56,744 nucleotides of DNA from a virus. Taxonomy: Duplodnaviria > Caudoviricetes. The position numbers and the translations under genes are program-made. Position 1 is the first letter of the stretch; the number at the start of each line of letters is the position of its first letter. The DNA lies in the IMG/VR virus record IMGVR_UViG_3300048016_000009, positions 1-56,744 of that record; one strand, 5' to 3'. The notes beneath the pieces were generated by a model. That model ran no database searches. It was not told where the DNA came from and saw nothing but the letters and a program-made list of their open reading frames with translations. This document shows, in pieces, positions 1 through 56,744 of this stretch.

Positions 1-127
1 AATTCACCTTCCTTGTACACTGGACCTTCACGCAAACGTGGAACAGCTTCAGGCAAAGATTCTTTAGCAACTGGTAACTTAGACTGCACACGATTGACAG
101 CAGCTTCAATGAAACGATCACCACTGT
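1..127. repeat. 127-bp exact terminal overlap (copy 1); circular assembly join
   Basis: Bases 1-127 (aattcaccttcc...gatcaccactgt) are identical to 56618-56744. The repeat lies inside a coding frame and its length matches a common assembler k-mer. Confidence 0.95.
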
Positions 128-2864
128 CTTCAGCCTTGATGACGTTAGGATCACGCTGAATGGAACCACCTTCACGGAACAGATCAAAGAATTCGTAAGC
201 ACTCTTAAACACAAATGGTTGTGAGAAACGAGCAGTGAAGTCACCAACAACTTTACCCAAGGCAATCTCAATCTTGTCAGCTTCTTTCTCAGATGACATA
301 GCTGCAAACACTTGATCAAGGAATTGATTCTGTGTGCCAGCAGGCATCTTCATACCGATGATGGACTCAACCATCTCAGCAGTCTTTGGTTCCAATCCCA
401 TCTTACGTTTAGCCATGAAGTCAGCAACAGCCAGTGTTGGACCCAACGGGAAGATGGCACGTGTGTCAACAGTAGAACCATCATCGTTCTTCATGTTGTA
501 CCACTCAGTGTCTTGGTTGCTCAACCGATAGTCATAGGCCGCTGCCAATGCAGCAGTACCGACAACACCTTTGGCAATGTTCTCTTGACCTTTACGAATG
601 AGAGCTTCACCACCAGAAGAACCAGTAGCTTTCAGCAATGAACCCTGTGCCAAGTCTTCAGCACCTGACATAGCACCAAAGATGCTATAGCGGTATTGGA
701 AAGCAATGGCGTTCGACATGAAGCGAGGGAATGTAGCGATCAAGCTACCACCGGGAAACTCAGCAGCTTTAACAAACAAGTTACCAGCAGCTTCTGCACC
801 AGCCTCAAAGGTTTCAATACCTTTCTTCTGCGCCTTCGGTGTGTAGGAGAATGTAGCCTTCAGTGTTTCGTCAGTGGCTTGTTGTAGGATTGATGCAGGG
901 ATTGTCTTACCTTGACCAATCACCTCATACATGTCCAAACCAGCACGGCGCATATGCTTCTCAACAGAAGCGTTGAAGATGGCTTTACGGAAGAAGGCAT
1001 CCTGTGCAACGTTCAGGGTATTGAAGATCTTTGCAGCACGAGAGATTTCGTTGGTGGAGCTTTCTTGTGTAGCGCTCAAGATGTTGTTACGCAATGCAGG
1101 ATTGTTCTGCAACAAAGTGTCTGTGACCTCAGTGGATAACCCACCCTTTGCCATGTATCCGTACACACCAAACGCATCACTCATGGTGTCACCAAGACTA
1201 CGCATAGCTGTAGTGACTCGTTGACCTTTAGCTGCACCATCCAGTGTACGACCAACGGTGTACAGAGCACCTTCAACAAGTGAAGCAGCAGAGTTGTATG
1301 TCAAACCAACAGTAGTACCCAAGACGTTACGAACTGTGGTGCCAATACCAGACACAACCCAAGCTTTAGATTCACGCTCAAGGGTGTTGACTGCTTGACC
1401 AATATAACCAAGCGCTGACACTTGACTATCTGGTTTAGCAAACAAGTCATCCACTTGCTTCTTGAATACTGGATCAATCTCTGTCAGTCGCTTCAGCACC
1501 TTAGACGCAGCAGAGTATTGCTGCATCACTTGAGCAGCCTCTGTCACCGTCATCTTGTTTGCTTTAGCAAAATCGTCTGGTGTCAAACCTTCTTTGCGAA
1601 TTGCCTGTTCCAGTACAGCATCATTGACATTGTCCAGATTGGAGAACACCTCATTGATGGCAGAGCTAGTTTGTTGGTTAGGTTTAAGACGGAATGTTGG
1701 GTCTTGTTCAATGACGTGCATCGCCACACGAACAGCACGAGCCGACATATCCTTCTGAATCTTTGAATCTGTCAAAGCTGTAGCAGGGTTCACTTCATCC
1801 AAGATGCGACGACCTTCAACCTTGATGAATTCTTCAACAACCTGATCCATGTTCTGAGTGACAGGGTCAGTCAAGATACGCTCAGTTGATGTCACTGGTG
1901 CATTAGGGTTGGTAGGTGATGCTTGTTTCTTCTTCAAGATGTCAGTGAGTTGTTCAGCGCCAGACTTACCAGCAGGAACAGCCAGTGTTCCTTTAGCTTC
2001 AGCGAATCCACCAACAGCACCAAACAAACCAGCCACAGCCATTTGACCAGCATCAAGATTGGCAGGTTGTTCACCAAGCGATTTAGCTACTTCTTGTTTC
2101 TTCTTTTGTTCAATGACGTTCTGTCCAATACCAACAAGAGCTTCAGTGCCTGTAGTGGCAGCAGTGACAGCAGCAGGTGTGGCTTTCAACAACGAAGCTG
2201 TAGCAGCCTTTGTTGCTTCTTTAGCAATCAACTTCTTACCAGCAGTGGCTACACCAAAGCCAATGTAGTTGGTCAAGTCAGTCAGTGCAGACTTTGCAAT
2301 GTCAATGTATGGTGCAGCACCGGGCTGACCGCCTTTTTCTGTAGCATCTTTAACTTGGTCAAACAAACGATTACCCAATGCCAACTTCTCACGGTCAGGC
2401 ATTGGTGAATTCTTCAGCTTGTTAAGGGCAGCAATGTTGGAGAATGTATTCCAGTCATTACCACGCAACTCAGACATGAAACCAGCAACATATTGTTCTT
2501 TGTTGTCGCCTTCTTTGTACTCTTTACCAGTGGCAACTTTGGTGTAGTCTTGAACAATCTTGAACAAGTCAGGATTGGTGTAGAGTTCTTGATAGTCAAA
2601 CTTAGGTTTGTTGCGCTCTTCAATGGCAGCAGCCTGTACCTTCTGCAACTCTGTAGCTCGCTGACGTGGTGCTGCGAATGCAGGCTTAGTCATATCGACT
2701 TCAGGTTTTGCAGACTGTGCAGCAGCCATGCGTTCAATTTGTTGTGGTGTTGGTGCTGTCTTTGTTGGTACAAGATCATCGAAAGAACCAGCAGTAGAAG
2801 GAATCAAGTCAGCAAAGGTGCTACCTCCACCCGTAGATGGAAGCAAGTCATCAAACATTCCCAT
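1..2864 (-). CDS. N-terminal part of a ~1742-aa internal virion (ejection) protein that continues across the join into 56617-54253
   Basis: ATG at 2864 abuts the stop of the upstream gene and reads MGMFDDLLPSTGGGSTFADLIP... The frame matches the 54253-56706 ORF across the join. It is missing from the ORF track, consistent with having no stop before base 1. It is the last and largest late gene. Confidence 0.8.
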   Translation of the reverse strand, partial: MGMFDDLLPSTGGGSTFADLIPSTAGSFDDLVPTKTAPTPQQIERMAAAQSAKPEVDMTKPAFAAPRQRATELQKVQAAAIEERNKPKFDYQELYTNPDLFKIVQDYTKVATGKEYKEGDNKEQYVAGFMSELRGNDWNTFSNIAALNKLKNSPMPDREKLALGNRLFDQVKDATEKGGQPGAAPYIDIAKSALTDLTNYIGFGVATAGKKLIAKEATKAATASLLKATPAAVTAATTGTEALVGIGQNVIEQKKKQEVAKSLGEQPANLDAGQMAVAGLFGAVGGFAEAKGTLAVPAGKSGAEQLTDILKKKQASPTNPNAPVTSTERILTDPVTQNMDQVVEEFIKVEGRRILDEVNPATALTDSKIQKDMSARAVRVAMHVIEQDPTFRLKPNQQTSSAINEVFSNLDNVNDAVLEQAIRKEGLTPDDFAKANKMTVTEAAQVMQQYSAASKVLKRLTEIDPVFKKQVDDLFAKPDSQVSALGYIGQAVNTLERESKAWVVSGIGTTVRNVLGTTVGLTYNSAASLVEGALYTVGRTLDGAAKGQRVTTAMRSLGDTMSDAFGVYGYMAKGGLSTEVTDTLLQNNPALRNNILSATQESSTNEISRAAKIFNTLNVAQDAFFRKAIFNASVEKHMRRAGLDMYEVIGQGKTIPASILQQATDETLKATFSYTPKAQKKGIETFEAGAEAAGNLFVKAAEFPGGSLIATFPRFMSNAIAFQYRYSIFGAMSGAEDLAQGSLLKATGSSGGEALIRKGQENIAKGVVGTAALAAAYDYRLSNQDTEWYNMKNDDGSTVDTRAIFPLGPTLAVADFMAKRKMGLEPKTAEMVESIIGMKMPAGTQNQFLDQVFAAMSSEKEADKIEIALGKVVGDFTARFSQPFVFKSAYEFFDLFREGGSIQRDPNVIKAEDSGDRFIEAAVNRVQSKLPVAKESLPEAVPRLREGPVYKEGE

Positions 2865-4214
2865 TTAAAACTCCTGACCAGTTTGTTCTTTATAACGTTT
2901 AGCAACGGCAGCGCGATCAGCACCTTTAGCAATAGCAGCTTCAGCTTCTTTACGAAGGTTTGTTGTAGGTGTAGGTACTGTAGGTCGTGCAGCAGGTTGT
3001 GGTGTAGCAGCACCGTCTGTCTTAACAACAGAAGGAACAGCAGATGTGAATGAATTTATCACCGATGCGACATCGCGGTTAAGCGGTTGACCCTTATCGT
3101 CTGTGTAGAGCGACAATGCGTTCTTGGCAGCATTGGCTTGTGTCTCCAAGATTTGACGACGAAGAGCTTGATCATCACCAACATAGTCAATACCAACACT
3201 ACCGTCAGGTTTCTCGATGATGGCAAGTTGCTTAGTCTTGATCAAGTCACCATGCTTAGCAGTGACAGCACGTGCAACAGATGCAGAAGCAAAGGTGTTC
3301 AATGTACCCAGTGCAGGAATCTTACCTTCACCAGCACCTTCACCAGTCTTCTTAGCCATTGCTTCAGTACGAATGTCTGCCATCAACTTATCATATTCAG
3401 GCTTAGCAGCCTTGCGTGTTTCGGCATCACCAAACATATAGCGATTCTTAATGTCAGCAATCTTGTTTGCAAACTCAGTCTGCAATGGTGACATTTCAGC
3501 TTTAGCTTTGGTGAAGTATTTCAACTCAGTCTTTGCAGCATCAATCTTAGTCTCATCACCACTTCGCAGAGCATCGACAAGTTGAACTTGAGCTTTCTCT
3601 GTTTGTTGGTTCAAAGTCTTTGGTGGCTCCAATTTAGTCATATCAAAGGTAGCACCTGTGTTGGTACGCTGAGTACGTGATGTAGCCTGCAAGTCTGCCA
3701 TAGACATACCTTGCGACTTAGCCAACCTACCCATTGTAGAGTCGTATGATGTTTCACCGAAGTCACTGATAAGGCCACCAAGAGGACTACGGTTCTTAGG
3801 AGTTTCAACCTTGGACGACATAGACTCTTTAATCTTACCAACCAAAGAAGGCAATGCTTGAATGCGCTCAGCCTGCACAGCAGGAGATTCATTACCTTGT
3901 GCAATCTGAATATAGTTGTTGAGGTCAATCTTATATGGGTCGTCAGTCTTCTTCAAAGCCTCAAGCGCTACAGGGTTGCCTACCAATGCAGCGACCTGTT
4001 CAGGTGTTGCGCTTGCATAGTTTGTCTTGACCCACAACTTGTCTTCGTCCATCTTGCTAGTGAGTTCACGATTGGCTTTAGAGTTTTCTTCATAACGCTT
4101 ATACAAAGCGCTGAAACCAAGCTTAGCATCTTCACGTGCATTTTGCTCAGCTTGTTCAATGTCGGTAGTAAGTTGTTTAGCAGCACCACCAAGAAAGGAA
4201 AGGACCATACCCAT
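2865..4214 (-). CDS. putative internal virion protein (449 aa)
   Basis: Helical Ala/Lys/Gln-rich ORF with an N-terminal LSFLGGAA, coupled to its neighbours, in the ejection-protein position. Confidence 0.55.
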   Translation of the reverse strand: MGMVLSFLGGAAKQLTTDIEQAEQNAREDAKLGFSALYKRYEENSKANRELTSKMDEDKLWVKTNYASATPEQVAALVGNPVALEALKKTDDPYKIDLNNYIQIAQGNESPAVQAERIQALPSLVGKIKESMSSKVETPKNRSPLGGLISDFGETSYDSTMGRLAKSQGMSMADLQATSRTQRTNTGATFDMTKLEPPKTLNQQTEKAQVQLVDALRSGDETKIDAAKTELKYFTKAKAEMSPLQTEFANKIADIKNRYMFGDAETRKAAKPEYDKLMADIRTEAMAKKTGEGAGEGKIPALGTLNTFASASVARAVTAKHGDLIKTKQLAIIEKPDGSVGIDYVGDDQALRRQILETQANAAKNALSLYTDDKGQPLNRDVASVINSFTSAVPSVVKTDGAATPQPAARPTVPTPTTNLRKEAEAAIAKGADRAAVAKRYKEQTGQEF

Positions 4215-4720
4215 TACATCACCTCTTTCTGTTTACGTGCCATCAAACCAGCAGGCTCTTTAGGCATTACTTCTTTTGTTGTTGTATCTTCTTTGACAGG
4301 GGCATTCATCTTATTAACAAACTCACGCATTAGACGAGGTGGAATGGTTGTGCCTGCTTCAAGATCTTTCTGAAACATTACAACTTTAATGTCATTGAAG
4401 TCTGCAATGCTTTTCAACACTTCCATAATGACAGGCATAACCAAGATACCAGCATCAATAGTATGACGACCCTCAGAGACATGAGCAAGCATGAACGATT
4501 CAGCAATGGTCGCAACAGGCACACCAGTCTCTAACGCATCAAGAATATCGTTAGCTACTTCAGCTTGAGCAAGCGCCATTATGTAGCTCTTAGCTACTGT
4601 TGTTACATTAACCTGAGCAGGTGGATTCAACCAAGGACGGCTCTTAGGTGGTGCAGTCCATGAAATACCCGGTGCTGCGGATGTAAACATTTCACCAACT
4701 GTTGATTCACTTTCTAGCAT
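4214..4720 (-). CDS. hypothetical late protein (168 aa)
   Basis: Overlapping start/stop with neighbours; ends in GLMARKQKEVM. Confidence 0.6.
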   Translation of the reverse strand: MLESESTVGEMFTSAAPGISWTAPPKSRPWLNPPAQVNVTTVAKSYIMALAQAEVANDILDALETGVPVATIAESFMLAHVSEGRHTIDAGILVMPVIMEVLKSIADFNDIKVVMFQKDLEAGTTIPPRLMREFVNKMNAPVKEDTTTKEVMPKEPAGLMARKQKEVM

Positions 4721-4922
4721 TTAAGATTTCCTCTTTGGCTTCACGAATGCCTTCAACCATGTCGGCAATTGTTTCAATCTGGTCACGCTCTTTAGCAGCA
4801 GAGGTTGCATCACCACTCGGTGATAACAATCCTTTACGTGGTGTCTTAGGTTTATTTGTTTTGGCACGAGCAGCAATCACTGCTTCAACCTTGTCATAAT
4901 AGGATTTAATATGTTGTTGCAT
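4707..4922 (-). CDS. hypothetical late protein (71 aa)
   Basis: Fills the gap in the late operon and overlaps the next gene. Confidence 0.55.
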   Translation of the reverse strand: MQQHIKSYYDKVEAVIAARAKTNKPKTPRKGLLSPSGDATSAAKERDQIETIADMVEGIREAKEEILNARK

Positions 4923-4931
4923 TTATGTCTT

Positions 4932-6980
4932 TCAAGGTGTGGTTAATTTATCCCAAGCATCACTGACAGCAGTCCAGACCTTATCACTTTCCAACACTTT
5001 TACAACAGCACCACCAATGGCAGCAGTAGATGCGGCCTTAGCAGTATTGGATGATGCAGTCACTGTAGCATTAGAAGTGAGAGTGGCTTTAACAATCTCT
5101 GTAGCCCTGTCCTTCACAGCTTCACCAGTCTTCCATGATTGTTCAAGCAAGTCACGATAGGTTTGGCTTTGTTGTGCATATGTAGAAGCAGCTAAGTCTG
5201 TAGCATTCTTTGCATTAACAGCATTGGCTGCATTGGTAGCAGCAGTGTTTGCTACAGAAACTTCAGCTAAGATTTTAGCATTAGCCAAGTTGATCTGTGT
5301 AGTCATGTTGGCGTTAAACTCTTCACGCTGCTGAGCCTGCTGAGCATTGAACTTACCAATCTCGTTAGCTGCCAAAGCGTTAGTCATGTTAACTTTATTC
5401 AACTGATCAGCATTAAACTGCTGAGCAGACTGCATCAACGTAGAAGACACCTTAGCTGCATCCAAAGCATTAGCGGCGTTAGTGATGGCTGTAGCATTAG
5501 CAAAACCTGCATCACTCACCAGAGCATCACTCATCTCTTGTGCTCGGAACAACATAGTTTGTTGCTTATTATCCAAGTTCTTAATGTCCATCATCAAGAA
5601 AGCTTTAGCATTCTCAACAGCCACCTGCTGACGATTGTTCAGGTTGGCTGTCTCAAGCTGAGACATCTGTGCCATCTTACCCAACACAACAGCATTCTTA
5701 GCTGACAAATTGGCGATGTCCATTGATCCAGCAAGCCTGCTATTTTCAATAACAATCTGTGTCTGTGCATCAAAGTTCTTGTTAGCAATGTCAGCAACCT
5801 TTGCAGCGTTCAACACACGAGTTTGAAACGCTTGATCAAAGTCTTGACCCAAGAAAGCAGCACGTTGTTGACCAACAAGAATGGCAGTCTGCTGACGGTT
5901 AGACAGGTTCTGCAAACCCATTGTCTCAAACACCTTAGCATCAGCAGCAGCGATGGGTGTAGCAGCCTCTAGCGTGGCTTGAATGATAGCTTGACCAGCC
6001 ATGCTACTAGCACCAATACCACGTGCTGCCATCTGTGCATTAGCTGCCCTCATTGAAGCTGCCGCCCAAGGTGGTGGAGTGCCAGCATCGAAGTTGGTCA
6101 ACAGCTTATTGAGTTGACCCTGTACAGTCATGTCATCTGTTACAGTGCCTTGTGCTGCCTGTGTCTTAGCAAGAGTATCTTCAACCTTCGCCATATCAAC
6201 AGCACTGCCCGATACCATCTCACCTTCCTGCACAGTACGTGTAGGAGCATTCTGTACAGTACTAGCAACACCTTGTGCGGCCTGTGTATTAGCAACAGCG
6301 GTAGTTGTTGGTTCTTGTGTAGCAGCTACAGCTTTAGCAGCGTCAGATACAACACCTTGTTGCGCGTCTACATTAGTTAGAATGTCAGAAACACCCTTAG
6401 ACGAAGATGCAGCAGTTGCGGTAGGAGCAGTAATAACTGTCGGCATTCCAATACCGACTGGTGTTGCGACATTGGTTACAGTGGCTTTATCCGTTACACC
6501 AGCCTGACCCGCCGTTGCATTCGTTGGTGTTGCTGTCTGTGCAGCAGTATAAGATGAAGCACCGGGAATAGTAGGGGCACCAACGGTTGTATCGGTTGTA
6601 GCAGCTTTGGTAGTAACACCCTTAGCTGCATCATAACGTGCCTGAACTTCATTACCGCTAAGTCCGTAACCTCGTGCAATCTGATCAACACTCAAACCAA
6701 GTTCATCCATCTTTGCAGCAACCTGCTTATCGGACATACCTTGATTGGCTGCAATATAGTTTTTAATTTCTTCATCAGAAATAGCAGCACCGCCTGCTGC
6801 AAACTTCCTAACCATACCGCCCTTAGCCATACGCTCTGCAAACTTAGAAGTAATGGCAGAATACTTCTGTGCATCAGAAGGTGATGCAGACAAGAACTCG
6901 TCAAACATTTGCATAGGACCATCATAGCCCATCTTACGTGCGACGATTTCTTTTTGTTTTGATGTAAAGCTTTCAGCCAT
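4932..6980 (-). CDS. putative internal virion / DNA ejection protein (682 aa)
   Basis: Ala/Gln/Asn-rich, with NLSNRQQ / NLNNRQQ / QFNA repeats typical of podovirus pilot proteins; tandem MAKGG-FAAGG near the N-terminus. Confidence 0.6.
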   Translation of the reverse strand: MAESFTSKQKEIVARKMGYDGPMQMFDEFLSASPSDAQKYSAITSKFAERMAKGGMVRKFAAGGAAISDEEIKNYIAANQGMSDKQVAAKMDELGLSVDQIARGYGLSGNEVQARYDAAKGVTTKAATTDTTVGAPTIPGASSYTAAQTATPTNATAGQAGVTDKATVTNVATPVGIGMPTVITAPTATAASSSKGVSDILTNVDAQQGVVSDAAKAVAATQEPTTTAVANTQAAQGVASTVQNAPTRTVQEGEMVSGSAVDMAKVEDTLAKTQAAQGTVTDDMTVQGQLNKLLTNFDAGTPPPWAAASMRAANAQMAARGIGASSMAGQAIIQATLEAATPIAAADAKVFETMGLQNLSNRQQTAILVGQQRAAFLGQDFDQAFQTRVLNAAKVADIANKNFDAQTQIVIENSRLAGSMDIANLSAKNAVVLGKMAQMSQLETANLNNRQQVAVENAKAFLMMDIKNLDNKQQTMLFRAQEMSDALVSDAGFANATAITNAANALDAAKVSSTLMQSAQQFNADQLNKVNMTNALAANEIGKFNAQQAQQREEFNANMTTQINLANAKILAEVSVANTAATNAANAVNAKNATDLAASTYAQQSQTYRDLLEQSWKTGEAVKDRATEIVKATLTSNATVTASSNTAKAASTAAIGGAVVKVLESDKVWTAVSDAWDKLTTP

Positions 6981-6991
6981 ATGTTTTCCTA

Positions 6992-7462
6992 TTATGCCAC
7001 GATACCGGGCAGATATACAGTTCTACCATTTTGTTTCACTGCTGTCATCACTTGTTTCTTCAGGTTGTTGACATCATAACTAACGTGTACCCAACCACTA
7101 TCGGGAATACCTTGTGTGTAGAACTCAAGAATGATTTGTGTGTAGTCAAAGTTGTCAGCGATATATTGTGCAAGGTCTGCATTGGCAACACCGGGAATCT
7201 CAATATCAGCAGCTTGACCTTTGCAGTGATCGCTAGTACGACTACCACCAACAGCAGCATTAACGTCAGGGCTACGATAGCCACTGTTGACCTTAATACC
7301 AACACCATATACATCACGCAATGGTTGCAACACTTGCTCACACAGAGTGGTTAAGTTCTGCACAATGTCATCACTCTGTGGTGTGTTATCCATGTCTCGG
7401 CGTGAAGCAGTCTCACTCTTAATCATCTCATGTAACGAGAAGTTGTTAGTCAACATTGTCAT
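6992..7462 (-). CDS. endolysin, peptidase M15A family
   Basis: SGYRS...N..VGG...SDHCKGQAADI and WVHVSY zinc-peptidase motifs. Confidence 0.9.
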   Translation of the reverse strand: MTMLTNNFSLHEMIKSETASRRDMDNTPQSDDIVQNLTTLCEQVLQPLRDVYGVGIKVNSGYRSPDVNAAVGGSRTSDHCKGQAADIEIPGVANADLAQYIADNFDYTQIILEFYTQGIPDSGWVHVSYDVNNLKKQVMTAVKQNGRTVYLPGIVA

Positions 7463-7911
7463 TTCTTTTCCTTGTTGTCAGGCCAAGCACTCATCAATGC
7501 TTTTGAATCAAGGGCGTGTCCGTCAGCTTTTCTTGCCATGTCTTCAAGAGCAACTGAACACTCTCCGAATACGGACGTTGCGGCTGCTGCATAGTTTCTA
7601 ACGGAGGTGCAGGTAGCTGTGGGGATGGCGGCACTAGCACGGTCGGCTTCGACACGCACCCTGTGAAGCTCAATACGAGCAGCATCGGCAGCAACAGCAT
7701 TCTTACGCATTTGTGCTTGGGCAAATCTAAGAGCATTTTCTTTCTTTCCTTGTAAACGTGTAGCTTCTTCCAAAGACTGTGATGTTGCAATAGTTAATGC
7801 AGCAGCATTTGCTGTCTCAATGTCTGCGATGACAGCATCCATTCTCCATCCTTGAACAGTGAAACCAGTAAAGAATGCGGTGATGGCTATACCAATTGAT
7901 AAGTAGTTCAT
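7459..7911 (-). CDS. Rz-like inner-membrane spanin
   Basis: N-terminal TM helix followed by an Ala-rich coiled coil; adjacent to the endolysin; contains an embedded lipoprotein ORF. Confidence 0.75.
   Translation of the reverse strand: MNYLSIGIAITAFFTGFTVQGWRMDAVIADIETANAAALTIATSQSLEEATRLQGKKENALRFAQAQMRKNAVAADAARIELHRVRVEADRASAAIPTATCTSVRNYAAAATSVFGECSVALEDMARKADGHALDSKALMSAWPDNKEKK
7494..7736 (-). CDS. Rz1-like outer-membrane spanin (embedded lipoprotein); start at 7736 or 7700
   Basis: Hydrophobic signal MLLLPMLLVLSFTG-C followed by Pro-rich VPPSPQLPAPP, in an alternate frame wholly inside the Rz-like gene. Confidence 0.75.
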   Translation of the reverse strand: MLLDLPKHKCVRMLLLPMLLVLSFTGCVSKPTVLVPPSPQLPAPPLETMQQPQRPYSESVQLLLKTWQEKLTDTPLIQKH

Positions 7912-8318
7912 AGCATTGGTCCTTGCTGTCTAGGCATCGGAGGTGGCGGTAGTGGTCTGTTTAATGGGGATTGAGAAAAGTTGGTATTTGGAATGTCCGA
8001 CATCTTACCACGAACGTATGCTGTTGCTGCCATGAATGCAACAACAACTGTACCCATAGAAGCACAGAATGTTGTAGCCAATCCAACAATCAAGGGAATT
8101 TTGTTAGCTTCAACAAGACCTGATGCAAGCAATACGATGAGCAGGAACGGCAAGAACAATGCAGCCCATGCCATAATGCGTTGCTGATCTGCCAGCTTAT
8201 CCATGTTCTCAATCTGCAATATCTTGTCACTGCGTTCGATTTCAACGTCAGTAACAATACCATCATGATCTAAATCAAACTGGTTATATGCAGAAGATTC
8301 TTCAAGTCGTTTACTCAT
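7908..8318 (-). CDS. two-TM membrane protein, holin candidate, with a DxDxDG loop
   Basis: DLDHDGIVTDVE followed by two hydrophobic helices; in the lysis cassette. Confidence 0.5.
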   Translation of the reverse strand: MSKRLEESSAYNQFDLDHDGIVTDVEIERSDKILQIENMDKLADQQRIMAWAALFLPFLLIVLLASGLVEANKIPLIVGLATTFCASMGTVVVAFMAATAYVRGKMSDIPNTNFSQSPLNRPLPPPPMPRQQGPML

Positions 8319-8767
8319 TATCTATTCCTAAACAATTCAAAGACGAGTACACCAAAGTAAATAGAACAAGTAAGTACAACAGCTAAGCATGTATACCAGA
8401 AAGCATTGATCATCTTCTTAGCACGTATTACTTTCGCACGTGCATCTTCACGTTTCTGTTCTTCTCTACGCTTTGCAGCTTTAGCTTGAAACATTCTCCA
8501 GTCATCAAGCAAACCAGCCCTACCGTGATAGTTCATCAACTGCTCAAGCTCAGCCTTCTGATTCTTGATTTGTTCTAGTGCAGCAAACTCTTCCAAGTCT
8601 GTATTGACAGTAGAGCCTGATTTCTTATTCAGTCTTTTCTGCAAAGAGGCTTCATTATCAAAGTAGGAAAACAGTGCTTGCCCTGCTGACATAATGTCAC
8701 CAGAGTTCTGCACTGTTTCTTTAATGACAGCAAAGGCTGCGTTACATGCTGCAAGTTCTAACAACAT
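8318..8767 (-). CDS. hypothetical protein with a C-terminal TM helix
   Basis: Coupled ORF; coiled coil then FWYTCLAVVLTCSIYFGVLVF. Confidence 0.55.
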   Translation of the reverse strand: MLLELAACNAAFAVIKETVQNSGDIMSAGQALFSYFDNEASLQKRLNKKSGSTVNTDLEEFAALEQIKNQKAELEQLMNYHGRAGLLDDWRMFQAKAAKRREEQKREDARAKVIRAKKMINAFWYTCLAVVLTCSIYFGVLVFELFRNR

Positions 8768-8973
8768 TACCGCAGCATCCGTTCAGCGATGAATGTAAGC
8801 ACACCACCGAAGATGGATGCTATAGTCATACCCATCCAGAAACCGCCCTTGCTTTGGTTAGCTAGTTGTAACAACTCTTTGATGTCAGCATCCATACTAT
8901 CAACCTTCTTAGTGAGGTTGTCTACGGTGCTGATTAGTTTGCCGTACTCGACTGGATCGATGATGTCCGACAT
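8767..8973 (-). CDS. small coiled-coil plus TM protein (holin/antiholin-like)
   Basis: 68 aa, heptad region followed by GGFWMGMTIASIFGGVLTFI. Confidence 0.5.
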   Translation of the reverse strand: MSDIIDPVEYGKLISTVDNLTKKVDSMDADIKELLQLANQSKGGFWMGMTIASIFGGVLTFIAERMLR

Positions 8974-8988
8974 TGGTTACTCCAATAA

Positions 8989-9342
8989 TTAGATTACGCA
9001 AACAGGTTGCGCGATTGTGAGAGGATCAACACCTTCAGGAATCATCGTTGGGTCCAAGATATCTCCGCTATCTTTGTCGCGCAAAGCATGAATGCAGTAA
9101 GCAACGGTATTGTCTTCTAAAGCCACAAGTTCGTGGTTGTATTCTGCTTTGATGAAAATCATCTGTGGTGCTTTGAAGTCGTTGGTTTTACCATTGACTG
9201 TGACACGCAGCGATCCAGCCGCCAAGAGTGTGAGATGATCGAACTGATGCACATGGCCTTGTTCAACATCTCCGGCTTTGGCGAAGTGCATCTGCTTTGA
9301 AAACAGATTGGCAACGCAGCCTAATGAATAACTTGGGAACAT
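8989..9342 (-). CDS. cupin-fold protein
   Basis: GHVHQFDHLTLLAAGSLRV...H cupin motif pair. Confidence 0.7.
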   Translation of the reverse strand: MFPSYSLGCVANLFSKQMHFAKAGDVEQGHVHQFDHLTLLAAGSLRVTVNGKTNDFKAPQMIFIKAEYNHELVALEDNTVAYCIHALRDKDSGDILDPTMIPEGVDPLTIAQPVCVI

Positions 9343-9351
9343 GGTCTACCT

Positions 9352-9558
9352 TTACTCTGGTGTGACTACTGGGATGGATGGAATAACTGGAGCAGTGAAC
9401 GAGCCGTCTGCATGCTTGATCCAGCCTTGCTCGACGTTGTCGGGAGCAGTTTCAAACATAGCTACTACCTCTGGGGTAAAGCAGTCGGCCAACTCAAAGC
9501 CGCCGTGAGGAACGAAGATCTCTTGAACAATATTTTCGACAACACGAATGTTTTTCAT
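9352..9558 (-). CDS. small tail-fibre-associated protein
   Basis: Follows the Gly-rich fibre gene; V..GW...DGSFTAP pattern typical of fibre chaperones. Confidence 0.5.
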   Translation of the reverse strand: MKNIRVVENIVQEIFVPHGGFELADCFTPEVVAMFETAPDNVEQGWIKHADGSFTAPVIPSIPVVTPE

Positions 9559-9559
9559 T

Positions 9560-10417
9560 TTAGTACTCCACAATTACAAAACCGCGACCCATCGTACCAG
9601 CAGCAGTATTTGCACTACCACCACCCGGAAAACCCCCACCACCACAATAGGCGTTGGAATAAGCCCCGCCCCCACCACCGCCGTTAGAGCCATTACCGGC
9701 ACAGCCTACGTTGGGTGTGGACCCACCACCTCCACCAGTTCCAATAAAATCCAAACCAGCAACAGTGCCAATTGCACCATTTAGTTGACTCATAGTCACA
9801 CCCGTTCCGGTTTGTACAACAGGTGCCCCTCCGCTTCCGGTAAAACCGCTGCCACCGCTACCGCCGAAGGGTGTGCCCCCGTTAATTCCGGCTCCACCAC
9901 CAGCGCCACCGGGAGCAGAAAACCCGTTATAAGTTGTGCTTGAGCCACCCCGCCCGCCGTCTCCAAACATTGAAGCTGCACCCCCGCCGCCGCAACCCAT
10001 GTTGGTGTTACCGTACGTGCCGCCGTTGCCGCCGGTCGTGTTGATGTCGCCCCCAGAGCCGGTGCCTCCGTTGCCAGAGTTATAAGCGCCCGCACCTCCG
10101 CCACCAGTTGCAGAACAATAAGCGCCGAAGCTGGAGGTGGCGGAGCCGCTGGTGCCGACTGTCACAGCCACGGTTCCACCGGGTGTTAGGCCAGTAATGG
10201 TTTTCATCGAAAAACCGGCACCACCCCCAGCCAACATGCCGCCATACGCCCCGTTAGCGCCAATACCACCAGAACCCCATACCCGCACACGGACGGCACT
10301 GACCCCCGCTGGCACAGTAAAGGTGCCGCTTGCTGTAAAGAACTGGACCCGACCGGTGCCGAATACACCAGTAAAAGGATTCAGGTTTGTACTCGAATAT
10401 GTTGAAATATTACTCAT
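9560..10417 (-). CDS. glycine-rich tail fibre / adhesin protein
   Basis: FTASGTFTVPAGVSAVRVRVWGSGG start, polyglycine repeats, GFVIVEY end. Confidence 0.75.
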   Translation of the reverse strand: MSNISTYSSTNLNPFTGVFGTGRVQFFTASGTFTVPAGVSAVRVRVWGSGGIGANGAYGGMLAGGGAGFSMKTITGLTPGGTVAVTVGTSGSATSSFGAYCSATGGGGAGAYNSGNGGTGSGGDINTTGGNGGTYGNTNMGCGGGGAASMFGDGGRGGSSTTYNGFSAPGGAGGGAGINGGTPFGGSGGSGFTGSGGAPVVQTGTGVTMSQLNGAIGTVAGLDFIGTGGGGGSTPNVGCAGNGSNGGGGGGAYSNAYCGGGGFPGGGSANTAAGTMGRGFVIVEY

Positions 10418-12585
10418 TAGATGATTCTCCAAGTTGATCCATTATACACAAGTCCAAATGCCGCGCCATTAGTTGATGCGTACATATCTTCGGCAAGGGA
10501 CATGATAGTATTACCATTTCGCGCAATAGTAAGCGCGTTTATACTGAATGCTCCACCAGCATCCATGATATTAACTAAGTTTCCAACTGCTGGTGAAGCA
10601 GGAAGTGAGATTACAAAACTACCACCAGTTGTATTTGCTAAGATATTATTTCCAGCAATAGCTGTATAGTCTGTTGTTTTGACAATGTAACCTGATCCAC
10701 CAACTGTTAGATCACCGCTACCCAATACAGAACTACCATTGATAGTTTTGATGTTTGTACCACTAACCAGTGTAGATTGTACACCCGTGAGTGTGTTGTT
10801 TGCAATGTTGATAGTTTTGTTAGTAAGTGTCTGAGAATCTGTTGTACCAACAACATCACCTGTTGGTGCTGTCTTCAAAGCAAAGGCAGCAAGATCACTA
10901 TCATAACCCTGCACAGTCACACCAATAGCAGCAGGCTGCAAAGCAGTATCAGCATTAGTACCTTGAGCAGCAGTGGCATAGGCCGTACTAGCTGTAGTGG
11001 CTGCTGTACCTAAACCTAAATTAGTACGAGCTATAGAAACATCAGATACATCAGAGAGATTATTAAGGTTAACTAAGAAGCCACTTGCAGTGAATGCAGC
11101 ACTTGTCCACACAGAACCTGTCCATATAAACAAGTTGTTTGAGGTGGAGTTCCAGTAGATAGCACCAGTCAACAAAGTGTTGCCATCATTGTCTACAGTA
11201 GGTGCTGAAGCTTTAGAACCAAGGTAACGATCATCAAAGCTATCATAGCTGGCAGCAGCACTCGCAGCAGCGCTAGAGGCTGTAGAGGCTGAGTTACCAG
11301 CATTGGTTTCAGATGTTGCTGCATTGGAAGCAGAAGTTGCGGCTGAGGCGGCAGAGGCAGCAGCAGCGGTAGCACTACCCAATATGTTATCAACATACAC
11401 TTTGGTAGTGGCATCACCGTCAGCAGTAGGTGTACCAAGACCAGTAATCTTATTGCTACCCATCGCAATAGCACCAGTCATATTGCCGCCAGCTTTTGGC
11501 AGGTTCAAAGCATCAGCATTGTCTACATAGACCTTTGTTGCTGCATCTTGGTTTGCTGTAGGAGTACCAAGACCAGTGATCTTGTTAGTGCCCATAGTAA
11601 TGGCACCAGTCATAGTGCCACCAGCTAACGGAAGCTTAGTAGCAATAGAGTTGGTGAGTGTTGTGGACAGGTTAGGATCGTTACCTAATGCTGTAGCAAT
11701 CTCGTTGAGTGTATCCAATGTAGCTGGAGCAGAGGCAACCAAGTTACTAATCGATGTATCTACATAACCCTTAGTGGCTGCATCACCAGCATTGGTTGGT
11801 GTAGACAGATTGGTAATGGTGGCAGCAGTGCCAGCATTCATGTTCAAGCCACCGTTGATGACTACATCATTGAAAGTGGAAGAACCGCTAGAGGCTGTGA
11901 CGTTGCCTGTCAAGTTGCCTGTGACGTTGCCAACAACAGGACCAGTATGTGTACCAGCAGTGTTGCCTGTGACGTTGCCTGTCAAGTTACCAGCAAAACC
12001 TACAGTGGCTGTGACGGTAGTACCTGTGATGGCCTGTGCAGCAGCACCACCAATGACAGCACCATCAATTGTACCTGCGTTGATGTCAGCAGAAGCAATT
12101 GTTGCTGCGGTATTGACTGTCAGGTTAGTAACTGTAGCAGCAGCAGGTGTTGTCGCTCCAACAACAGTGTTGTCAATAGTGCCTGCATTGATGTCAGCAG
12201 TATCAGCAATCAAGCTATCAATGTTTGCTGTGCCATCAATGTACAGGTCTTTAAACTGTAATGCATTAGTACCGAGGTCAATGTCATTCCCAGTAACTGG
12301 AACAATAACACCATCTTGGAAACGAACTTGTTCAACGGCAACCCCACCAACTTCAACAAATACACCATGACGGTTATTAGTTGTATCGGTAGCAATCTTA
12401 TTCAGCATATCGCTGTCACCGATCAAGGGAACAGGATGGCCTTCAGCAGCAGTGCCGTCATGCTTATGACCACCAGTGGAGGAGAAAGCATCACGAAGAG
12501 CATTAAGCTCATTGTTGATTGGTGCAGCCCGTACAACAGCCGTTGGTACGATGTCAGCAGCAGATTGTCTTACGTAACCTGTCAT
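10417..12585 (-). CDS. tail fibre protein (722 aa)
   Basis: Repeats of LP.AGG.MTGAI.MG.NKITGLGTPT...DA.TK.YVD, GN(L/V)TGNVT and ADINAGTID, plus an Ala/Ser-rich shaft. Confidence 0.85.
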   Translation of the reverse strand: MTGYVRQSAADIVPTAVVRAAPINNELNALRDAFSSTGGHKHDGTAAEGHPVPLIGDSDMLNKIATDTTNNRHGVFVEVGGVAVEQVRFQDGVIVPVTGNDIDLGTNALQFKDLYIDGTANIDSLIADTADINAGTIDNTVVGATTPAAATVTNLTVNTAATIASADINAGTIDGAVIGGAAAQAITGTTVTATVGFAGNLTGNVTGNTAGTHTGPVVGNVTGNLTGNVTASSGSSTFNDVVINGGLNMNAGTAATITNLSTPTNAGDAATKGYVDTSISNLVASAPATLDTLNEIATALGNDPNLSTTLTNSIATKLPLAGGTMTGAITMGTNKITGLGTPTANQDAATKVYVDNADALNLPKAGGNMTGAIAMGSNKITGLGTPTADGDATTKVYVDNILGSATAAAASAASAATSASNAATSETNAGNSASTASSAAASAAASYDSFDDRYLGSKASAPTVDNDGNTLLTGAIYWNSTSNNLFIWTGSVWTSAAFTASGFLVNLNNLSDVSDVSIARTNLGLGTAATTASTAYATAAQGTNADTALQPAAIGVTVQGYDSDLAAFALKTAPTGDVVGTTDSQTLTNKTINIANNTLTGVQSTLVSGTNIKTINGSSVLGSGDLTVGGSGYIVKTTDYTAIAGNNILANTTGGSFVISLPASPAVGNLVNIMDAGGAFSINALTIARNGNTIMSLAEDMYASTNGAAFGLVYNGSTWRII

Positions 12586-12593
12586 GTTATTCC

Positions 12594-14150
12594 TTATCGT
12601 CTATCGTTCATGGAGTAGTTCATCACCAATCCCTGAACAGTGTGACTAGCATTTGTATCGTTTGTCACATATTTGAAAGCTATGGAGAAACCAGAGCCTT
12701 CGATATTTATCTTCTCTACTGGTGAAGGGTTGCCATCAAAAATGGCAGCAGCATCATACACAGCTTCGTTATAGTAAGCAGCAGCACCACTTGTTGTCAT
12801 TGTGTAGTTGGCAGGATTGAAAACGTTTTGACTGTCTTCAAAATCATACGATACACCCAATGAGATTGTTGTAGAACCTTCGCTTCGCAAGAATGTTGTC
12901 AAGTTGTAGAAGTTCTTACGGATGGTAGGATCTTCAAAGTAGTAGTATGGGGTTTGATAAACAGACAATATTGGTTGTCCATCAAAGGACGATCCTGTTT
13001 CTTGCTTATGTACCTTACCATTAGCATCACCATGAATGACAATCTCATCCACACCTACATAACCACTCGACGCACATGTTGCTGGAAAATCAAACAACTG
13101 ACTATACTCAAAACCAAAACCACCATCACGCTGTCTCAGACCACCAAGTAAACCAAATGTACCAGCAGTAGGAATGAACATTCTAAACTGAGATTTCTTC
13201 CTAATAACTATTGAAGTCAATAAGTCAGGGTCAAGGTTATCAGCAACAAGTTCTTTCAAAATAGCAGTAATGGTAAACTGAATCTGCTTAGAGATTGTTT
13301 CGAGTTCAACGTCACCGATATTACCTGTACCTGCCACTGGTCTAAAACCATCCGGTCCTAAGAACAACAGATTACCACCAAGTTCTACCACACTATCTGA
13401 AGCAATACATCCCAAATTGGTAGTGACTTCACTAACTACGAAGTCAGCAATGTTTGTACCGACCAATGCTTTAATAGCATTCTTACCGAAGATGTAAAGA
13501 GTATCGCGGAAAGGCTTAATCTGTACAATTTCAAAGCCTACGTTAATAACACCTGCACCATTGGCTGGACTGAAATCTGTCTCATTAAGTGGTGCAGAGA
13601 AATAGAGATTGAACGGTTCAGATGGGTCACCAGCCAAGAACATGTGATTCTTAAAAGAAGAAGCAAACTTAGGAGAGTTAGGTGCGTTGGCATGTGTGAC
13701 CTGTGTATAGGTTGTACCATCATATGTTGCAGCCGGGTTAATACCATCTGTCAAGAACAACTTACTAGAAATCCAGTTGTAGCGAATCATCCTGACTTTC
13801 TTCACACCAGTCATAGTGACTGTGCCGGGAGTTGTGATAGCCACCCATGCTGAAGTAGCAGTGTTCCACCTATAGAAATAGTTTGTGCCTGTAGAAGGTT
13901 TGCGACACGCAAAGATGGCATCGTTAATGTTTTCAGCAACAGCAACACCCAACACACTACCTGTACCAGCTACAGTGCCGTAGTTGTTAGCATAACCACT
14001 TACACGACGATAGCCACCCGATGTAGATGGTTCGTAGTTGATAAGTTGTGTAGCCGATCCCGGCTCTTGTTCGCCCTGTGACAATACATCACGGTTGGTG
14101 TTCATGCCACCAATCGATGTTACTTTGTAGCCTAAGATTCTATCTGCCAT
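12594..14150 (-). CDS. tail nozzle / tubular protein B-like (518 aa)
   Basis: Beta-rich; GGMNT start and GC..SDSV.E.GG.L.FL.PDG pattern; position after the adaptor. Confidence 0.65.
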   Translation of the reverse strand: MADRILGYKVTSIGGMNTNRDVLSQGEQEPGSATQLINYEPSTSGGYRRVSGYANNYGTVAGTGSVLGVAVAENINDAIFACRKPSTGTNYFYRWNTATSAWVAITTPGTVTMTGVKKVRMIRYNWISSKLFLTDGINPAATYDGTTYTQVTHANAPNSPKFASSFKNHMFLAGDPSEPFNLYFSAPLNETDFSPANGAGVINVGFEIVQIKPFRDTLYIFGKNAIKALVGTNIADFVVSEVTTNLGCIASDSVVELGGNLLFLGPDGFRPVAGTGNIGDVELETISKQIQFTITAILKELVADNLDPDLLTSIVIRKKSQFRMFIPTAGTFGLLGGLRQRDGGFGFEYSQLFDFPATCASSGYVGVDEIVIHGDANGKVHKQETGSSFDGQPILSVYQTPYYYFEDPTIRKNFYNLTTFLRSEGSTTISLGVSYDFEDSQNVFNPANYTMTTSGAAAYYNEAVYDAAAIFDGNPSPVEKINIEGSGFSIAFKYVTNDTNASHTVQGLVMNYSMNDRR

Positions 14151-14863
14151 TATGCAACTCGTTGTGATGTACGCGACTGAACAATCATTGTCGAACGCAT
14201 AACCAATGGCTCATCCATCAACAATCGACGCATTGTCTTAATACCTTGCTCAAACCTATCACGATGCAAGTTAGCGCTTTGTTCATTAGAACGATACAAC
14301 ATCATGTATGTCATAGCACCATCAATGACAACGCTGTCAAAGCGGCTAGGAACAATACAGGTATCAGTGGACTCTGCCATATCAACAGGGAATGACCAGT
14401 ATTTGTATTCGATGACGTAGGCTTGATCAGCACGTGGTGTGACACTAAACTTACCTTCTTGTGTTTGAACTACAGCTTCTGTAGGACCGTAACCACCAGC
14501 ACCAGCAGCGTCATCAATAGGACGACGAGTATCCAAGTACTCTGGATAAGACAATACAGGCAAACGCCGTGGTTCGTTATTACCTGCAATTATCTGTTTC
14601 AAATAAAACGATTCCCAATCAACACTGGATGTGTCTGCTGGAAAGTTATAATTAGATGTGCCATCAGTGGCAAGTGTTTGAGAATATGTAACGAGTGCAA
14701 AAGGCCATTCTTGTGCAGAATGCATCAACTCTCTAACAGATGAATTGATGGCCTGTTTAGCCAACGCCTGCACGTTACGCGCACCATCGAATTCAGTGGG
14801 GTCCATAACGACCTCACCCATTCGTCGCAGCAATTCATTTGTTAAGGAGATGTATGTTGACAT
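14150..14863 (-). CDS. head-tail adaptor / tubular protein A-like (237 aa)
   Basis: TY..LTN..LRR.GE start and EWPF motif; position downstream of the capsid genes. Confidence 0.65.
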   Translation of the reverse strand: MSTYISLTNELLRRMGEVVMDPTEFDGARNVQALAKQAINSSVRELMHSAQEWPFALVTYSQTLATDGTSNYNFPADTSSVDWESFYLKQIIAGNNEPRRLPVLSYPEYLDTRRPIDDAAGAGGYGPTEAVVQTQEGKFSVTPRADQAYVIEYKYWSFPVDMAESTDTCIVPSRFDSVVIDGAMTYMMLYRSNEQSANLHRDRFEQGIKTMRRLLMDEPLVMRSTMIVQSRTSQRVA

Positions 14864-14874
14864 AGTTTATAAGC

Positions 14875-14906
14875 AAGAAAGGGGTGAGCCTTTTACAACC
14901 CACCCC
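14875..14906 (-). terminator. intrinsic terminator
   Basis: Minus strand GGGGTGGG-loop-CTCACCCC-TTTCTT. Confidence 0.6.
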
Positions 14907-14922
14907 ATGAAGATATTAGCGA

Positions 14923-15330
14923 TTAAGCCAGTTGATCGCGGTCAACTTCTTCAGCAGCTTGAGCGCTCTTAGAGCAGTCAACCACCACAGCCCACACACG
15001 ACCAGTGATAGCACCGGGTGTACCAGAGATGGTAGTCACAACGTCGATGGTGTCAGCAGCAGCGATAAAGCCGGGAGTAACGCCACCCTTGTTGGTGTTA
15101 GCAGCAGTGTTGTCAAAGTTCAAGTCGTTAGCAAACACAGTAGTGCCATCAGTGACATCCAATGTATAAGTTGTAACGTCAGGAACAACGGTGAAGTTCT
15201 GAAAACCAGCAGCCAACACAGTAGTGCCAGCAGGAACAGAGATACCAACGGTGGTAGCAGAAGCGCCACCCAAAGTCACGACCTTCTCAACGAGAACAGG
15301 AGCGTAACGAACAGATTGAACGATAGCCAT
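14923..15330 (-). CDS. putative capsid decoration/cement protein (135 aa)
   Basis: Beta-rich small ORF directly after the MCP. Confidence 0.5.
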   Translation of the reverse strand: MAIVQSVRYAPVLVEKVVTLGGASATTVGISVPAGTTVLAAGFQNFTVVPDVTTYTLDVTDGTTVFANDLNFDNTAANTNKGGVTPGFIAAADTIDVVTTISGTPGAITGRVWAVVVDCSKSAQAAEEVDRDQLA

Positions 15331-15364
15331 TTTAGATTTCCTTTAATGAAAGATGATTGATGTA

Positions 15365-15398
15365 GAAACAGGGAAGCGTTTTAAGCTTCCCCTGTTTC
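15365..15398 (-). terminator. hairpin / terminator after the major capsid gene
   Basis: GAAACAGGG(G)AAGC...GCTTCCCTGTTTC inverted repeat right after the stop. Confidence 0.6.
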
Positions 15399-15399
15399 A

Positions 15400-16470
15400 T
15401 TAGGCCACGTTGTACTTCGCAGTCACGATGGCTTCTGGACGCAAGATCTTACGACCGTACAGATGCATACCACGCACGATGTCAGCAAAGCTGTCGGGAT
15501 CGCGGTAAGTCTCAGTCTTGTTGATTTGCTGAGCAGTTGCCACAGCAGCGTCTTGACCAGCAACGATCACACCGAAGTTGGCGTTCTGGTTAGCTGTACC
15601 AGCAGTGCCGGGACCAGTGCCAATCTTAGGCAGGTTGTTCGACACATAGATACGGAAACCGTGCAGGTTGTTGATGACCAAACCGTTTTGCAGACCGGAA
15701 CCACCGAAGTCGGCGTTCAACAGACGGCTGTCTTCGTCCTTCAACATCTCAACGAACACTGGGTCAACGACCAACCAACGACCTTGGGTATCAACGAACT
15801 GCTGATCCAACAGACGACCCATACGTGCGATCACCATCAAAGGTGAGGCAGTAGCGGTAGGCATTGTGGTTGCACCAGACAGGCGTGGAGCCAAAGGAAT
15901 GGAATGATCACCAGCAGAACCTGTAGTGATGTTACCGAAGCTAGACTTGATCAGCTTCATGCTGGTCAACAGCTCGTCAGCGCCAGCAGAGGCAACAGCC
16001 TTGGTGCCGGGAGCAGTGGTACGAGCAGTGTCAGCGTTGGCATGCAAAGCAGACTGGGTGTAACCGGACAAGTAGCCCAACACGTCTTGGTCATACTGGT
16101 CACGCAGGCGATAGCCAGCACGGTCAGTAGCCATTTGCATGAAGTTCACGTGCGAGTGAGCAGCTTCGATGTCATCAGACTTGAATGCGAAATAGTTCGA
16201 CTGGTCAATCACCAAGGTGAAGTCTTCGTCGTCCAAGTCTTGAGCAGTGATTTGTGTACCACGCTTGTAAGGCTGAACCGAAACTTCTGGCTCTTTAATG
16301 ATTTTAACGCTGTCGCCCATTTGAGCGATTTCGCCGAAGTAGTCATTGTTGGTGATGTCTTCAACAACAGACGACTTGCGGAAAGCAAGTTGTACTTTTT
16401 TGGAATAGATTACGGCACTGAAGTTACCATTGGGCAAATTGCCGTAGCCGGGTGCGGAAGGAAAAGCCAT
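15400..16470 (-). CDS. major capsid protein (356 aa)
   Basis: GNLPNGNF...GEIAQMGDSVKI...GRWLVVDP...RDPDSFADIVRGMHLYGRKILRPEA pattern; strong GGAG SD; follows the scaffold gene. Confidence 0.9.
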   Translation of the reverse strand: MAFPSAPGYGNLPNGNFSAVIYSKKVQLAFRKSSVVEDITNNDYFGEIAQMGDSVKIIKEPEVSVQPYKRGTQITAQDLDDEDFTLVIDQSNYFAFKSDDIEAAHSHVNFMQMATDRAGYRLRDQYDQDVLGYLSGYTQSALHANADTARTTAPGTKAVASAGADELLTSMKLIKSSFGNITTGSAGDHSIPLAPRLSGATTMPTATASPLMVIARMGRLLDQQFVDTQGRWLVVDPVFVEMLKDEDSRLLNADFGGSGLQNGLVINNLHGFRIYVSNNLPKIGTGPGTAGTANQNANFGVIVAGQDAAVATAQQINKTETYRDPDSFADIVRGMHLYGRKILRPEAIVTAKYNVA

Positions 16471-16786
16471 TTAAAAATCTCCTATAGATATATTGGCATA
16501 CATATAAAACATACGCTAACAAAGTCCACAGGGCTGTATCTTCTAGGTGTATAAGAATACCCACTAGCTATTAAGGTATTCGTATAGGCTAGATCAACTA
16601 GGTTGTCTGCTTACTAACGTTTTGCGCTAACAGCAACAAGAAACTACTGTCTCTGTCGCTTTACCAATGTCGAACCTTAAATGCACTGTTGGTGGACGAA
16701 GCTATCGTCGGCAATAGAGCTATAACAGTTCAACGTTTAACAGAGAAGATAGCTATATAAGTTACAACTATCTTGCTCTGTTGAAA

Positions 16787-16816
16787 GTTATACCAGACTT
16801 TTTCAGCCCGTGTCAA
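16787..16816 (-). promoter_or_regulatory. sigma70-type promoter for the capsid gene
   Basis: Minus strand TTGACA (16816-16811), 18 nt, TATAAC (16792-16787), with a TG extension. Confidence 0.7.
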
Positions 16817-16819
16817 CTA

Positions 16820-17692
16820 TTATCGTGCGCCGCTACTCAAATCGTAAATAAATTTACCACTCAGCATAGCTGCGTTGATCTTTTCTTCATTCGCTTCGTA
16901 CTGCTTGCTAGTCATCTTCTGTACTTGCGACTCATAAATTACACCTTCGGTATCTTTACCTGTTGGGGCTGATCGCTCACTACGGGTACGTACACCTTCG
17001 GCAGCAGAAGTGTCTTCCTTCTTCGACTTCGCCTTAGTAATATTACGATCAATCTTATACAGATCAATGGCACGAGCAGCAGAACGAGCATCTGTATCGT
17101 TCTCGTATAGAGCCTGTTGCACCCAGTTAGGTTGCTCTTCTGCCCAGTTATGGAAATCATCAGTATCTCGGATGGTGTCAAAGTCTGGATGAATCTTCAT
17201 GAGTTCAAGCTCAGCCTTCTCACGGGCTGTCAATCGCTCACGCTCATCCAAGTTTTTAAAGCGCTCTTCAATTGAAGCGGTTTGTTCTTTGGCTTTCTTG
17301 ATGGCAATTGTTTCTACAATCTTTGCCACGTCAGGATATGTCTCTGCCCACTTAGCCAGTTCGTCTTCACTGGTAGGCATCTTAATTTGTTTCTCGGTAG
17401 ACTGAGTAAGCTGACTACGCAACTCATCAATTTGTTTCTGCAACGTTACTTGTTGTTGTTGAGAATGACGACGAAGATCACCGTAGCGCTTCTTAAAGCT
17501 TTTCTCTTCTGCGGTCAGATTGCTGTCATCATCTGCGGGTTCATCCGCAGGTGGTGTAGGATCAACCTTACCTTCAGTGAGTTGTTTCAGTTCTTCTTCT
17601 TCACGTTCAATTCGCTCACGGTTAGTATTGCGTTTACCAAATGGTGCGACTGCAACGGTTTGTTGCTTTTGTTCCAAGACTACTTCAGTCAT
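16820..17692 (-). CDS. capsid scaffolding protein (290 aa)
   Basis: Acidic coiled coil with FKKRYGDLRRH and HPDF motifs; immediately upstream of the MCP. Confidence 0.75.
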   Translation of the reverse strand: MTEVVLEQKQQTVAVAPFGKRNTNRERIEREEEELKQLTEGKVDPTPPADEPADDDSNLTAEEKSFKKRYGDLRRHSQQQQVTLQKQIDELRSQLTQSTEKQIKMPTSEDELAKWAETYPDVAKIVETIAIKKAKEQTASIEERFKNLDERERLTAREKAELELMKIHPDFDTIRDTDDFHNWAEEQPNWVQQALYENDTDARSAARAIDLYKIDRNITKAKSKKEDTSAAEGVRTRSERSAPTGKDTEGVIYESQVQKMTSKQYEANEEKINAAMLSGKFIYDLSSGAR

Positions 17693-17818
17693 AAATACCT
17701 TTTAAGTTGGGGCTGCGCTGTAGGAGACATTATTGTCCCGGAGTCAGGTAGCCAATGATGACGGGTTATTGTTTAGTACCAATCTGCCCGTCACAGATTC
17801 TGGTATTCATAGTATACC

Positions 17819-19327
17819 TTAGTTTCGCTTACTAACAAAACCACCTTTAGCTAACAAAGCCCTATCACCAATGTAAGGAATATATCGTCCTTCAGCATTC
17901 TGCTTCATGTGATAACCCTTAATAGGTGCATCCTTGTAAATATCATCTTGATTTAGATTCAGAGTAGATGTATTAGCGGTAGTTGTTCGACTACCTAAAC
18001 CACCACCTACAGTAAGATCATTTGATTTAGTTGTTGTTGTAGCAAGCCCTGTTAGAACACCAGCCTTCACAGCATCAGCACCTGACATACCAGTAAATAC
18101 TTTCGATGCAGCATCACCAACTGTTGAAAGTAAGCTACCATCACTGACAGTCTTAGTGAGTGAGCCTTCATTTGCAGTGGCATCAAATGCATTAGCATTG
18201 TCACTTGCATTTGTAATACTATCTTCGATAGCTGACATAGCATCTGGACCCATTGCTCCTTGCATGAACCCATCATATGCACCATTAGAACCAAAAGCTG
18301 GATCTAAACCAGCAGCAAGATCTTCATCCGAGGCTTTCTTAAGTCCTTTAATATCTTTACTATTACTCAGGTAACCCGTAACAGCACCAGCAACCATTGC
18401 ATCTGTAACGTCTTGACCACGAAGACTAGCAGCGACACCACTGACTACCGATGTACCGATAGTCGATGCCATATCACCTGTAAGCCCCACACTCTCACCA
18501 GCCATCGTACCCACACCACCACTAATGGCAGCAGTTACAGGATCACGACCTGTGACAACAGCGCCAGCAACTTTACCTGCTATGTTTGCACCAGCTTGTC
18601 CAAGCATATCAACGACTGATTCAGTACCAGATACTGCACCAGAAACTTGTCCACCAACATAAGTGAGAGCAGCAGATTTAATAATATCACCAATGTCTTT
18701 ACCCTGAGCAGCCTGCAATGCAGCGGTGCCCAAGGGCCCACCATAAAACGCAGCAGCAACGTTGGCAGCAATAGCAAGTAGCTTATTGTCACCGATCATG
18801 TTTACAAGACTGTTACTACTAGCTGCGGTAGTATAAAAGATTGGTTGTCCTGTTGAGAAATCAACACGGTATCCGGTGTTGCCTTTACCAGCAAATGTAC
18901 CACCCCATGCGTTTTCAGTTTGACGCTCGGCATATGTATTTGGAACAACTTGACCCGTTACTGTATTACCAAAAGCTTTCTGTCCTGTATCAAAAACAGG
19001 TTCACCATTTTTAATAATTACCTTCGACTGATCTGCAATAGGAACAAAGACTTCTACATAGCCACCATCTTCACCACTACCTTGCCACTCAGCCTGCATA
19101 GTTCCATAAACTTGCTTGCCGTCCTCACCAGTTCTGGCTTCTGCTTTTGCGTATTGCGAAACATTACCAAACTGTTTAATGTCAGTGATACCAATACCAT
19201 CAAGAATCTTAGCCATATCATCAGCATTAGCTTTAGCTGAACCATGACCTTGACCCTGCCATTTATCTGAGATCCCTTGACCTAAGATTTGCTGAGACAG
19301 CTTGCTTATATTAGAAGCATCTGCCAT
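17819..19327 (-). CDS. putative virion/internal protein, Gly/Ala-rich (502 aa)
   Basis: Glycine-zipper-like middle region; C-terminal LLAKGGFVSKRN; between portal and scaffold. Confidence 0.55.
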   Translation of the reverse strand: MADASNISKLSQQILGQGISDKWQGQGHGSAKANADDMAKILDGIGITDIKQFGNVSQYAKAEARTGEDGKQVYGTMQAEWQGSGEDGGYVEVFVPIADQSKVIIKNGEPVFDTGQKAFGNTVTGQVVPNTYAERQTENAWGGTFAGKGNTGYRVDFSTGQPIFYTTAASSNSLVNMIGDNKLLAIAANVAAAFYGGPLGTAALQAAQGKDIGDIIKSAALTYVGGQVSGAVSGTESVVDMLGQAGANIAGKVAGAVVTGRDPVTAAISGGVGTMAGESVGLTGDMASTIGTSVVSGVAASLRGQDVTDAMVAGAVTGYLSNSKDIKGLKKASDEDLAAGLDPAFGSNGAYDGFMQGAMGPDAMSAIEDSITNASDNANAFDATANEGSLTKTVSDGSLLSTVGDAASKVFTGMSGADAVKAGVLTGLATTTTKSNDLTVGGGLGSRTTTANTSTLNLNQDDIYKDAPIKGYHMKQNAEGRYIPYIGDRALLAKGGFVSKRN

Positions 19328-19330
19328 GTC

Positions 19331-19696
19331 TTACTCCATCTCACCCATAAGAGAATCAATCTCAGAAGAGAACATCTCATCATCCATTTCTTCACCACCG
19401 AACAAAGCTTCACCGTTAGGTACTTCTTCGGCATTACCCATCTGACCAATATCATTCATCTTCTGAAGACCAGTCTTAGCCTTATCACGCAGCTTCATCA
19501 ATGTTTGCAAACCAATGAATCTGACTACATCAGCGGGAAAGACAAACTCGCCCTCACTAAGCTGTGCAGGAATATCATCACGTACTTCTTCTTTCATAGC
19601 ACCAACAGGAACTTCATTGCCGGAAACAGGATCGACTGTTCCACCGTCCTGCATCATGCCACCTTCGGCAAATAGTTTATTCATTTCAGCCTGCAT
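19331..19696 (-). CDS. small protein with a FAEGG...DDIPAQLSEGEFV motif
   Basis: Motif resembles the FAxGG...DSIPAxLSxGEFV segment of tape-measure C-termini; acidic tail. Confidence 0.6.
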   Translation of the reverse strand: MQAEMNKLFAEGGMMQDGGTVDPVSGNEVPVGAMKEEVRDDIPAQLSEGEFVFPADVVRFIGLQTLMKLRDKAKTGLQKMNDIGQMGNAEEVPNGEALFGGEEMDDEMFSSEIDSLMGEME

Positions 19697-19898
19697 GATT
19701 GATCTCATCTTTCAAATACTTTAGCTGCCGTAATGCAGCAATGGCACCTTGTGCCTTAAACACTTCATTCAAATCTGTAGCCTGTTCCAACTTGCGTTGG
19801 TGTTGCTCAATGTCGTAGTCAAGTTTCTCAACAAAGGCATCCCACATATGAGGACTGTTGAGCATACCCTTGAGTTTTGGCAGAAAAGGTTTGCTCAT
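19686..19898 (-). CDS. conserved-looking small protein after the portal (70 aa)
   Basis: Helical, with a ..AQGAIAALRQLK.LK pattern; coupled overlaps. Confidence 0.6.
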   Translation of the reverse strand: MSKPFLPKLKGMLNSPHMWDAFVEKLDYDIEQHQRKLEQATDLNEVFKAQGAIAALRQLKYLKDEINHAG

Positions 19899-20437
19899 TG
19901 AATCATATCCTCGTAAAATTTGTTGTTCTTAATATTGTTTTCAAAACTTGTCAACACTTGCAGATTCCAAGGAACATGTAATCCACTAACGTTCTTACCC
20001 AATAAAGGCACGATGTGGTCTACTTGGTAACTAATACCAGTAATCGCGCTAAGTTTTTTTGCTTCCTCATAGATGTTTGATATAGACCGCTTGTCTTCTT
20101 CAGTGAGCCATGCAGGAAAACGCTTCAGTCGTTTTGCTCTTTTATTTGCATCCCATACCGAATGCTTGAGTGGTTCAGCTTTTCTGTAGTGTCTTTTGTA
20201 TAGAATTACTTGTTCAGCATTCTCGCCTCTCCACTCTCTACATCTCTCTATTAAGAAGTCTTTGTTTTTCTCTCTATACACTTTGTTGTACTCAGAGATA
20301 CTAGCCTTCTTAGACTGCCTATACAATGTTACACATTCTTTACAAGCAGAATTAAGGCCGTCCTTACTTGCTTTTCTCTGAGCAAAGTGAAACAACTCCT
20401 TTTGAGAGTTGCATCTTGTACATGTCTTAATCATCAT
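19895..20437 (-). CDS. HNH homing endonuclease
   Basis: CxxC...CKEC zinc finger and VDHIVPL.G..VSGLHVPWNLQVL...N; AT-richer than its flanks. Confidence 0.85.
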   Translation of the reverse strand: MMIKTCTRCNSQKELFHFAQRKASKDGLNSACKECVTLYRQSKKASISEYNKVYREKNKDFLIERCREWRGENAEQVILYKRHYRKAEPLKHSVWDANKRAKRLKRFPAWLTEEDKRSISNIYEEAKKLSAITGISYQVDHIVPLLGKNVSGLHVPWNLQVLTSFENNIKNNKFYEDMIQ

Positions 20438-22494
20438 TGTTGGATGTTACCTGAAAACCCCTGCTCTTGTGGGGCAGGAGCAGCACCAACACCGATATTG
20501 CCAGCACCACCACCAGTCATATCAGCTACGCCAGCACCCGGTACAGGTGGAGTACCAGCAGCAGCGCCAGCAGGCGCAGGAGGTGGCCCCATCAATACAG
20601 CTTGACGTGCAGCCTCATCCATGTTGTTAGTCACCTTGTCTTGATCCAGATCCATCGACTTAGCAATCTCACGAATGATATAAGGCATCTTAGCGAACGG
20701 AGCCAGTGCAGGGTTAGTAACAATCTGCAAGAACTGCATCAGTCGCTGACTACGCACTTCAGTAGCCATCAAACTTTCTGTACCACGTGCATTGACTTCC
20801 AAGTCACCACGGATGGTTGGATCGAAATCAAACTGCATGTTGAAGTTGAAGAAGGCTTTACCGAGTGGAGAAAGCAAGTAGTCATCAACGTTCTTAATCA
20901 CTGTCTTGATAGAGCCGCCAGCAGCGTTCATCAGCATAGAGATGCCTGACGCTGTACGACCAACACCACTCACGCCAGTTTGACCATGTGCGAATGACGG
21001 CATACCTGTCGATTCATCAGCAAGCTGACGAGCCTTGTCAAACAACTGCATATTCTCTTGCGACACGTTAGGAAACTTTGTACCGAACAAGCTTTGACCG
21101 GGAGCACCGCCTTGACGACGAAACACTTTACCGGGATAGACCGACATATCTTGACCGGGGACAAGGTTGGTTTCATCAACTTCAAAGACGAGGTTGCCTG
21201 ACAACACAGCGTTGTCTACAGCCATACGCATGAAACCATTCATCAATGTCTGTGTATCATCCATGTTCTCACCAACACCAACACCAGCCAAGCTGTATGG
21301 ATTGAGTTCATAAGGAACAGCATAGTACGGAATCTTAGAGGGCTTGAATGGGTTCAACACCAAACGAATAATCTTACCGTTGCAGTACCAGATATTGGCT
21401 TGTAATTCATCACCATCTTTAAATGCTTCAGGGATTTGAATGTCATTCTCTTCAAGCAAGTCAATGTCAACGTTACCCCAATACTCCAATACCTCAAAGC
21501 GCTCAACAGCAAAGTTGGGAGCGTAGTCACGCAGGTCATCTTCCCAATACTTCTTGGTATATGTCTCGCCTTGGTCAATGAGTTCATCAATGACGCTCTT
21601 ACGGAAATGAGGGCGGCGCTTCAAAGCACGAAGTTGTGTACGCGACATCTTGTGACGCTCAATAACATACTGGCACTCTTCAGTATTGTTAGCATCAGGG
21701 TCCCAATAGAAGTTCCAGATGGAAACATGCGAAGCTTCTGGTACAGTTTTGATTGTTGGTTTGTATGTACCGTCTTCTGTCCAGTTTGGATATTCTTTGT
21801 TGATGGCAAACGGACCCTTCATCACACCTGTACCGAACAATGCCATCTCAAAAGCTGAAGCACGGAGATGTTTACTCGCACCACTCTCTTCAAGCTGGTC
21901 ATGAATCTTCTTCTCCATCTTCTTAGCAGCCACCATAGCAGGGCTGAAAGTGACAGAAGTAGGTGATGCACCAACACCCTCTTTCAAACCGGGGATGTCT
22001 TTAAGATCATCCTTCAATGCACCAAGCATTTCCTCAAGCTTATCCAAGTCAAAGTCTTGACCAATAGCAGCAGAGCCTTCTTCACCAAATGGAATCTGTG
22101 GTGTTTCTTTAGCTGGCTGCTTAGGATCGAAATGGACATCTTCTGCTACGCCTTCAGGTAAAACAGATGGATCAATACTCAAAGGGAATTTGTTGTTAGA
22201 AAACAACACATCTGTAATCTGACCATATGCTGCAAGCGTCTTAGTCTTTGTCACTTTAACAAATACACGGCTCTTCTCGGTGTCAGTGAACTTAACATCG
22301 GGACCATACAGACCACGATAGTTGCGATAGGCACGGAGCCAACGATCTTCATCAGCACGACGAGACTCTTCAGACTTGGTATATCGCTTTTCAATGAAAG
22401 AGATTAGTCCTGACCCAATAAGCAAGTCGTCAGGTTTATTTGTGTCGTCAAGCGCTAACGTCTTGTCGTTGGATGGTTTATCAATGAGTGCCAT
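20434..22494 (-). CDS. portal protein (686 aa)
   Basis: FGTGVMKGP, G.GVGE.M.D.Q...N...R and RTASGISML motifs; follows TerL. Confidence 0.85.
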   Translation of the reverse strand: MALIDKPSNDKTLALDDTNKPDDLLIGSGLISFIEKRYTKSEESRRADEDRWLRAYRNYRGLYGPDVKFTDTEKSRVFVKVTKTKTLAAYGQITDVLFSNNKFPLSIDPSVLPEGVAEDVHFDPKQPAKETPQIPFGEEGSAAIGQDFDLDKLEEMLGALKDDLKDIPGLKEGVGASPTSVTFSPAMVAAKKMEKKIHDQLEESGASKHLRASAFEMALFGTGVMKGPFAINKEYPNWTEDGTYKPTIKTVPEASHVSIWNFYWDPDANNTEECQYVIERHKMSRTQLRALKRRPHFRKSVIDELIDQGETYTKKYWEDDLRDYAPNFAVERFEVLEYWGNVDIDLLEENDIQIPEAFKDGDELQANIWYCNGKIIRLVLNPFKPSKIPYYAVPYELNPYSLAGVGVGENMDDTQTLMNGFMRMAVDNAVLSGNLVFEVDETNLVPGQDMSVYPGKVFRRQGGAPGQSLFGTKFPNVSQENMQLFDKARQLADESTGMPSFAHGQTGVSGVGRTASGISMLMNAAGGSIKTVIKNVDDYLLSPLGKAFFNFNMQFDFDPTIRGDLEVNARGTESLMATEVRSQRLMQFLQIVTNPALAPFAKMPYIIREIAKSMDLDQDKVTNNMDEAARQAVLMGPPPAPAGAAAGTPPVPGAGVADMTGGGAGNIGVGAAPAPQEQGFSGNIQQ

Positions 22495-22535
22495 AAGTGT
22501 TCCAGATTATAAATAAAGGTATAACATGTGCTGAT

Positions 22536-24122
22536 TTAATAACCAAATGTCTGATCGGACACAGGCATACCAGAGTTTTGCGACATAGGATCGAAGTCGA
22601 ACAATCCACTACGTGGACGGCTCATAACCCCATAACGCAATGCATCATAGGTGTGGTCATTACTAACTTTAGTATTGATGTCTTCCAAGTTTGTCTTGTC
22701 GATAGGCAACGTAGGAAGATCAGCAATAATTTGTGTACAGGTATTGAAGAAAACAATACGAGGTTGCTCTGTCATGGGTTCAATTTGTAGCCGACGATGA
22801 ATTTCGTTCTTACCTGCGATGCGACTACCAGCAGAACGGTCAGCAGGTCGCCAGCGACAACCCTTCATGATCATTCGTTCAGCAATAGAGGGTCCAGTGT
22901 CACCACGTTTGTGCCAACATGAGCTATCCAGCACACCATAACGTATCTTTTCACCATCTTCGGCCTGCATTACCATTACAGCAAGGTCTTCTGCCAGCAC
23001 TTTACTGACATAAAGCTCTCTATACACCACCAAACTATCATCGGGCGCTACAGCAAACCACAATACAGCGCTATAGCTACCGTATCCGTAGTCAGCCGAC
23101 CTAAATCTAGGCCAACTACTGGGGATAATGAAGGGATCTACTACGTGAATGGCTCTATTGAACTCAGAAAACGCTGCACCTTCTGCAATATCCCAGTTTC
23201 CTTCAAGCAATTGCTTACGTTGGTGCTCCGGTAGAGACAACAACATGGTTTCGTAGTCACCAGACTCAGCCAAATAGGGGTTATCAGCCAGCTTAGCCGA
23301 GATAAACTTACGCTTGAACAGCGGCAAACCTTCTTTGCTGTGCCCTTTGGGGTAAACCAGTGTCTCTCCTGTCTCAACATCGGTGGCATAGAAGCTCTTA
23401 CCAGATGGTGCAGGCACAATGAACATCTTCCTAACCCATTGATGACCGGGACCACCGGGGTTGGTAGTGGCTCTCATGAATACAGGCAGGTCTGGAGCAG
23501 CAGTACGCAGACGAGAACGCATATAGTTGTAGGCAAACGGAGTAGGCCACTGCGTCAACTCGTCCCAAGCGATGTAGGAGAACGACAAACCCTGATAACG
23601 CATCACGTCTTCGTCACGGTCAAGGTAGGACATCCACAACTTACCCCCACTTGGATGCTGCCATTGCATCTTTCTCTCTGACCACTTGATGCCGGGATAT
23701 ATCTTCGGATACATCTCTTGCGATTTCCAAATGAGTTCTCGCAATTCCTCTGTCGTGTGACGAAGAATGAGTCCAGAGAACTGTGGATGGGCAATGTAGC
23801 GTAGAGGGTCAGCAAGAATGGCGTAGCTCTTACCACCACCAGCAGCACCACCATACAACACTTCACGCTCTGAGGCGGCTAGGAAGTTTGTTTGTGGGCC
23901 GGGATTGGGCTTGAAGATTACATTGTCACGTATAGGCTGAACAACTTCAATCAGCGGAGGCTGTGAAGTATTGTTTAAGTTTGACGTATCGATCACTATC
24001 GAAGAAGCTTCCGTCTTTGGTGCCGAGTCTTTCTTCGTACTCTTCCGCTTTCTTAAGGGCTTTTTCGTACCCGTCGGCAAGCTTTCGATAAGTAGAGGAT
24101 TTGCGTTTGTGGGACTGTTCAT
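22536..24122 (-). CDS. terL: terminase large subunit (true start possibly GTG at 23996)
   Basis: Walker A YGGAAGGGKS, Walker B IAWDE, TTNPGG, nuclease D(Y)G and DHTYDALRY. Confidence 0.92.
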   Translation of the reverse strand: MNSPTNANPLLIESLPTGTKKPLRKRKSTKKDSAPKTEASSIVIDTSNLNNTSQPPLIEVVQPIRDNVIFKPNPGPQTNFLAASEREVLYGGAAGGGKSYAILADPLRYIAHPQFSGLILRHTTEELRELIWKSQEMYPKIYPGIKWSERKMQWQHPSGGKLWMSYLDRDEDVMRYQGLSFSYIAWDELTQWPTPFAYNYMRSRLRTAAPDLPVFMRATTNPGGPGHQWVRKMFIVPAPSGKSFYATDVETGETLVYPKGHSKEGLPLFKRKFISAKLADNPYLAESGDYETMLLSLPEHQRKQLLEGNWDIAEGAAFSEFNRAIHVVDPFIIPSSWPRFRSADYGYGSYSAVLWFAVAPDDSLVVYRELYVSKVLAEDLAVMVMQAEDGEKIRYGVLDSSCWHKRGDTGPSIAERMIMKGCRWRPADRSAGSRIAGKNEIHRRLQIEPMTEQPRIVFFNTCTQIIADLPTLPIDKTNLEDINTKVSNDHTYDALRYGVMSRPRSGLFDFDPMSQNSGMPVSDQTFGY

Positions 24123-24420
24123 TCTTTATACGTTTTAAAAGACCAACATGACTTATCTCTCTACCCGTCACAGTGGTCAACCATGCCGCTACCTGTCTTG
24201 AACTGTATTGCTTCAAATACTTCTTAGCTTTTTCAAGCGCTTCAAGCTCAAGCGCTACAGGTTGTAGCCATCCATCATCCTCTTCATCAATCTTGTAACC
24301 AAAAGGAATAGTACGGGCTAGTCTTGGTATCTTAACATACTCAGCAGACTGTGCAGGTTGTGGAAGTATGAAGACACCTAAGCCAAAATCGAACGTGTCC
24401 ACAGTAGCATCAGCCATCAA
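23947..24420 (-). CDS. putative HTH DNA-binding protein (157 aa)
   Basis: IPFGY followed by a helix-turn-helix-like SSRQVAAWLTTVTGREISHVGL. Confidence 0.55.
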   Translation of the reverse strand: MMADATVDTFDFGLGVFILPQPAQSAEYVKIPRLARTIPFGYKIDEEDDGWLQPVALELEALEKAKKYLKQYSSRQVAAWLTTVTGREISHVGLLKRIKNEQSHKRKSSTYRKLADGYEKALKKAEEYEERLGTKDGSFFDSDRYVKLKQYFTASAD

Positions 24421-24785
24421 TCTTCCTCGCGTTCCTTCGCAGGCAACACCATAATGCCGCCAGTGCTTTCAACTTGCACCTTCTCAGTCTTAACCAAACC
24501 AGCACGGTCAAGCAAGTCTTTAGCAGCAGACATCTTCTCTTTTAAGCCAAGCTCTGTGGGATCGTCAATAGCATTGATCATAGCCACCGCAGCCTTTGGA
24601 GCCGCCATAGCAATGTAAAGCTGTGTAGCTTCAATGATCTCTTCCTTGAGGTAGTTGGTGAGGCTTCGTCGGCTATAGCCTTCAGAGAACCCTGCCATCT
24701 TCATAGCATGATTGATGTTGCCATTTGCATCAGCAAACAACACTTCAAGGAAGCGCTTATGTTGTTCTGTTAGTTCTTTAGCCAT
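24417..24785 (-). CDS. putative terminase small subunit
   Basis: LTEQ.KRFL...A...AGFS start and AAKDLLDRAG; upstream of TerL. Confidence 0.6.
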   Translation of the reverse strand: MAKELTEQHKRFLEVLFADANGNINHAMKMAGFSEGYSRRSLTNYLKEEIIEATQLYIAMAAPKAAVAMINAIDDPTELGLKEKMSAAKDLLDRAGLVKTEKVQVESTGGIMVLPAKEREED

Positions 24786-25132
24786 TAGAAAAGTCCTTGT
24801 TCGTAATATTCTTCAACAGTGACAGTTGTAGACATAGTGCTACCAGCTTCTGGAGTGACTACAAGATGATCACCGGGATTGAGGACAAGGTAGCTACCAT
24901 CAAGTTTTATATAACCATTAGCAGATAAGACATAACCACCTACAATGTAGTATGCTCCACCTGCACTGACATCATGCCATTGAATAGATATATTTTTATT
25001 ATTGCCTCCATGATTGGAAACAAATAACAAATTCATCTTAGCAATGAAGTTGTCAGGACAGGTGTAGATAGTGTTGGCAACCCCTGCTGTCAAGTTCAAA
25101 CCAACACTACGAATCTTTGGTTCTTTGTTCAT
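24785..25132 (-). CDS. hypothetical beta-sandwich protein (115 aa)
   Basis: TIYTCP...LVLNPGDHL pattern seen in small phage virion proteins. Confidence 0.5.
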   Translation of the reverse strand: MNKEPKIRSVGLNLTAGVANTIYTCPDNFIAKMNLLFVSNHGGNNKNISIQWHDVSAGGAYYIVGGYVLSANGYIKLDGSYLVLNPGDHLVVTPEAGSTMSTTVTVEEYYEQGLF

Positions 25133-25287
25133 TTCTTCTTAGGCTTCACTTTAGCTTCAGACAAACTGATGGCAATGGCTTGCTTAGGGTTTTTAACAAC
25201 AGGGCCACCTTTACCACTATGAAGAGTTCCTTCTTTGAACTCTCCCATCACCTTAGCCACTTTAGCTGTTTGTTTCTTTGTAGCCAT
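25129..25287 (-). CDS. small basic protein (52 aa, DUF6496-like)
   Basis: KVAKVMGEFKEGTLHSG...V.NPKQAIAISLSEA; SD GAGGA upstream. Confidence 0.65.
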   Translation of the reverse strand: MATKKQTAKVAKVMGEFKEGTLHSGKGGPVVKNPKQAIAISLSEAKVKPKKK

Positions 25288-25288
25288 A

Positions 25289-25693
25289 TCAGTCCTCTTC
25301 TTTCTCATACTCTTTACATTCCCACGCTGTACAGCTACGTAGGTTGTGACAGATGAATTCAAACTTGTGGCAATATCCACGACCACCAGCACCAGTGTCA
25401 AATGCATTGCGTGGAATGGTATCCATAGCCAACATCATCTCTGGAGTGTTTTCAAAGTATTCACAGTTGGCACAGCGCTGGCGACGAGCTTCCTCTTCGC
25501 TAAGCTTCCATGTCGCTGCCATGTCTTCCCAATAGGGCTTGTTGTTATCAGGCTCGTCAGAAGGGTCTTTCTCAGGACCAAGCTTCCAAAACTTGATAGT
25601 GTGCTCAGTGTTGGTTTTATTCTCTTCAGGGGTAACAATGAGATACTCTTCGTCTTCAATCTCAATTACCGGAGTCATCAATCCCTTAGCCAT
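25289..25693 (-). CDS. Cys-rich protein with a HiPIP-like motif
   Basis: QRCANCEYF...GYCHKF...SCTAW. Confidence 0.55.
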   Translation of the reverse strand: MAKGLMTPVIEIEDEEYLIVTPEENKTNTEHTIKFWKLGPEKDPSDEPDNNKPYWEDMAATWKLSEEEARRQRCANCEYFENTPEMMLAMDTIPRNAFDTGAGGRGYCHKFEFICHNLRSCTAWECKEYEKEED

Positions 25694-25702
25694 TGTATTT
25701 CC

Positions 25703-25936
25703 TTAACGGTGTTTAGCTGTCTTCTTAGCAATGCTCTTTGGTTGAGCAACAAACTGTTTACCCTTAGCCTTACCTTCACGTTTAGCTTTGGTAGTAGCAG
25801 CATACTCAGCAGGAGTCAAAGCTTTTATAGCCTTCTCGGGTAAGTAACGCTCACCTGTATCTGATGAGCGCTTACCTGATTTAGTCGTCCATTTCTGCTC
25901 TGTCCAATCTTTAAGAGATTTCTGTGGAGCTTTCAT
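25703..25936 (-). CDS. small basic protein (C-terminal half of a DUF5872-like domain)
   Basis: QKSLKDWTEQKW.TKSG...ERYLP; SD AAGGA before the ATG at 25936. Confidence 0.6.
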   Translation of the reverse strand: MKAPQKSLKDWTEQKWTTKSGKRSSDTGERYLPEKAIKALTPAEYAATTKAKREGKAKGKQFVAQPKSIAKKTAKHR

Positions 25937-25937
25937 G

Positions 25938-26123
25938 TCAATCCTTATACCCACCACCAGCAGCTTTATACTTCTTGGCAACAAGCTGAGCTTTACGAGC
26001 AGACCACTCACCAGCACCTGTGCCTTGTGTCGCAGCAGACTTAACCTGAGACACAATCTTCTTACGAAGTTCTGGCTTGGTGTAATTACCAGCAGCATTC
26101 ACTGTGCTCTTAGCCTTAGCCAT
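25938..26123 (-). CDS. small basic protein (N-terminal half of a DUF5872-like domain)
   Basis: YTKPELRK...GEWSARKAQL...YK.AGGGY. Confidence 0.6.
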   Translation of the reverse strand: MAKAKSTVNAAGNYTKPELRKKIVSQVKSAATQGTGAGEWSARKAQLVAKKYKAAGGGYKD

Positions 26124-26125
26124 AA

Positions 26126-26389
26126 TTACTTTTTAGCCTTCTTAGCAACAGAACCGCCCTTAGCCATCATTGGCTTCTTCATAGGCATCTTGTCTGCTGT
26201 CTTCATTGGAGCCTTCTTAGCCATACCACCCTTAGCCAGCTTCAGACCTGTTGTCTTCTCAACAGAACGTCCTTCAATTTCATTGGCCTTCTTGTCAGCC
26301 ATATCACGCACCTCTTGAGGCAATGTCTTATCCATTGCTTGCTTACGCAGTTCTGTAACCTTCTGTGCTTCTGTCTTAGTCGTTGCCAT
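26126..26389 (-). CDS. small Lys/Met-rich protein with two AKGG motifs
   Basis: SD AAGGA; KLAKGGMAKK and MMAKGGSVAKK. Confidence 0.6.
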   Translation of the reverse strand: MATTKTEAQKVTELRKQAMDKTLPQEVRDMADKKANEIEGRSVEKTTGLKLAKGGMAKKAPMKTADKMPMKKPMMAKGGSVAKKAKK

Positions 26390-26456
26390 GTTATTTCCTT
26401 TAAATGTAAAAAAGAGGCATAGCCTCTGCATTAGTTATATCAGCTTTACAGCTTGT

Positions 26457-26711
26457 TCACCACTTAACTTTATCGGCCCAGTATGCAGCCGACATTTTAC
26501 CCTTTGCAATGTTCTCAGCGTGTCGTGCCTTGAATGCTTCATTTCGTTTGCTACCATCAGGAGAGCCTTTGACACCCTGCTGTCCAAACCTAATAAGCTT
26601 TACAGTGTCACCATCCTTAGCCAACACAGCATGACTCTTTGTCGGATGATCTGGCGTTGCCTTTGGCTTGTTGTAGCCACTGAACTCTTCACTACCTCTT
26701 TTAATTGACAT
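26457..26711 (-). CDS. small basic protein (84 aa)
   Basis: SD GGAG; KLIRFG...R..FKARH...SAAYWA.K.KW pattern recognised from phage basic proteins. Confidence 0.65.
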   Translation of the reverse strand: MSIKRGSEEFSGYNKPKATPDHPTKSHAVLAKDGDTVKLIRFGQQGVKGSPDGSKRNEAFKARHAENIAKGKMSAAYWADKVKW

Positions 26712-27012
26712 TGTTATATCTCCAACTATTGCGCCTATCGCGCCACCCATTAGTCTTCATCGCTTCTTCGACAGCATCTAACGGGAAGTAATACCCTGTG
26801 TGCTTCTCAACAGCAGTTCTTACATAGTAAACATCTGAATGAGGAACATGAACGTTATCGATGTTCCCTTTGAACAGACCTATATAGACCTTTGCTGACA
26901 TCGAATACGGTGGACTGTTAAACAACCCTTTATTCTCTACTTCTTCTTTCGTCAGCAACAAGTGCTTTTGATCTAACAAATAATCAATCACTGTAAGTCT
27001 GTTTTGTTTCAT
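26701..27012 (-). CDS. hypothetical protein, first gene of the late arm
   Basis: 103-aa ORF overlapping the next gene; HVPHSDVYYVR. Confidence 0.5.
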   Translation of the reverse strand: MKQNRLTVIDYLLDQKHLLLTKEEVENKGLFNSPPYSMSAKVYIGLFKGNIDNVHVPHSDVYYVRTAVEKHTGYYFPLDAVEEAMKTNGWRDRRNSWRYNNVN

Positions 27013-27294
27013 AGCTCTATATAGTCTTTGTAGACTGCCTACTATAGCGGTGTAGGCTAGTTACAAAGAAGTATATCACTAAGAGGTAACAAATGAAAGA
27101 AAACAAATTGTTTGCCAATATAGACAATACCTTCATAGTTTGTTTTGTATGACGGGCTTTATAGACTACATAGACTGTGTTTAATATTTGATGTTGTCTA
27201 TAATCGTTCTTCAACACAGAGTTATGTACCTTGTATCATCTATGCTCAATGCATCACGATACAGTCTACATAGCCCCAAGCCCCAATAGGTAGT

Positions 27295-27323
27295 AGTTTT
27301 ACACCATCTAAAAATCTTGTCAA
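27295..27323 (-). promoter_or_regulatory. candidate sigma70 promoter driving the late arm
   Basis: Minus strand TTGACA (27323-27318), then TAAAACT at a spacing of 16-17 nt. Confidence 0.45.
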
Positions 27324-27964
27324 GCGATATATTTGCAGAGTGTTGTTAAACAACAACAAAGGTAGTGCTATAGGTTTCATAGACAATGTTTTCATGGTCG
27401 ATTTTCGCAGCGGCATAGGCTGTGTTGTGGGAAAGGCTTTAATGGTCCTGTAGGGGGTAGTGGAGTGGTGGGGCTACCTAGCCCTTGGTTGAGATCGTTA
27501 ACGAGCTGTAGAGGCTGTGTAGGCCATGTGTGGACAGTATTGTGTATAGGGAGTGGTGTAAATTGTGTTGTGGTTAACAGGGTAAAATAGCCCTTCTGTG
27601 GTCTATGCTGTATACAACTAGCGCCCTACCCCCCACTGGCCCACGCACCCCCGCAGCCCTGAGCGCAGCCGCGCATATACATGCATAGGTATACATCGCA
27701 GCGCAGGATATACGGCACAGGCGCATACGTTTTAACCTACATGTGTAGATCTTCAATGAATTCAAAGACTTACATGCATGTAGAAACTGATTCAAAATCG
27801 GAAATCAATTTAATCGGGGACAGATTAGTGCCTGTTTTTTAAGCACATCGGGGGCTATCGAAGGGTCGGTATACAACACCACCCGCACAACCTGACCCGC
27901 CCGCATAATGCGAAGCCATCGACAACAAAGCCCCTTCACCGATTGTGGTTGAATATCCCCACAG

Positions 27965-28002
27965 TTGACAAGGCCATTTAAAGGTCGGCATAATTGAGGC
28001 CA
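27965..28002 (+). promoter_or_regulatory. early promoter P1
   Basis: TTGACA-18-CATAAT-TGAGGCCA. Confidence 0.8.
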
Positions 28003-28040
28003 TGACAACATCGTCATGCCAAACTTACCGTAGGTAAACA

Positions 28041-28232
28041 ATGCAAAACATCATGCTCAAAAACGTCAAGCCCGGTGACTTCGTCAAACGAAAAGCCGAT
28101 GCCAACACTGTATACATCAAAGGTGCATATGACAGGACGACGAAGTCGTTTGAGTTGATCGACACTGACGACATCAATCGAGTTGTCTACATCAAGGCAA
28201 CCAAGCCTGTGTATATAGGCTTCACGTATTGA
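28041..28232 (+). CDS. early hypothetical protein (63 aa)
   Basis: Own promoter and SD AGGT. Confidence 0.7.
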   Translation: MQNIMLKNVKPGDFVKRKADANTVYIKGAYDRTTKSFELIDTDDINRVVYIKATKPVYIGFTY

Positions 28233-28257
28233 GGCAGAGCCTTGAAAGACCCTTCGC

Positions 28258-28295
28258 TTGACAGGGTTTTTCGAAGGTCTGTATAATTGAGGCCA
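28258..28295 (+). promoter_or_regulatory. early promoter P2
   Basis: TTGACA-18-TATAAT-TGAGGCCA. Confidence 0.85.
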
Positions 28296-28335
28296 TGCAG
28301 CGATTTTGCTGCGTCACTTACCGAAGGTAAACAAA

Positions 28336-28560
28336 ATGTATTTGATCATTTCCCTCACATCACTCGCTATTGCTTTGTACATGATGCAAGACGAAATCGC
28401 TTTGTTGCTTAAGCAAGCCTTTGGTTTTTGTGTTAACGGCGATGGCTTTGCCAAAAAGCACTACACCTTCACTCGCAGCGAAGCTTTGACATGGGTAGCA
28501 TGCTATGACAATGCAACCATTACACAACGTGGCAACTTCGTTGCTTCGAAGACAGCTTAA
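28336..28560 (+). CDS. early hypothetical protein with an N-terminal hydrophobic segment
   Basis: Own promoter; SD AAGGT before the ATG at 28336. Confidence 0.65.
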   Translation: MYLIISLTSLAIALYMMQDEIALLLKQAFGFCVNGDGFAKKHYTFTRSEALTWVACYDNATITQRGNFVASKTA

Positions 28561-28570
28561 ACCCCTACAC

Positions 28571-28607
28571 TTGACAGGGTTTTTCGAAGTCGATATAATT
28601 GAGGCCA
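28571..28607 (+). promoter_or_regulatory. early promoter P3
   Basis: TTGACA-17-TATAAT-TGAGGCCA. Confidence 0.85.
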
Positions 28608-28647
28608 GACAGCGATGATGCTGTCGTCACTTACCAAAGGTAAACAA

Positions 28648-29382
28648 ATGAAAAAAGTCACTGGATACGTAGTATACGAAGGCCCATCACTCATCGATGG
28701 TTCACCGATTGTTGCCATCGCATTGACGAAGTCATCAAATGCGAAAACGGCTGACATGATACAGACCTACATCATCCGTGCTGATATGGACCCCCGTGAT
28801 GCATCCAAGACTGGTGCTGACGTTGCAATTTGTGGCACATGTCCTCACCGTGGCACTGCTACCAATGACCCAAAAGCGAAGCTTGCCAAAAACCGTTCAT
28901 GCTATGTTGTCATTGGTCAAGGGCCAGTGATTGTGTACAAAGGTTTTGTCGCTGGAAAATACCCTAAAGCTGAAAACTTAGCCGCTGTAGGTAAGGGCCG
29001 CATGGTTAGAATCGGCACCTACGGTGACGGTGCCGCTGTCCCTTCGTCAGTCTGGAATGAGTTGATCAGCGAGGCTGAGGGCCACACTGGTTACAGTCAC
29101 CAAGTCAACACCGAAGGTGCTTCATTTGATGCATCACTCTACATGGAATCGGTTGAGTCTGTTGCTTCAGCTTCGCTGTCTTGGAGTCTTGGTCGCCGTA
29201 CATTCCGTATCGTTGCCAATGTGAATGATGTTATCCGTGGTAGCGAAATTGTGTGCCCTGCTACAGCCGAAGGTGGTGCGAAGACAACATGTGAGAAGTG
29301 TGGCCTGTGTGCTGGTAGCAGCGTGAAGGCTAAGTCAATCGCTGTTGTGGCACACGGCTCAGGTGCTAAGTATGTGATGTAA
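28648..29382 (+). CDS. Cys-rich, probable Fe-S/metal-binding early protein (phage gp88 / radical-SAM-like)
   Basis: SSNAKT, CGTC...CY, RIGTYGD, TGYSHQ, CP...CEKCGLC, AHG. Confidence 0.55.
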   Translation: MKKVTGYVVYEGPSLIDGSPIVAIALTKSSNAKTADMIQTYIIRADMDPRDASKTGADVAICGTCPHRGTATNDPKAKLAKNRSCYVVIGQGPVIVYKGFVAGKYPKAENLAAVGKGRMVRIGTYGDGAAVPSSVWNELISEAEGHTGYSHQVNTEGASFDASLYMESVESVASASLSWSLGRRTFRIVANVNDVIRGSEIVCPATAEGGAKTTCEKCGLCAGSSVKAKSIAVVAHGSGAKYVM

Positions 29383-29388
29383 GACAAG

Positions 29389-29410
29389 CTTCCCCTTCGG
29401 GGGAGGTTTT
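29389..29410 (+). terminator. intrinsic terminator
   Basis: CTTCCCC-TTCG-GGGGAGG-TTTT. Confidence 0.8.
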
Positions 29411-29425
29411 GCAAAGACCCTTCGC

Positions 29426-29463
29426 TTGACAAGGTTTTTGCAAAGCCTTTATAATTGAGGCCA
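29426..29463 (+). promoter_or_regulatory. early promoter P4
   Basis: TTGACA-18-TATAAT-TGAGGCCA. Confidence 0.85.
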
Positions 29464-29486
29464 TCGGTGCATCGCCACCAACAAAT

Positions 29487-29499
29487 TGTTCTTTAAAAA
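29487..29499 (+). promoter_or_regulatory. boxA-like antitermination element
   Basis: TGTTCTTTAAAAA about 25 nt downstream of the P4 start, after a short hairpin (rrn/lambda boxA consensus is approximately TGCTCTTTAACA). Confidence 0.6.
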
Positions 29500-29772
29500 A
29501 CCAACGTGGTGTCAGTATGGATGTGTCATGTACTACAAAGCATGACATGCCCTGAAATAGGCCAGCGTAATTGTAGATACGTAACGTTCTACACTGCTCA
29601 TAGCACATGAGGATGATAATGTGCATAGGAAACACATCATGGCATCGGGGTCGGTGCAGATAATGATGTGGCTTTCATAAGCTTTGTGACACAGGATATG
29701 ACGTTAGCTGAGTATCGGACAACGACATTGTGTCACAGGGTTTATATCAAGCCTCTCCTGAAAGGAAACAAA

Positions 29773-29988
29773 ATGCTTAATGTGATGGACAATCTATGCT
29801 TTGAACAGTATGCATATGATGTAGCTAAACAGGCTTCACCACTTGCTCAAATTGAATACTTCAACGGTACACTGTACGTCACTGGATGCACTGCCCGTGA
29901 AGCATCGAAGATGCAGACAGCGTTTGAATGTAGCGGTGTTGGTGTTGTCGTGACACCGGGCACTGAGTACAGCTTCGACTTCGTTTAA
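29773..29988 (+). CDS. early hypothetical protein
   Basis: SD AAGGA before the ATG at 29773. Confidence 0.65.
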   Translation: MLNVMDNLCFEQYAYDVAKQASPLAQIEYFNGTLYVTGCTAREASKMQTAFECSGVGVVVTPGTEYSFDFV

Positions 29989-30010
29989 TTTTTCCATAGG
30001 AAAACACACA

Positions 30011-30226
30011 ATGTATACAACCCGTAGAGGCGGCTTTGACCGTGAAGATGCACGTTTGCACTATGAGCAATTACAGCGTGACAGATACGTTCTCACCCTT
30101 ACCACCAGCAAAGGCGAGACAGCGATACTCACATACGACACAATGGCACAGGCTGTAGCGATGCGTCAAGCATTCATGAACACTGGCGATTATTGTGATG
30201 CAACTGTGAAGGATAAACTATGCTAA
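30011..30226 (+). CDS. early hypothetical protein
   Basis: SD AGGA; overlaps the next gene. Confidence 0.6.
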   Translation: MYTTRRGGFDREDARLHYEQLQRDRYVLTLTTSKGETAILTYDTMAQAVAMRQAFMNTGDYCDATVKDKLC

Positions 30227-30609
30227 AAGTATATGTATACTTTAATCTGCACCGTAAATGCTTCAGCATCAAAGCGCTTGAGGGTAAAGACAAGGGCCGT
30301 GTCGTGGCACACAGTGACAAGGTGTTGATCTATGATGGCACGTTCAAGGTGTCAGAGGCAGGCCGTCAACGTGTCCTTCGTGAACGTAAAAAGAATGTAC
30401 ATGCTGGTGTTGTCGGTCAATGGGTCGGTAGCCTTGACGATGAGTTGACAATTGAGCGCATCGTTTACAACGGTACACCTGTGACATACAACCCATACAA
30501 GTATGACAGTTTCGTTCACTTGTACGGTATGCATCCAATTGAGACAGGCCGCTTAGTGGCACTGACTGTTAGCGAAAACAAACGTTCTCACATCAACGTC
30601 TGGAATTGA
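30220..30609 (+). CDS. conserved phage hypothetical protein
   Basis: VYFNLHRKCFS...F.VSEAGRQRVLRE.KKNVHA pattern; SD AAGGA. Confidence 0.7.
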   Translation: MLKVYVYFNLHRKCFSIKALEGKDKGRVVAHSDKVLIYDGTFKVSEAGRQRVLRERKKNVHAGVVGQWVGSLDDELTIERIVYNGTPVTYNPYKYDSFVHLYGMHPIETGRLVALTVSENKRSHINVWN

Positions 30610-30695
30610 CAGCGCTTTGTAACGTTATTGCACCACAGTAGCGTTACTGACTCGCTGTTGAGTCGTCGGACTAGCATCCTCCTAAAAGGAAACAT

Positions 30696-30962
30696 ATGAA
30701 AATCTCAGACTTCATCGCCAAATCAAATGGCAAGTTCATCACCGTGTCCTTCATCAAGAAAGATGGCACAGCCCGTACACTGAACGGTCGTATCGGTGTG
30801 ACAAAACACTTGAAGGGTGGTGTTAGCACAGTCAACACAGACAAATATCTGGTGGTGTATGACACAGTCAACACAGGCTACCGATGTGTCAACAAAGACA
30901 CCATCGTGTCAGTGACATGCGAAGGCTTGACCATCCACAACAATGCAATGGTGACAGCATGA
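30696..30962 (+). CDS. SH3/WYL-like beta-barrel protein
   Basis: F.TV.FIKKDGT.R...VYD....GYR pattern. Confidence 0.55.
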   Translation: MKISDFIAKSNGKFITVSFIKKDGTARTLNGRIGVTKHLKGGVSTVNTDKYLVVYDTVNTGYRCVNKDTIVSVTCEGLTIHNNAMVTA

Positions 30963-31103
30963 CACTCGACAAATTCAATGAGGCACACGTTGAAGCACTT
31001 GAAGAGTTATGTAACAGGGCGTTGCTTGCTTTAGATGAAGACTACTTCCCACAACTTCGCCAAGACTTGCGTGATATTCTAGGCATCACAGAGGACAATT
31101 AAC

Positions 31104-31382
31104 ATGAGCAAAACATTCACCATCACCGTTTACTCAGATGTCGGTCACGCTTGGGGAAAAGTCAGGAAAGATGTGCTAGTCAACCTTGGCATTGCCGACA
31201 AGATTACCCGCTACAGCTATGCCCGTGGCGAGTATGCCTACCTCGAAGAAGACTGTGACCTGACCACCCTATGCATGGCACTGAACGAACGAGATACCCG
31301 TGTCAAGTTTGTTGAGAAACGTAGCAACAAAGACAGCCGTATCCGTAGCTATGAAAGGTATGAACATGGACAATTTCAGTAA
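31104..31382 (+). CDS. conserved phage hypothetical protein
   Basis: D.GH.W...YSY.....YLEEDCD pattern; SD GAGGA. Confidence 0.65.
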   Translation: MSKTFTITVYSDVGHAWGKVRKDVLVNLGIADKITRYSYARGEYAYLEEDCDLTTLCMALNERDTRVKFVEKRSNKDSRIRSYERYEHGQFQ

Positions 31383-31648
31383 GCAGATGGAAGCGTACAG
31401 CATCGCTCTGTACTTGAAAGGCTTTGGATACAAGGCAAAGGTTGATACCAATACTCTTGTGTGTTACGTTCAAGACCCTGTACTTGACACATTCGTTGTG
31501 TTGGCTGTGCCAACGATGGAACGTGCTCGTGACTTCATTGATGTGAGGACACGACAATGACATGGCCCTTCCCTACCTTCCCTAACCCACTCGACAGCGG
31601 ACATAAGCGTCCGCCGTTCAACCCCAATAACCATGAGGATGCACCGTT

Positions 31649-32002
31649 ATGAAAAAGAAACAACCCACCGTTGCAGATGTGTTGCACTACGCCGCTGACA
31701 AATGCCTGCTTTCCCATTCACGATATGGTGAGGGATATGGCAAGGAAAAGTTCTCATGCTGTGCTGTTGACGAGGCCATCTACAAGATGACAGGTAGTCA
31801 ATACACTGGTGAATCAGCATTGCTTCGCCGCCGTGTCATATCCGGTTTGCAAGCTATGGGCTGTAGCACAGGTAGCTCAACCCTGTTCAGGAAGCATGGT
31901 GATATTCCCGACAACTACCAAGCCATCAACCACACTATCCAAGGTATGCGTTACATGTGGCTCAAGTGGGCAGCATTGATGGCAGAGGAACAAGGCGTAT
32001 GA
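31649..32002 (+). CDS. hypothetical protein (117 aa)
   Basis: ATGA-coupled ORF with SD GAGGA. Confidence 0.55.
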   Translation: MKKKQPTVADVLHYAADKCLLSHSRYGEGYGKEKFSCCAVDEAIYKMTGSQYTGESALLRRRVISGLQAMGCSTGSSTLFRKHGDIPDNYQAINHTIQGMRYMWLKWAALMAEEQGV

Positions 32003-32109
32003 CAATGCTCAAACACATCCCCGTTGCTGTGTTTTGCCTCGCTTTGTTGTTCTCTACAGCATCATGCGAAGACAACACTACCCCATCACCAACAAAGGTA
32101 CAGACATGA
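31999..32109 (+). CDS. micro-lipoprotein (36 aa)
   Basis: MTMLKHIPVAVFCLALLFSTAS-C; ATGA overlaps at both ends. Confidence 0.45.
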   Translation: MTMLKHIPVAVFCLALLFSTASCEDNTTPSPTKVQT

Positions 32110-32195
32110 CCAATCGTGAACGGCTTAGCCGCATCATCTTTCTTCTGGCACTCATTACAGTGCTATTGCTTGACATGTTTTACTGGAGGCCGTAA
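32106..32195 (+). CDS. single-TM microprotein (29 aa)
   Basis: MTNRERLSRIIFLLALITVLLLDMFYWRP; coupled to both neighbours. Confidence 0.45.
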   Translation: MTNRERLSRIIFLLALITVLLLDMFYWRP

Positions 32196-32398
32196 TGACT
32201 GACGAAACAATCAAAGAAACCCGTAGCCGTGGTCGCCCTGCTTATGCTGAGAAAGCACCACGTGAACTGCGTGATGACTTCGCCCTTGAGATAATGAAGG
32301 GTGTGCTTGCAAGCGGTGTGACAGTTGAAGACCCTGCCGCCCTGTCCCGCCATTGCTACAAGATTGCTGATGCACTATGTAAGGTGCGTGGTGAGTGA
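32195..32398 (+). CDS. hypothetical protein (67 aa)
   Basis: SD GGAGG; LRDDFA...M.G......Y.IADA pattern common in phages. Confidence 0.6.
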   Translation: MTDETIKETRSRGRPAYAEKAPRELRDDFALEIMKGVLASGVTVEDPAALSRHCYKIADALCKVRGE

Positions 32399-32547
32399 GT
32401 TGCAGGACAACGCCTACATGCTTGGTAAGGCACACGGTATGAGAGGACAAAGCAACCATGCTGACATCTTCTCACCCATTGGTTGTCATGAGTACAACCG
32501 ATACAACAAAGGCTATGCTGACGGCGTAGCTTCAACACAGAAAGACA

Positions 32548-32793
32548 TTGAATATGATCAGCGAAATAGACATTGAAGACTACGAACAGTTGCCAGTGCG
32601 TGAGCTTTACAAAGTGAAGCCACGTAGCTACATCAAGCTGCCTTGGCTTACCGATGATGACACACACAAGATCATCTTCTTTGATCACGTTGACGGTATG
32701 TATAGCTACTGCCTCACATTGACGAACGAAGTAGTACATCTTAGTGCATCAACACAGGTAACACCACTCGTGAAGAAAGCAAAGCCCGACTAA
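32548..32793 (+). CDS. hypothetical protein
   Basis: FDHVDGMYSYC motif; followed by a terminator-like hairpin. Confidence 0.55.
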   Translation: MNMISEIDIEDYEQLPVRELYKVKPRSYIKLPWLTDDDTHKIIFFDHVDGMYSYCLTLTNEVVHLSASTQVTPLVKKAKPD

Positions 32794-32819
32794 ATCGTAG
32801 GGTTTTTCACCTACATTAT

Positions 32820-32849
32820 TTGACAAGAACTTTCAAAAGCCTTTACACT
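32820..32849 (+). promoter_or_regulatory. early promoter P5 (variant)
   Basis: TTGACA-18-TACACT-GAAGGCCC. Confidence 0.65.
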
Positions 32850-32896
32850 GAAGGCCCAACAACGGCGACATCGCCACAATCCACAAGGAAACAATC

Positions 32897-33733
32897 ATGG
32901 CCCACGTAATCTTCTCCCGTAATGCAGACAACTCCATCCTGACACCAGCACAGATTCAACATCGTGCTCCTGCTGCATTCAGCACCACCAAGTCAGACCG
33001 TTTGACTGATCGTTACGTATCCCTCAACACCAGCGATGTGCTGCCCATCATGGCAGACTATGGCTACCAACCAACACAGGCTGCACAAAAGCGTAGCCGC
33101 ACTGCCAACTCACAACATTCTGCTCACATGATTGCCTTCAGTCGTACCGATGACATCATCGAAGCTGGTGACATTCGCCCTGAAATCATCTTGTACAACT
33201 CTCACGATGGTAGTGGTTCTGTGAAGCTGTATGCTGGTGCATTCCGTTTCATCTGCTCCAATGGCATCGTTGCAGGTGATGGTTTTCAGTCTCGCATCTA
33301 CCACAGCAAAGCGTTGACAGGCTTTGAAGAGATGTTGCGTAACACAGTGGCTACATTGCCTGAGTTGATGGGACGCATTGACAAGATGCGTAGCCTGACA
33401 CTGACTACTGGCGATGCATATGATATGGCTATTGCTGGTGTTGCTACCCGTTGGGCTGACTACACAGGTCAACCGAAGGGTGCTTATGCTGTGGCACAGA
33501 CAGTGAAGGATGTGATGAATGTTCGCCGCATTGGTGACGAAGGCTACGATGCATGGACTGTGTTCAACCGCATTCAGGAAGGTGTAGTTCGTGGTAATGC
33601 AATGATTCGTTCGATCACTGACAAGCACCCTGAAGGTGTGATGCGTAAGGCTCGACCAGTCAACTCCATCAAGGAAGCTGTGCGTATCAACACAGAGTTG
33701 TGGAATATTGCTGACGAGTTTGCTACTGCGTAA
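32897..33733 (+). CDS. DUF932 family protein
   Basis: PEIILYNSHDGSGS...AG.FRFICSNG and W..FNRIQE motifs. Confidence 0.8.
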   Translation: MAHVIFSRNADNSILTPAQIQHRAPAAFSTTKSDRLTDRYVSLNTSDVLPIMADYGYQPTQAAQKRSRTANSQHSAHMIAFSRTDDIIEAGDIRPEIILYNSHDGSGSVKLYAGAFRFICSNGIVAGDGFQSRIYHSKALTGFEEMLRNTVATLPELMGRIDKMRSLTLTTGDAYDMAIAGVATRWADYTGQPKGAYAVAQTVKDVMNVRRIGDEGYDAWTVFNRIQEGVVRGNAMIRSITDKHPEGVMRKARPVNSIKEAVRINTELWNIADEFATA

Positions 33734-33807
33734 TTGTTGATGGCCTTAACCGCTATGGGGTTTTTCTTGTTAGACAATCGGTGACAGCATGGAGAGACAT
33801 GCAATCT

Positions 33808-33882
33808 GTTACGTTAGCTCAGCGGTAGAGCAGGCAGCTCATAATTGCTCGGTCATCGGTTCGATCCCGGTACGTAACACCA
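33808..33882 (+). tRNA. tRNA with CAT anticodon (Ile2-like; elongator Met not excluded)
   Basis: Acceptor GTTACGT/ACGTAAC, D arm GCTC/GAGC, loop CTCATAA, TTCGA T loop, encoded CCA; paired 1-72, so not an initiator. Confidence 0.85.
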
Positions 33883-33923
33883 TCTTCAACATCTAACATG
33901 GATCATGTTAGACAGCACAGGAA

Positions 33924-34754
33924 ATGTTAATGAATCAAAACAACGCTATCGGTATGTTCATGGGTCTATTCATTGGTGATGCACTCGGTGCGCCATTGGA
34001 ATTTACTGAGCCTAACACTGGCAACCCACTCAAGGACATGGTTGGTGGCGGTGTTCATGAGACAAGCCCCGGTGAATGGACAGACGATGGTGCTATGTCA
34101 ATGGCTATCGCTGATGCCTACCTCACATACAAACGCTTTGCCCCCGGCATCATTGCACAGAACCTCAAGCAGTGGCGTAACCGTGGTACGTTTGGTACTC
34201 GTGACTATTGCTTTGACATCGGCACTACCACAGCCGAGGCGCTGTCTGCATCATCTAACAAGCGTCCTTATGGTGGCTCTTGTGCATTGATGACAGACGG
34301 TAATGGTGGCATCATGCGAATGGCTCCACACATCCTGTTCAACCACAACAACAAGACGATGGCAATTGCTGAGTCTGTTGCTGGTGGACTCATCACTCAC
34401 GGTACTGGTAAGTGTGTTGCCTACAGTGCTGCACTGGCTGAAGAGTTGTTCGATGGTGCTCGACATGGCAACCAAACCCTATTCGACAAAGGCATCAAGG
34501 AAGAGAGTGGCACTGTGATGGGGTGCTATGCATCGGCATGGCAGTCTGTATGTGCAACAGAGTCCTTCGAAGACGCTGTTGTCCATGCCATCAACAAAGG
34601 TGGTGACGCTGATACAGTTGGTGCTGTGACAGGTATGATTGCTGGTCGTTTGTATGGCTACGACAGCATTCCTCAGCGCTGGATTGATGCACTGGTTGAC
34701 CACGACAAGTTGTTGGCGACAGCAACTATGCTTTACAACATGGGGAACACATGA
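33924..34754 (+). CDS. ADP-ribosylglycohydrolase (DraG/ARH family)
   Basis: GDALGAP.E, GEWTDD, GNGG.MR..P, TH, GGDADT. Confidence 0.92.
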   Translation: MLMNQNNAIGMFMGLFIGDALGAPLEFTEPNTGNPLKDMVGGGVHETSPGEWTDDGAMSMAIADAYLTYKRFAPGIIAQNLKQWRNRGTFGTRDYCFDIGTTTAEALSASSNKRPYGGSCALMTDGNGGIMRMAPHILFNHNNKTMAIAESVAGGLITHGTGKCVAYSAALAEELFDGARHGNQTLFDKGIKEESGTVMGCYASAWQSVCATESFEDAVVHAINKGGDADTVGAVTGMIAGRLYGYDSIPQRWIDALVDHDKLLATATMLYNMGNT

Positions 34755-34967
34755 CAGGAGTCACATCGTGACAATTAGACTAACAACAGACGGCACAGCC
34801 GTTGTCGATACCGAATACTACTGGCAACCCATTGCAACATGTCCAAGGTCTGCGAAGGTGCAGCTACTGAGTGTGCATGGTGTTGCTGTGTACGGTGAAT
34901 GGCATGGTAAAGATAAACAATGGACACATTGGGCACCGTTGCCTAAGAAACCTAAGGAGGAAACTAA

Positions 34968-35201
34968 ATGAGAGACACGATAGACATGGCCCGTGAGGCT
35001 GGCTACGGCGAACACTTGTCGATGCTTCATGCGGTTGCGCTAAACCGCTTTGCTGAACTTGTTCGTGCTGATGAACGTGAGGCGTGTGCAAAGGTGTGTG
35101 AAGAAGTGCTAGAGCAATACAGAGGAACCAATATGGGGAAACACGCAGAACTTGTCGGTGACGCCTGCGCCAACGCCATCCGAGCAAGGGGGAACACATG
35201 A
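34968..35201 (+). CDS. hypothetical protein (77 aa)
   Basis: SD GGAGG; EREACAKVCE...CA.AIRARG pattern. Confidence 0.6.
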   Translation: MRDTIDMAREAGYGEHLSMLHAVALNRFAELVRADEREACAKVCEEVLEQYRGTNMGKHAELVGDACANAIRARGNT

Positions 35202-35905
35202 AAGACGAAGCATTGAAGCTGGCGCTGAAGGCGTTGGAGCTGTCCTCAGTTACCGTGGACAGCTTTGGCGTTCAAAGAAAAACTCAAGAAGCCATTACCG
35301 CCATCAAGCAAGCCCTTGCAGCACCTGTGCAGGAGCCTGTGGCGTGGCGATACGACCTTGCAAAGTACCGTGAAAACGACCTGCGTGGACGTCAGTGGGC
35401 GCACAGCGTTTTTTCACCAACAAAACCGTACATAGACGAGATGGTACGAAACGTGACGCCCCTTTACACCACCCCACCCGCACAGCCAGCACCTGTGCAG
35501 TCTTGTTTTTGCCCAAACTGCGAGGCGATGGGCAAAGAACTGGCGGCACTCAAAGCACAGCCACATGCGACCGACTTAACCCACGATCGGTGGGACGAAT
35601 GGCAGGACAAGTACGGGCTGATTCTTGAGCGCGATGCGCTAGACGACCTTTGCACCATGCTCGCAGCACAGCCAGCACCTGTGCAGGAGCCTGTGGCAAT
35701 TGCCTTAAACACCGGAACAAAGCAAGGTGTTAAGTGGCTCAAAAATGTTGAACACGGTGAGAGCCTTTACACCACCCCACCCGCAGCACAGCAGCAATGG
35801 ACGGGGCTGACGGAGGACGAAATAGAAGAATGCGCCAGCTATGGTTATAGGTATGACGTCGTTGCGGTCACTGAAGACAAACTCAAGGAGAAGAACACAC
35901 CATGA
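35198..35905 (+). CDS. mosaic protein with repeated QPAPVQEPVA / LYTTPPA linkers
   Basis: Exact 21-25 bp internal DNA repeats; coupled ORF. Confidence 0.65.
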   Translation: MKDEALKLALKALELSSVTVDSFGVQRKTQEAITAIKQALAAPVQEPVAWRYDLAKYRENDLRGRQWAHSVFSPTKPYIDEMVRNVTPLYTTPPAQPAPVQSCFCPNCEAMGKELAALKAQPHATDLTHDRWDEWQDKYGLILERDALDDLCTMLAAQPAPVQEPVAIALNTGTKQGVKWLKNVEHGESLYTTPPAAQQQWTGLTEDEIEECASYGYRYDVVAVTEDKLKEKNTP

Positions 35906-36135
35906 ATATTGTCATTTATTCCAAAAGCGGCTGCCCAAATTGTTTGACAGCCAAGCGGCTGCTGAACAGCAAGGGGATTGGGTACACCGAGGCTGATGTC
36001 GTCTTGTCGGAAAATGCAGTATCGCTTTTCACCAAGTACCCTGAAGCCCGTCAGCTTCCCCAAATCTTCATCAACGGTCAGCGTGTCGGTGGCTTGGCTG
36101 GACTGCAAGCAGCATTGAAGGAGTTGGGACTATGA
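35902..36135 (+). CDS. glutaredoxin
   Basis: IYSK.GCPNC...LPQIFING..VGG. Confidence 0.9.
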   Translation: MNIVIYSKSGCPNCLTAKRLLNSKGIGYTEADVVLSENAVSLFTKYPEARQLPQIFINGQRVGGLAGLQAALKELGL

Positions 36136-37220
36136 ACCTAGCCCGTTATATGCAGACAGTTGACCGTCACGGTGTTGTCAACTACAAGTATGCACCACCA
36201 CCCGATGCAGTTGAAGCAGGTGTTGTCAAGCGTAAGGCACTTGGCACTAGCCTTGTCGATGCCATCAACTATTGCAACGAACAGAACGATGTGCTTGATG
36301 AGTGGCGCAGGGAACATCGCTACCTCAAACATCTCACCACCAAGAGTACAGTATTGGACTTAGTCAAGAGCTATCGCAACTCAATCGACTACAACAAGTT
36401 GTCAGATAAGAGTAAGTATGACTACCTCTACTACCTCGATTGCTGGAAGGACGACAAAGCTTCACACACTACGTTGTTCAACACACGGTTGCAGGACATC
36501 ACAGCCCCTACAGCACAGCGTATCTACGAAGCCAATGCCGCACACAGTGTTAGCCTATCCAATCATGTGTTGGCTGTGTATCGATTGGTGTTCAGCTATG
36601 CCATACGCAATGGGTTCTGTACATTCAATCCGTTCAAGGCGGTGAAGCGACAGGCTGACAAGCCTCGCCGTGTGGTGTGGGAACGTGAACACATCAAAGC
36701 TTTCATGACTGTGGCGTTTAGCAACTACGAGACACGCAGCTTAGGACTCATTGTGTACACAGCCTATGTTGCGGCGCAGCGCTTAGGTGATATGCGTATG
36801 CTGACATGGGACAACTACAACCTTGAGACAGGGGTGTTGTCGTTAGAGCAGAGCAAGCGTAGGGCGAGGGTGTCTATACCGTTGTCGCAAGACTTGCAAG
36901 ACATGCTCAGGCAGCAGCACGATGGTGTTGGTTGGCAGAAGTGGATGATGCCGAAGTCAGACATGAAGCCGTACACCTTGCAGGGACTAGCGAAGGCTGG
37001 TAAACTTGTAATGGATGAGGCAGGCTTACCTGCTGAATTGCAATTGATGGACCTACGTAGGACAGCAGTGACAGAGATGGTTGGTGCAGGCGTAGCACTC
37101 ACTAACATCATGTCGTTGACAGGGCATGCAACACCGGGTTCATTGACACCGTATGTTCGCCACACACTGAAGAGTGCAACGGTGGCACAGGACATGCGTA
37201 ATTTATCACCAATGTTTTAA
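36132..37220 (+). CDS. tyrosine recombinase / integrase
   Basis: QRLGD (Arg I), K in QSKR, DLRRT, TGH...Y catalytic pattern. Confidence 0.85.
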   Translation: MNLARYMQTVDRHGVVNYKYAPPPDAVEAGVVKRKALGTSLVDAINYCNEQNDVLDEWRREHRYLKHLTTKSTVLDLVKSYRNSIDYNKLSDKSKYDYLYYLDCWKDDKASHTTLFNTRLQDITAPTAQRIYEANAAHSVSLSNHVLAVYRLVFSYAIRNGFCTFNPFKAVKRQADKPRRVVWEREHIKAFMTVAFSNYETRSLGLIVYTAYVAAQRLGDMRMLTWDNYNLETGVLSLEQSKRRARVSIPLSQDLQDMLRQQHDGVGWQKWMMPKSDMKPYTLQGLAKAGKLVMDEAGLPAELQLMDLRRTAVTEMVGAGVALTNIMSLTGHATPGSLTPYVRHTLKSATVAQDMRNLSPMF

Positions 37221-37229
37221 GGAACTACA

Positions 37230-37868
37230 ATGACAGCAAGACTTATCTGGGCAACAGACGCTGACAAAATCATCGGCTATTGCGCTCGTGTTAGCAACCC
37301 CGACAACCAAGACAACCCCAACGTAGCAGGACTGCTTAATTATTGTGCAAAGAATCATCACTGGTCTGTGTTTGAAATGGCTAGTGCATGCATCGAAGTG
37401 TCCACCACCCGCGACATTGCACGACAGATCTTGCGACACAGAAGCTTCAGCTTCCAAGAATTTAGTCAACGCTATGCTGACGTTGCCAGCCTTGGTGATT
37501 GGGCAACTCGTGAGTGCCGATTGCAAGATACAAAGAATCGTCAGAACTCTTTAGAGACTGAGGACGAAACACTTAACCAGTGGTGGCAAGATGCACAACG
37601 AAAGGTTAAAGAAGAGGTTGAGGTGTTGTACTCCTTAGCCCTGCACAAAGGCATTGCCAAAGAACAAGCACGTGCTTTGTTGCCCGAAGGTCTGACACCG
37701 TCTAAGCTGTACGTCAACGGAACTATGCGTAGCTGGATTACATTCTTGCAAGCACGACTCGACCCGTCCACACAGAAGGAACATCGATTGGTGGCACAGG
37801 ATGTGTTGGCTGTGTTGCGTGGTGTTGCACCGATCACTGTTGGTGCTTTCTTTCCTGAACAGTCATGA
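37230..37868 (+). CDS. thyX: flavin-dependent thymidylate synthase
   Basis: H.SVFE and RHRSFSFQEFSQRY signature. Confidence 0.95.
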   Translation: MTARLIWATDADKIIGYCARVSNPDNQDNPNVAGLLNYCAKNHHWSVFEMASACIEVSTTRDIARQILRHRSFSFQEFSQRYADVASLGDWATRECRLQDTKNRQNSLETEDETLNQWWQDAQRKVKEEVEVLYSLALHKGIAKEQARALLPEGLTPSKLYVNGTMRSWITFLQARLDPSTQKEHRLVAQDVLAVLRGVAPITVGAFFPEQS

Positions 37869-38444
37869 TGTATGGGGGTAAGACAGGCTATCCCGCTGGC
37901 CTGTTGCAAGATGACCACACTAAGCTGAGTAAATGGTTTGCTTCCAAGCCAGATGCTCGTATGATTGTTAGACAAGTTTGTAAAGAAATACTGGAGAAAC
38001 AAATGACCACACTGCGATGCCCTGAATGCATGAGCGAACAAGTGACGCTTCAGCATTGGCAAACCTTTATGGCAAACACAATGGAGCACTACTGTCACAG
38101 TATGAAAACGCAAGATGATGACTCCCCATCACGCTGCCTTGATTGTGGATGGACAGGTTTGCACCGCGACTTAAACGGATATGGAGAACAACAATGACCT
38201 GCACATGCCGTCCACTCAGCCCATTCCATTGGCAACAAAACCCACGACCATCCATCTTCCTTGATGACCCGTTCTTCAGAGCTAAGCAGTCTGCTAAGAC
38301 AGGCTCTCAACTGGCAAGCGAGGTGGTAGCACGTAAGCGTTCAGAGAACATTCATTACGGCACAATCTATGGCAGCGCACGTGAACGTGAAGACGCTGTC
38401 ATTCGTAGCAAACTCATGCATATTTACAGCAAGGTAGGTGTGAA

Positions 38445-38915
38445 ATGATAGTGTTCATTGGTAACTATCAAGACGACAACAGCCCTCGACAAGAGGATGT
38501 ATTCATTGACGAGTGGGATAGCTGGAATGCTGATCACACCATCGCCCTCATTGCTGCACCACTGCTTCAGCAACTGAAGCTGAACAAGCATGGCTCAGGT
38601 ATGGTGGATGATGAGGATGTACCTGAAGAGTTGCGTAGTACGTCAGCACCACCTGTTGAGGAATGGGACACTGATGCCAACCTTCACCTGCGTTGGGAGT
38701 GGGTGCTTGATGAAATGATTTGGGCTTTGACAGAGCATGCTCGTGGTGATGGTGACAGCAAGTTCTATGACCACAGTGAGGTTGATGAAACAGGCGACAT
38801 CATGGAGCAGGTTGCACAGATTAAGTGTGACTACGAAGGACTTGATGCCTACAACAAACGTAAGCAACGTGGTTTTGTGTTGTTCGGTAAATACTTTCAG
38901 AACTTGTGGGACTAA
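38445..38915 (+). CDS. conserved phage hypothetical protein (156 aa)
   Basis: D.W..D.T.A....P.L...K...WVLDEMIWA...LFGKYF..LWD pattern. Confidence 0.6.
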   Translation: MIVFIGNYQDDNSPRQEDVFIDEWDSWNADHTIALIAAPLLQQLKLNKHGSGMVDDEDVPEELRSTSAPPVEEWDTDANLHLRWEWVLDEMIWALTEHARGDGDSKFYDHSEVDETGDIMEQVAQIKCDYEGLDAYNKRKQRGFVLFGKYFQNLWD

Positions 38916-38916
38916 C

Positions 38917-39114
38917 ATGACTGAGCGAATAATTACAGACAGCAATGGGCGCAAGCATATTACAAATGAGCCTTTGCTTCACCAACCTTTAGCACAGCGC
39001 ACATGGATTGGACTGACTGATGATGAAAAGTTGCACATTGAAATCATGGGTGGTAAGTCAGATGTAATGTTGGCTGAAATGGTCGAAGCCAAATTACGGA
39101 GTAAAAACACATGA
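38917..39114 (+). CDS. hypothetical protein sharing a W.GLT.DE...E.KL..KNT tail with 35198-35905
   Basis: WIGLTDDE...EAKLRSKNT versus WTGLTEDE...EDKLKEKNT. Confidence 0.55.
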   Translation: MTERIITDSNGRKHITNEPLLHQPLAQRTWIGLTDDEKLHIEIMGGKSDVMLAEMVEAKLRSKNT

Positions 39115-39262
39115 ACATTGAACAAGTCATCGTTGCCGCAACAGGCATCGGCTACCTCATCGTTGGTGTGCTGCAATGGACCAAGGGTGAGATGAGTAAT
39201 GGAATGATCTGGACAGGCTATGCGTTTGCTCAGATTGGTTTATGGCTCAACATCAAATAACT

Positions 39263-40888
39263 ATGGCATTCATCCGCACACACATAAGCTGTGAACATTG
39301 CGGTAGTAGTGATGGTGCATCGCTTAACGACGACCACTCTACCTACTGCTTCGTGTGTAGCACACATACCCCCTCAACTGACAACATCACCATAGAAAGA
39401 CAACACATGACTGAAGTAGTCAAACCAAAAGACATGAGCTTCATTAAACGATACAACAACGGGGTAGCCGTTAGTATCAGTGAGCGTAGGCTTACTAAAA
39501 CTACCGTCGAAAAGTACGGTGTCGTTCGTGATGGTGACAGCTATCTGTTCCCTTACTTCGATGACACTGGATCGTTGGTGGCTGCTAAGATTCGCAACGT
39601 CAAGGACAAAATCTTCAGCACTGAGGGTGACTGGAAAGCTGGCACCTTGTTTGGTCAACACCTGTTCTCTAAAGGTGGTAAGACGATTACTATCGTTGAA
39701 GGTGAGGCTGATGCCCTTGCTGCGTTCCAGATGATTGGTGCTGGTAAGTATCCAGTTGTTTCGATTCGTAATGGCGCAGGCTCTGCTGTCAAGGATGTCA
39801 AGGCGCAGTATGAATACCTCGACAGTTTTGAAACCATCGTCATCTGTTTTGACAACGATGAGCCGGGACGTAAAGCTTCTAAGGAAGTTGCTGGTATCTT
39901 CGGAAGCAAAGCAAAGATTGTCAAACACGATCCAGCTTTTAAAGACGCATGCGACTACCTTGCTGATAGCAAAGAGCAGTTATTTATTAGTCGTTGGTGG
40001 TCCAGTGAACAACATACTCCCGATGGTTTGATCAACGGTGACAGCCTGTGGGATGAACTTAAAAAACCACGTCAAAAGCCTGATGCACACTGGCCCTACA
40101 CCACCCTTGACGGTATGCTTTGTGGCCTGCGTAAGCGTGAGCTTGTCACTGTTGCGGCAGGTACTGGTCAAGGTAAGAGCACGTTCTTGCGGCAGATCAT
40201 TCACCACTTGTTGATGACGACAGACGACAAGATTGGCTGCGCCTTCCTTGAAGAATCACCTTCACGTACAGCACAAGGCATCATGTCCATTGAAGCAATG
40301 AAGGCTTTGCATCTACCAACAACAGATTACACAGAGCAAGAGTTGCGTGATGCTTTTGAAAAGACAATGGGTACTGGTCGCGTGACAATGTTCTCTCACT
40401 TTGGTAGCCTTGACATTGACAACGTCATTGCTCGGTTGCGTTGGATGGCAAAGGGTATGGGGTGTAGCTGGATTATTCTTGATCACTACCAGATGATCTT
40501 GTCTGGTATGGATACTGATGAACGCAAGGGTTTGGATATGCTGCTGACAAAGCTTCGCACATTTGTCGAAGAGACTGGTGTTGGTTTGTTCGGTGTGTCG
40601 CATACTCGGCGTGAGTCTGGAAGCAAGGGTGCTGAGAACGGTGCAGAGATGACGCTGTCTTCGCTGCGTGGTACAGCAGGTATTGCTCAGTTGTCTGACG
40701 CTGTGATCGGATTGCAACGTGACCAACAACACGATGATGAGCGAGTACGTAACACCACCTGTGTCAGATTGTTGAAGTCAAGATTCACAGGCGAGACAGG
40801 TCCGGCAGGTTTCTTGTTATTCAACAAAGACATGCAGCGACTCATTGAGATTGATGATCCAACACCAGACGATCAAGATGTGTTGTGA
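39263..40888 (+). CDS. T7 gp4-type primase-helicase
   Basis: CEHC...CFVC zinc finger, TOPRIM EGE.D and FDND..G, Walker A GTGQGKS, ILDH, LRGT, KSRFTG. Confidence 0.95.
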   Translation: MAFIRTHISCEHCGSSDGASLNDDHSTYCFVCSTHTPSTDNITIERQHMTEVVKPKDMSFIKRYNNGVAVSISERRLTKTTVEKYGVVRDGDSYLFPYFDDTGSLVAAKIRNVKDKIFSTEGDWKAGTLFGQHLFSKGGKTITIVEGEADALAAFQMIGAGKYPVVSIRNGAGSAVKDVKAQYEYLDSFETIVICFDNDEPGRKASKEVAGIFGSKAKIVKHDPAFKDACDYLADSKEQLFISRWWSSEQHTPDGLINGDSLWDELKKPRQKPDAHWPYTTLDGMLCGLRKRELVTVAAGTGQGKSTFLRQIIHHLLMTTDDKIGCAFLEESPSRTAQGIMSIEAMKALHLPTTDYTEQELRDAFEKTMGTGRVTMFSHFGSLDIDNVIARLRWMAKGMGCSWIILDHYQMILSGMDTDERKGLDMLLTKLRTFVEETGVGLFGVSHTRRESGSKGAENGAEMTLSSLRGTAGIAQLSDAVIGLQRDQQHDDERVRNTTCVRLLKSRFTGETGPAGFLLFNKDMQRLIEIDDPTPDDQDVL

Positions 40889-40939
40889 TATTTAGATCAT
40901 ATGTTATACCTACTATGTTCAAATACTAGGAGGTATAAT

Positions 40940-41437
40940 ATGAGAACACATAAAGTTTGTAATGAGTGCGGTGAGAACAAGGTTGTTGAGGACTACTACG
41001 CGAGACAATGTAAGCACACCAAGAAAGATGGAACTATTTCGTACTACACCTATCTTAAACCAATCTGTAAAAGTTGTTGGGATAAGGAATCTAGGCAGTG
41101 GTTTAGAAAAAACTGGCTTCAACACTTAGTTCAACAAGCAAAGAATCGTGCGAAACAAAAAGGACTTCCCTTTGACATTACCGCTGATGACATAGAAGTT
41201 GTGAAGTTCTGTCCGTATCTGGGTATTGAAATCAAACAAAACCTAGATGCAAAAGGCCCATCTCATAACTCACCAACAATTGATAGGATCGTTCCTGAAA
41301 AGGGATATGTTAAAGGAAATGTACAACTTATGTCTCATAAGGCAAATGCAATGAAGTACAACGCAAGCATTGATGAACTTCTATATTTTGCTAATAAGAT
41401 AATTGAGTTGCACTCCACAGATGAAAAGGTAAAATAA
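40940..41437 (+). CDS. HNH-type homing endonuclease
   Basis: CxxC pairs and CP.LG...SPTIDRI.PEKGYVKGNVQ..S..AN..K; SD AGGAGG; AT-rich. Confidence 0.8.
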   Translation: MRTHKVCNECGENKVVEDYYARQCKHTKKDGTISYYTYLKPICKSCWDKESRQWFRKNWLQHLVQQAKNRAKQKGLPFDITADDIEVVKFCPYLGIEIKQNLDAKGPSHNSPTIDRIVPEKGYVKGNVQLMSHKANAMKYNASIDELLYFANKIIELHSTDEKVK

Positions 41438-41837
41438 ACATGAGCGAAGTAGAACAATATTGGGAAGCCATTAGAAAGAAGTGGTCACATCCTCTACCAC
41501 AATATCACCAGCTTGACCCAATGGAGCAGGCGATGCTTGTTCAATCGATCAACATCTTATTGCAGATAATTAACAACCGGAGAACATGATGAAAAAGACC
41601 TATGCAGAACTTGAGCGTGAAGCTTATATGGCAGGCAACACCATACTTGCAAAGCTTTATGCTGAGCTTGATGATGCTGAGCAGGAGTTGCTTAGCCGTG
41701 AATATGGAGGTACATAATGAGTGATGGTGGTAAAGGCAGCGCACAACGACCACGTTCTGTAGCTGATGAAGAATGGGCCAACCGATGGGATGCCATCTTT
41801 GGTAGAGACAAACCTAAGCAACCTAAGAAGGACAACG

Positions 41838-42305
41838 ATGACGACATGGACAAGCCGTTGCCTGATCGAAGGTGATCACTTGTGTGTCTGCACAACTGAG
41901 GCAGACTATCACACCACCCTCAAGTATTTGAAGGTGCCGATAGCTGAGTGGGACAGATGGCTGATTCATGAATCGTTAGCAACCACTCACTACTTCAACA
42001 CACCAAAGGGTAACAGAGTCACCATTGTGTGCATACCTGTTACGCCTGAGACAGACGGTATTGATGTTGCAACATTGTTAGTACACGAAGCTGTGCATGT
42101 TGTGCAGGAATACTTCAGGTTCATTGGTGAAGACAATCCCGGCAACGAGATAGAAGCATACGCTATTCAGAATGTGAGCGCATCACTGATGAGGGCGTAC
42201 CGTGATAAACTATTTCCGAAACCAAAGAAGGAAAAGAAAGATGGATTACATATGGGACATAGAGACATACAAGACAGCGTTCACGTTCTCAGCGATCAGT
42301 GCTGA
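41838..42305 (+). CDS. HExxH-motif protein (putative metallopeptidase)
   Basis: LLVHEAVH...EIEAY. Confidence 0.55.
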   Translation: MTTWTSRCLIEGDHLCVCTTEADYHTTLKYLKVPIAEWDRWLIHESLATTHYFNTPKGNRVTIVCIPVTPETDGIDVATLLVHEAVHVVQEYFRFIGEDNPGNEIEAYAIQNVSASLMRAYRDKLFPKPKKEKKDGLHMGHRDIQDSVHVLSDQC

Positions 42306-44310
42306 CGAGTCGCATGCTGTAGCGTTTGAATGTTCACAACGAAAGAACGAAGCTGACAAGTTGTTCAGCTTCCTTGCAGAACTGAAGAAGAAGAAGCATA
42401 GGATGGTGGGATACAACAACATAGGCTTCGACTACCCTGTGTTGCATGACCTGCTGTCTGTTGCTGACAAGGCACTCACTGTGTCAGGCAAGGCTGTAGC
42501 TACACGTGTTTACAAGAAGGCACAATCTATTATCGGTAGCGATGACAGGTTTGGTCATCTTGTCCGTGACAACCAGCAGTATGTGCAGCAGATCGACCTG
42601 TACAAGATCATGCACTTCGATAATCCTGCACGGGCTACATCGCTGAAGGCACTTGAGTTCAACATGAAAGCTGACAGTATCGTTGACCTGCCATACGATC
42701 CGCACAGTGACTTGACAGATGACCAGATAGATGTGTTGCTTGCATACAACATGCACGATGTGAAGATGACGTTGTTGTTCTACAAAGAATGCTTGTCACA
42801 AATCACATTCCGTGAAGAGTTGTCTACCAAGTACAACCGCAACTTTCTCAACCACAACGATACAAAGATCGGCAAAGACTACTTCATCATGAAGCTTGAA
42901 GAGAACATGCCTGAGAGTTGCTATCGTATTGGTAAGAAGGGTGAGCGTCACATCAATCAGACTAAGCGACCAGTCATTCACATCAAAGATTGTTTGTTCA
43001 ACTACTACGACTTCAAGCGTCCTGAGTTTCAGCTTGTGTTGGAATGGTTTGCTGCACAGTCTTTGACAGAAACAAAGGGTGCTTTATCTGACATTGAAGA
43101 GAGCGACCTTGGTGACTTAGCTGCCTATGCTGAGATGATTACTAAGCGTCAGAAGTGGTTCAACAAACCAAGCGATGATGTTGTTGCTGCCTTCAAAGAA
43201 CTGCACCCATTGGGTTGGGTATCTGAAGAAGAGTTGAAGGCTAAGAAGAAGGGTGAGAAGCAGTACAGCTACTGGAAGAACTGGAGAGTTGCTACCAACT
43301 TGAACGTGACAATCGGTGGCTTTCGTTTCGACTTTGGTACTGGTGGTATTCACGGTTCTATTGAGAGCACCATCGTCAAAGAAGATGAAGAGTACATGAT
43401 TGTTGATGCTGACGTTGCGTCTATGTATCCCAACATTGCCATTGCCAATCGTGTATTCCCTGAGCATTTGTCTGAGAAGTTCTGTGACATCTACCAAGAT
43501 GTGTACGAGCAGCGTAAGAGCTACCCCAAGGGCAGCGCTGAGAACGCCATGCTGAAGCTTGCGTTGAACGGTGTGTACGGTGACAGCAATAACAAGTACA
43601 GCCCCTTCTACGACCCTCAGTACACGATGACGATCACCATCAATGGTCAGCTTAGCCTGTGCCTGTTGGCTGAGAAGCTGATGGATATTGAAGGCTTATC
43701 CATTGTGCAGGTTAATACTGACGGTATCACTGTGAAGATGCCACGTAACAAGCATGATGAATACATCAACATCTGTGATGCATGGCAGAGACAGGTTGGT
43801 CTACAACTTGAGTATGCTCATTATTCAAAGATGATTATTCGTGACGTGAACAACTACATCGCTGTATATACAGACGGTAAGGTGAAGCGCAAGGGTGCGT
43901 ATCAACACGAAGGTTTGGGATGGCATCAAGATCAAGGTGGTCTTATCATTCCGAAGGCTGCTGAAGCTGCAATGCTTCAGGGTATTCCTCTTGATGTATA
44001 TATCAAGGGTCACAAGAACAAGTATGACTTCATGCTGAGGGTGAAAGTGCCACGCAGTAGTAGGCTTGTGATGGTGATGGGTGACAACACTGAGGTGCAT
44101 CAACAGAACATGTGCAGGTTCTATGCTTGCAATGCTGGTGGTGCTCTCATCAAGGTGATGCCACCACTCAAGGAAGAGGCTGAGCCTAGACGCATATCGA
44201 TTGGTGAAGGCTACGGTATGTGGACATGCAACGACATCAACGACTTCACTTGGAAAGACGTTGACTACCAATACTACATTGACGCTGCTGCAAAGCTGGT
44301 GATACAATGA
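42241..44310 (+). CDS. family B DNA polymerase
   Basis: Exo DIET / GYN..FD / YN..D; motif A DVASMYP, motif B KLALNGVYG, motif C NTDG, KRKG. Confidence 0.93.
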   Translation: MDYIWDIETYKTAFTFSAISADESHAVAFECSQRKNEADKLFSFLAELKKKKHRMVGYNNIGFDYPVLHDLLSVADKALTVSGKAVATRVYKKAQSIIGSDDRFGHLVRDNQQYVQQIDLYKIMHFDNPARATSLKALEFNMKADSIVDLPYDPHSDLTDDQIDVLLAYNMHDVKMTLLFYKECLSQITFREELSTKYNRNFLNHNDTKIGKDYFIMKLEENMPESCYRIGKKGERHINQTKRPVIHIKDCLFNYYDFKRPEFQLVLEWFAAQSLTETKGALSDIEESDLGDLAAYAEMITKRQKWFNKPSDDVVAAFKELHPLGWVSEEELKAKKKGEKQYSYWKNWRVATNLNVTIGGFRFDFGTGGIHGSIESTIVKEDEEYMIVDADVASMYPNIAIANRVFPEHLSEKFCDIYQDVYEQRKSYPKGSAENAMLKLALNGVYGDSNNKYSPFYDPQYTMTITINGQLSLCLLAEKLMDIEGLSIVQVNTDGITVKMPRNKHDEYINICDAWQRQVGLQLEYAHYSKMIIRDVNNYIAVYTDGKVKRKGAYQHEGLGWHQDQGGLIIPKAAEAAMLQGIPLDVYIKGHKNKYDFMLRVKVPRSSRLVMVMGDNTEVHQQNMCRFYACNAGGALIKVMPPLKEEAEPRRISIGEGYGMWTCNDINDFTWKDVDYQYYIDAAAKLVIQ

Positions 44311-44369
44311 AGCATGTAGGAAGCTGACCCCTACTGAATTGGTCAGCATTAAACTCAAAGGAAACTCAA

Positions 44370-44780
44370 ATGAGTGATAAGTTGAAAATCAAAGCCGATG
44401 TATATTGGGCCTCTCTGAATCGTAAGAATGAAATGGCTGATGCTTACACGGTTGATCTGTGTAACCTGTCTGACAAAGCAGTTGCTGCACTGGAAGACAT
44501 GGGTATCTCGGTGCAAGAGAATACAGAGAAGAAGCCTGAGCAGGGTAAGTACATCACTTGCAAGAGCCAGCGTCCCATCAAAGCCTACGACACCGATGGT
44601 GATGAAATCATTGAAGACATTGGCAATAGCAGCAAAGCAATTTGTATGATTGGTAGCTATGCTTGGACATACAAGAACAAGAAAGGCGTTAGCCCTTCAT
44701 TGGCTAAGCTGGTTGTTACAGACTTGGTTGCCTATGCTGGTGGTGCTGACCTCTCCGCTGACGACGAAGACGTTCTGTAA
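44370..44780 (+). CDS. single-stranded DNA-binding protein (T7 gp2.5-like)
   Basis: IGNSS pattern, acidic tail ADDEDVL, between polymerase and exonuclease. Confidence 0.65.
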   Translation: MSDKLKIKADVYWASLNRKNEMADAYTVDLCNLSDKAVAALEDMGISVQENTEKKPEQGKYITCKSQRPIKAYDTDGDEIIEDIGNSSKAICMIGSYAWTYKNKKGVSPSLAKLVVTDLVAYAGGADLSADDEDVL

Positions 44781-45482
44781 ATGATCTGTTGCATCGACGC
44801 CGATATATATGCATATAGGGCGGCGGCAGCATGTGAGAATGAAGAAGAGTCACAGGCTATCCGGTCTGTTGACTCTCTTATCATTAACACTCTCATGTGT
44901 GGCGTAGATAAGTGTGGATATGTCGATCAATGGAAGCTCTTTCTCACAGGTAAGGGCAACTTCAGAAACGACATAGCCATCACAGCCCCCTACAAAGGCA
45001 ACAGAGCAGACAAAACAAAGCCTAAACATTTGGCTGCGGTGCGTAAGCATCTGATGCAAGAGTGGAAGGCTGACATGTCTGAAGGTCAAGAAGCCGATGA
45101 CTCCATTGCCATTGAAGCTACAACGCTTGGTGATAATGGGGTCATTGTTTCGTTGGACAAAGACTTAGATCAGGTGGCTGGTTGGCATTACAACTTCATT
45201 AAGAAGGAAGCCTACTATGTCACTGAAGCTGAAGGTTTGCTCAGGCTGTACATGCAAATCTTGACAGGCGATACTGCCGACAACATCATAGGTCTTCGTG
45301 GCATTGGTAATGTCAAGGCTAAGAAGATGTTAGAAGATGCAGCAGATGAGACAGAAATGTTTCAGCGCTGTGTTGAAGCTTATGATGGTAATGAGGATAG
45401 GGTTGTTGAAAACGCCCATCTACTTTTCTTACGTAGACATGAAGGACAAACATGGACAAGCCCTTTAAACCGAATGACGTAG
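44781..45482 (+). CDS. 5'-3' exonuclease (T7 gp6-like)
   Basis: IDAD, NFR, YKGNR, EADD, DKD, GD..DNI.G..GIG. Confidence 0.92.
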   Translation: MICCIDADIYAYRAAAACENEEESQAIRSVDSLIINTLMCGVDKCGYVDQWKLFLTGKGNFRNDIAITAPYKGNRADKTKPKHLAAVRKHLMQEWKADMSEGQEADDSIAIEATTLGDNGVIVSLDKDLDQVAGWHYNFIKKEAYYVTEAEGLLRLYMQILTGDTADNIIGLRGIGNVKAKKMLEDAADETEMFQRCVEAYDGNEDRVVENAHLLFLRRHEGQTWTSPLNRMT

Positions 45483-45784
45483 CTGTAATCTTGCGACCAG
45501 TTATCAACGCAGACGAGAAGTGGGACGGTGACTTTGAACTGATGGTGTGTGCTGTTGGTCCAGTTACATTGAATGAAGAAGACATGCAAGACATGCTTGC
45601 TGTCGCAACATTGATGGCAACAACTGTTCCGTTGATGGAAGAAGACAAAGCCTTTGCAAAGAAGATCATGGATAAGTGTGATGAGATTTATGCAGACGGT
45701 GGTATTGATCTTGGTGATGCAACCGTTGTTGATGACACACATGTGCTGACTCAGTACAGTAAAACCGTTGGAGGTATGCAATGA
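45452..45784 (+). CDS. hypothetical acidic protein
   Basis: SD AAGGA; coupled to the next gene. Confidence 0.55.
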   Translation: MDKPFKPNDVAVILRPVINADEKWDGDFELMVCAVGPVTLNEEDMQDMLAVATLMATTVPLMEEDKAFAKKIMDKCDEIYADGGIDLGDATVVDDTHVLTQYSKTVGGMQ

Positions 45785-46224
45785 AGAAATGTAGCGAATG
45801 CCTTTACGCCAGTGTGGATGGTGACAATGAACCTTGTGTTAGTTGTGAAGACCCCGGTACTAACTGGGTTGCTTCACCTCAGTATCACCCAAAAGATGTA
45901 GCGTTTACTGGCACTACAACTGGTGTCAAGTACGACAACGGTAAACCTCAATGGTCTTTGCTGCCCTTCAAAGCTTTGGGTCAGGTCGTTGAAGTGTTGA
46001 CCTATGGTGCAAAGAAGTATGCTCCAGACAATTGGAAGAAAGTACCTGACGCTCGTCGTCGTTATATCGATGCAGGCTTTCGTCACCTCACTGCTTATGC
46101 TAGTGGTGAAACAAACGATCCAGAGACTGGTAAGCATCACCTTGCTCACGCTATTTGTTGTATGCTCTACCTTGTAGCATTTGATTTAGGAGAACACAAT
46201 GACAAAAGTAACAGTGACATTTGA
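45781..46224 (+). CDS. dATP/dGTP diphosphohydrolase-like (DUF5664) protein
   Basis: GVKYD.GK...LLP...GA.KY...NW...RH...DPETG.HHLAHA. Confidence 0.8.
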   Translation: MKKCSECLYASVDGDNEPCVSCEDPGTNWVASPQYHPKDVAFTGTTTGVKYDNGKPQWSLLPFKALGQVVEVLTYGAKKYAPDNWKKVPDARRRYIDAGFRHLTAYASGETNDPETGKHHLAHAICCMLYLVAFDLGEHNDKSNSDI

Positions 46225-46549
46225 AGCTGAGATTGATGTTGAAGACTTGGGTGCTGAGTATTCCAACGAAGACTACCTTGTTTACACTGTCAAAGGCACG
46301 GTCATCTATGCCATGAGTAGGCTTGATGCAGACATTACATTCAACAGGGTTGATGTGGAAGGACTAGAATGAAGATAACAATCACTGATGCTGAGAACGG
46401 TTTTGTTGTAGCGGTAGAGGAAAGTGAAGACAGTTTCTTCTATTTCGTAGCACTTGACATTGAAGATGTTTGTTCTATTGTGCAGAACATCTTGGTTGAA
46501 CCAGCCGATGTGTTGGACATGACCAACATAGCCTTTGAAGCGGTGCGTA

Positions 46550-46933
46550 GTGACCGTTAAAGAACGCAATGGTGGTGAGTGGACAGAGGCACGATTCAGA
46601 AGTTTCGTGACCTCTGCCTTACGTGCTGCGTCAAGGCGTTGGCCTCCGAAGTACAAGGCTTTGAAGGAAGCCTTTGCTGGTAGGAAGGTGAATGCTAAGA
46701 CGGGTAAGCAGGCTATGCATTACAACTGTGCTGAATGCAAACAACTCTTTGTTGCTGCTGATGTACAGGTAGATCACATCAACCCTGTGGTGGACCCTAA
46801 GACGGGCTTCACTACATGGGATAACTTCATTGAACGTATGTTCTGTGAGATGAAGAATCTACAGGTGATGTGTAAGCCTTGTCATAAAATCAAAACTGAT
46901 CAAGAGAAACTTGAAAGGAAAAAGAAAGTATGA
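46550..46933 (+). CDS. HNH endonuclease
   Basis: CAEC...VDHI.PV...NLQVMCKPCH..KT. Confidence 0.85.
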   Translation: MTVKERNGGEWTEARFRSFVTSALRAASRRWPPKYKALKEAFAGRKVNAKTGKQAMHYNCAECKQLFVAADVQVDHINPVVDPKTGFTTWDNFIERMFCEMKNLQVMCKPCHKIKTDQEKLERKKKV

Positions 46934-47835
46934 GCTTCCTAAAATATCAACACCTTGAACGCTACGGTAACACCGAAGTGGAAGGCATTGAAGTGGGTAC
47001 ATGCTACGTATTCCCTAAGCTGGACGGTACTAACGGTAGTGTTTGGTGGGCTGATGCCCCTGATCGATGGTCGAGCGTGAGATGCGGTAGTCGTAACCGT
47101 GAGCTTACTCTGGACAATGACAACGCTGGTTTCATGAATGCTATGGTGGTTGATAAAGCCATCACCAGCTTTTTGTATAACGAAAAAGACCTTGTCCTCT
47201 ACGGTGAATGGCTTGTACCGCACACACTGAAGACCTACAACGATGATGCATGGCGCAAGTTCTATGTGTTCGATGTGTTTGATCGTAAGAAAGAACGGCT
47301 ACTTAGCTATGACGAATACTCTGAAGAACTCATCGCTGCTGGTATCAATGTCATTGCGCCCATTGCCATCATCAAGAATGGCAGCATCGACCACTTCACT
47401 GAGTGTCTGAGTAAGGCACACTATCTGGTGAAGGATGGTGAAGGTGCTGGTGAAGGTGTTGTCATCAAGAACTATGACTACCAGAACAAGTATGGTCGTC
47501 AGACATGGGCCAAGATTGTCGGCAACGAATTCAAAGCTAAGCATCACCTTGCAATGGGTGCGCCTGTCATTGGTGGTGAAATCGTTGAAGAGAAGATTGT
47601 TCTGAAGTATGTGACGCAGGCTTTGGTAGACAAAGTTGTTGCAAAAATCACTAACGAAATGGGAGGGTGGTCCAGTAAATACATTCCTCGTTTGATTCAC
47701 ACTGTATACTACGATCTAGTCACTGAGGAAACATGGAACTTCGTGAAGGAGTTTAAGAATCCTAAGATTGACTTCAAAGTGTTGTCGCACTACACGACAG
47801 CGAAGATTAAAGAACTGAAAAAGGAATTGTTCTAA
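46930..47835 (+). CDS. ATP-dependent RNA ligase (Rnl2-like)
   Basis: Motif I KLDGTN, GSR, YGEW, FYVFD, EGVVIK, AKIV. Confidence 0.8.
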   Translation: MSFLKYQHLERYGNTEVEGIEVGTCYVFPKLDGTNGSVWWADAPDRWSSVRCGSRNRELTLDNDNAGFMNAMVVDKAITSFLYNEKDLVLYGEWLVPHTLKTYNDDAWRKFYVFDVFDRKKERLLSYDEYSEELIAAGINVIAPIAIIKNGSIDHFTECLSKAHYLVKDGEGAGEGVVIKNYDYQNKYGRQTWAKIVGNEFKAKHHLAMGAPVIGGEIVEEKIVLKYVTQALVDKVVAKITNEMGGWSSKYIPRLIHTVYYDLVTEETWNFVKEFKNPKIDFKVLSHYTTAKIKELKKELF

Positions 47836-47996
47836 TGAACTTTTTAAGTGTACTAACCCTCGTCTTCATTGTGTTGAAGTTGACAGACTTCATTGATTGG
47901 TCTTGGTGGTTTGTGCTGGCACCAACATTGATTCAAGCTGGTGCAATGCTGACTACCATCATTGGCTTAATTGTTTTTGCAGTGAGGAAGAAATGA
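47835..47996 (+). CDS. small two-TM membrane protein (53 aa)
   Basis: LVFIVLKL...IDWSWWFVLAP; TAATG and ATGA coupling. Confidence 0.6.
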   Translation: MNFLSVLTLVFIVLKLTDFIDWSWWFVLAPTLIQAGAMLTTIIGLIVFAVRKK

Positions 47997-48159
47997 AAAT
48001 TGAACTTGATATGTACAAAGAAAACGAAGATGGATCAGCAGACTTCAGCGTCAACCTTGACCAAGAAGCCATTGTGTTTCTTATCCGCAAAGCCCTGCTT
48101 GATTGCATCAAAGAAGGTATTGAGATGGGTAAGACAGCAACACCAATAGAGGAAACAGA

Positions 48160-48474
48160 ATGAACTTAGATGAATACCAACGGTCAGCAATGACCTTTCG
48201 TTTACCTACAGCAGATCGCGAGTATGCGCTATTGAATTTACTAGCTGAGGCTGGTGAAGTGGCAGGCAAGGCAGCAAAGCACCGCCGAGATGGGGGCGAT
48301 GTTAGCGAATACAATATGCACATCAAGAAAGAACTTGGTGATGTGTTGTGGCAGGTTGCTGCGGTTGCTAAAGACCACGGATGGATGTTGTCTCAGGTGG
48401 CTGAACACAACCTAGAGAAGCTGTCATCTAGACAACAACGCGATGTCATTCAAGGCAGCGGCGATCTACGCTAA
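48160..48474 (+). CDS. MazG-like NTP pyrophosphohydrolase
   Basis: EAGEV...ELGDVLW...N..KL..R...GSGD.R. Confidence 0.85.
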   Translation: MNLDEYQRSAMTFRLPTADREYALLNLLAEAGEVAGKAAKHRRDGGDVSEYNMHIKKELGDVLWQVAAVAKDHGWMLSQVAEHNLEKLSSRQQRDVIQGSGDLR

Positions 48475-48499
48475 GTGGTATAACTCCTACCCCATCCCT

Positions 48500-48523
48500 A
48501 AGCAGCTTCGGCTGCTTTCTTTT
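48500..48523 (+). terminator. terminator-like hairpin upstream of nrdA
   Basis: AAGCAGC-TTCG-GCTGCTT-TCTTTT. Confidence 0.65.
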
Positions 48524-48547
48524 CCTCTAAAACTAAGGTACTACTAA

Positions 48548-50326
48548 ATGACATTCAAGGTTAACATTGACCTATCTCGTGACGCATTGTTTGATGAACT
48601 CGGACTACAGCGTCTTAAAGAAAGCTACATGAAAGATGATGAACAATCTCCACAAGAACGTTTTGCATTTGTATCAGCAGCATTTGCCAGCAATCAAGAA
48701 CATGCTCAGCGACTGTATGACTACTCTAGTAAACATTGGCTCAGCTATTCTACTCCTATCCTATCTTTTGGTCGCTCTAAGCGCGGGCTGCCTATTAGCT
48801 GTTTTCTTAACTATATGGATGATAGTGCAGAAGGTTTGGTCGATAATCTTTCAGAGACTAACTGGCTCTCGATGATGGGTGGTGGTGTCGGTGTTCACGT
48901 TGGCATCCGTAACAGTGACGACAAGTCCACTGGTGTTATGCCTCACTTGAAAATCTATGATGCTAGTTCATTGGCCTACCGTCAAGGACGTACACGCCGT
49001 GGTAGCTATGCTGCCTACCTCAACATCAATCACCCCGACATCATCCAGTTCTTGGAGATGCGTAAGCCTACTGGTGATCAGAACGTTCGTACCCTGAACA
49101 TGCACCACGGTATCAACATGTCTGACGAGTTCATGAACATCATTGAACGATGCATGAAAGATGACAACACAGACGACAGCTTCAATCTGGTCAACCCCGC
49201 CAATGGTGAAGTGGTTGAGACAGTGTCAGCTAAGTATCTGTGGCAGAAGATCTTGGACCTGCGTATGCAGACAGGTGAACCCTATCTCATCTTCATCGAC
49301 ACAGCCAACAAAGCTTTGCCATCTTGGTTGAAAGACAAAGGCTTCACCATCAACGGTAGTAACCTTTGTACTGAAATCTTCTTGCCGACAAACGAGAAGC
49401 GTACAGCCGTATGCTGCCTGTCTTCATTGAATCTGGAATACTATGACGAATGGAAAAAAGATAAGCAGTTCATCCTTGACGTTATGGAGATGTTGGACAA
49501 CGTGTTGCAATACTTTATTGACAATGCACCAGACACTATTGCTCGTGCTCGTGCCAGCGCTATCATGGAACGTAGCATCGGTATTGGCACACTAGGCTTC
49601 CATGCTTTCTTGCAGAAGAAGGGTGTTGCCATTGATGGTGTCATGGCTAAGAGTTACAACAATGAAATCTTCAAACACATCCACGCACAGTGTACGATTG
49701 GTGATGCTATTTTGGTTACGTCACGTGGTGAATGCCCTGACGCACATCTCAGTGGCATTCGTCGTCGCTTCAGCCATTGGACTGCTATTGCTCCCAATGC
49801 CAGCAGCAGCTTGATCATGGGTAATACATCCCCGTCAATCGAGCCTTATCGCGCTAACGTATTCCGTCAAGATACATTATCTGGTGCATTCGTGTACAAG
49901 AATCGTTTCCTCAAGGCTGAGCTTGCACAGATCGGTAAAGATGATGACGACACGTGGGCTTCCATTATCAGCAACGATGGTTCTATCCAGCATCTGGATG
50001 TGCCTGACCAGTTGAAAGAAGTGTATAAGACAGCAATGGAGATTGATCAGCGTTGGTTGATTGAACTTGCAGCAGATCGTCAGAAGTACATCGATCAGGG
50101 ACAGTCGGTTAATCTGTTCTTCCCTGCTAACGTGTCTGTGAAGTATCTGCACAGCGTTCACTTTTTGGCTTGGCGCAGTGGTCTAAAGTCTCTTTACTAT
50201 TTACGATCTGAAAAAGTAAAGAAGGCAGATAAGGTTGGTGCTCAGATTAAACGTCAGCGCATCGAAGATGAAATTGATTTGAAGACCATTGCAGACGGTG
50301 ATAGCTGCTTGGCATGTGAAGGATGA
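48548..50326 (+). CDS. nrdA: ribonucleotide reductase class I alpha subunit
   Basis: PISCF, SNLCTEI, APNASSS, SLYY, C-terminal CLACEG; no ATP cone visible. Confidence 0.95.
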   Translation: MTFKVNIDLSRDALFDELGLQRLKESYMKDDEQSPQERFAFVSAAFASNQEHAQRLYDYSSKHWLSYSTPILSFGRSKRGLPISCFLNYMDDSAEGLVDNLSETNWLSMMGGGVGVHVGIRNSDDKSTGVMPHLKIYDASSLAYRQGRTRRGSYAAYLNINHPDIIQFLEMRKPTGDQNVRTLNMHHGINMSDEFMNIIERCMKDDNTDDSFNLVNPANGEVVETVSAKYLWQKILDLRMQTGEPYLIFIDTANKALPSWLKDKGFTINGSNLCTEIFLPTNEKRTAVCCLSSLNLEYYDEWKKDKQFILDVMEMLDNVLQYFIDNAPDTIARARASAIMERSIGIGTLGFHAFLQKKGVAIDGVMAKSYNNEIFKHIHAQCTIGDAILVTSRGECPDAHLSGIRRRFSHWTAIAPNASSSLIMGNTSPSIEPYRANVFRQDTLSGAFVYKNRFLKAELAQIGKDDDDTWASIISNDGSIQHLDVPDQLKEVYKTAMEIDQRWLIELAADRQKYIDQGQSVNLFFPANVSVKYLHSVHFLAWRSGLKSLYYLRSEKVKKADKVGAQIKRQRIEDEIDLKTIADGDSCLACEG

Positions 50327-51288
50327 ATATGACAAAGACTAAAGCCGACATTACACAAGAACGTACTACATTCAAACCTATGCTCTACCAGTGGGCATAT
50401 GACGCATGGTTGCAACACGAGCAGTCGCATTGGCTGCACACTGAAGTGCCTATGTCAGAGGACGTAAAGGACTACAAGAAACTAGGTAAAGATGAGCAAG
50501 AGTTTCTGACTAAGATTCTTCGCTTCTTTGTACAGGGTGACTTGGACATTGGCAGTGGTTACCACGACCATTACATTCCTCTGTTCCGTCAACCGGAAGT
50601 GCGAATGATGATGAGTGGGTTTGCTGCCCGTGAAGCTTTGCATGTTGCAGCCTATGCACACTTGATCGAAACATTGGGTTTGCCTGAATCAACCTATAAC
50701 GAGTTCTTGCAGTATGCTGAGATGGTTGAGAAGCATGACTATCTGCAACGCTTGAACACTGCACCAGTGGCTGAGAAGATTGCTGTCATCTCTGCATTCG
50801 GTGAAGGTATGCAGTTGTTCTCCAGCTTTGTTATGTTGCTCAACTTTGCACGTAACGGTAAGCTGAAAGGGCTTGGTCAAATTATTAGCTGGTCCATCCT
50901 TGACGAGACTATGCATGCAGAAGGAATGATTAAGGTATATCGTGAATATGTTAAACACCACCAAGATGAGACAACACCTGAACAGATTAAAGAGATTGCT
51001 AAACAGATGGTTGCTCTTGAAGACCAGTTCATTGATCTTGCTTTTGGTATGGTGGAAGTTGAGAAGCTTACCAAAGAAGAAGTGAAAGACTATATCCGCT
51101 ACATTGCAGATCGTCGATTGATTGCTATGGGTATGAAGGGTATCTACAAGATTAAGAAGAACCCTTTACCTTGGGTTGATGGTATGCTTGGTACATCACA
51201 TACAAACTTCTTTGAGCAGAAGGTTACAGACTACAGCAAGGGTGCTCAGACTGGTACATGGGATGATGTGTGGGGCAGGGCAGCATGA
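50323..51288 (+). CDS. nrdB: ribonucleotide reductase class I beta subunit
   Basis: EALH..AY, EG..LFSSF, DETMH, NFFE. Confidence 0.95.
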   Translation: MNMTKTKADITQERTTFKPMLYQWAYDAWLQHEQSHWLHTEVPMSEDVKDYKKLGKDEQEFLTKILRFFVQGDLDIGSGYHDHYIPLFRQPEVRMMMSGFAAREALHVAAYAHLIETLGLPESTYNEFLQYAEMVEKHDYLQRLNTAPVAEKIAVISAFGEGMQLFSSFVMLLNFARNGKLKGLGQIISWSILDETMHAEGMIKVYREYVKHHQDETTPEQIKEIAKQMVALEDQFIDLAFGMVEVEKLTKEEVKDYIRYIADRRLIAMGMKGIYKIKKNPLPWVDGMLGTSHTNFFEQKVTDYSKGAQTGTWDDVWGRAA

Positions 51289-51520
51289 GAAACTTCACTG
51301 TTAGCTATAACAGTCAGAACAACATCTTCAAGGGTGTTTTGCATGTCAAAGCAAACACTATCTCTGAAGCACAAGACAAGTTCTTTGAATGGCTTCGTGA
51401 GCAACCTAACTATACACATCTCTGGCAACTCAGTTTTGAGTTTGTAGAGATTGGAACTAGCCTATAATGTCCCCTAAGAAGCCCCATGTCGGGGCTTCTT
51501 AACAACCAAAGGAAGTATCG

Positions 51521-52270
51521 ATGGTAACGAAGAAACGAGTAGCGCCTCACGTCATCCCTGACGCACCAGCACCAGCTACAAAGAACAATAGTTTGCGTGT
51601 ACGTCTTGACGACATGGCTACTATTCAACCTAAGACAGCAAAGCAGAAGGAATTCTTTGATGCTTATAACGCTGGTGATTACTTCATGTGTCTACATGGT
51701 GTAGCTGGTACAGGCAAGACATACATTGCCCTGTATAAAGCGCTTGAAGAAGTGATGGACAAGACCAGTCCTTATAAGAAGGTTGTCATTGTTCGTAGCT
51801 CTGTACAAAGCCGTGACATGGGTTTCTTGCCCGGCGATGCTAACGAGAAGATGGAGACATTCATCCAGCCCTATCGTCAAATCTGTGCAGACCTATTCAA
51901 CCGCAAGGATGCATGGGATCGTTTGGCTGAGCAAGGCTATATTGAGTTCATCTCTACCAGCTTTATTCGCGGCACAACCTTTACCAACTCAATCTTGTTG
52001 TCTGACGAGATTCAGAACATGACGTTTGAAGAACTTGACACCATCGTTACTCGTGTCGGTCATACATCGAAGATTATCTACTGTGGTGACATTCGACAGA
52101 CTGACTTGAAGAAGAAGGATGACAAGACAGGCTTACCAAAGTTCTTGGACATTGTTCAACATATGAAAGAGTTCAGTCGCTTTGAGTTTGGTATGGATGA
52201 CATTGTGCGTAGCAGCTTGGTGAAGAACTACATCATTGCTAAAACACTTTATGAGGATCGTCAACCATGA
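51521..52270 (+). CDS. phoH: PhoH family ATPase
   Basis: G.AGTGKT, GFLPG, RGTTF, DE.QN, GD..QTDL, IVRS. Confidence 0.93.
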   Translation: MVTKKRVAPHVIPDAPAPATKNNSLRVRLDDMATIQPKTAKQKEFFDAYNAGDYFMCLHGVAGTGKTYIALYKALEEVMDKTSPYKKVVIVRSSVQSRDMGFLPGDANEKMETFIQPYRQICADLFNRKDAWDRLAEQGYIEFISTSFIRGTTFTNSILLSDEIQNMTFEELDTIVTRVGHTSKIIYCGDIRQTDLKKKDDKTGLPKFLDIVQHMKEFSRFEFGMDDIVRSSLVKNYIIAKTLYEDRQP

Positions 52271-52445
52271 TGCTTGTAGAAATGCGACAAGGCTTCGGCC
52301 TAGACATTGAGTTCAACGATTCAATCTGCTACGTTGCAGACACTGATGAAGTTGAAGATGGTTTGTTTGCTTTTGTTGGCATCATCATCATGTTACCTTT
52401 CGTCAAGATTCACATTGGTGAAATGAACCATATAGGTGGTAAGAA

Positions 52446-52934
52446 GTGATTGAAGTAATTGTTACAGGTGACATGCTCGTTGAAGCGCGAGACAAAGCAG
52501 CAGAGATGGGCAGACTTCGTAACTCCATCATCAATGGGGCTGGCAACATTGCTGGCTTCATTGGTGAGGCCGTTGCACAGAAGGTGATGGGTGGTGTTCT
52601 TGCTAACACCTATGACTATGACCTTATACTGTGCAACGGTAAAACAGTGGATGTGAAAACAAAGCAGACATCTGTTAAGCCTTTAGATACCTACGAGTGT
52701 TCTATCGCTAAGCTAAACACAACCCAAGAGTGTGACTTCTACGCATTCGTTCGCGTTAAGAATGACTTCTCTGTAGGATGGCTACTGGGTGTGTACGAAA
52801 AACAACAGTACATGCTTGACAGTGTGTTTATGAAAAAGGGTACAATCGATTCCAGCAATGGATACACTGTGAAATCTGATTGCTACAACCTCAAAATCAA
52901 CCAACTGAAAGGACATGAATATGTCAATCAATAA
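52446..52934 (+). CDS. hypothetical protein, possible PD-(D/E)xK nuclease fold
   Basis: GE.....YD......VDVKT pattern. Confidence 0.45.
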   Translation: MIEVIVTGDMLVEARDKAAEMGRLRNSIINGAGNIAGFIGEAVAQKVMGGVLANTYDYDLILCNGKTVDVKTKQTSVKPLDTYECSIAKLNTTQECDFYAFVRVKNDFSVGWLLGVYEKQQYMLDSVFMKKGTIDSSNGYTVKSDCYNLKINQLKGHEYVNQ

Positions 52935-53086
52935 AGCAACGCTAGTGTTCACCGATGATAATGATGGTGGTCTTAGCATTCAAATCTCATTTGAACCTGA
53001 GAAGCCTAGCAGGGAAATCAACTCACACGTTGCAGCCATCCTAGCGCATCAATACATCACACAGAAAGTTGACGAGGCATACAAAG

Positions 53087-53383
53087 ATGAATCACCCGAA
53101 TGAACCTGTGAAGCGCATGTCTGTTACAACAACAGACATGCAATCAAAGACTAAGAAGGTGGAATACTTTGTTGTTCCAGACACAACCACAACGCTATGC
53201 TTCATGCATCTGCACTGTGGCTTCCTGATCACGGGTAAGAGTGCCTGTGTAGACCCTGCTAAGTTCAACAAAGCTCTTGGTGAAAAGTATGCCTATGAGG
53301 ATGCTATCAATAAGATGTGGGAACTTGAAGGGTATTTGTTAGCCAATGAAATCTATGGAGACAGTTATGCAACAGCGTCCTGA
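53087..53383 (+). CDS. N4 gp49 / Sf6 gp66 family protein
   Basis: T.C...L..GF.ITG.SACVDP..F....G...A...A..K.WELEGYLL. Confidence 0.8.
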   Translation: MNHPNEPVKRMSVTTTDMQSKTKKVEYFVVPDTTTTLCFMHLHCGFLITGKSACVDPAKFNKALGEKYAYEDAINKMWELEGYLLANEIYGDSYATAS

Positions 53384-53539
53384 ACGACCAGCACCGTTGA
53401 AGATTCAGTTTGGTCAAGGCCACTACGCCTTCACCCGTGGCTGGATGAACAACCAGTATGACCCTGAGTCAGTAGCTGGTAAAGAATGGCAACGTGGCTT
53501 TGATGCTGCGTACTTCGACAACCTTGCAAGGATAAGCAA

Positions 53540-53923
53540 ATGACATCGTTCAATCGACTTCATAATATGAAGAACCCGCATCAGGGCAAGAACAAGAAAG
53601 TGCTGTGTGTCTGTTCAGCAGGTTTGCTGCGTAGTCCTACACTGGCTTGGATCTTGTCTAACGAACCATTCAACTTCAATACCAGAGCAGTTGGTACATC
53701 CAGCGAGTATGCTTTGATTCCACTCGATGAGGTTCAGCTTCAATGGGCTGATGCTGTAGTGTTTGTTGATGAGGAAAACTTTGAGGTTGCTAAATGGACG
53801 TATAGGGAACTGATCGTAAACATGGAACATCATGTGTTGAAGATTCCTGATGTCTATGAATTCCGTCACCCTAAGCTTGTAGAGGCTGCGACAGAGCAGT
53901 TGAAAGAAGCGTTCAAGCTGTGA
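53540..53923 (+). CDS. low-molecular-weight CX5R phosphatase
   Basis: KVLCVCSAGLLRSPT P-loop, WAD, IPD. Confidence 0.85.
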   Translation: MTSFNRLHNMKNPHQGKNKKVLCVCSAGLLRSPTLAWILSNEPFNFNTRAVGTSSEYALIPLDEVQLQWADAVVFVDEENFEVAKWTYRELIVNMEHHVLKIPDVYEFRHPKLVEAATEQLKEAFKL

Positions 53924-53937
53924 TATAACATACCCTT

Positions 53938-54012
53938 TCCAAAGTAGCACAGCGGTAGTGCAGCAGACTGTTAATCTGTTGGTCGTAGGTTCGATCCCTA
54001 CCTTTGGAGCCA
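53938..54012 (+). tRNA. tRNA-Asn(GTT)
   Basis: Acceptor TCCAAAG/CTTTGGA, loop CTGTTAA, TTCGA, G73, encoded CCA. Confidence 0.92.
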
Positions 54013-54017
54013 TATGT

Positions 54018-54093
54018 GTGCTGGTAGCTCAATTGGCAGAGCAACGGATTCCAAATCCGTAGGTTGTACGTTCGAGTCGTACCCGGTATGCCA
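54018..54093 (+). tRNA. tRNA-Trp(CCA) with a G:U-rich acceptor stem
   Basis: Anticodon arm ACGGA-TTCCAAA-TCCGT, T arm GTACG-TTCGAGT-CGTAC, acceptor GTGCTGG/CCGGTAT, G73, CCA. Confidence 0.85.
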
Positions 54094-54126
54094 AACAAGG
54101 GCTTCTCTGAAGAGCCTCCTGCTCAT

Positions 54127-54197
54127 GGACAAATCATGTTGTTGCTTGAACTTAACCTTAGCAGGGGTTATTGGTTTGATTCCAATACTGTCCACCA
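54127..54197 (+). ncRNA. degenerate tRNA-like element
   Basis: GGACA/TGTCC-A-CCA acceptor-like end and ATTGG-TTTGATT-CCAAT T-arm-like hairpin; no canonical D or anticodon arm. Confidence 0.4.
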
Positions 54198-54200
54198 AAC

Positions 54201-54230
54201 AAAAGGGGTAGCCGTTATAGCTACCCCTTT
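54201..54230. terminator. bidirectional intrinsic terminator between the two genome arms
   Basis: AAAAGGGGTAGC-CGTTATA-GCTACCCCTTT between convergent transcription units. Confidence 0.85.
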
Positions 54231-54252
54231 ACAATTTGTCGGCACTTATCAA

Positions 54253-56744
54253 CTATTGCCGACGACTTGCAAGACCACCCTTCGCCAGCTTTGGCACAAA
54301 CTTCCTCACCTCATCCAATGGTTTGACTCGTTTGCTTTCGTCAACCGCTGTAGAGATTGCAGGTTCCGACTGTTGAAACTTCTTCAACTTGTCGCTGAGT
54401 TCATACAGATTCTGTGCTTTCTGTTTTGCTCCACCATCCCACAAAATATCACCGACCTCCCGCATCTGACGTTGAATACCTGAGTAGTCTGCAAAGAAGT
54501 TGATAGCAGCTTGATACTGCTGACCAAGACCAGACTTCGTAGATGTTGCCGATGCCATGTCCAGATAACTATTCATCAAGTCTTTGATGCCAGTGTAGGA
54601 CATGTATGCCAGCTTCATCTTCTCTTTAGGGTTTGGATTGGTACGAGCAAGCTTCATGTACTCCGATATAACTTCCTCTTCACCCTTCATTGTTGCTCGA
54701 CTCAGCCCTTTGCCACCAGTCTCCAGCACTTGAGCAACATCCTTTTCACCACTACGCAACTTAGCGTTAGCACCCTTGACGCGAAGCTTCTCAGCCTCCA
54801 ACATCATGTCTTCAGTTTCTAAGAAGCCAGCGCGAGGCAGACCAATAGGACGAACAACACCGGGTGCGCCAGTGACAGCGCGAAGGATTGTGTTCAAGTC
54901 TTTGTTGTCATACTTCTCAGGGGCCATGTTGATTTTGTTGAACACATAATCAGCATAAGGAATCTCTGTAACAACATAGTTCTCTGGTCTTGTTCCACCA
55001 AACGGTGTGCCTCGGAAGCCAAGGTTCAGGTCTTTAGTGAACGATGGAGCACCCACCATCATTTCAGAATGGAAGAATTCGTCACGCTTGGATGGGTCTG
55101 TGAAGCCTGACTTCTTCAGTGTATCCACATCTTCAGTAACACCTTGACCGTGGAATAGCTTCACAGGTGGTACATCCTTGTACTTCTCACGCAAAACATC
55201 AAGACGTTTCTGATACTGAGTAGCCAGCTTCATAGCGTCAGCAAGCATCTCAGGGTCTTTAGGGTTGAGTTCAACACCACGTGAGTAGCGATAGTCACCC
55301 AACACCACACCCAAGACATCATCATCTACTGAAGCAAACTTGTCGTTGTTACGCATCTTAAAGAAGCTGTCTTCGCGTGTCTCTTTAATGGCAGCAACTG
55401 CGGCATTACGTTGAGAAACACTGGTCTTCTTAGCGATAGAGTTGGCATCACCAGACAAATACTTAGGGTCTACACCGTACTCGTCAGCAACTGGTTCAGC
55501 TTTCTTGACAACAGCTTTGCCACCAACACTGACAGGATTACCGTCAATGTCATATTCAACTTCATCCACCAAAGACTCAGCAGCTTCGTCAGTCTTCTTG
55601 GCAAAAGGCTGTGGTGGCATCTCAGAAAACTTCAGCCCTTTAGCTTGACCAGTGAAGCTGTGCAGGGTATTCTCATAGTCTTCAGGGTTGGCAACCTTCC
55701 AACTCTTCAACTGTGCAGGCGTATACATCTCCAGCATAGCCTCTTCACCCATGATGTAGTCTTCATCAGCAAAGGCTTTAGAGGGCGTAGGAGCCTCTAT
55801 TGTCTTTGCCGCAGGGGTAGGTAGGGCTTCATCCATTTGATTCAACACAGGCGCTTCTGGTGGCTTTGCTGCCATTTCAGGAAGCATAGGCGTTGGCTTT
55901 GCTGTAGCTTTAGGAAGCATAGGCTTCTTCATCAACATGTTTGCAGTCTGATCCATCGCTGGAGATGTTGTTGTCTCAGACAATCGCTTGTTGATGATGT
56001 CGTCAATGGCGACAGTCTCAACTGGCGCAGCACTCTTCAATCGTTTAGCTGTGTCCAATACAGACTCAGCAGCACCACCAACAATCTTCTTACCAACAAC
56101 TTTAGCTGCTGCCAATCCACCAAGGGCGTATGTAGAAACAAGACCACCTTTAGCGAATGCCAAGTTACCCAACATGGCGTTGTACTTGTCAACAGCTTTG
56201 TAGTCTTTGGCCTCTTCCAAAGTTACACCATTGTTGTCTTTGGCATAACGTTCGTTGATGACCTTACGCTGATCCTGTGACAGCTTATCAAACTGCATCT
56301 TCTTAACACGAAGAATGTCTTCAGACATGAATTTACCATCTGTCTTGTCACGAGCAATACCTGTAACGTCACGCACAACGTTTGTCAATGCAAGCTTCTG
56401 TTCTGTTGGAGACAATGCTTGATAGCGTTTGTTAGCGGTGGTGCGCTCAATAGCGTTAATAACCATTGGATTAGCAGCTTCAACAAAGGCACGATCATAC
56501 AAACGATCACCCGATGATGGGCCATACAGTTTGAATGGATCAATGCCGAGTCGAACAATCTCTTTCTCAGCAGGAGTCTTTGCTGGTGTCTCACGCACAC
56601 CGACCAAGCTGTAAAAGAATTCACCTTCCTTGTACACTGGACCTTCACGCAAACGTGGAACAGCTTCAGGCAAAGATTCTTTAGCAACTGGTAACTTAGA
56701 CTGCACACGATTGACAGCAGCTTCAATGAAACGATCACCACTGT
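54253..56744 (-). CDS. C-terminal part of the ~1742-aa internal virion protein (starts at 2864)
   Basis: The 817-aa ORF is in frame with 1-2864 across the join; contains FAKGG/YALGG, an ART-like segment and terminal LAKGGLASRRQ. Confidence 0.8.
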   Translation of the reverse strand, partial: SGDRFIEAAVNRVQSKLPVAKESLPEAVPRLREGPVYKEGEFFYSLVGVRETPAKTPAEKEIVRLGIDPFKLYGPSSGDRLYDRAFVEAANPMVINAIERTTANKRYQALSPTEQKLALTNVVRDVTGIARDKTDGKFMSEDILRVKKMQFDKLSQDQRKVINERYAKDNNGVTLEEAKDYKAVDKYNAMLGNLAFAKGGLVSTYALGGLAAAKVVGKKIVGGAAESVLDTAKRLKSAAPVETVAIDDIINKRLSETTTSPAMDQTANMLMKKPMLPKATAKPTPMLPEMAAKPPEAPVLNQMDEALPTPAAKTIEAPTPSKAFADEDYIMGEEAMLEMYTPAQLKSWKVANPEDYENTLHSFTGQAKGLKFSEMPPQPFAKKTDEAAESLVDEVEYDIDGNPVSVGGKAVVKKAEPVADEYGVDPKYLSGDANSIAKKTSVSQRNAAVAAIKETREDSFFKMRNNDKFASVDDDVLGVVLGDYRYSRGVELNPKDPEMLADAMKLATQYQKRLDVLREKYKDVPPVKLFHGQGVTEDVDTLKKSGFTDPSKRDEFFHSEMMVGAPSFTKDLNLGFRGTPFGGTRPENYVVTEIPYADYVFNKINMAPEKYDNKDLNTILRAVTGAPGVVRPIGLPRAGFLETEDMMLEAEKLRVKGANAKLRSGEKDVAQVLETGGKGLSRATMKGEEEVISEYMKLARTNPNPKEKMKLAYMSYTGIKDLMNSYLDMASATSTKSGLGQQYQAAINFFADYSGIQRQMREVGDILWDGGAKQKAQNLYELSDKLKKFQQSEPAISTAVDESKRVKPLDEVRKFVPKLAKGGLASRRQ
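56618..56744. repeat. 127-bp exact terminal overlap (copy 2)
   Basis: Identical to bases 1-127. Confidence 0.95.

Follow-up and report, generated by a model that had tools for sequence, protein, structure and literature searches.

Hydrophobic-Ala-x-Gly-Gly is a portable, selected peptide signal found at the termini and domain boundaries of virion-internal proteins in a marine-type phage. We tentatively propose, at somewhat under an even chance, that it serves as a signal for maturation cleavage and as a boundary mark in proteins whose exit route is the tail channel. The window, meaning the whole stretch of DNA that was analysed (56,744 nucleotides; IMG/VR record IMGVR_UViG_3300048016_000009), is a complete HMO-2011-type podovirus genome with a 127-bp terminal repeat, and because of this repeat the giant open reading frame joins 2864..1 to 56617..54253 (1742 aa). 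Its virion genes include an SU10-type portal and adaptor and tubular tail proteins, no tape measure gene was found among the window proteins scanned, and the gene carrying the motif together with a conserved module sits between the portal and scaffold genes. The carriers, a mix of putative internal or ejection proteins with small basic ones, form four independent families in the window: the 125-aa/502-aa protein, the 682-aa protein, the 101-aa protein and the giant protein. The features are as follows.

1..2864, minus strand: giant protein gene, 5' part, joined across the genome ends
54253..56617, minus strand: giant protein gene, 3' part, joined across the genome ends
1140..1154, minus strand: YMAKGGLST, giant residue 571 (six-frame scan)
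56116..56157, minus strand: FAKGGLVST-YALGGLAA, giant residues 1109-1124 (FAKGG 56143-56157, YALGG 56116-56130)
54256..54288, minus strand: C-terminal tail LAKGGLASRRQ* of the giant protein (LAKGG 54274-54288)
4232..4252, minus strand: looser variant AGLMARK, near the C-terminus of a 168-aa protein (sequence scan)
4932..6980, minus strand: 682-aa carrier, homologue of HMO-2011 gp25, putative internal virion or ejection protein (tblastn)
6789..6830, minus strand: tandem MAKGGMVRK-FAAGGAA, residues 51-66 of the 682-aa protein (six-frame scan and homologues)
17819..19327, minus strand: 502-aa protein, C-terminal half of the portal-adjacent protein, as judged from relatives' single-chain forms
17822..17854, minus strand: C-terminal tail LAKGGFVSKRN* of the 502-aa protein (six-frame scan; LAKGG 17840-17854)
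19331..19708, minus strand: 125-aa protein, anchor-module half of the portal-adjacent, polyvalent-like protein, as judged from relatives' fusions
19448..19588, minus strand: conserved module EVRDDIPAQLSEGEFVFPADVVRFIGL...AKxGL, residues 41-87 of the 125-aa protein (profile searches)
19658..19672, minus strand: FAEGG(MM) motif, residue 13 of the 125-aa protein (six-frame scan, alignment)
26129..26239, minus strand: LAKGGMAKK and MAKGGSVAKKAKK* in the 101-aa lysine-rich protein (six-frame scan)

Copies of the motif and their statistics

A six-frame scan for [MLFYIV]A.GG returned 13 matches, 11 of them in frame with minus-strand late genes. All nine copies listed in the original prediction were recovered, together with a tenth that it had not listed, YMAKGGLST in the giant protein. 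The eleventh match, MLAGGGAGF (10220-10234), lies in a Gly-rich tail-fibre-like protein and looks like chance. The copies stand at residues 13, 51/60, 571 and 1109/1118 and at three extreme C-termini. Against 5000 randomizations in which each late protein was shuffled internally, [MLFY]A.GG is strongly enriched (11 observed; shuffle mean 1.45, maximum 7; 0/5000 reach 11), and so is the strict form [MLFY]A[KE]GG (8 observed; shuffle mean 0.12, maximum 3; 0/5000 reach 8). The early proteome (7790 aa) holds one loose match (YADGG, 45689-45703) and no strict one. 

As an independent test, metagenomic homologues of the portal-adjacent protein supplied the C-terminal tails for a 9-position matrix. 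This matrix found five matches of at least 12 bits in three other window proteins (two in the giant, one in the 682-aa and two in the 101-aa protein), where 0.014 were expected and 0/500 shuffles reached five. In an unbiased 4-mer scan AKGG ranked third, and the bare 4-mer is not significant alone because 75/300 shuffles hold some 4-mer at least as extreme. Codons vary among the motif copies, which argues for selection on the peptide and rules out a DNA-level repeat or recombination linker.

Beyond the motif, similarity among the carriers is confined to low-complexity matches (best E 0.003 in a 5-sequence database), as had been anticipated. The count of five unrelated carriers has to be lowered to four independent families, since relatives have the 125-aa and 502-aa carriers as one fused protein. 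The looser variants noted before (GLMARK, KGLLSP and MAKGLMTP) are present. AGLMARK in the 168-aa protein is similar to the KGLASRRK* ending of the portal-adjacent family, and HMO-2011 gp24 ends in TGLMARRK*, the GLMARRK* ending being conserved there. Frequent occurrence of strict AKGG is limited to the window and MW202701, which has small proteins ending in MAKGGMAKKGC*; the tail-derived matrix finds no match of at least 10 bits in HMO-2011 or CRP-603, both of which carry looser variants.

Carrier families and their homologues

The motif is kept in homologues of three independent families. The 682-aa protein has no Pfam or PHROG family, and the 21 phage records found by tblastn align with it only from about residue 200 onward. 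Its tandem (MAKGG 6816-6830 at residue 51, FAAGG 6789-6803 at residue 60) closes a conserved N-terminal leader of about 50 aa. The first copy occurs in 120/120 homologues and the second, in strict form, in 94/120; M51, G54 and G55 are invariant among 73 sequences, and the sequence turns hypervariable directly after the second copy. In the 101-aa protein the two copies lie at 26225-26239 and 26153-26167.

In the giant protein, FAKGGLVST-YALGGLAA lies where the N-terminal part gives way to a C-terminal unit of 612 aa and is kept in the homologues spanning that point (13 seen). It is followed by about 100 residues predicted to be disordered and then by a folded unit (AF2). The C-terminal tail type is kept in 30/32 homologues, down to 29-33% identity, and the tail is probably exposed, as its pLDDT is low. 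Stand-alone versions of the C-terminal unit start about 10-20 residues upstream of the motif by MAFFT alignment, so that proximity is claimed here and not fission in exact register at its hydrophobic position. The unit itself gave a weak ART-PolyVal lead (ESM Atlas score 0.77) that fold searches did not confirm: its AF2 model (pLDDT 65.4) had no Foldseek match at E<=0.001, and VIA-align returned generic helical-bundle matches only (Z<=9.7).

The 125-aa and 502-aa carriers are, judging by sequence comparison with relatives, two halves of one portal-adjacent protein, for in relatives a single chain contains the module, 'LYRDAPIKGFEMV...' and the tail. In the motif of the 125-aa protein, G16 is invariant and G17 is kept at 90% or more. 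The module was detected in 3020 representative clusters at E<=0.001, and neither it nor the 125-aa protein has a Pfam, NCBIfam or PDB match in sequence and profile searches. An AF2 monomer of the 125-aa protein (36 sequences) reached pLDDT 64.6 with no globular fold. Tails of the LAKGGFVSKRN* type are present in 96/120 close homologues and in 52/138 further representatives, many of which are fragments, and in this family the tails are conserved behind variable, long, disordered Gly/Ser-rich linkers.

Relatives of the 125-aa protein are fused to N-terminal cargo, to C-terminal parts or to both, in the order cargo, motif, module, acidic stretch, motif, middle, motif-tail. Gene splits fall at motif boundaries, as in the 125/502 split of the window and the stand-alone giant C-terminal units. 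The cargo is variable (ART-PolyVal, lysozyme plus LysM, and others, one domain each, with a borderline LPD23 match in relatives), a Pfam match to it being found in 10/62 representatives at E<=1e-4, some under the curated cut-off; the window's own carrier proteins have no Pfam domain. Co-folding the 125-aa module protein with residues 1-110 of the 682-aa leader gave scores of 0.16 and 0.17, short of the 0.32 mark, which counts neither way.

The module in tape measure proteins

Profile comparison indicates that siphophage tape measure proteins, lambda gpH among them, have a homologue of the module near the C-terminus, in a stretch that carries no annotation. The 'IPAxLSxGEFV' module, tested in the form [ST]D[SD]IPAxLSxGE[FY]V that is present in the window protein, aligned with tape-measure C-terminal regions over 32 columns (hhalign probability 91.6%, E 8e-7), and four tape-measure PHROGs matched it at E 5e-5 to 0.03. 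One protein, P0205, carries the window-type and tape-measure-type versions in tandem, and a tblastn search with it returned 197 records, mostly annotated as tape measure proteins. Among ten of these picked for host diversity, the motif lay within about 50 residues of the module in nine; the tape measure protein of Mycobacterium phage Lemuria has a degenerate FAGG only. The hosts of the phages that carry the motif include Gram-negative as well as Gram-positive bacteria. Unlike the siphophages, this podovirus has no tape measure protein: its element resides in the portal-adjacent protein, and further motif copies stand alone in other internal proteins.

T5 provides a published cut at such a site. 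According to the main text of PMC10038345, pb2 is cleaved after R1127, giving pb2* and pb2C. The AEGGMM that starts at residue 1128, directly after that cut, recurs letter for letter at residues 14-19 of the window's 125-aa protein, and it contains the single A.GG[hydrophobic] site among all 1219 residues of pb2. The T5 link is a 6-10 residue match only, with Arg rather than a hydrophobic residue at P1, and the C-terminal 120 residues of pb2 have no detectable homology to the module profiles (hhalign probability 0.07% and 0.5%).

In lambda gpH, the region around residues 733-790 is homologous to the module and is flanked by similar hydrophobic-A-x-G-G copies. gpH is processed to gpH* and gpHC, and a 2025 structural paper, in the portion available, calls the cleavage site and enzyme unknown. 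A candidate cut between F733 and A734 would yield fragments of 79.8 and 12.5 kDa, near the reported fragment, and gpHC would then begin with ATGGFTG; the second copy, at 779, is a less favoured candidate. A third copy, MRDGGLF at residues 842-848, lacks the Ala and is uncut, as it lies inside the chain resolved as 818-849 (PDB 8IYK, 8IYL, 8K35, 9E7M), which the accessible sections of the structural report describe as a trimer bound to the hub protein gpI (PMC12617516).

Possible roles and known systems

A unifying model is that hydrophobic-Ala-x-Gly-Gly-hydrophobic acts as a delimiter in 'pilot' proteins, which would be lodged within the exit channel or behind it and go out before the DNA or together with it. 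The motif would end the N-terminal leader of the 682-aa protein, part the structural portion of the giant protein from its C-terminal unit, bracket the IPAxLSxGEFV anchor module of the portal-adjacent protein and open short basic C-terminal tails. By analogy with T5 pb2 and its single maturation cut, the precursor would be cut between the hydrophobic residue and Ala during virion assembly, freeing leaders, cargo units and tails, and the enzyme could be a host protease or the assembling protein itself through triggered self-cleavage. Cutting in this phage, its timing and its enzyme are inferred, and the model draws on enrichment and specificity in late proteins, conservation in three families, boundary position, the homology of the module to tape-measure C-termini, the T5 R1127 site and the lambda fragment size. 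The shortness of the T5 match, the uncut lambda C-terminal copy and the restriction of frequent strict AKGG to the window and MW202701 weigh against cleavage; trimming ten C-terminal residues, moreover, has no obvious purpose. So does the lack of a protease gene: no family match was found in the late and early window proteins scanned except an M15 endolysin (Pfam, PHROG), and a divergent phage protease or a host enzyme may remove the tag. The T4 gp5 assembly cut, which we take to lie between S351 and A352, was rejected as an analogy, there being no A-x-G-G near that position. The literature searched contained no virion proteomics for HMO-2011-type phages, and for RIO-1, an unrelated podovirus, the published proteomics reports no processing. 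Of the original proposal of a portable tag that either loads cargo or marks maturation cleavage, the portable signal stands and cleavage gains support from T5, while loading into the prohead is weakened by the occurrence of the motif in tape measure proteins.

The main rival, itself rather improbable, is that the motif and its basic tail form a docking peptide, which binds a partner or plug in the lumen of the portal, adaptor or nozzle and positions pilot proteins to exit first with no cutting, much as tape measure proteins dock by their C-terminus at the tail-tip hub. The gpI-bound segment of lambda gpH includes MRDGGLF (PMC12617516, as far as its accessible text goes), three window proteins end in the motif plus Lys/Arg, the low-pLDDT tail of the giant would suit such a role, and portal-adjacent tails follow long disordered linkers, as expected of a tethered binding peptide. 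The module region, highly conserved yet not globular alone, also suggests folding on a partner. A gpI homologue is absent from this phage, however; docking accounts less readily for internal and N-terminal copies and for those in tandem with a spacing of 9 residues, and the T5 cut at the motif is left unexplained.

Cleavage before Ala could be extended, in a version that we consider unlikely, to a general maturation signal of conduit proteins in long- and short-tailed phages that works without a dedicated phage protease, possibly by self-cleavage requiring the GEFV module in the assembled oligomer. If so, lambda gpH would be cut to gpH* at F733/A734, and processing sites would be predicted for thousands of marine phage pilot proteins.

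We hold it to be distinctly unlikely that the motif acts after ejection, as a flexible Gly-Gly hinge or an element contacting membrane or cell wall that helps unfolded pilot proteins pass the channel and refold into a trans-envelope conduit. Tape measure and podoviral internal proteins, which share the motif, are ejected and thought to build a conduit in the accounts given by the available portions of two sources (PMC8954989, PMC12617516), and hosts of both Gram types are represented. A hinge alone, however, needs neither an invariant hydrophobic-Ala nor conserved residues after GG.

Still more doubtful is a tag for capsid or scaffold targeting, by which the peptide would bind the inner coat surface, the scaffold or the procapsid portal and load cargo. 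Late carriers with no other similarity, motifs at termini after flexible linkers, the conserved 682-aa leader ending in the motif and variable cargo fused to a conserved anchor beside the portal gene are all consistent with it. Yet the motif-module is typical of tape measure proteins, which are assembled in tails independently of heads and never enter heads, and this weakens pure capsid targeting.

It appears very improbable that a ubiquitin-like-specific or adenain-like protease cuts the motif after Gly-Gly. The sequence resembles hydrophobic-x-G-G sites, and enzymes of the JAB/MPN class, whose domain is present in lambda tail assembly protein K, cut after GG; a 'tail tip assembly protein K' is annotated near a Burkholderia tape measure gene. 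The register borrowed from adenovirus and ASFV is nevertheless not supported, as the T5 cut falls before Ala, two residues upstream of GG, and the window gave no match to JAB, CE-clan or C39 peptidase families (for CE-clan proteases, in Pfam and PHROG; several large proteins have no assignable fold). Chance or a compositional artefact of Gly/Ala/Lys-rich proteins, with which the unbiased 4-mer scan would agree, is already refuted by the 0/5000 and 0/500 shuffles and positional conservation in homologues, and its probability is negligible.

Motif and module have no Pfam or NCBIfam model, and we found no description of either in the literature searched. The pair marks hard-to-annotate phage proteins that travel with DNA and whose sorting, cutting and positioning are mostly unknown; it flags pilot proteins in a very abundant aquatic phage group and links them to tape measure proteins. 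The motif gives a concrete candidate for the lambda gpH cleavage site and bears on the proposal, made in the accessible part of PMC11972413, that tape-measure cleavage is general across phage groups. If it is a docking signal instead, it would show which protein ends sit in the exit channel.

The capsid-targeting sequence of T4, found strictly at the N-terminus, directs proteins to the scaffolding core, and the prohead protease gp21 cleaves it after Glu. The window motif resembles it as a short portable peptide on unrelated virion-packed proteins, removed or used in assembly, and differs in its unrelated sequence, its N-terminal, internal and C-terminal copies, the lack of any prohead protease gene found in the window and its presence in tail proteins too. 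Adenovirus protease sites in core proteins, (M/I/L)XGG-X, are likewise hydrophobic-x-Gly-Gly and occur in several internal proteins, small basic ones included; in all strict window copies, however, the hydrophobic residue lies at -5 from the bond after GG and Ala at -4, whereas the adenain consensus has it at P4. Encapsulin cargo-loading peptides, whose binding to the HK97-fold shell is established, are also short, Gly-containing, hydrophobic and basic C-terminal peptides that follow a flexible linker on varied cargo. Their consensus differs, and the presence of the window motif in tail proteins argues against a shell receptor. For polyvalent proteins, known from phages and conjugative elements (Iyer et al. 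2017, PMC5512222), the text available describes neither motif nor module, and the word 'glycine' is absent from its main text. The anchor here is not MuF and there is no zincin-like peptidase domain, no MuF/portal anchor or zincin-like peptidase family being found in window proteins or carrier relatives; as in the polyvalent proteins described there, the portal-adjacent relatives bear variable enzymatic cargo in a virion-gene context.

Gene order and the motif carriers

A 127-bp direct terminal repeat sits at both ends of the window (1–127 and 56618–56744), and the virus record is catalogued as complete, which makes the actual genome 56,617 bp long, either circular or linear and permuted. Among named viruses it is closest to the uncultured podovirus MW202701, with 76% identity across the portal gene, and to two Roseobacter phages of HMO-2011 type, CRP-345 and CRP-603.

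Main features of the genome
~27,200 down to 1, resuming at 56,617–54,253, minus: morphogenetic block
Within the block, minus: small and large terminase
Within the block, minus: SU10-type portal
19895–20437, minus: HNH/endonuclease VII-like gene, flanked by the genes for the portal and the portal-adjacent proteins
19331–19708 and 17819–19327, within the block, minus: 125-aa and 502-aa portal-adjacent proteins
Within the block, minus: scaffold-like protein and coat protein
Within the block, minus: SU10-type adaptor and tubular tail B
Within the block, minus: fibres and lysis genes
Within the block, minus: proteins of 682 (4932–6980), 71, 168 and 449 aa
Spanning both ends of the record, minus: 1742-aa giant protein
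28,000 to 54,000, plus: replication and nucleotide-metabolism genes

Size, and a gene position behind the tail genes like that in T7-like phages, mark the 682-aa, 449-aa and giant proteins as putative internal or ejection proteins; we found no virion proteomics for HMO-2011-type phages in the literature. A second HNH gene lies at 46535–46933 (plus), and both may be homing-type insertions. The plus strand also carries three tRNA genes (Met, Asn, Trp; 33808–33882, 53938–54012, 54018–54093), and a tyrosine-integrase gene (36132–37220) suggests a temperate lifestyle. A small basic DUF6496 protein (25129–25407, minus; E 4e-11) contains SGKGGPVVKN; its probable start is an internal Met immediately past the stop of the 25289–25693 gene.

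Distribution and conservation of the motif

A scan of the window recovered every copy of the hydrophobic-Ala-x-Gly-Gly motif listed in the original prediction, and a further one, YMAKGGLST, lies in the giant protein (1140–1154). When residues were shuffled 5000 times within each late protein, the loose form [MLFY]A.GG, observed 11 times in the late proteome, averaged 1.45 (maximum 7), and the strict form [MLFY]A[KE]GG, observed 8 times, averaged 0.12 and never exceeded 3. The early proteome holds one loose and no strict match. Because the pattern had been defined post hoc from the same data, we took 60 distinct metagenomic homologues of the portal-adjacent protein, built an independent position matrix from their C-terminal tails and scanned the other window proteins, obtaining five matches of at least 12 bits in the giant, 682-aa and 101-aa proteins (0.014 expected; five in 0/500 shuffles). 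Scanned in six frames, the entire window gave matches confined to those late reading frames. One test pointed in the opposite direction: when every 4-mer was scanned without bias, AKGG came third, with an equally or more extreme 4-mer in 75 of 300 shuffles; the bare tetrapeptide is insufficient, and the argument rests on the extended motif and its conservation. A DNA repeat as the origin of the copies is ruled out, since their synonymous codon choice varies.

The 682-aa family has 205 homologues (E≤0.001), and all of the best 120 carry a MAKGG-type sequence near residue 50; a second strict copy follows 8–15 residues on in 94 of these 120, more if Asp or Asn is accepted after GG. M51, G54 and G55 are invariant in a 73-sequence alignment, conservation is 90% or higher at A52, G63 and G64, and hypervariable sequence directly follows the second copy, so that the N-terminus looks like a conserved leader closed by the motif. 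For the C-terminal 612 residues of the giant protein, a KLAKGGLASRR-type tail ends 30/32 homologues, down to 29–33% identity, and a boundary FAKGG, FAAGG or FAVGG is kept in all 13 that reach upstream. In the AF2 prediction about 100 residues past this boundary are disordered, a folded unit comes next, and the tail is again disordered. A weak lead (0.77) to ART-PolyVal for this unit was unconfirmed by fold searches.

By sequence comparison, the motif is kept in place in three independent protein families. The carriers had been described as five unrelated proteins; they share the motif and, on comparison, no other similarity was found, but they represent four families because the 125-aa and 502-aa genes are the split halves of a protein that is a single chain in relatives. 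The strict form is rarer in cultured relatives: HMO-2011 retains MAKGGMIRKMQTGG in gp25, FDEGG and MQVGG in gp49 and LKKGGAV in a small protein, and neither HMO-2011 nor CRP-603 gave a matrix match of at least 10 bits. A C-terminal xGLMAR[KR]K, conserved between the window's 168-aa protein (4214–4720, minus) and HMO-2011 gp24, is similar to the KGLASRRK with which members of the portal-adjacent family end, and may represent a version of the tail motif with one glycine.

A module shared with tape measure proteins

Searches with the 125-aa protein matched 7543 longer proteins and 3020 representative clusters. The relatives run from optional N-terminal cargo through FAKGGxV and xEMNKLFAEGGVMQEGG to a module (DDIPAQLSEGEFVFPADVV...AKxGL); after it come an acidic segment, YAAGGxV(RKYAPGGYV), a middle part, a segment rich in Gly, Ser and Ala, and a tail of consensus [FLWYM]AKGG[FL]VSK[RK]K...KGLASRRK at the C-terminus. 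Of the 120 closest homologues 96 have a tail, as do 52 of 138 further representatives; many of these representatives are contig fragments. Pfam cargo domains (ART-PolyVal, tail lysozyme plus LysM, methyltransferase, L5 gp82-like), some below the curated cut-off, occur in 10/62 representatives. The window's early region encodes an ADP-ribosylglycohydrolase (33924–34754, plus; Pfam E 1e-48), and ART-PolyVal is cargo on relatives' portal-adjacent protein. The L5 gp82-like domain is a free-standing early gene here (30220–30609, plus) and N-terminal cargo in some relatives (P0184, P0193, P0237); it may move between early-expressed and virion-delivered forms.

Against PHROG, the module weakly matched four families annotated as tape measure protein (E 5e-5 to 0.03). 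The representative P0205 has a second, divergent copy, GPGTETSDDIPAMLSDGEFVMTAKAV, and matched 197 phage records by tblastn; among the 60 matches listed, 15 are HMO-2011-type or pelagiphage and nearly all others are annotated tape measure proteins, from Arthrobacter, Burkholderia, Gordonia, Pseudomonas, Vibrio, Streptomyces, Rhodococcus and Mycobacterium phages. Ten tape measure proteins were hand-picked for host diversity, a non-random set. In nine of them a hydrophobic-A/x-x-G-G copy lies no more than about 50 residues from the module, and often one lies on each side, as in Nitrincola (FATGGYV...SDSIPAWLSNGEFVI...FSTGGYV) and Arthrobacter (FAVGGAI...SDDILALLSNGEHVL...FATGGAA); the exception, Mycobacterium phage Lemuria, has a degenerate FAGG only. 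Compared profile to profile, the podoviral module and four tape-measure regions match with a probability of 91.6% (E 8e-7, 32 columns). No Pfam or NCBIfam model covers the element, which in the Burkholderia protein lies past Tape_meas_lam_C. In pelagiphage HTVC103P the portal-adjacent protein contains the tape-measure-like version of the module and carries MATGG at residue 10. Separately, a second small conserved module, GDTMLAHITPEEAxLLKxxGGxGTINPxTGL, follows a hydrophobic-A-x-G-G copy both in 682-aa family members P0358–P0365 (residues ~60–100) and in the tape measure protein of siphophage DSL-LC04 (~144–200), and may be another shared pilot-protein element.

Possible cleavage or docking, and comparison with lambda and T5

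The motif makes most sense as a boundary marker of a modular system in pilot proteins, those that occupy or pass the exit channel. Our leading reading, held tentatively, is a cleavage signal that would be cut between the hydrophobic residue and Ala, because of the T5 coincidence described below, the boundary positions, the leader-like 682-aa N-terminus and the gene splits at motif positions. Family searches (Pfam, PHROG) found no phage protease among the window proteins, a gap shared with lambda and T5. The main rival, a docking peptide, strikes us as less likely; it would fit the motif plus basic residues at the C-terminus of three window proteins, a module strongly conserved yet unstructured alone (AF2 of the 125-aa protein, pLDDT 64.6), and the C-terminal motif copy of lambda gpH, which is uncut and inside the gpI-bound segment. 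A role after ejection, as a hinge or in membrane or wall contact, is possible. Capsid or scaffold targeting, the first option of the original prediction, loses support because heads never receive tape measure proteins, and may still apply to free-standing copies.

Cleavage as the preferred reading can be set beside two siphophage tape measure proteins. Lambda gpH reads FHFATGGFTGTGGKYEPAGIVHRGEFVFTKEATSRIGVGNLYRLMRGYATGGYVG at 731–786 and ends in QMRDGGLFSGGGR. A structural report (PMC12617516) places residues 818–849 as a trimer on the hub protein gpI and gives ~690–817 no resolved structure; PDB entries containing the gpH C-terminal chain exist. A hypothetical cut between F733 and A734 would yield fragments of 79.8 and 12.5 kDa, sizes that are compatible with the approximate published value but do not prove the site. 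For T5 pb2, PMC10038345 puts the cut after R1127 and describes a 92-residue C-terminal fragment, pb2C, that remains in the tail tip and is presumed there to leave first on ejection; another paper proposes tape-measure cleavage as general among phage groups (PMC11972413). The T5 translation around the cut is ...NSFVPR/AEGGMMYPGVS, so that pb2C opens with AEGGMM, identical to residues 14–19 of the window's 125-aa protein. A single A.GG plus hydrophobic residue is present in pb2 (1219 residues), and the chance of its meeting T5's single mapped cut in exact register is roughly 1 in 1200. T5 pb2C and the podoviral module are not detectably homologous by profile comparison, and their likeness is a short motif match only.
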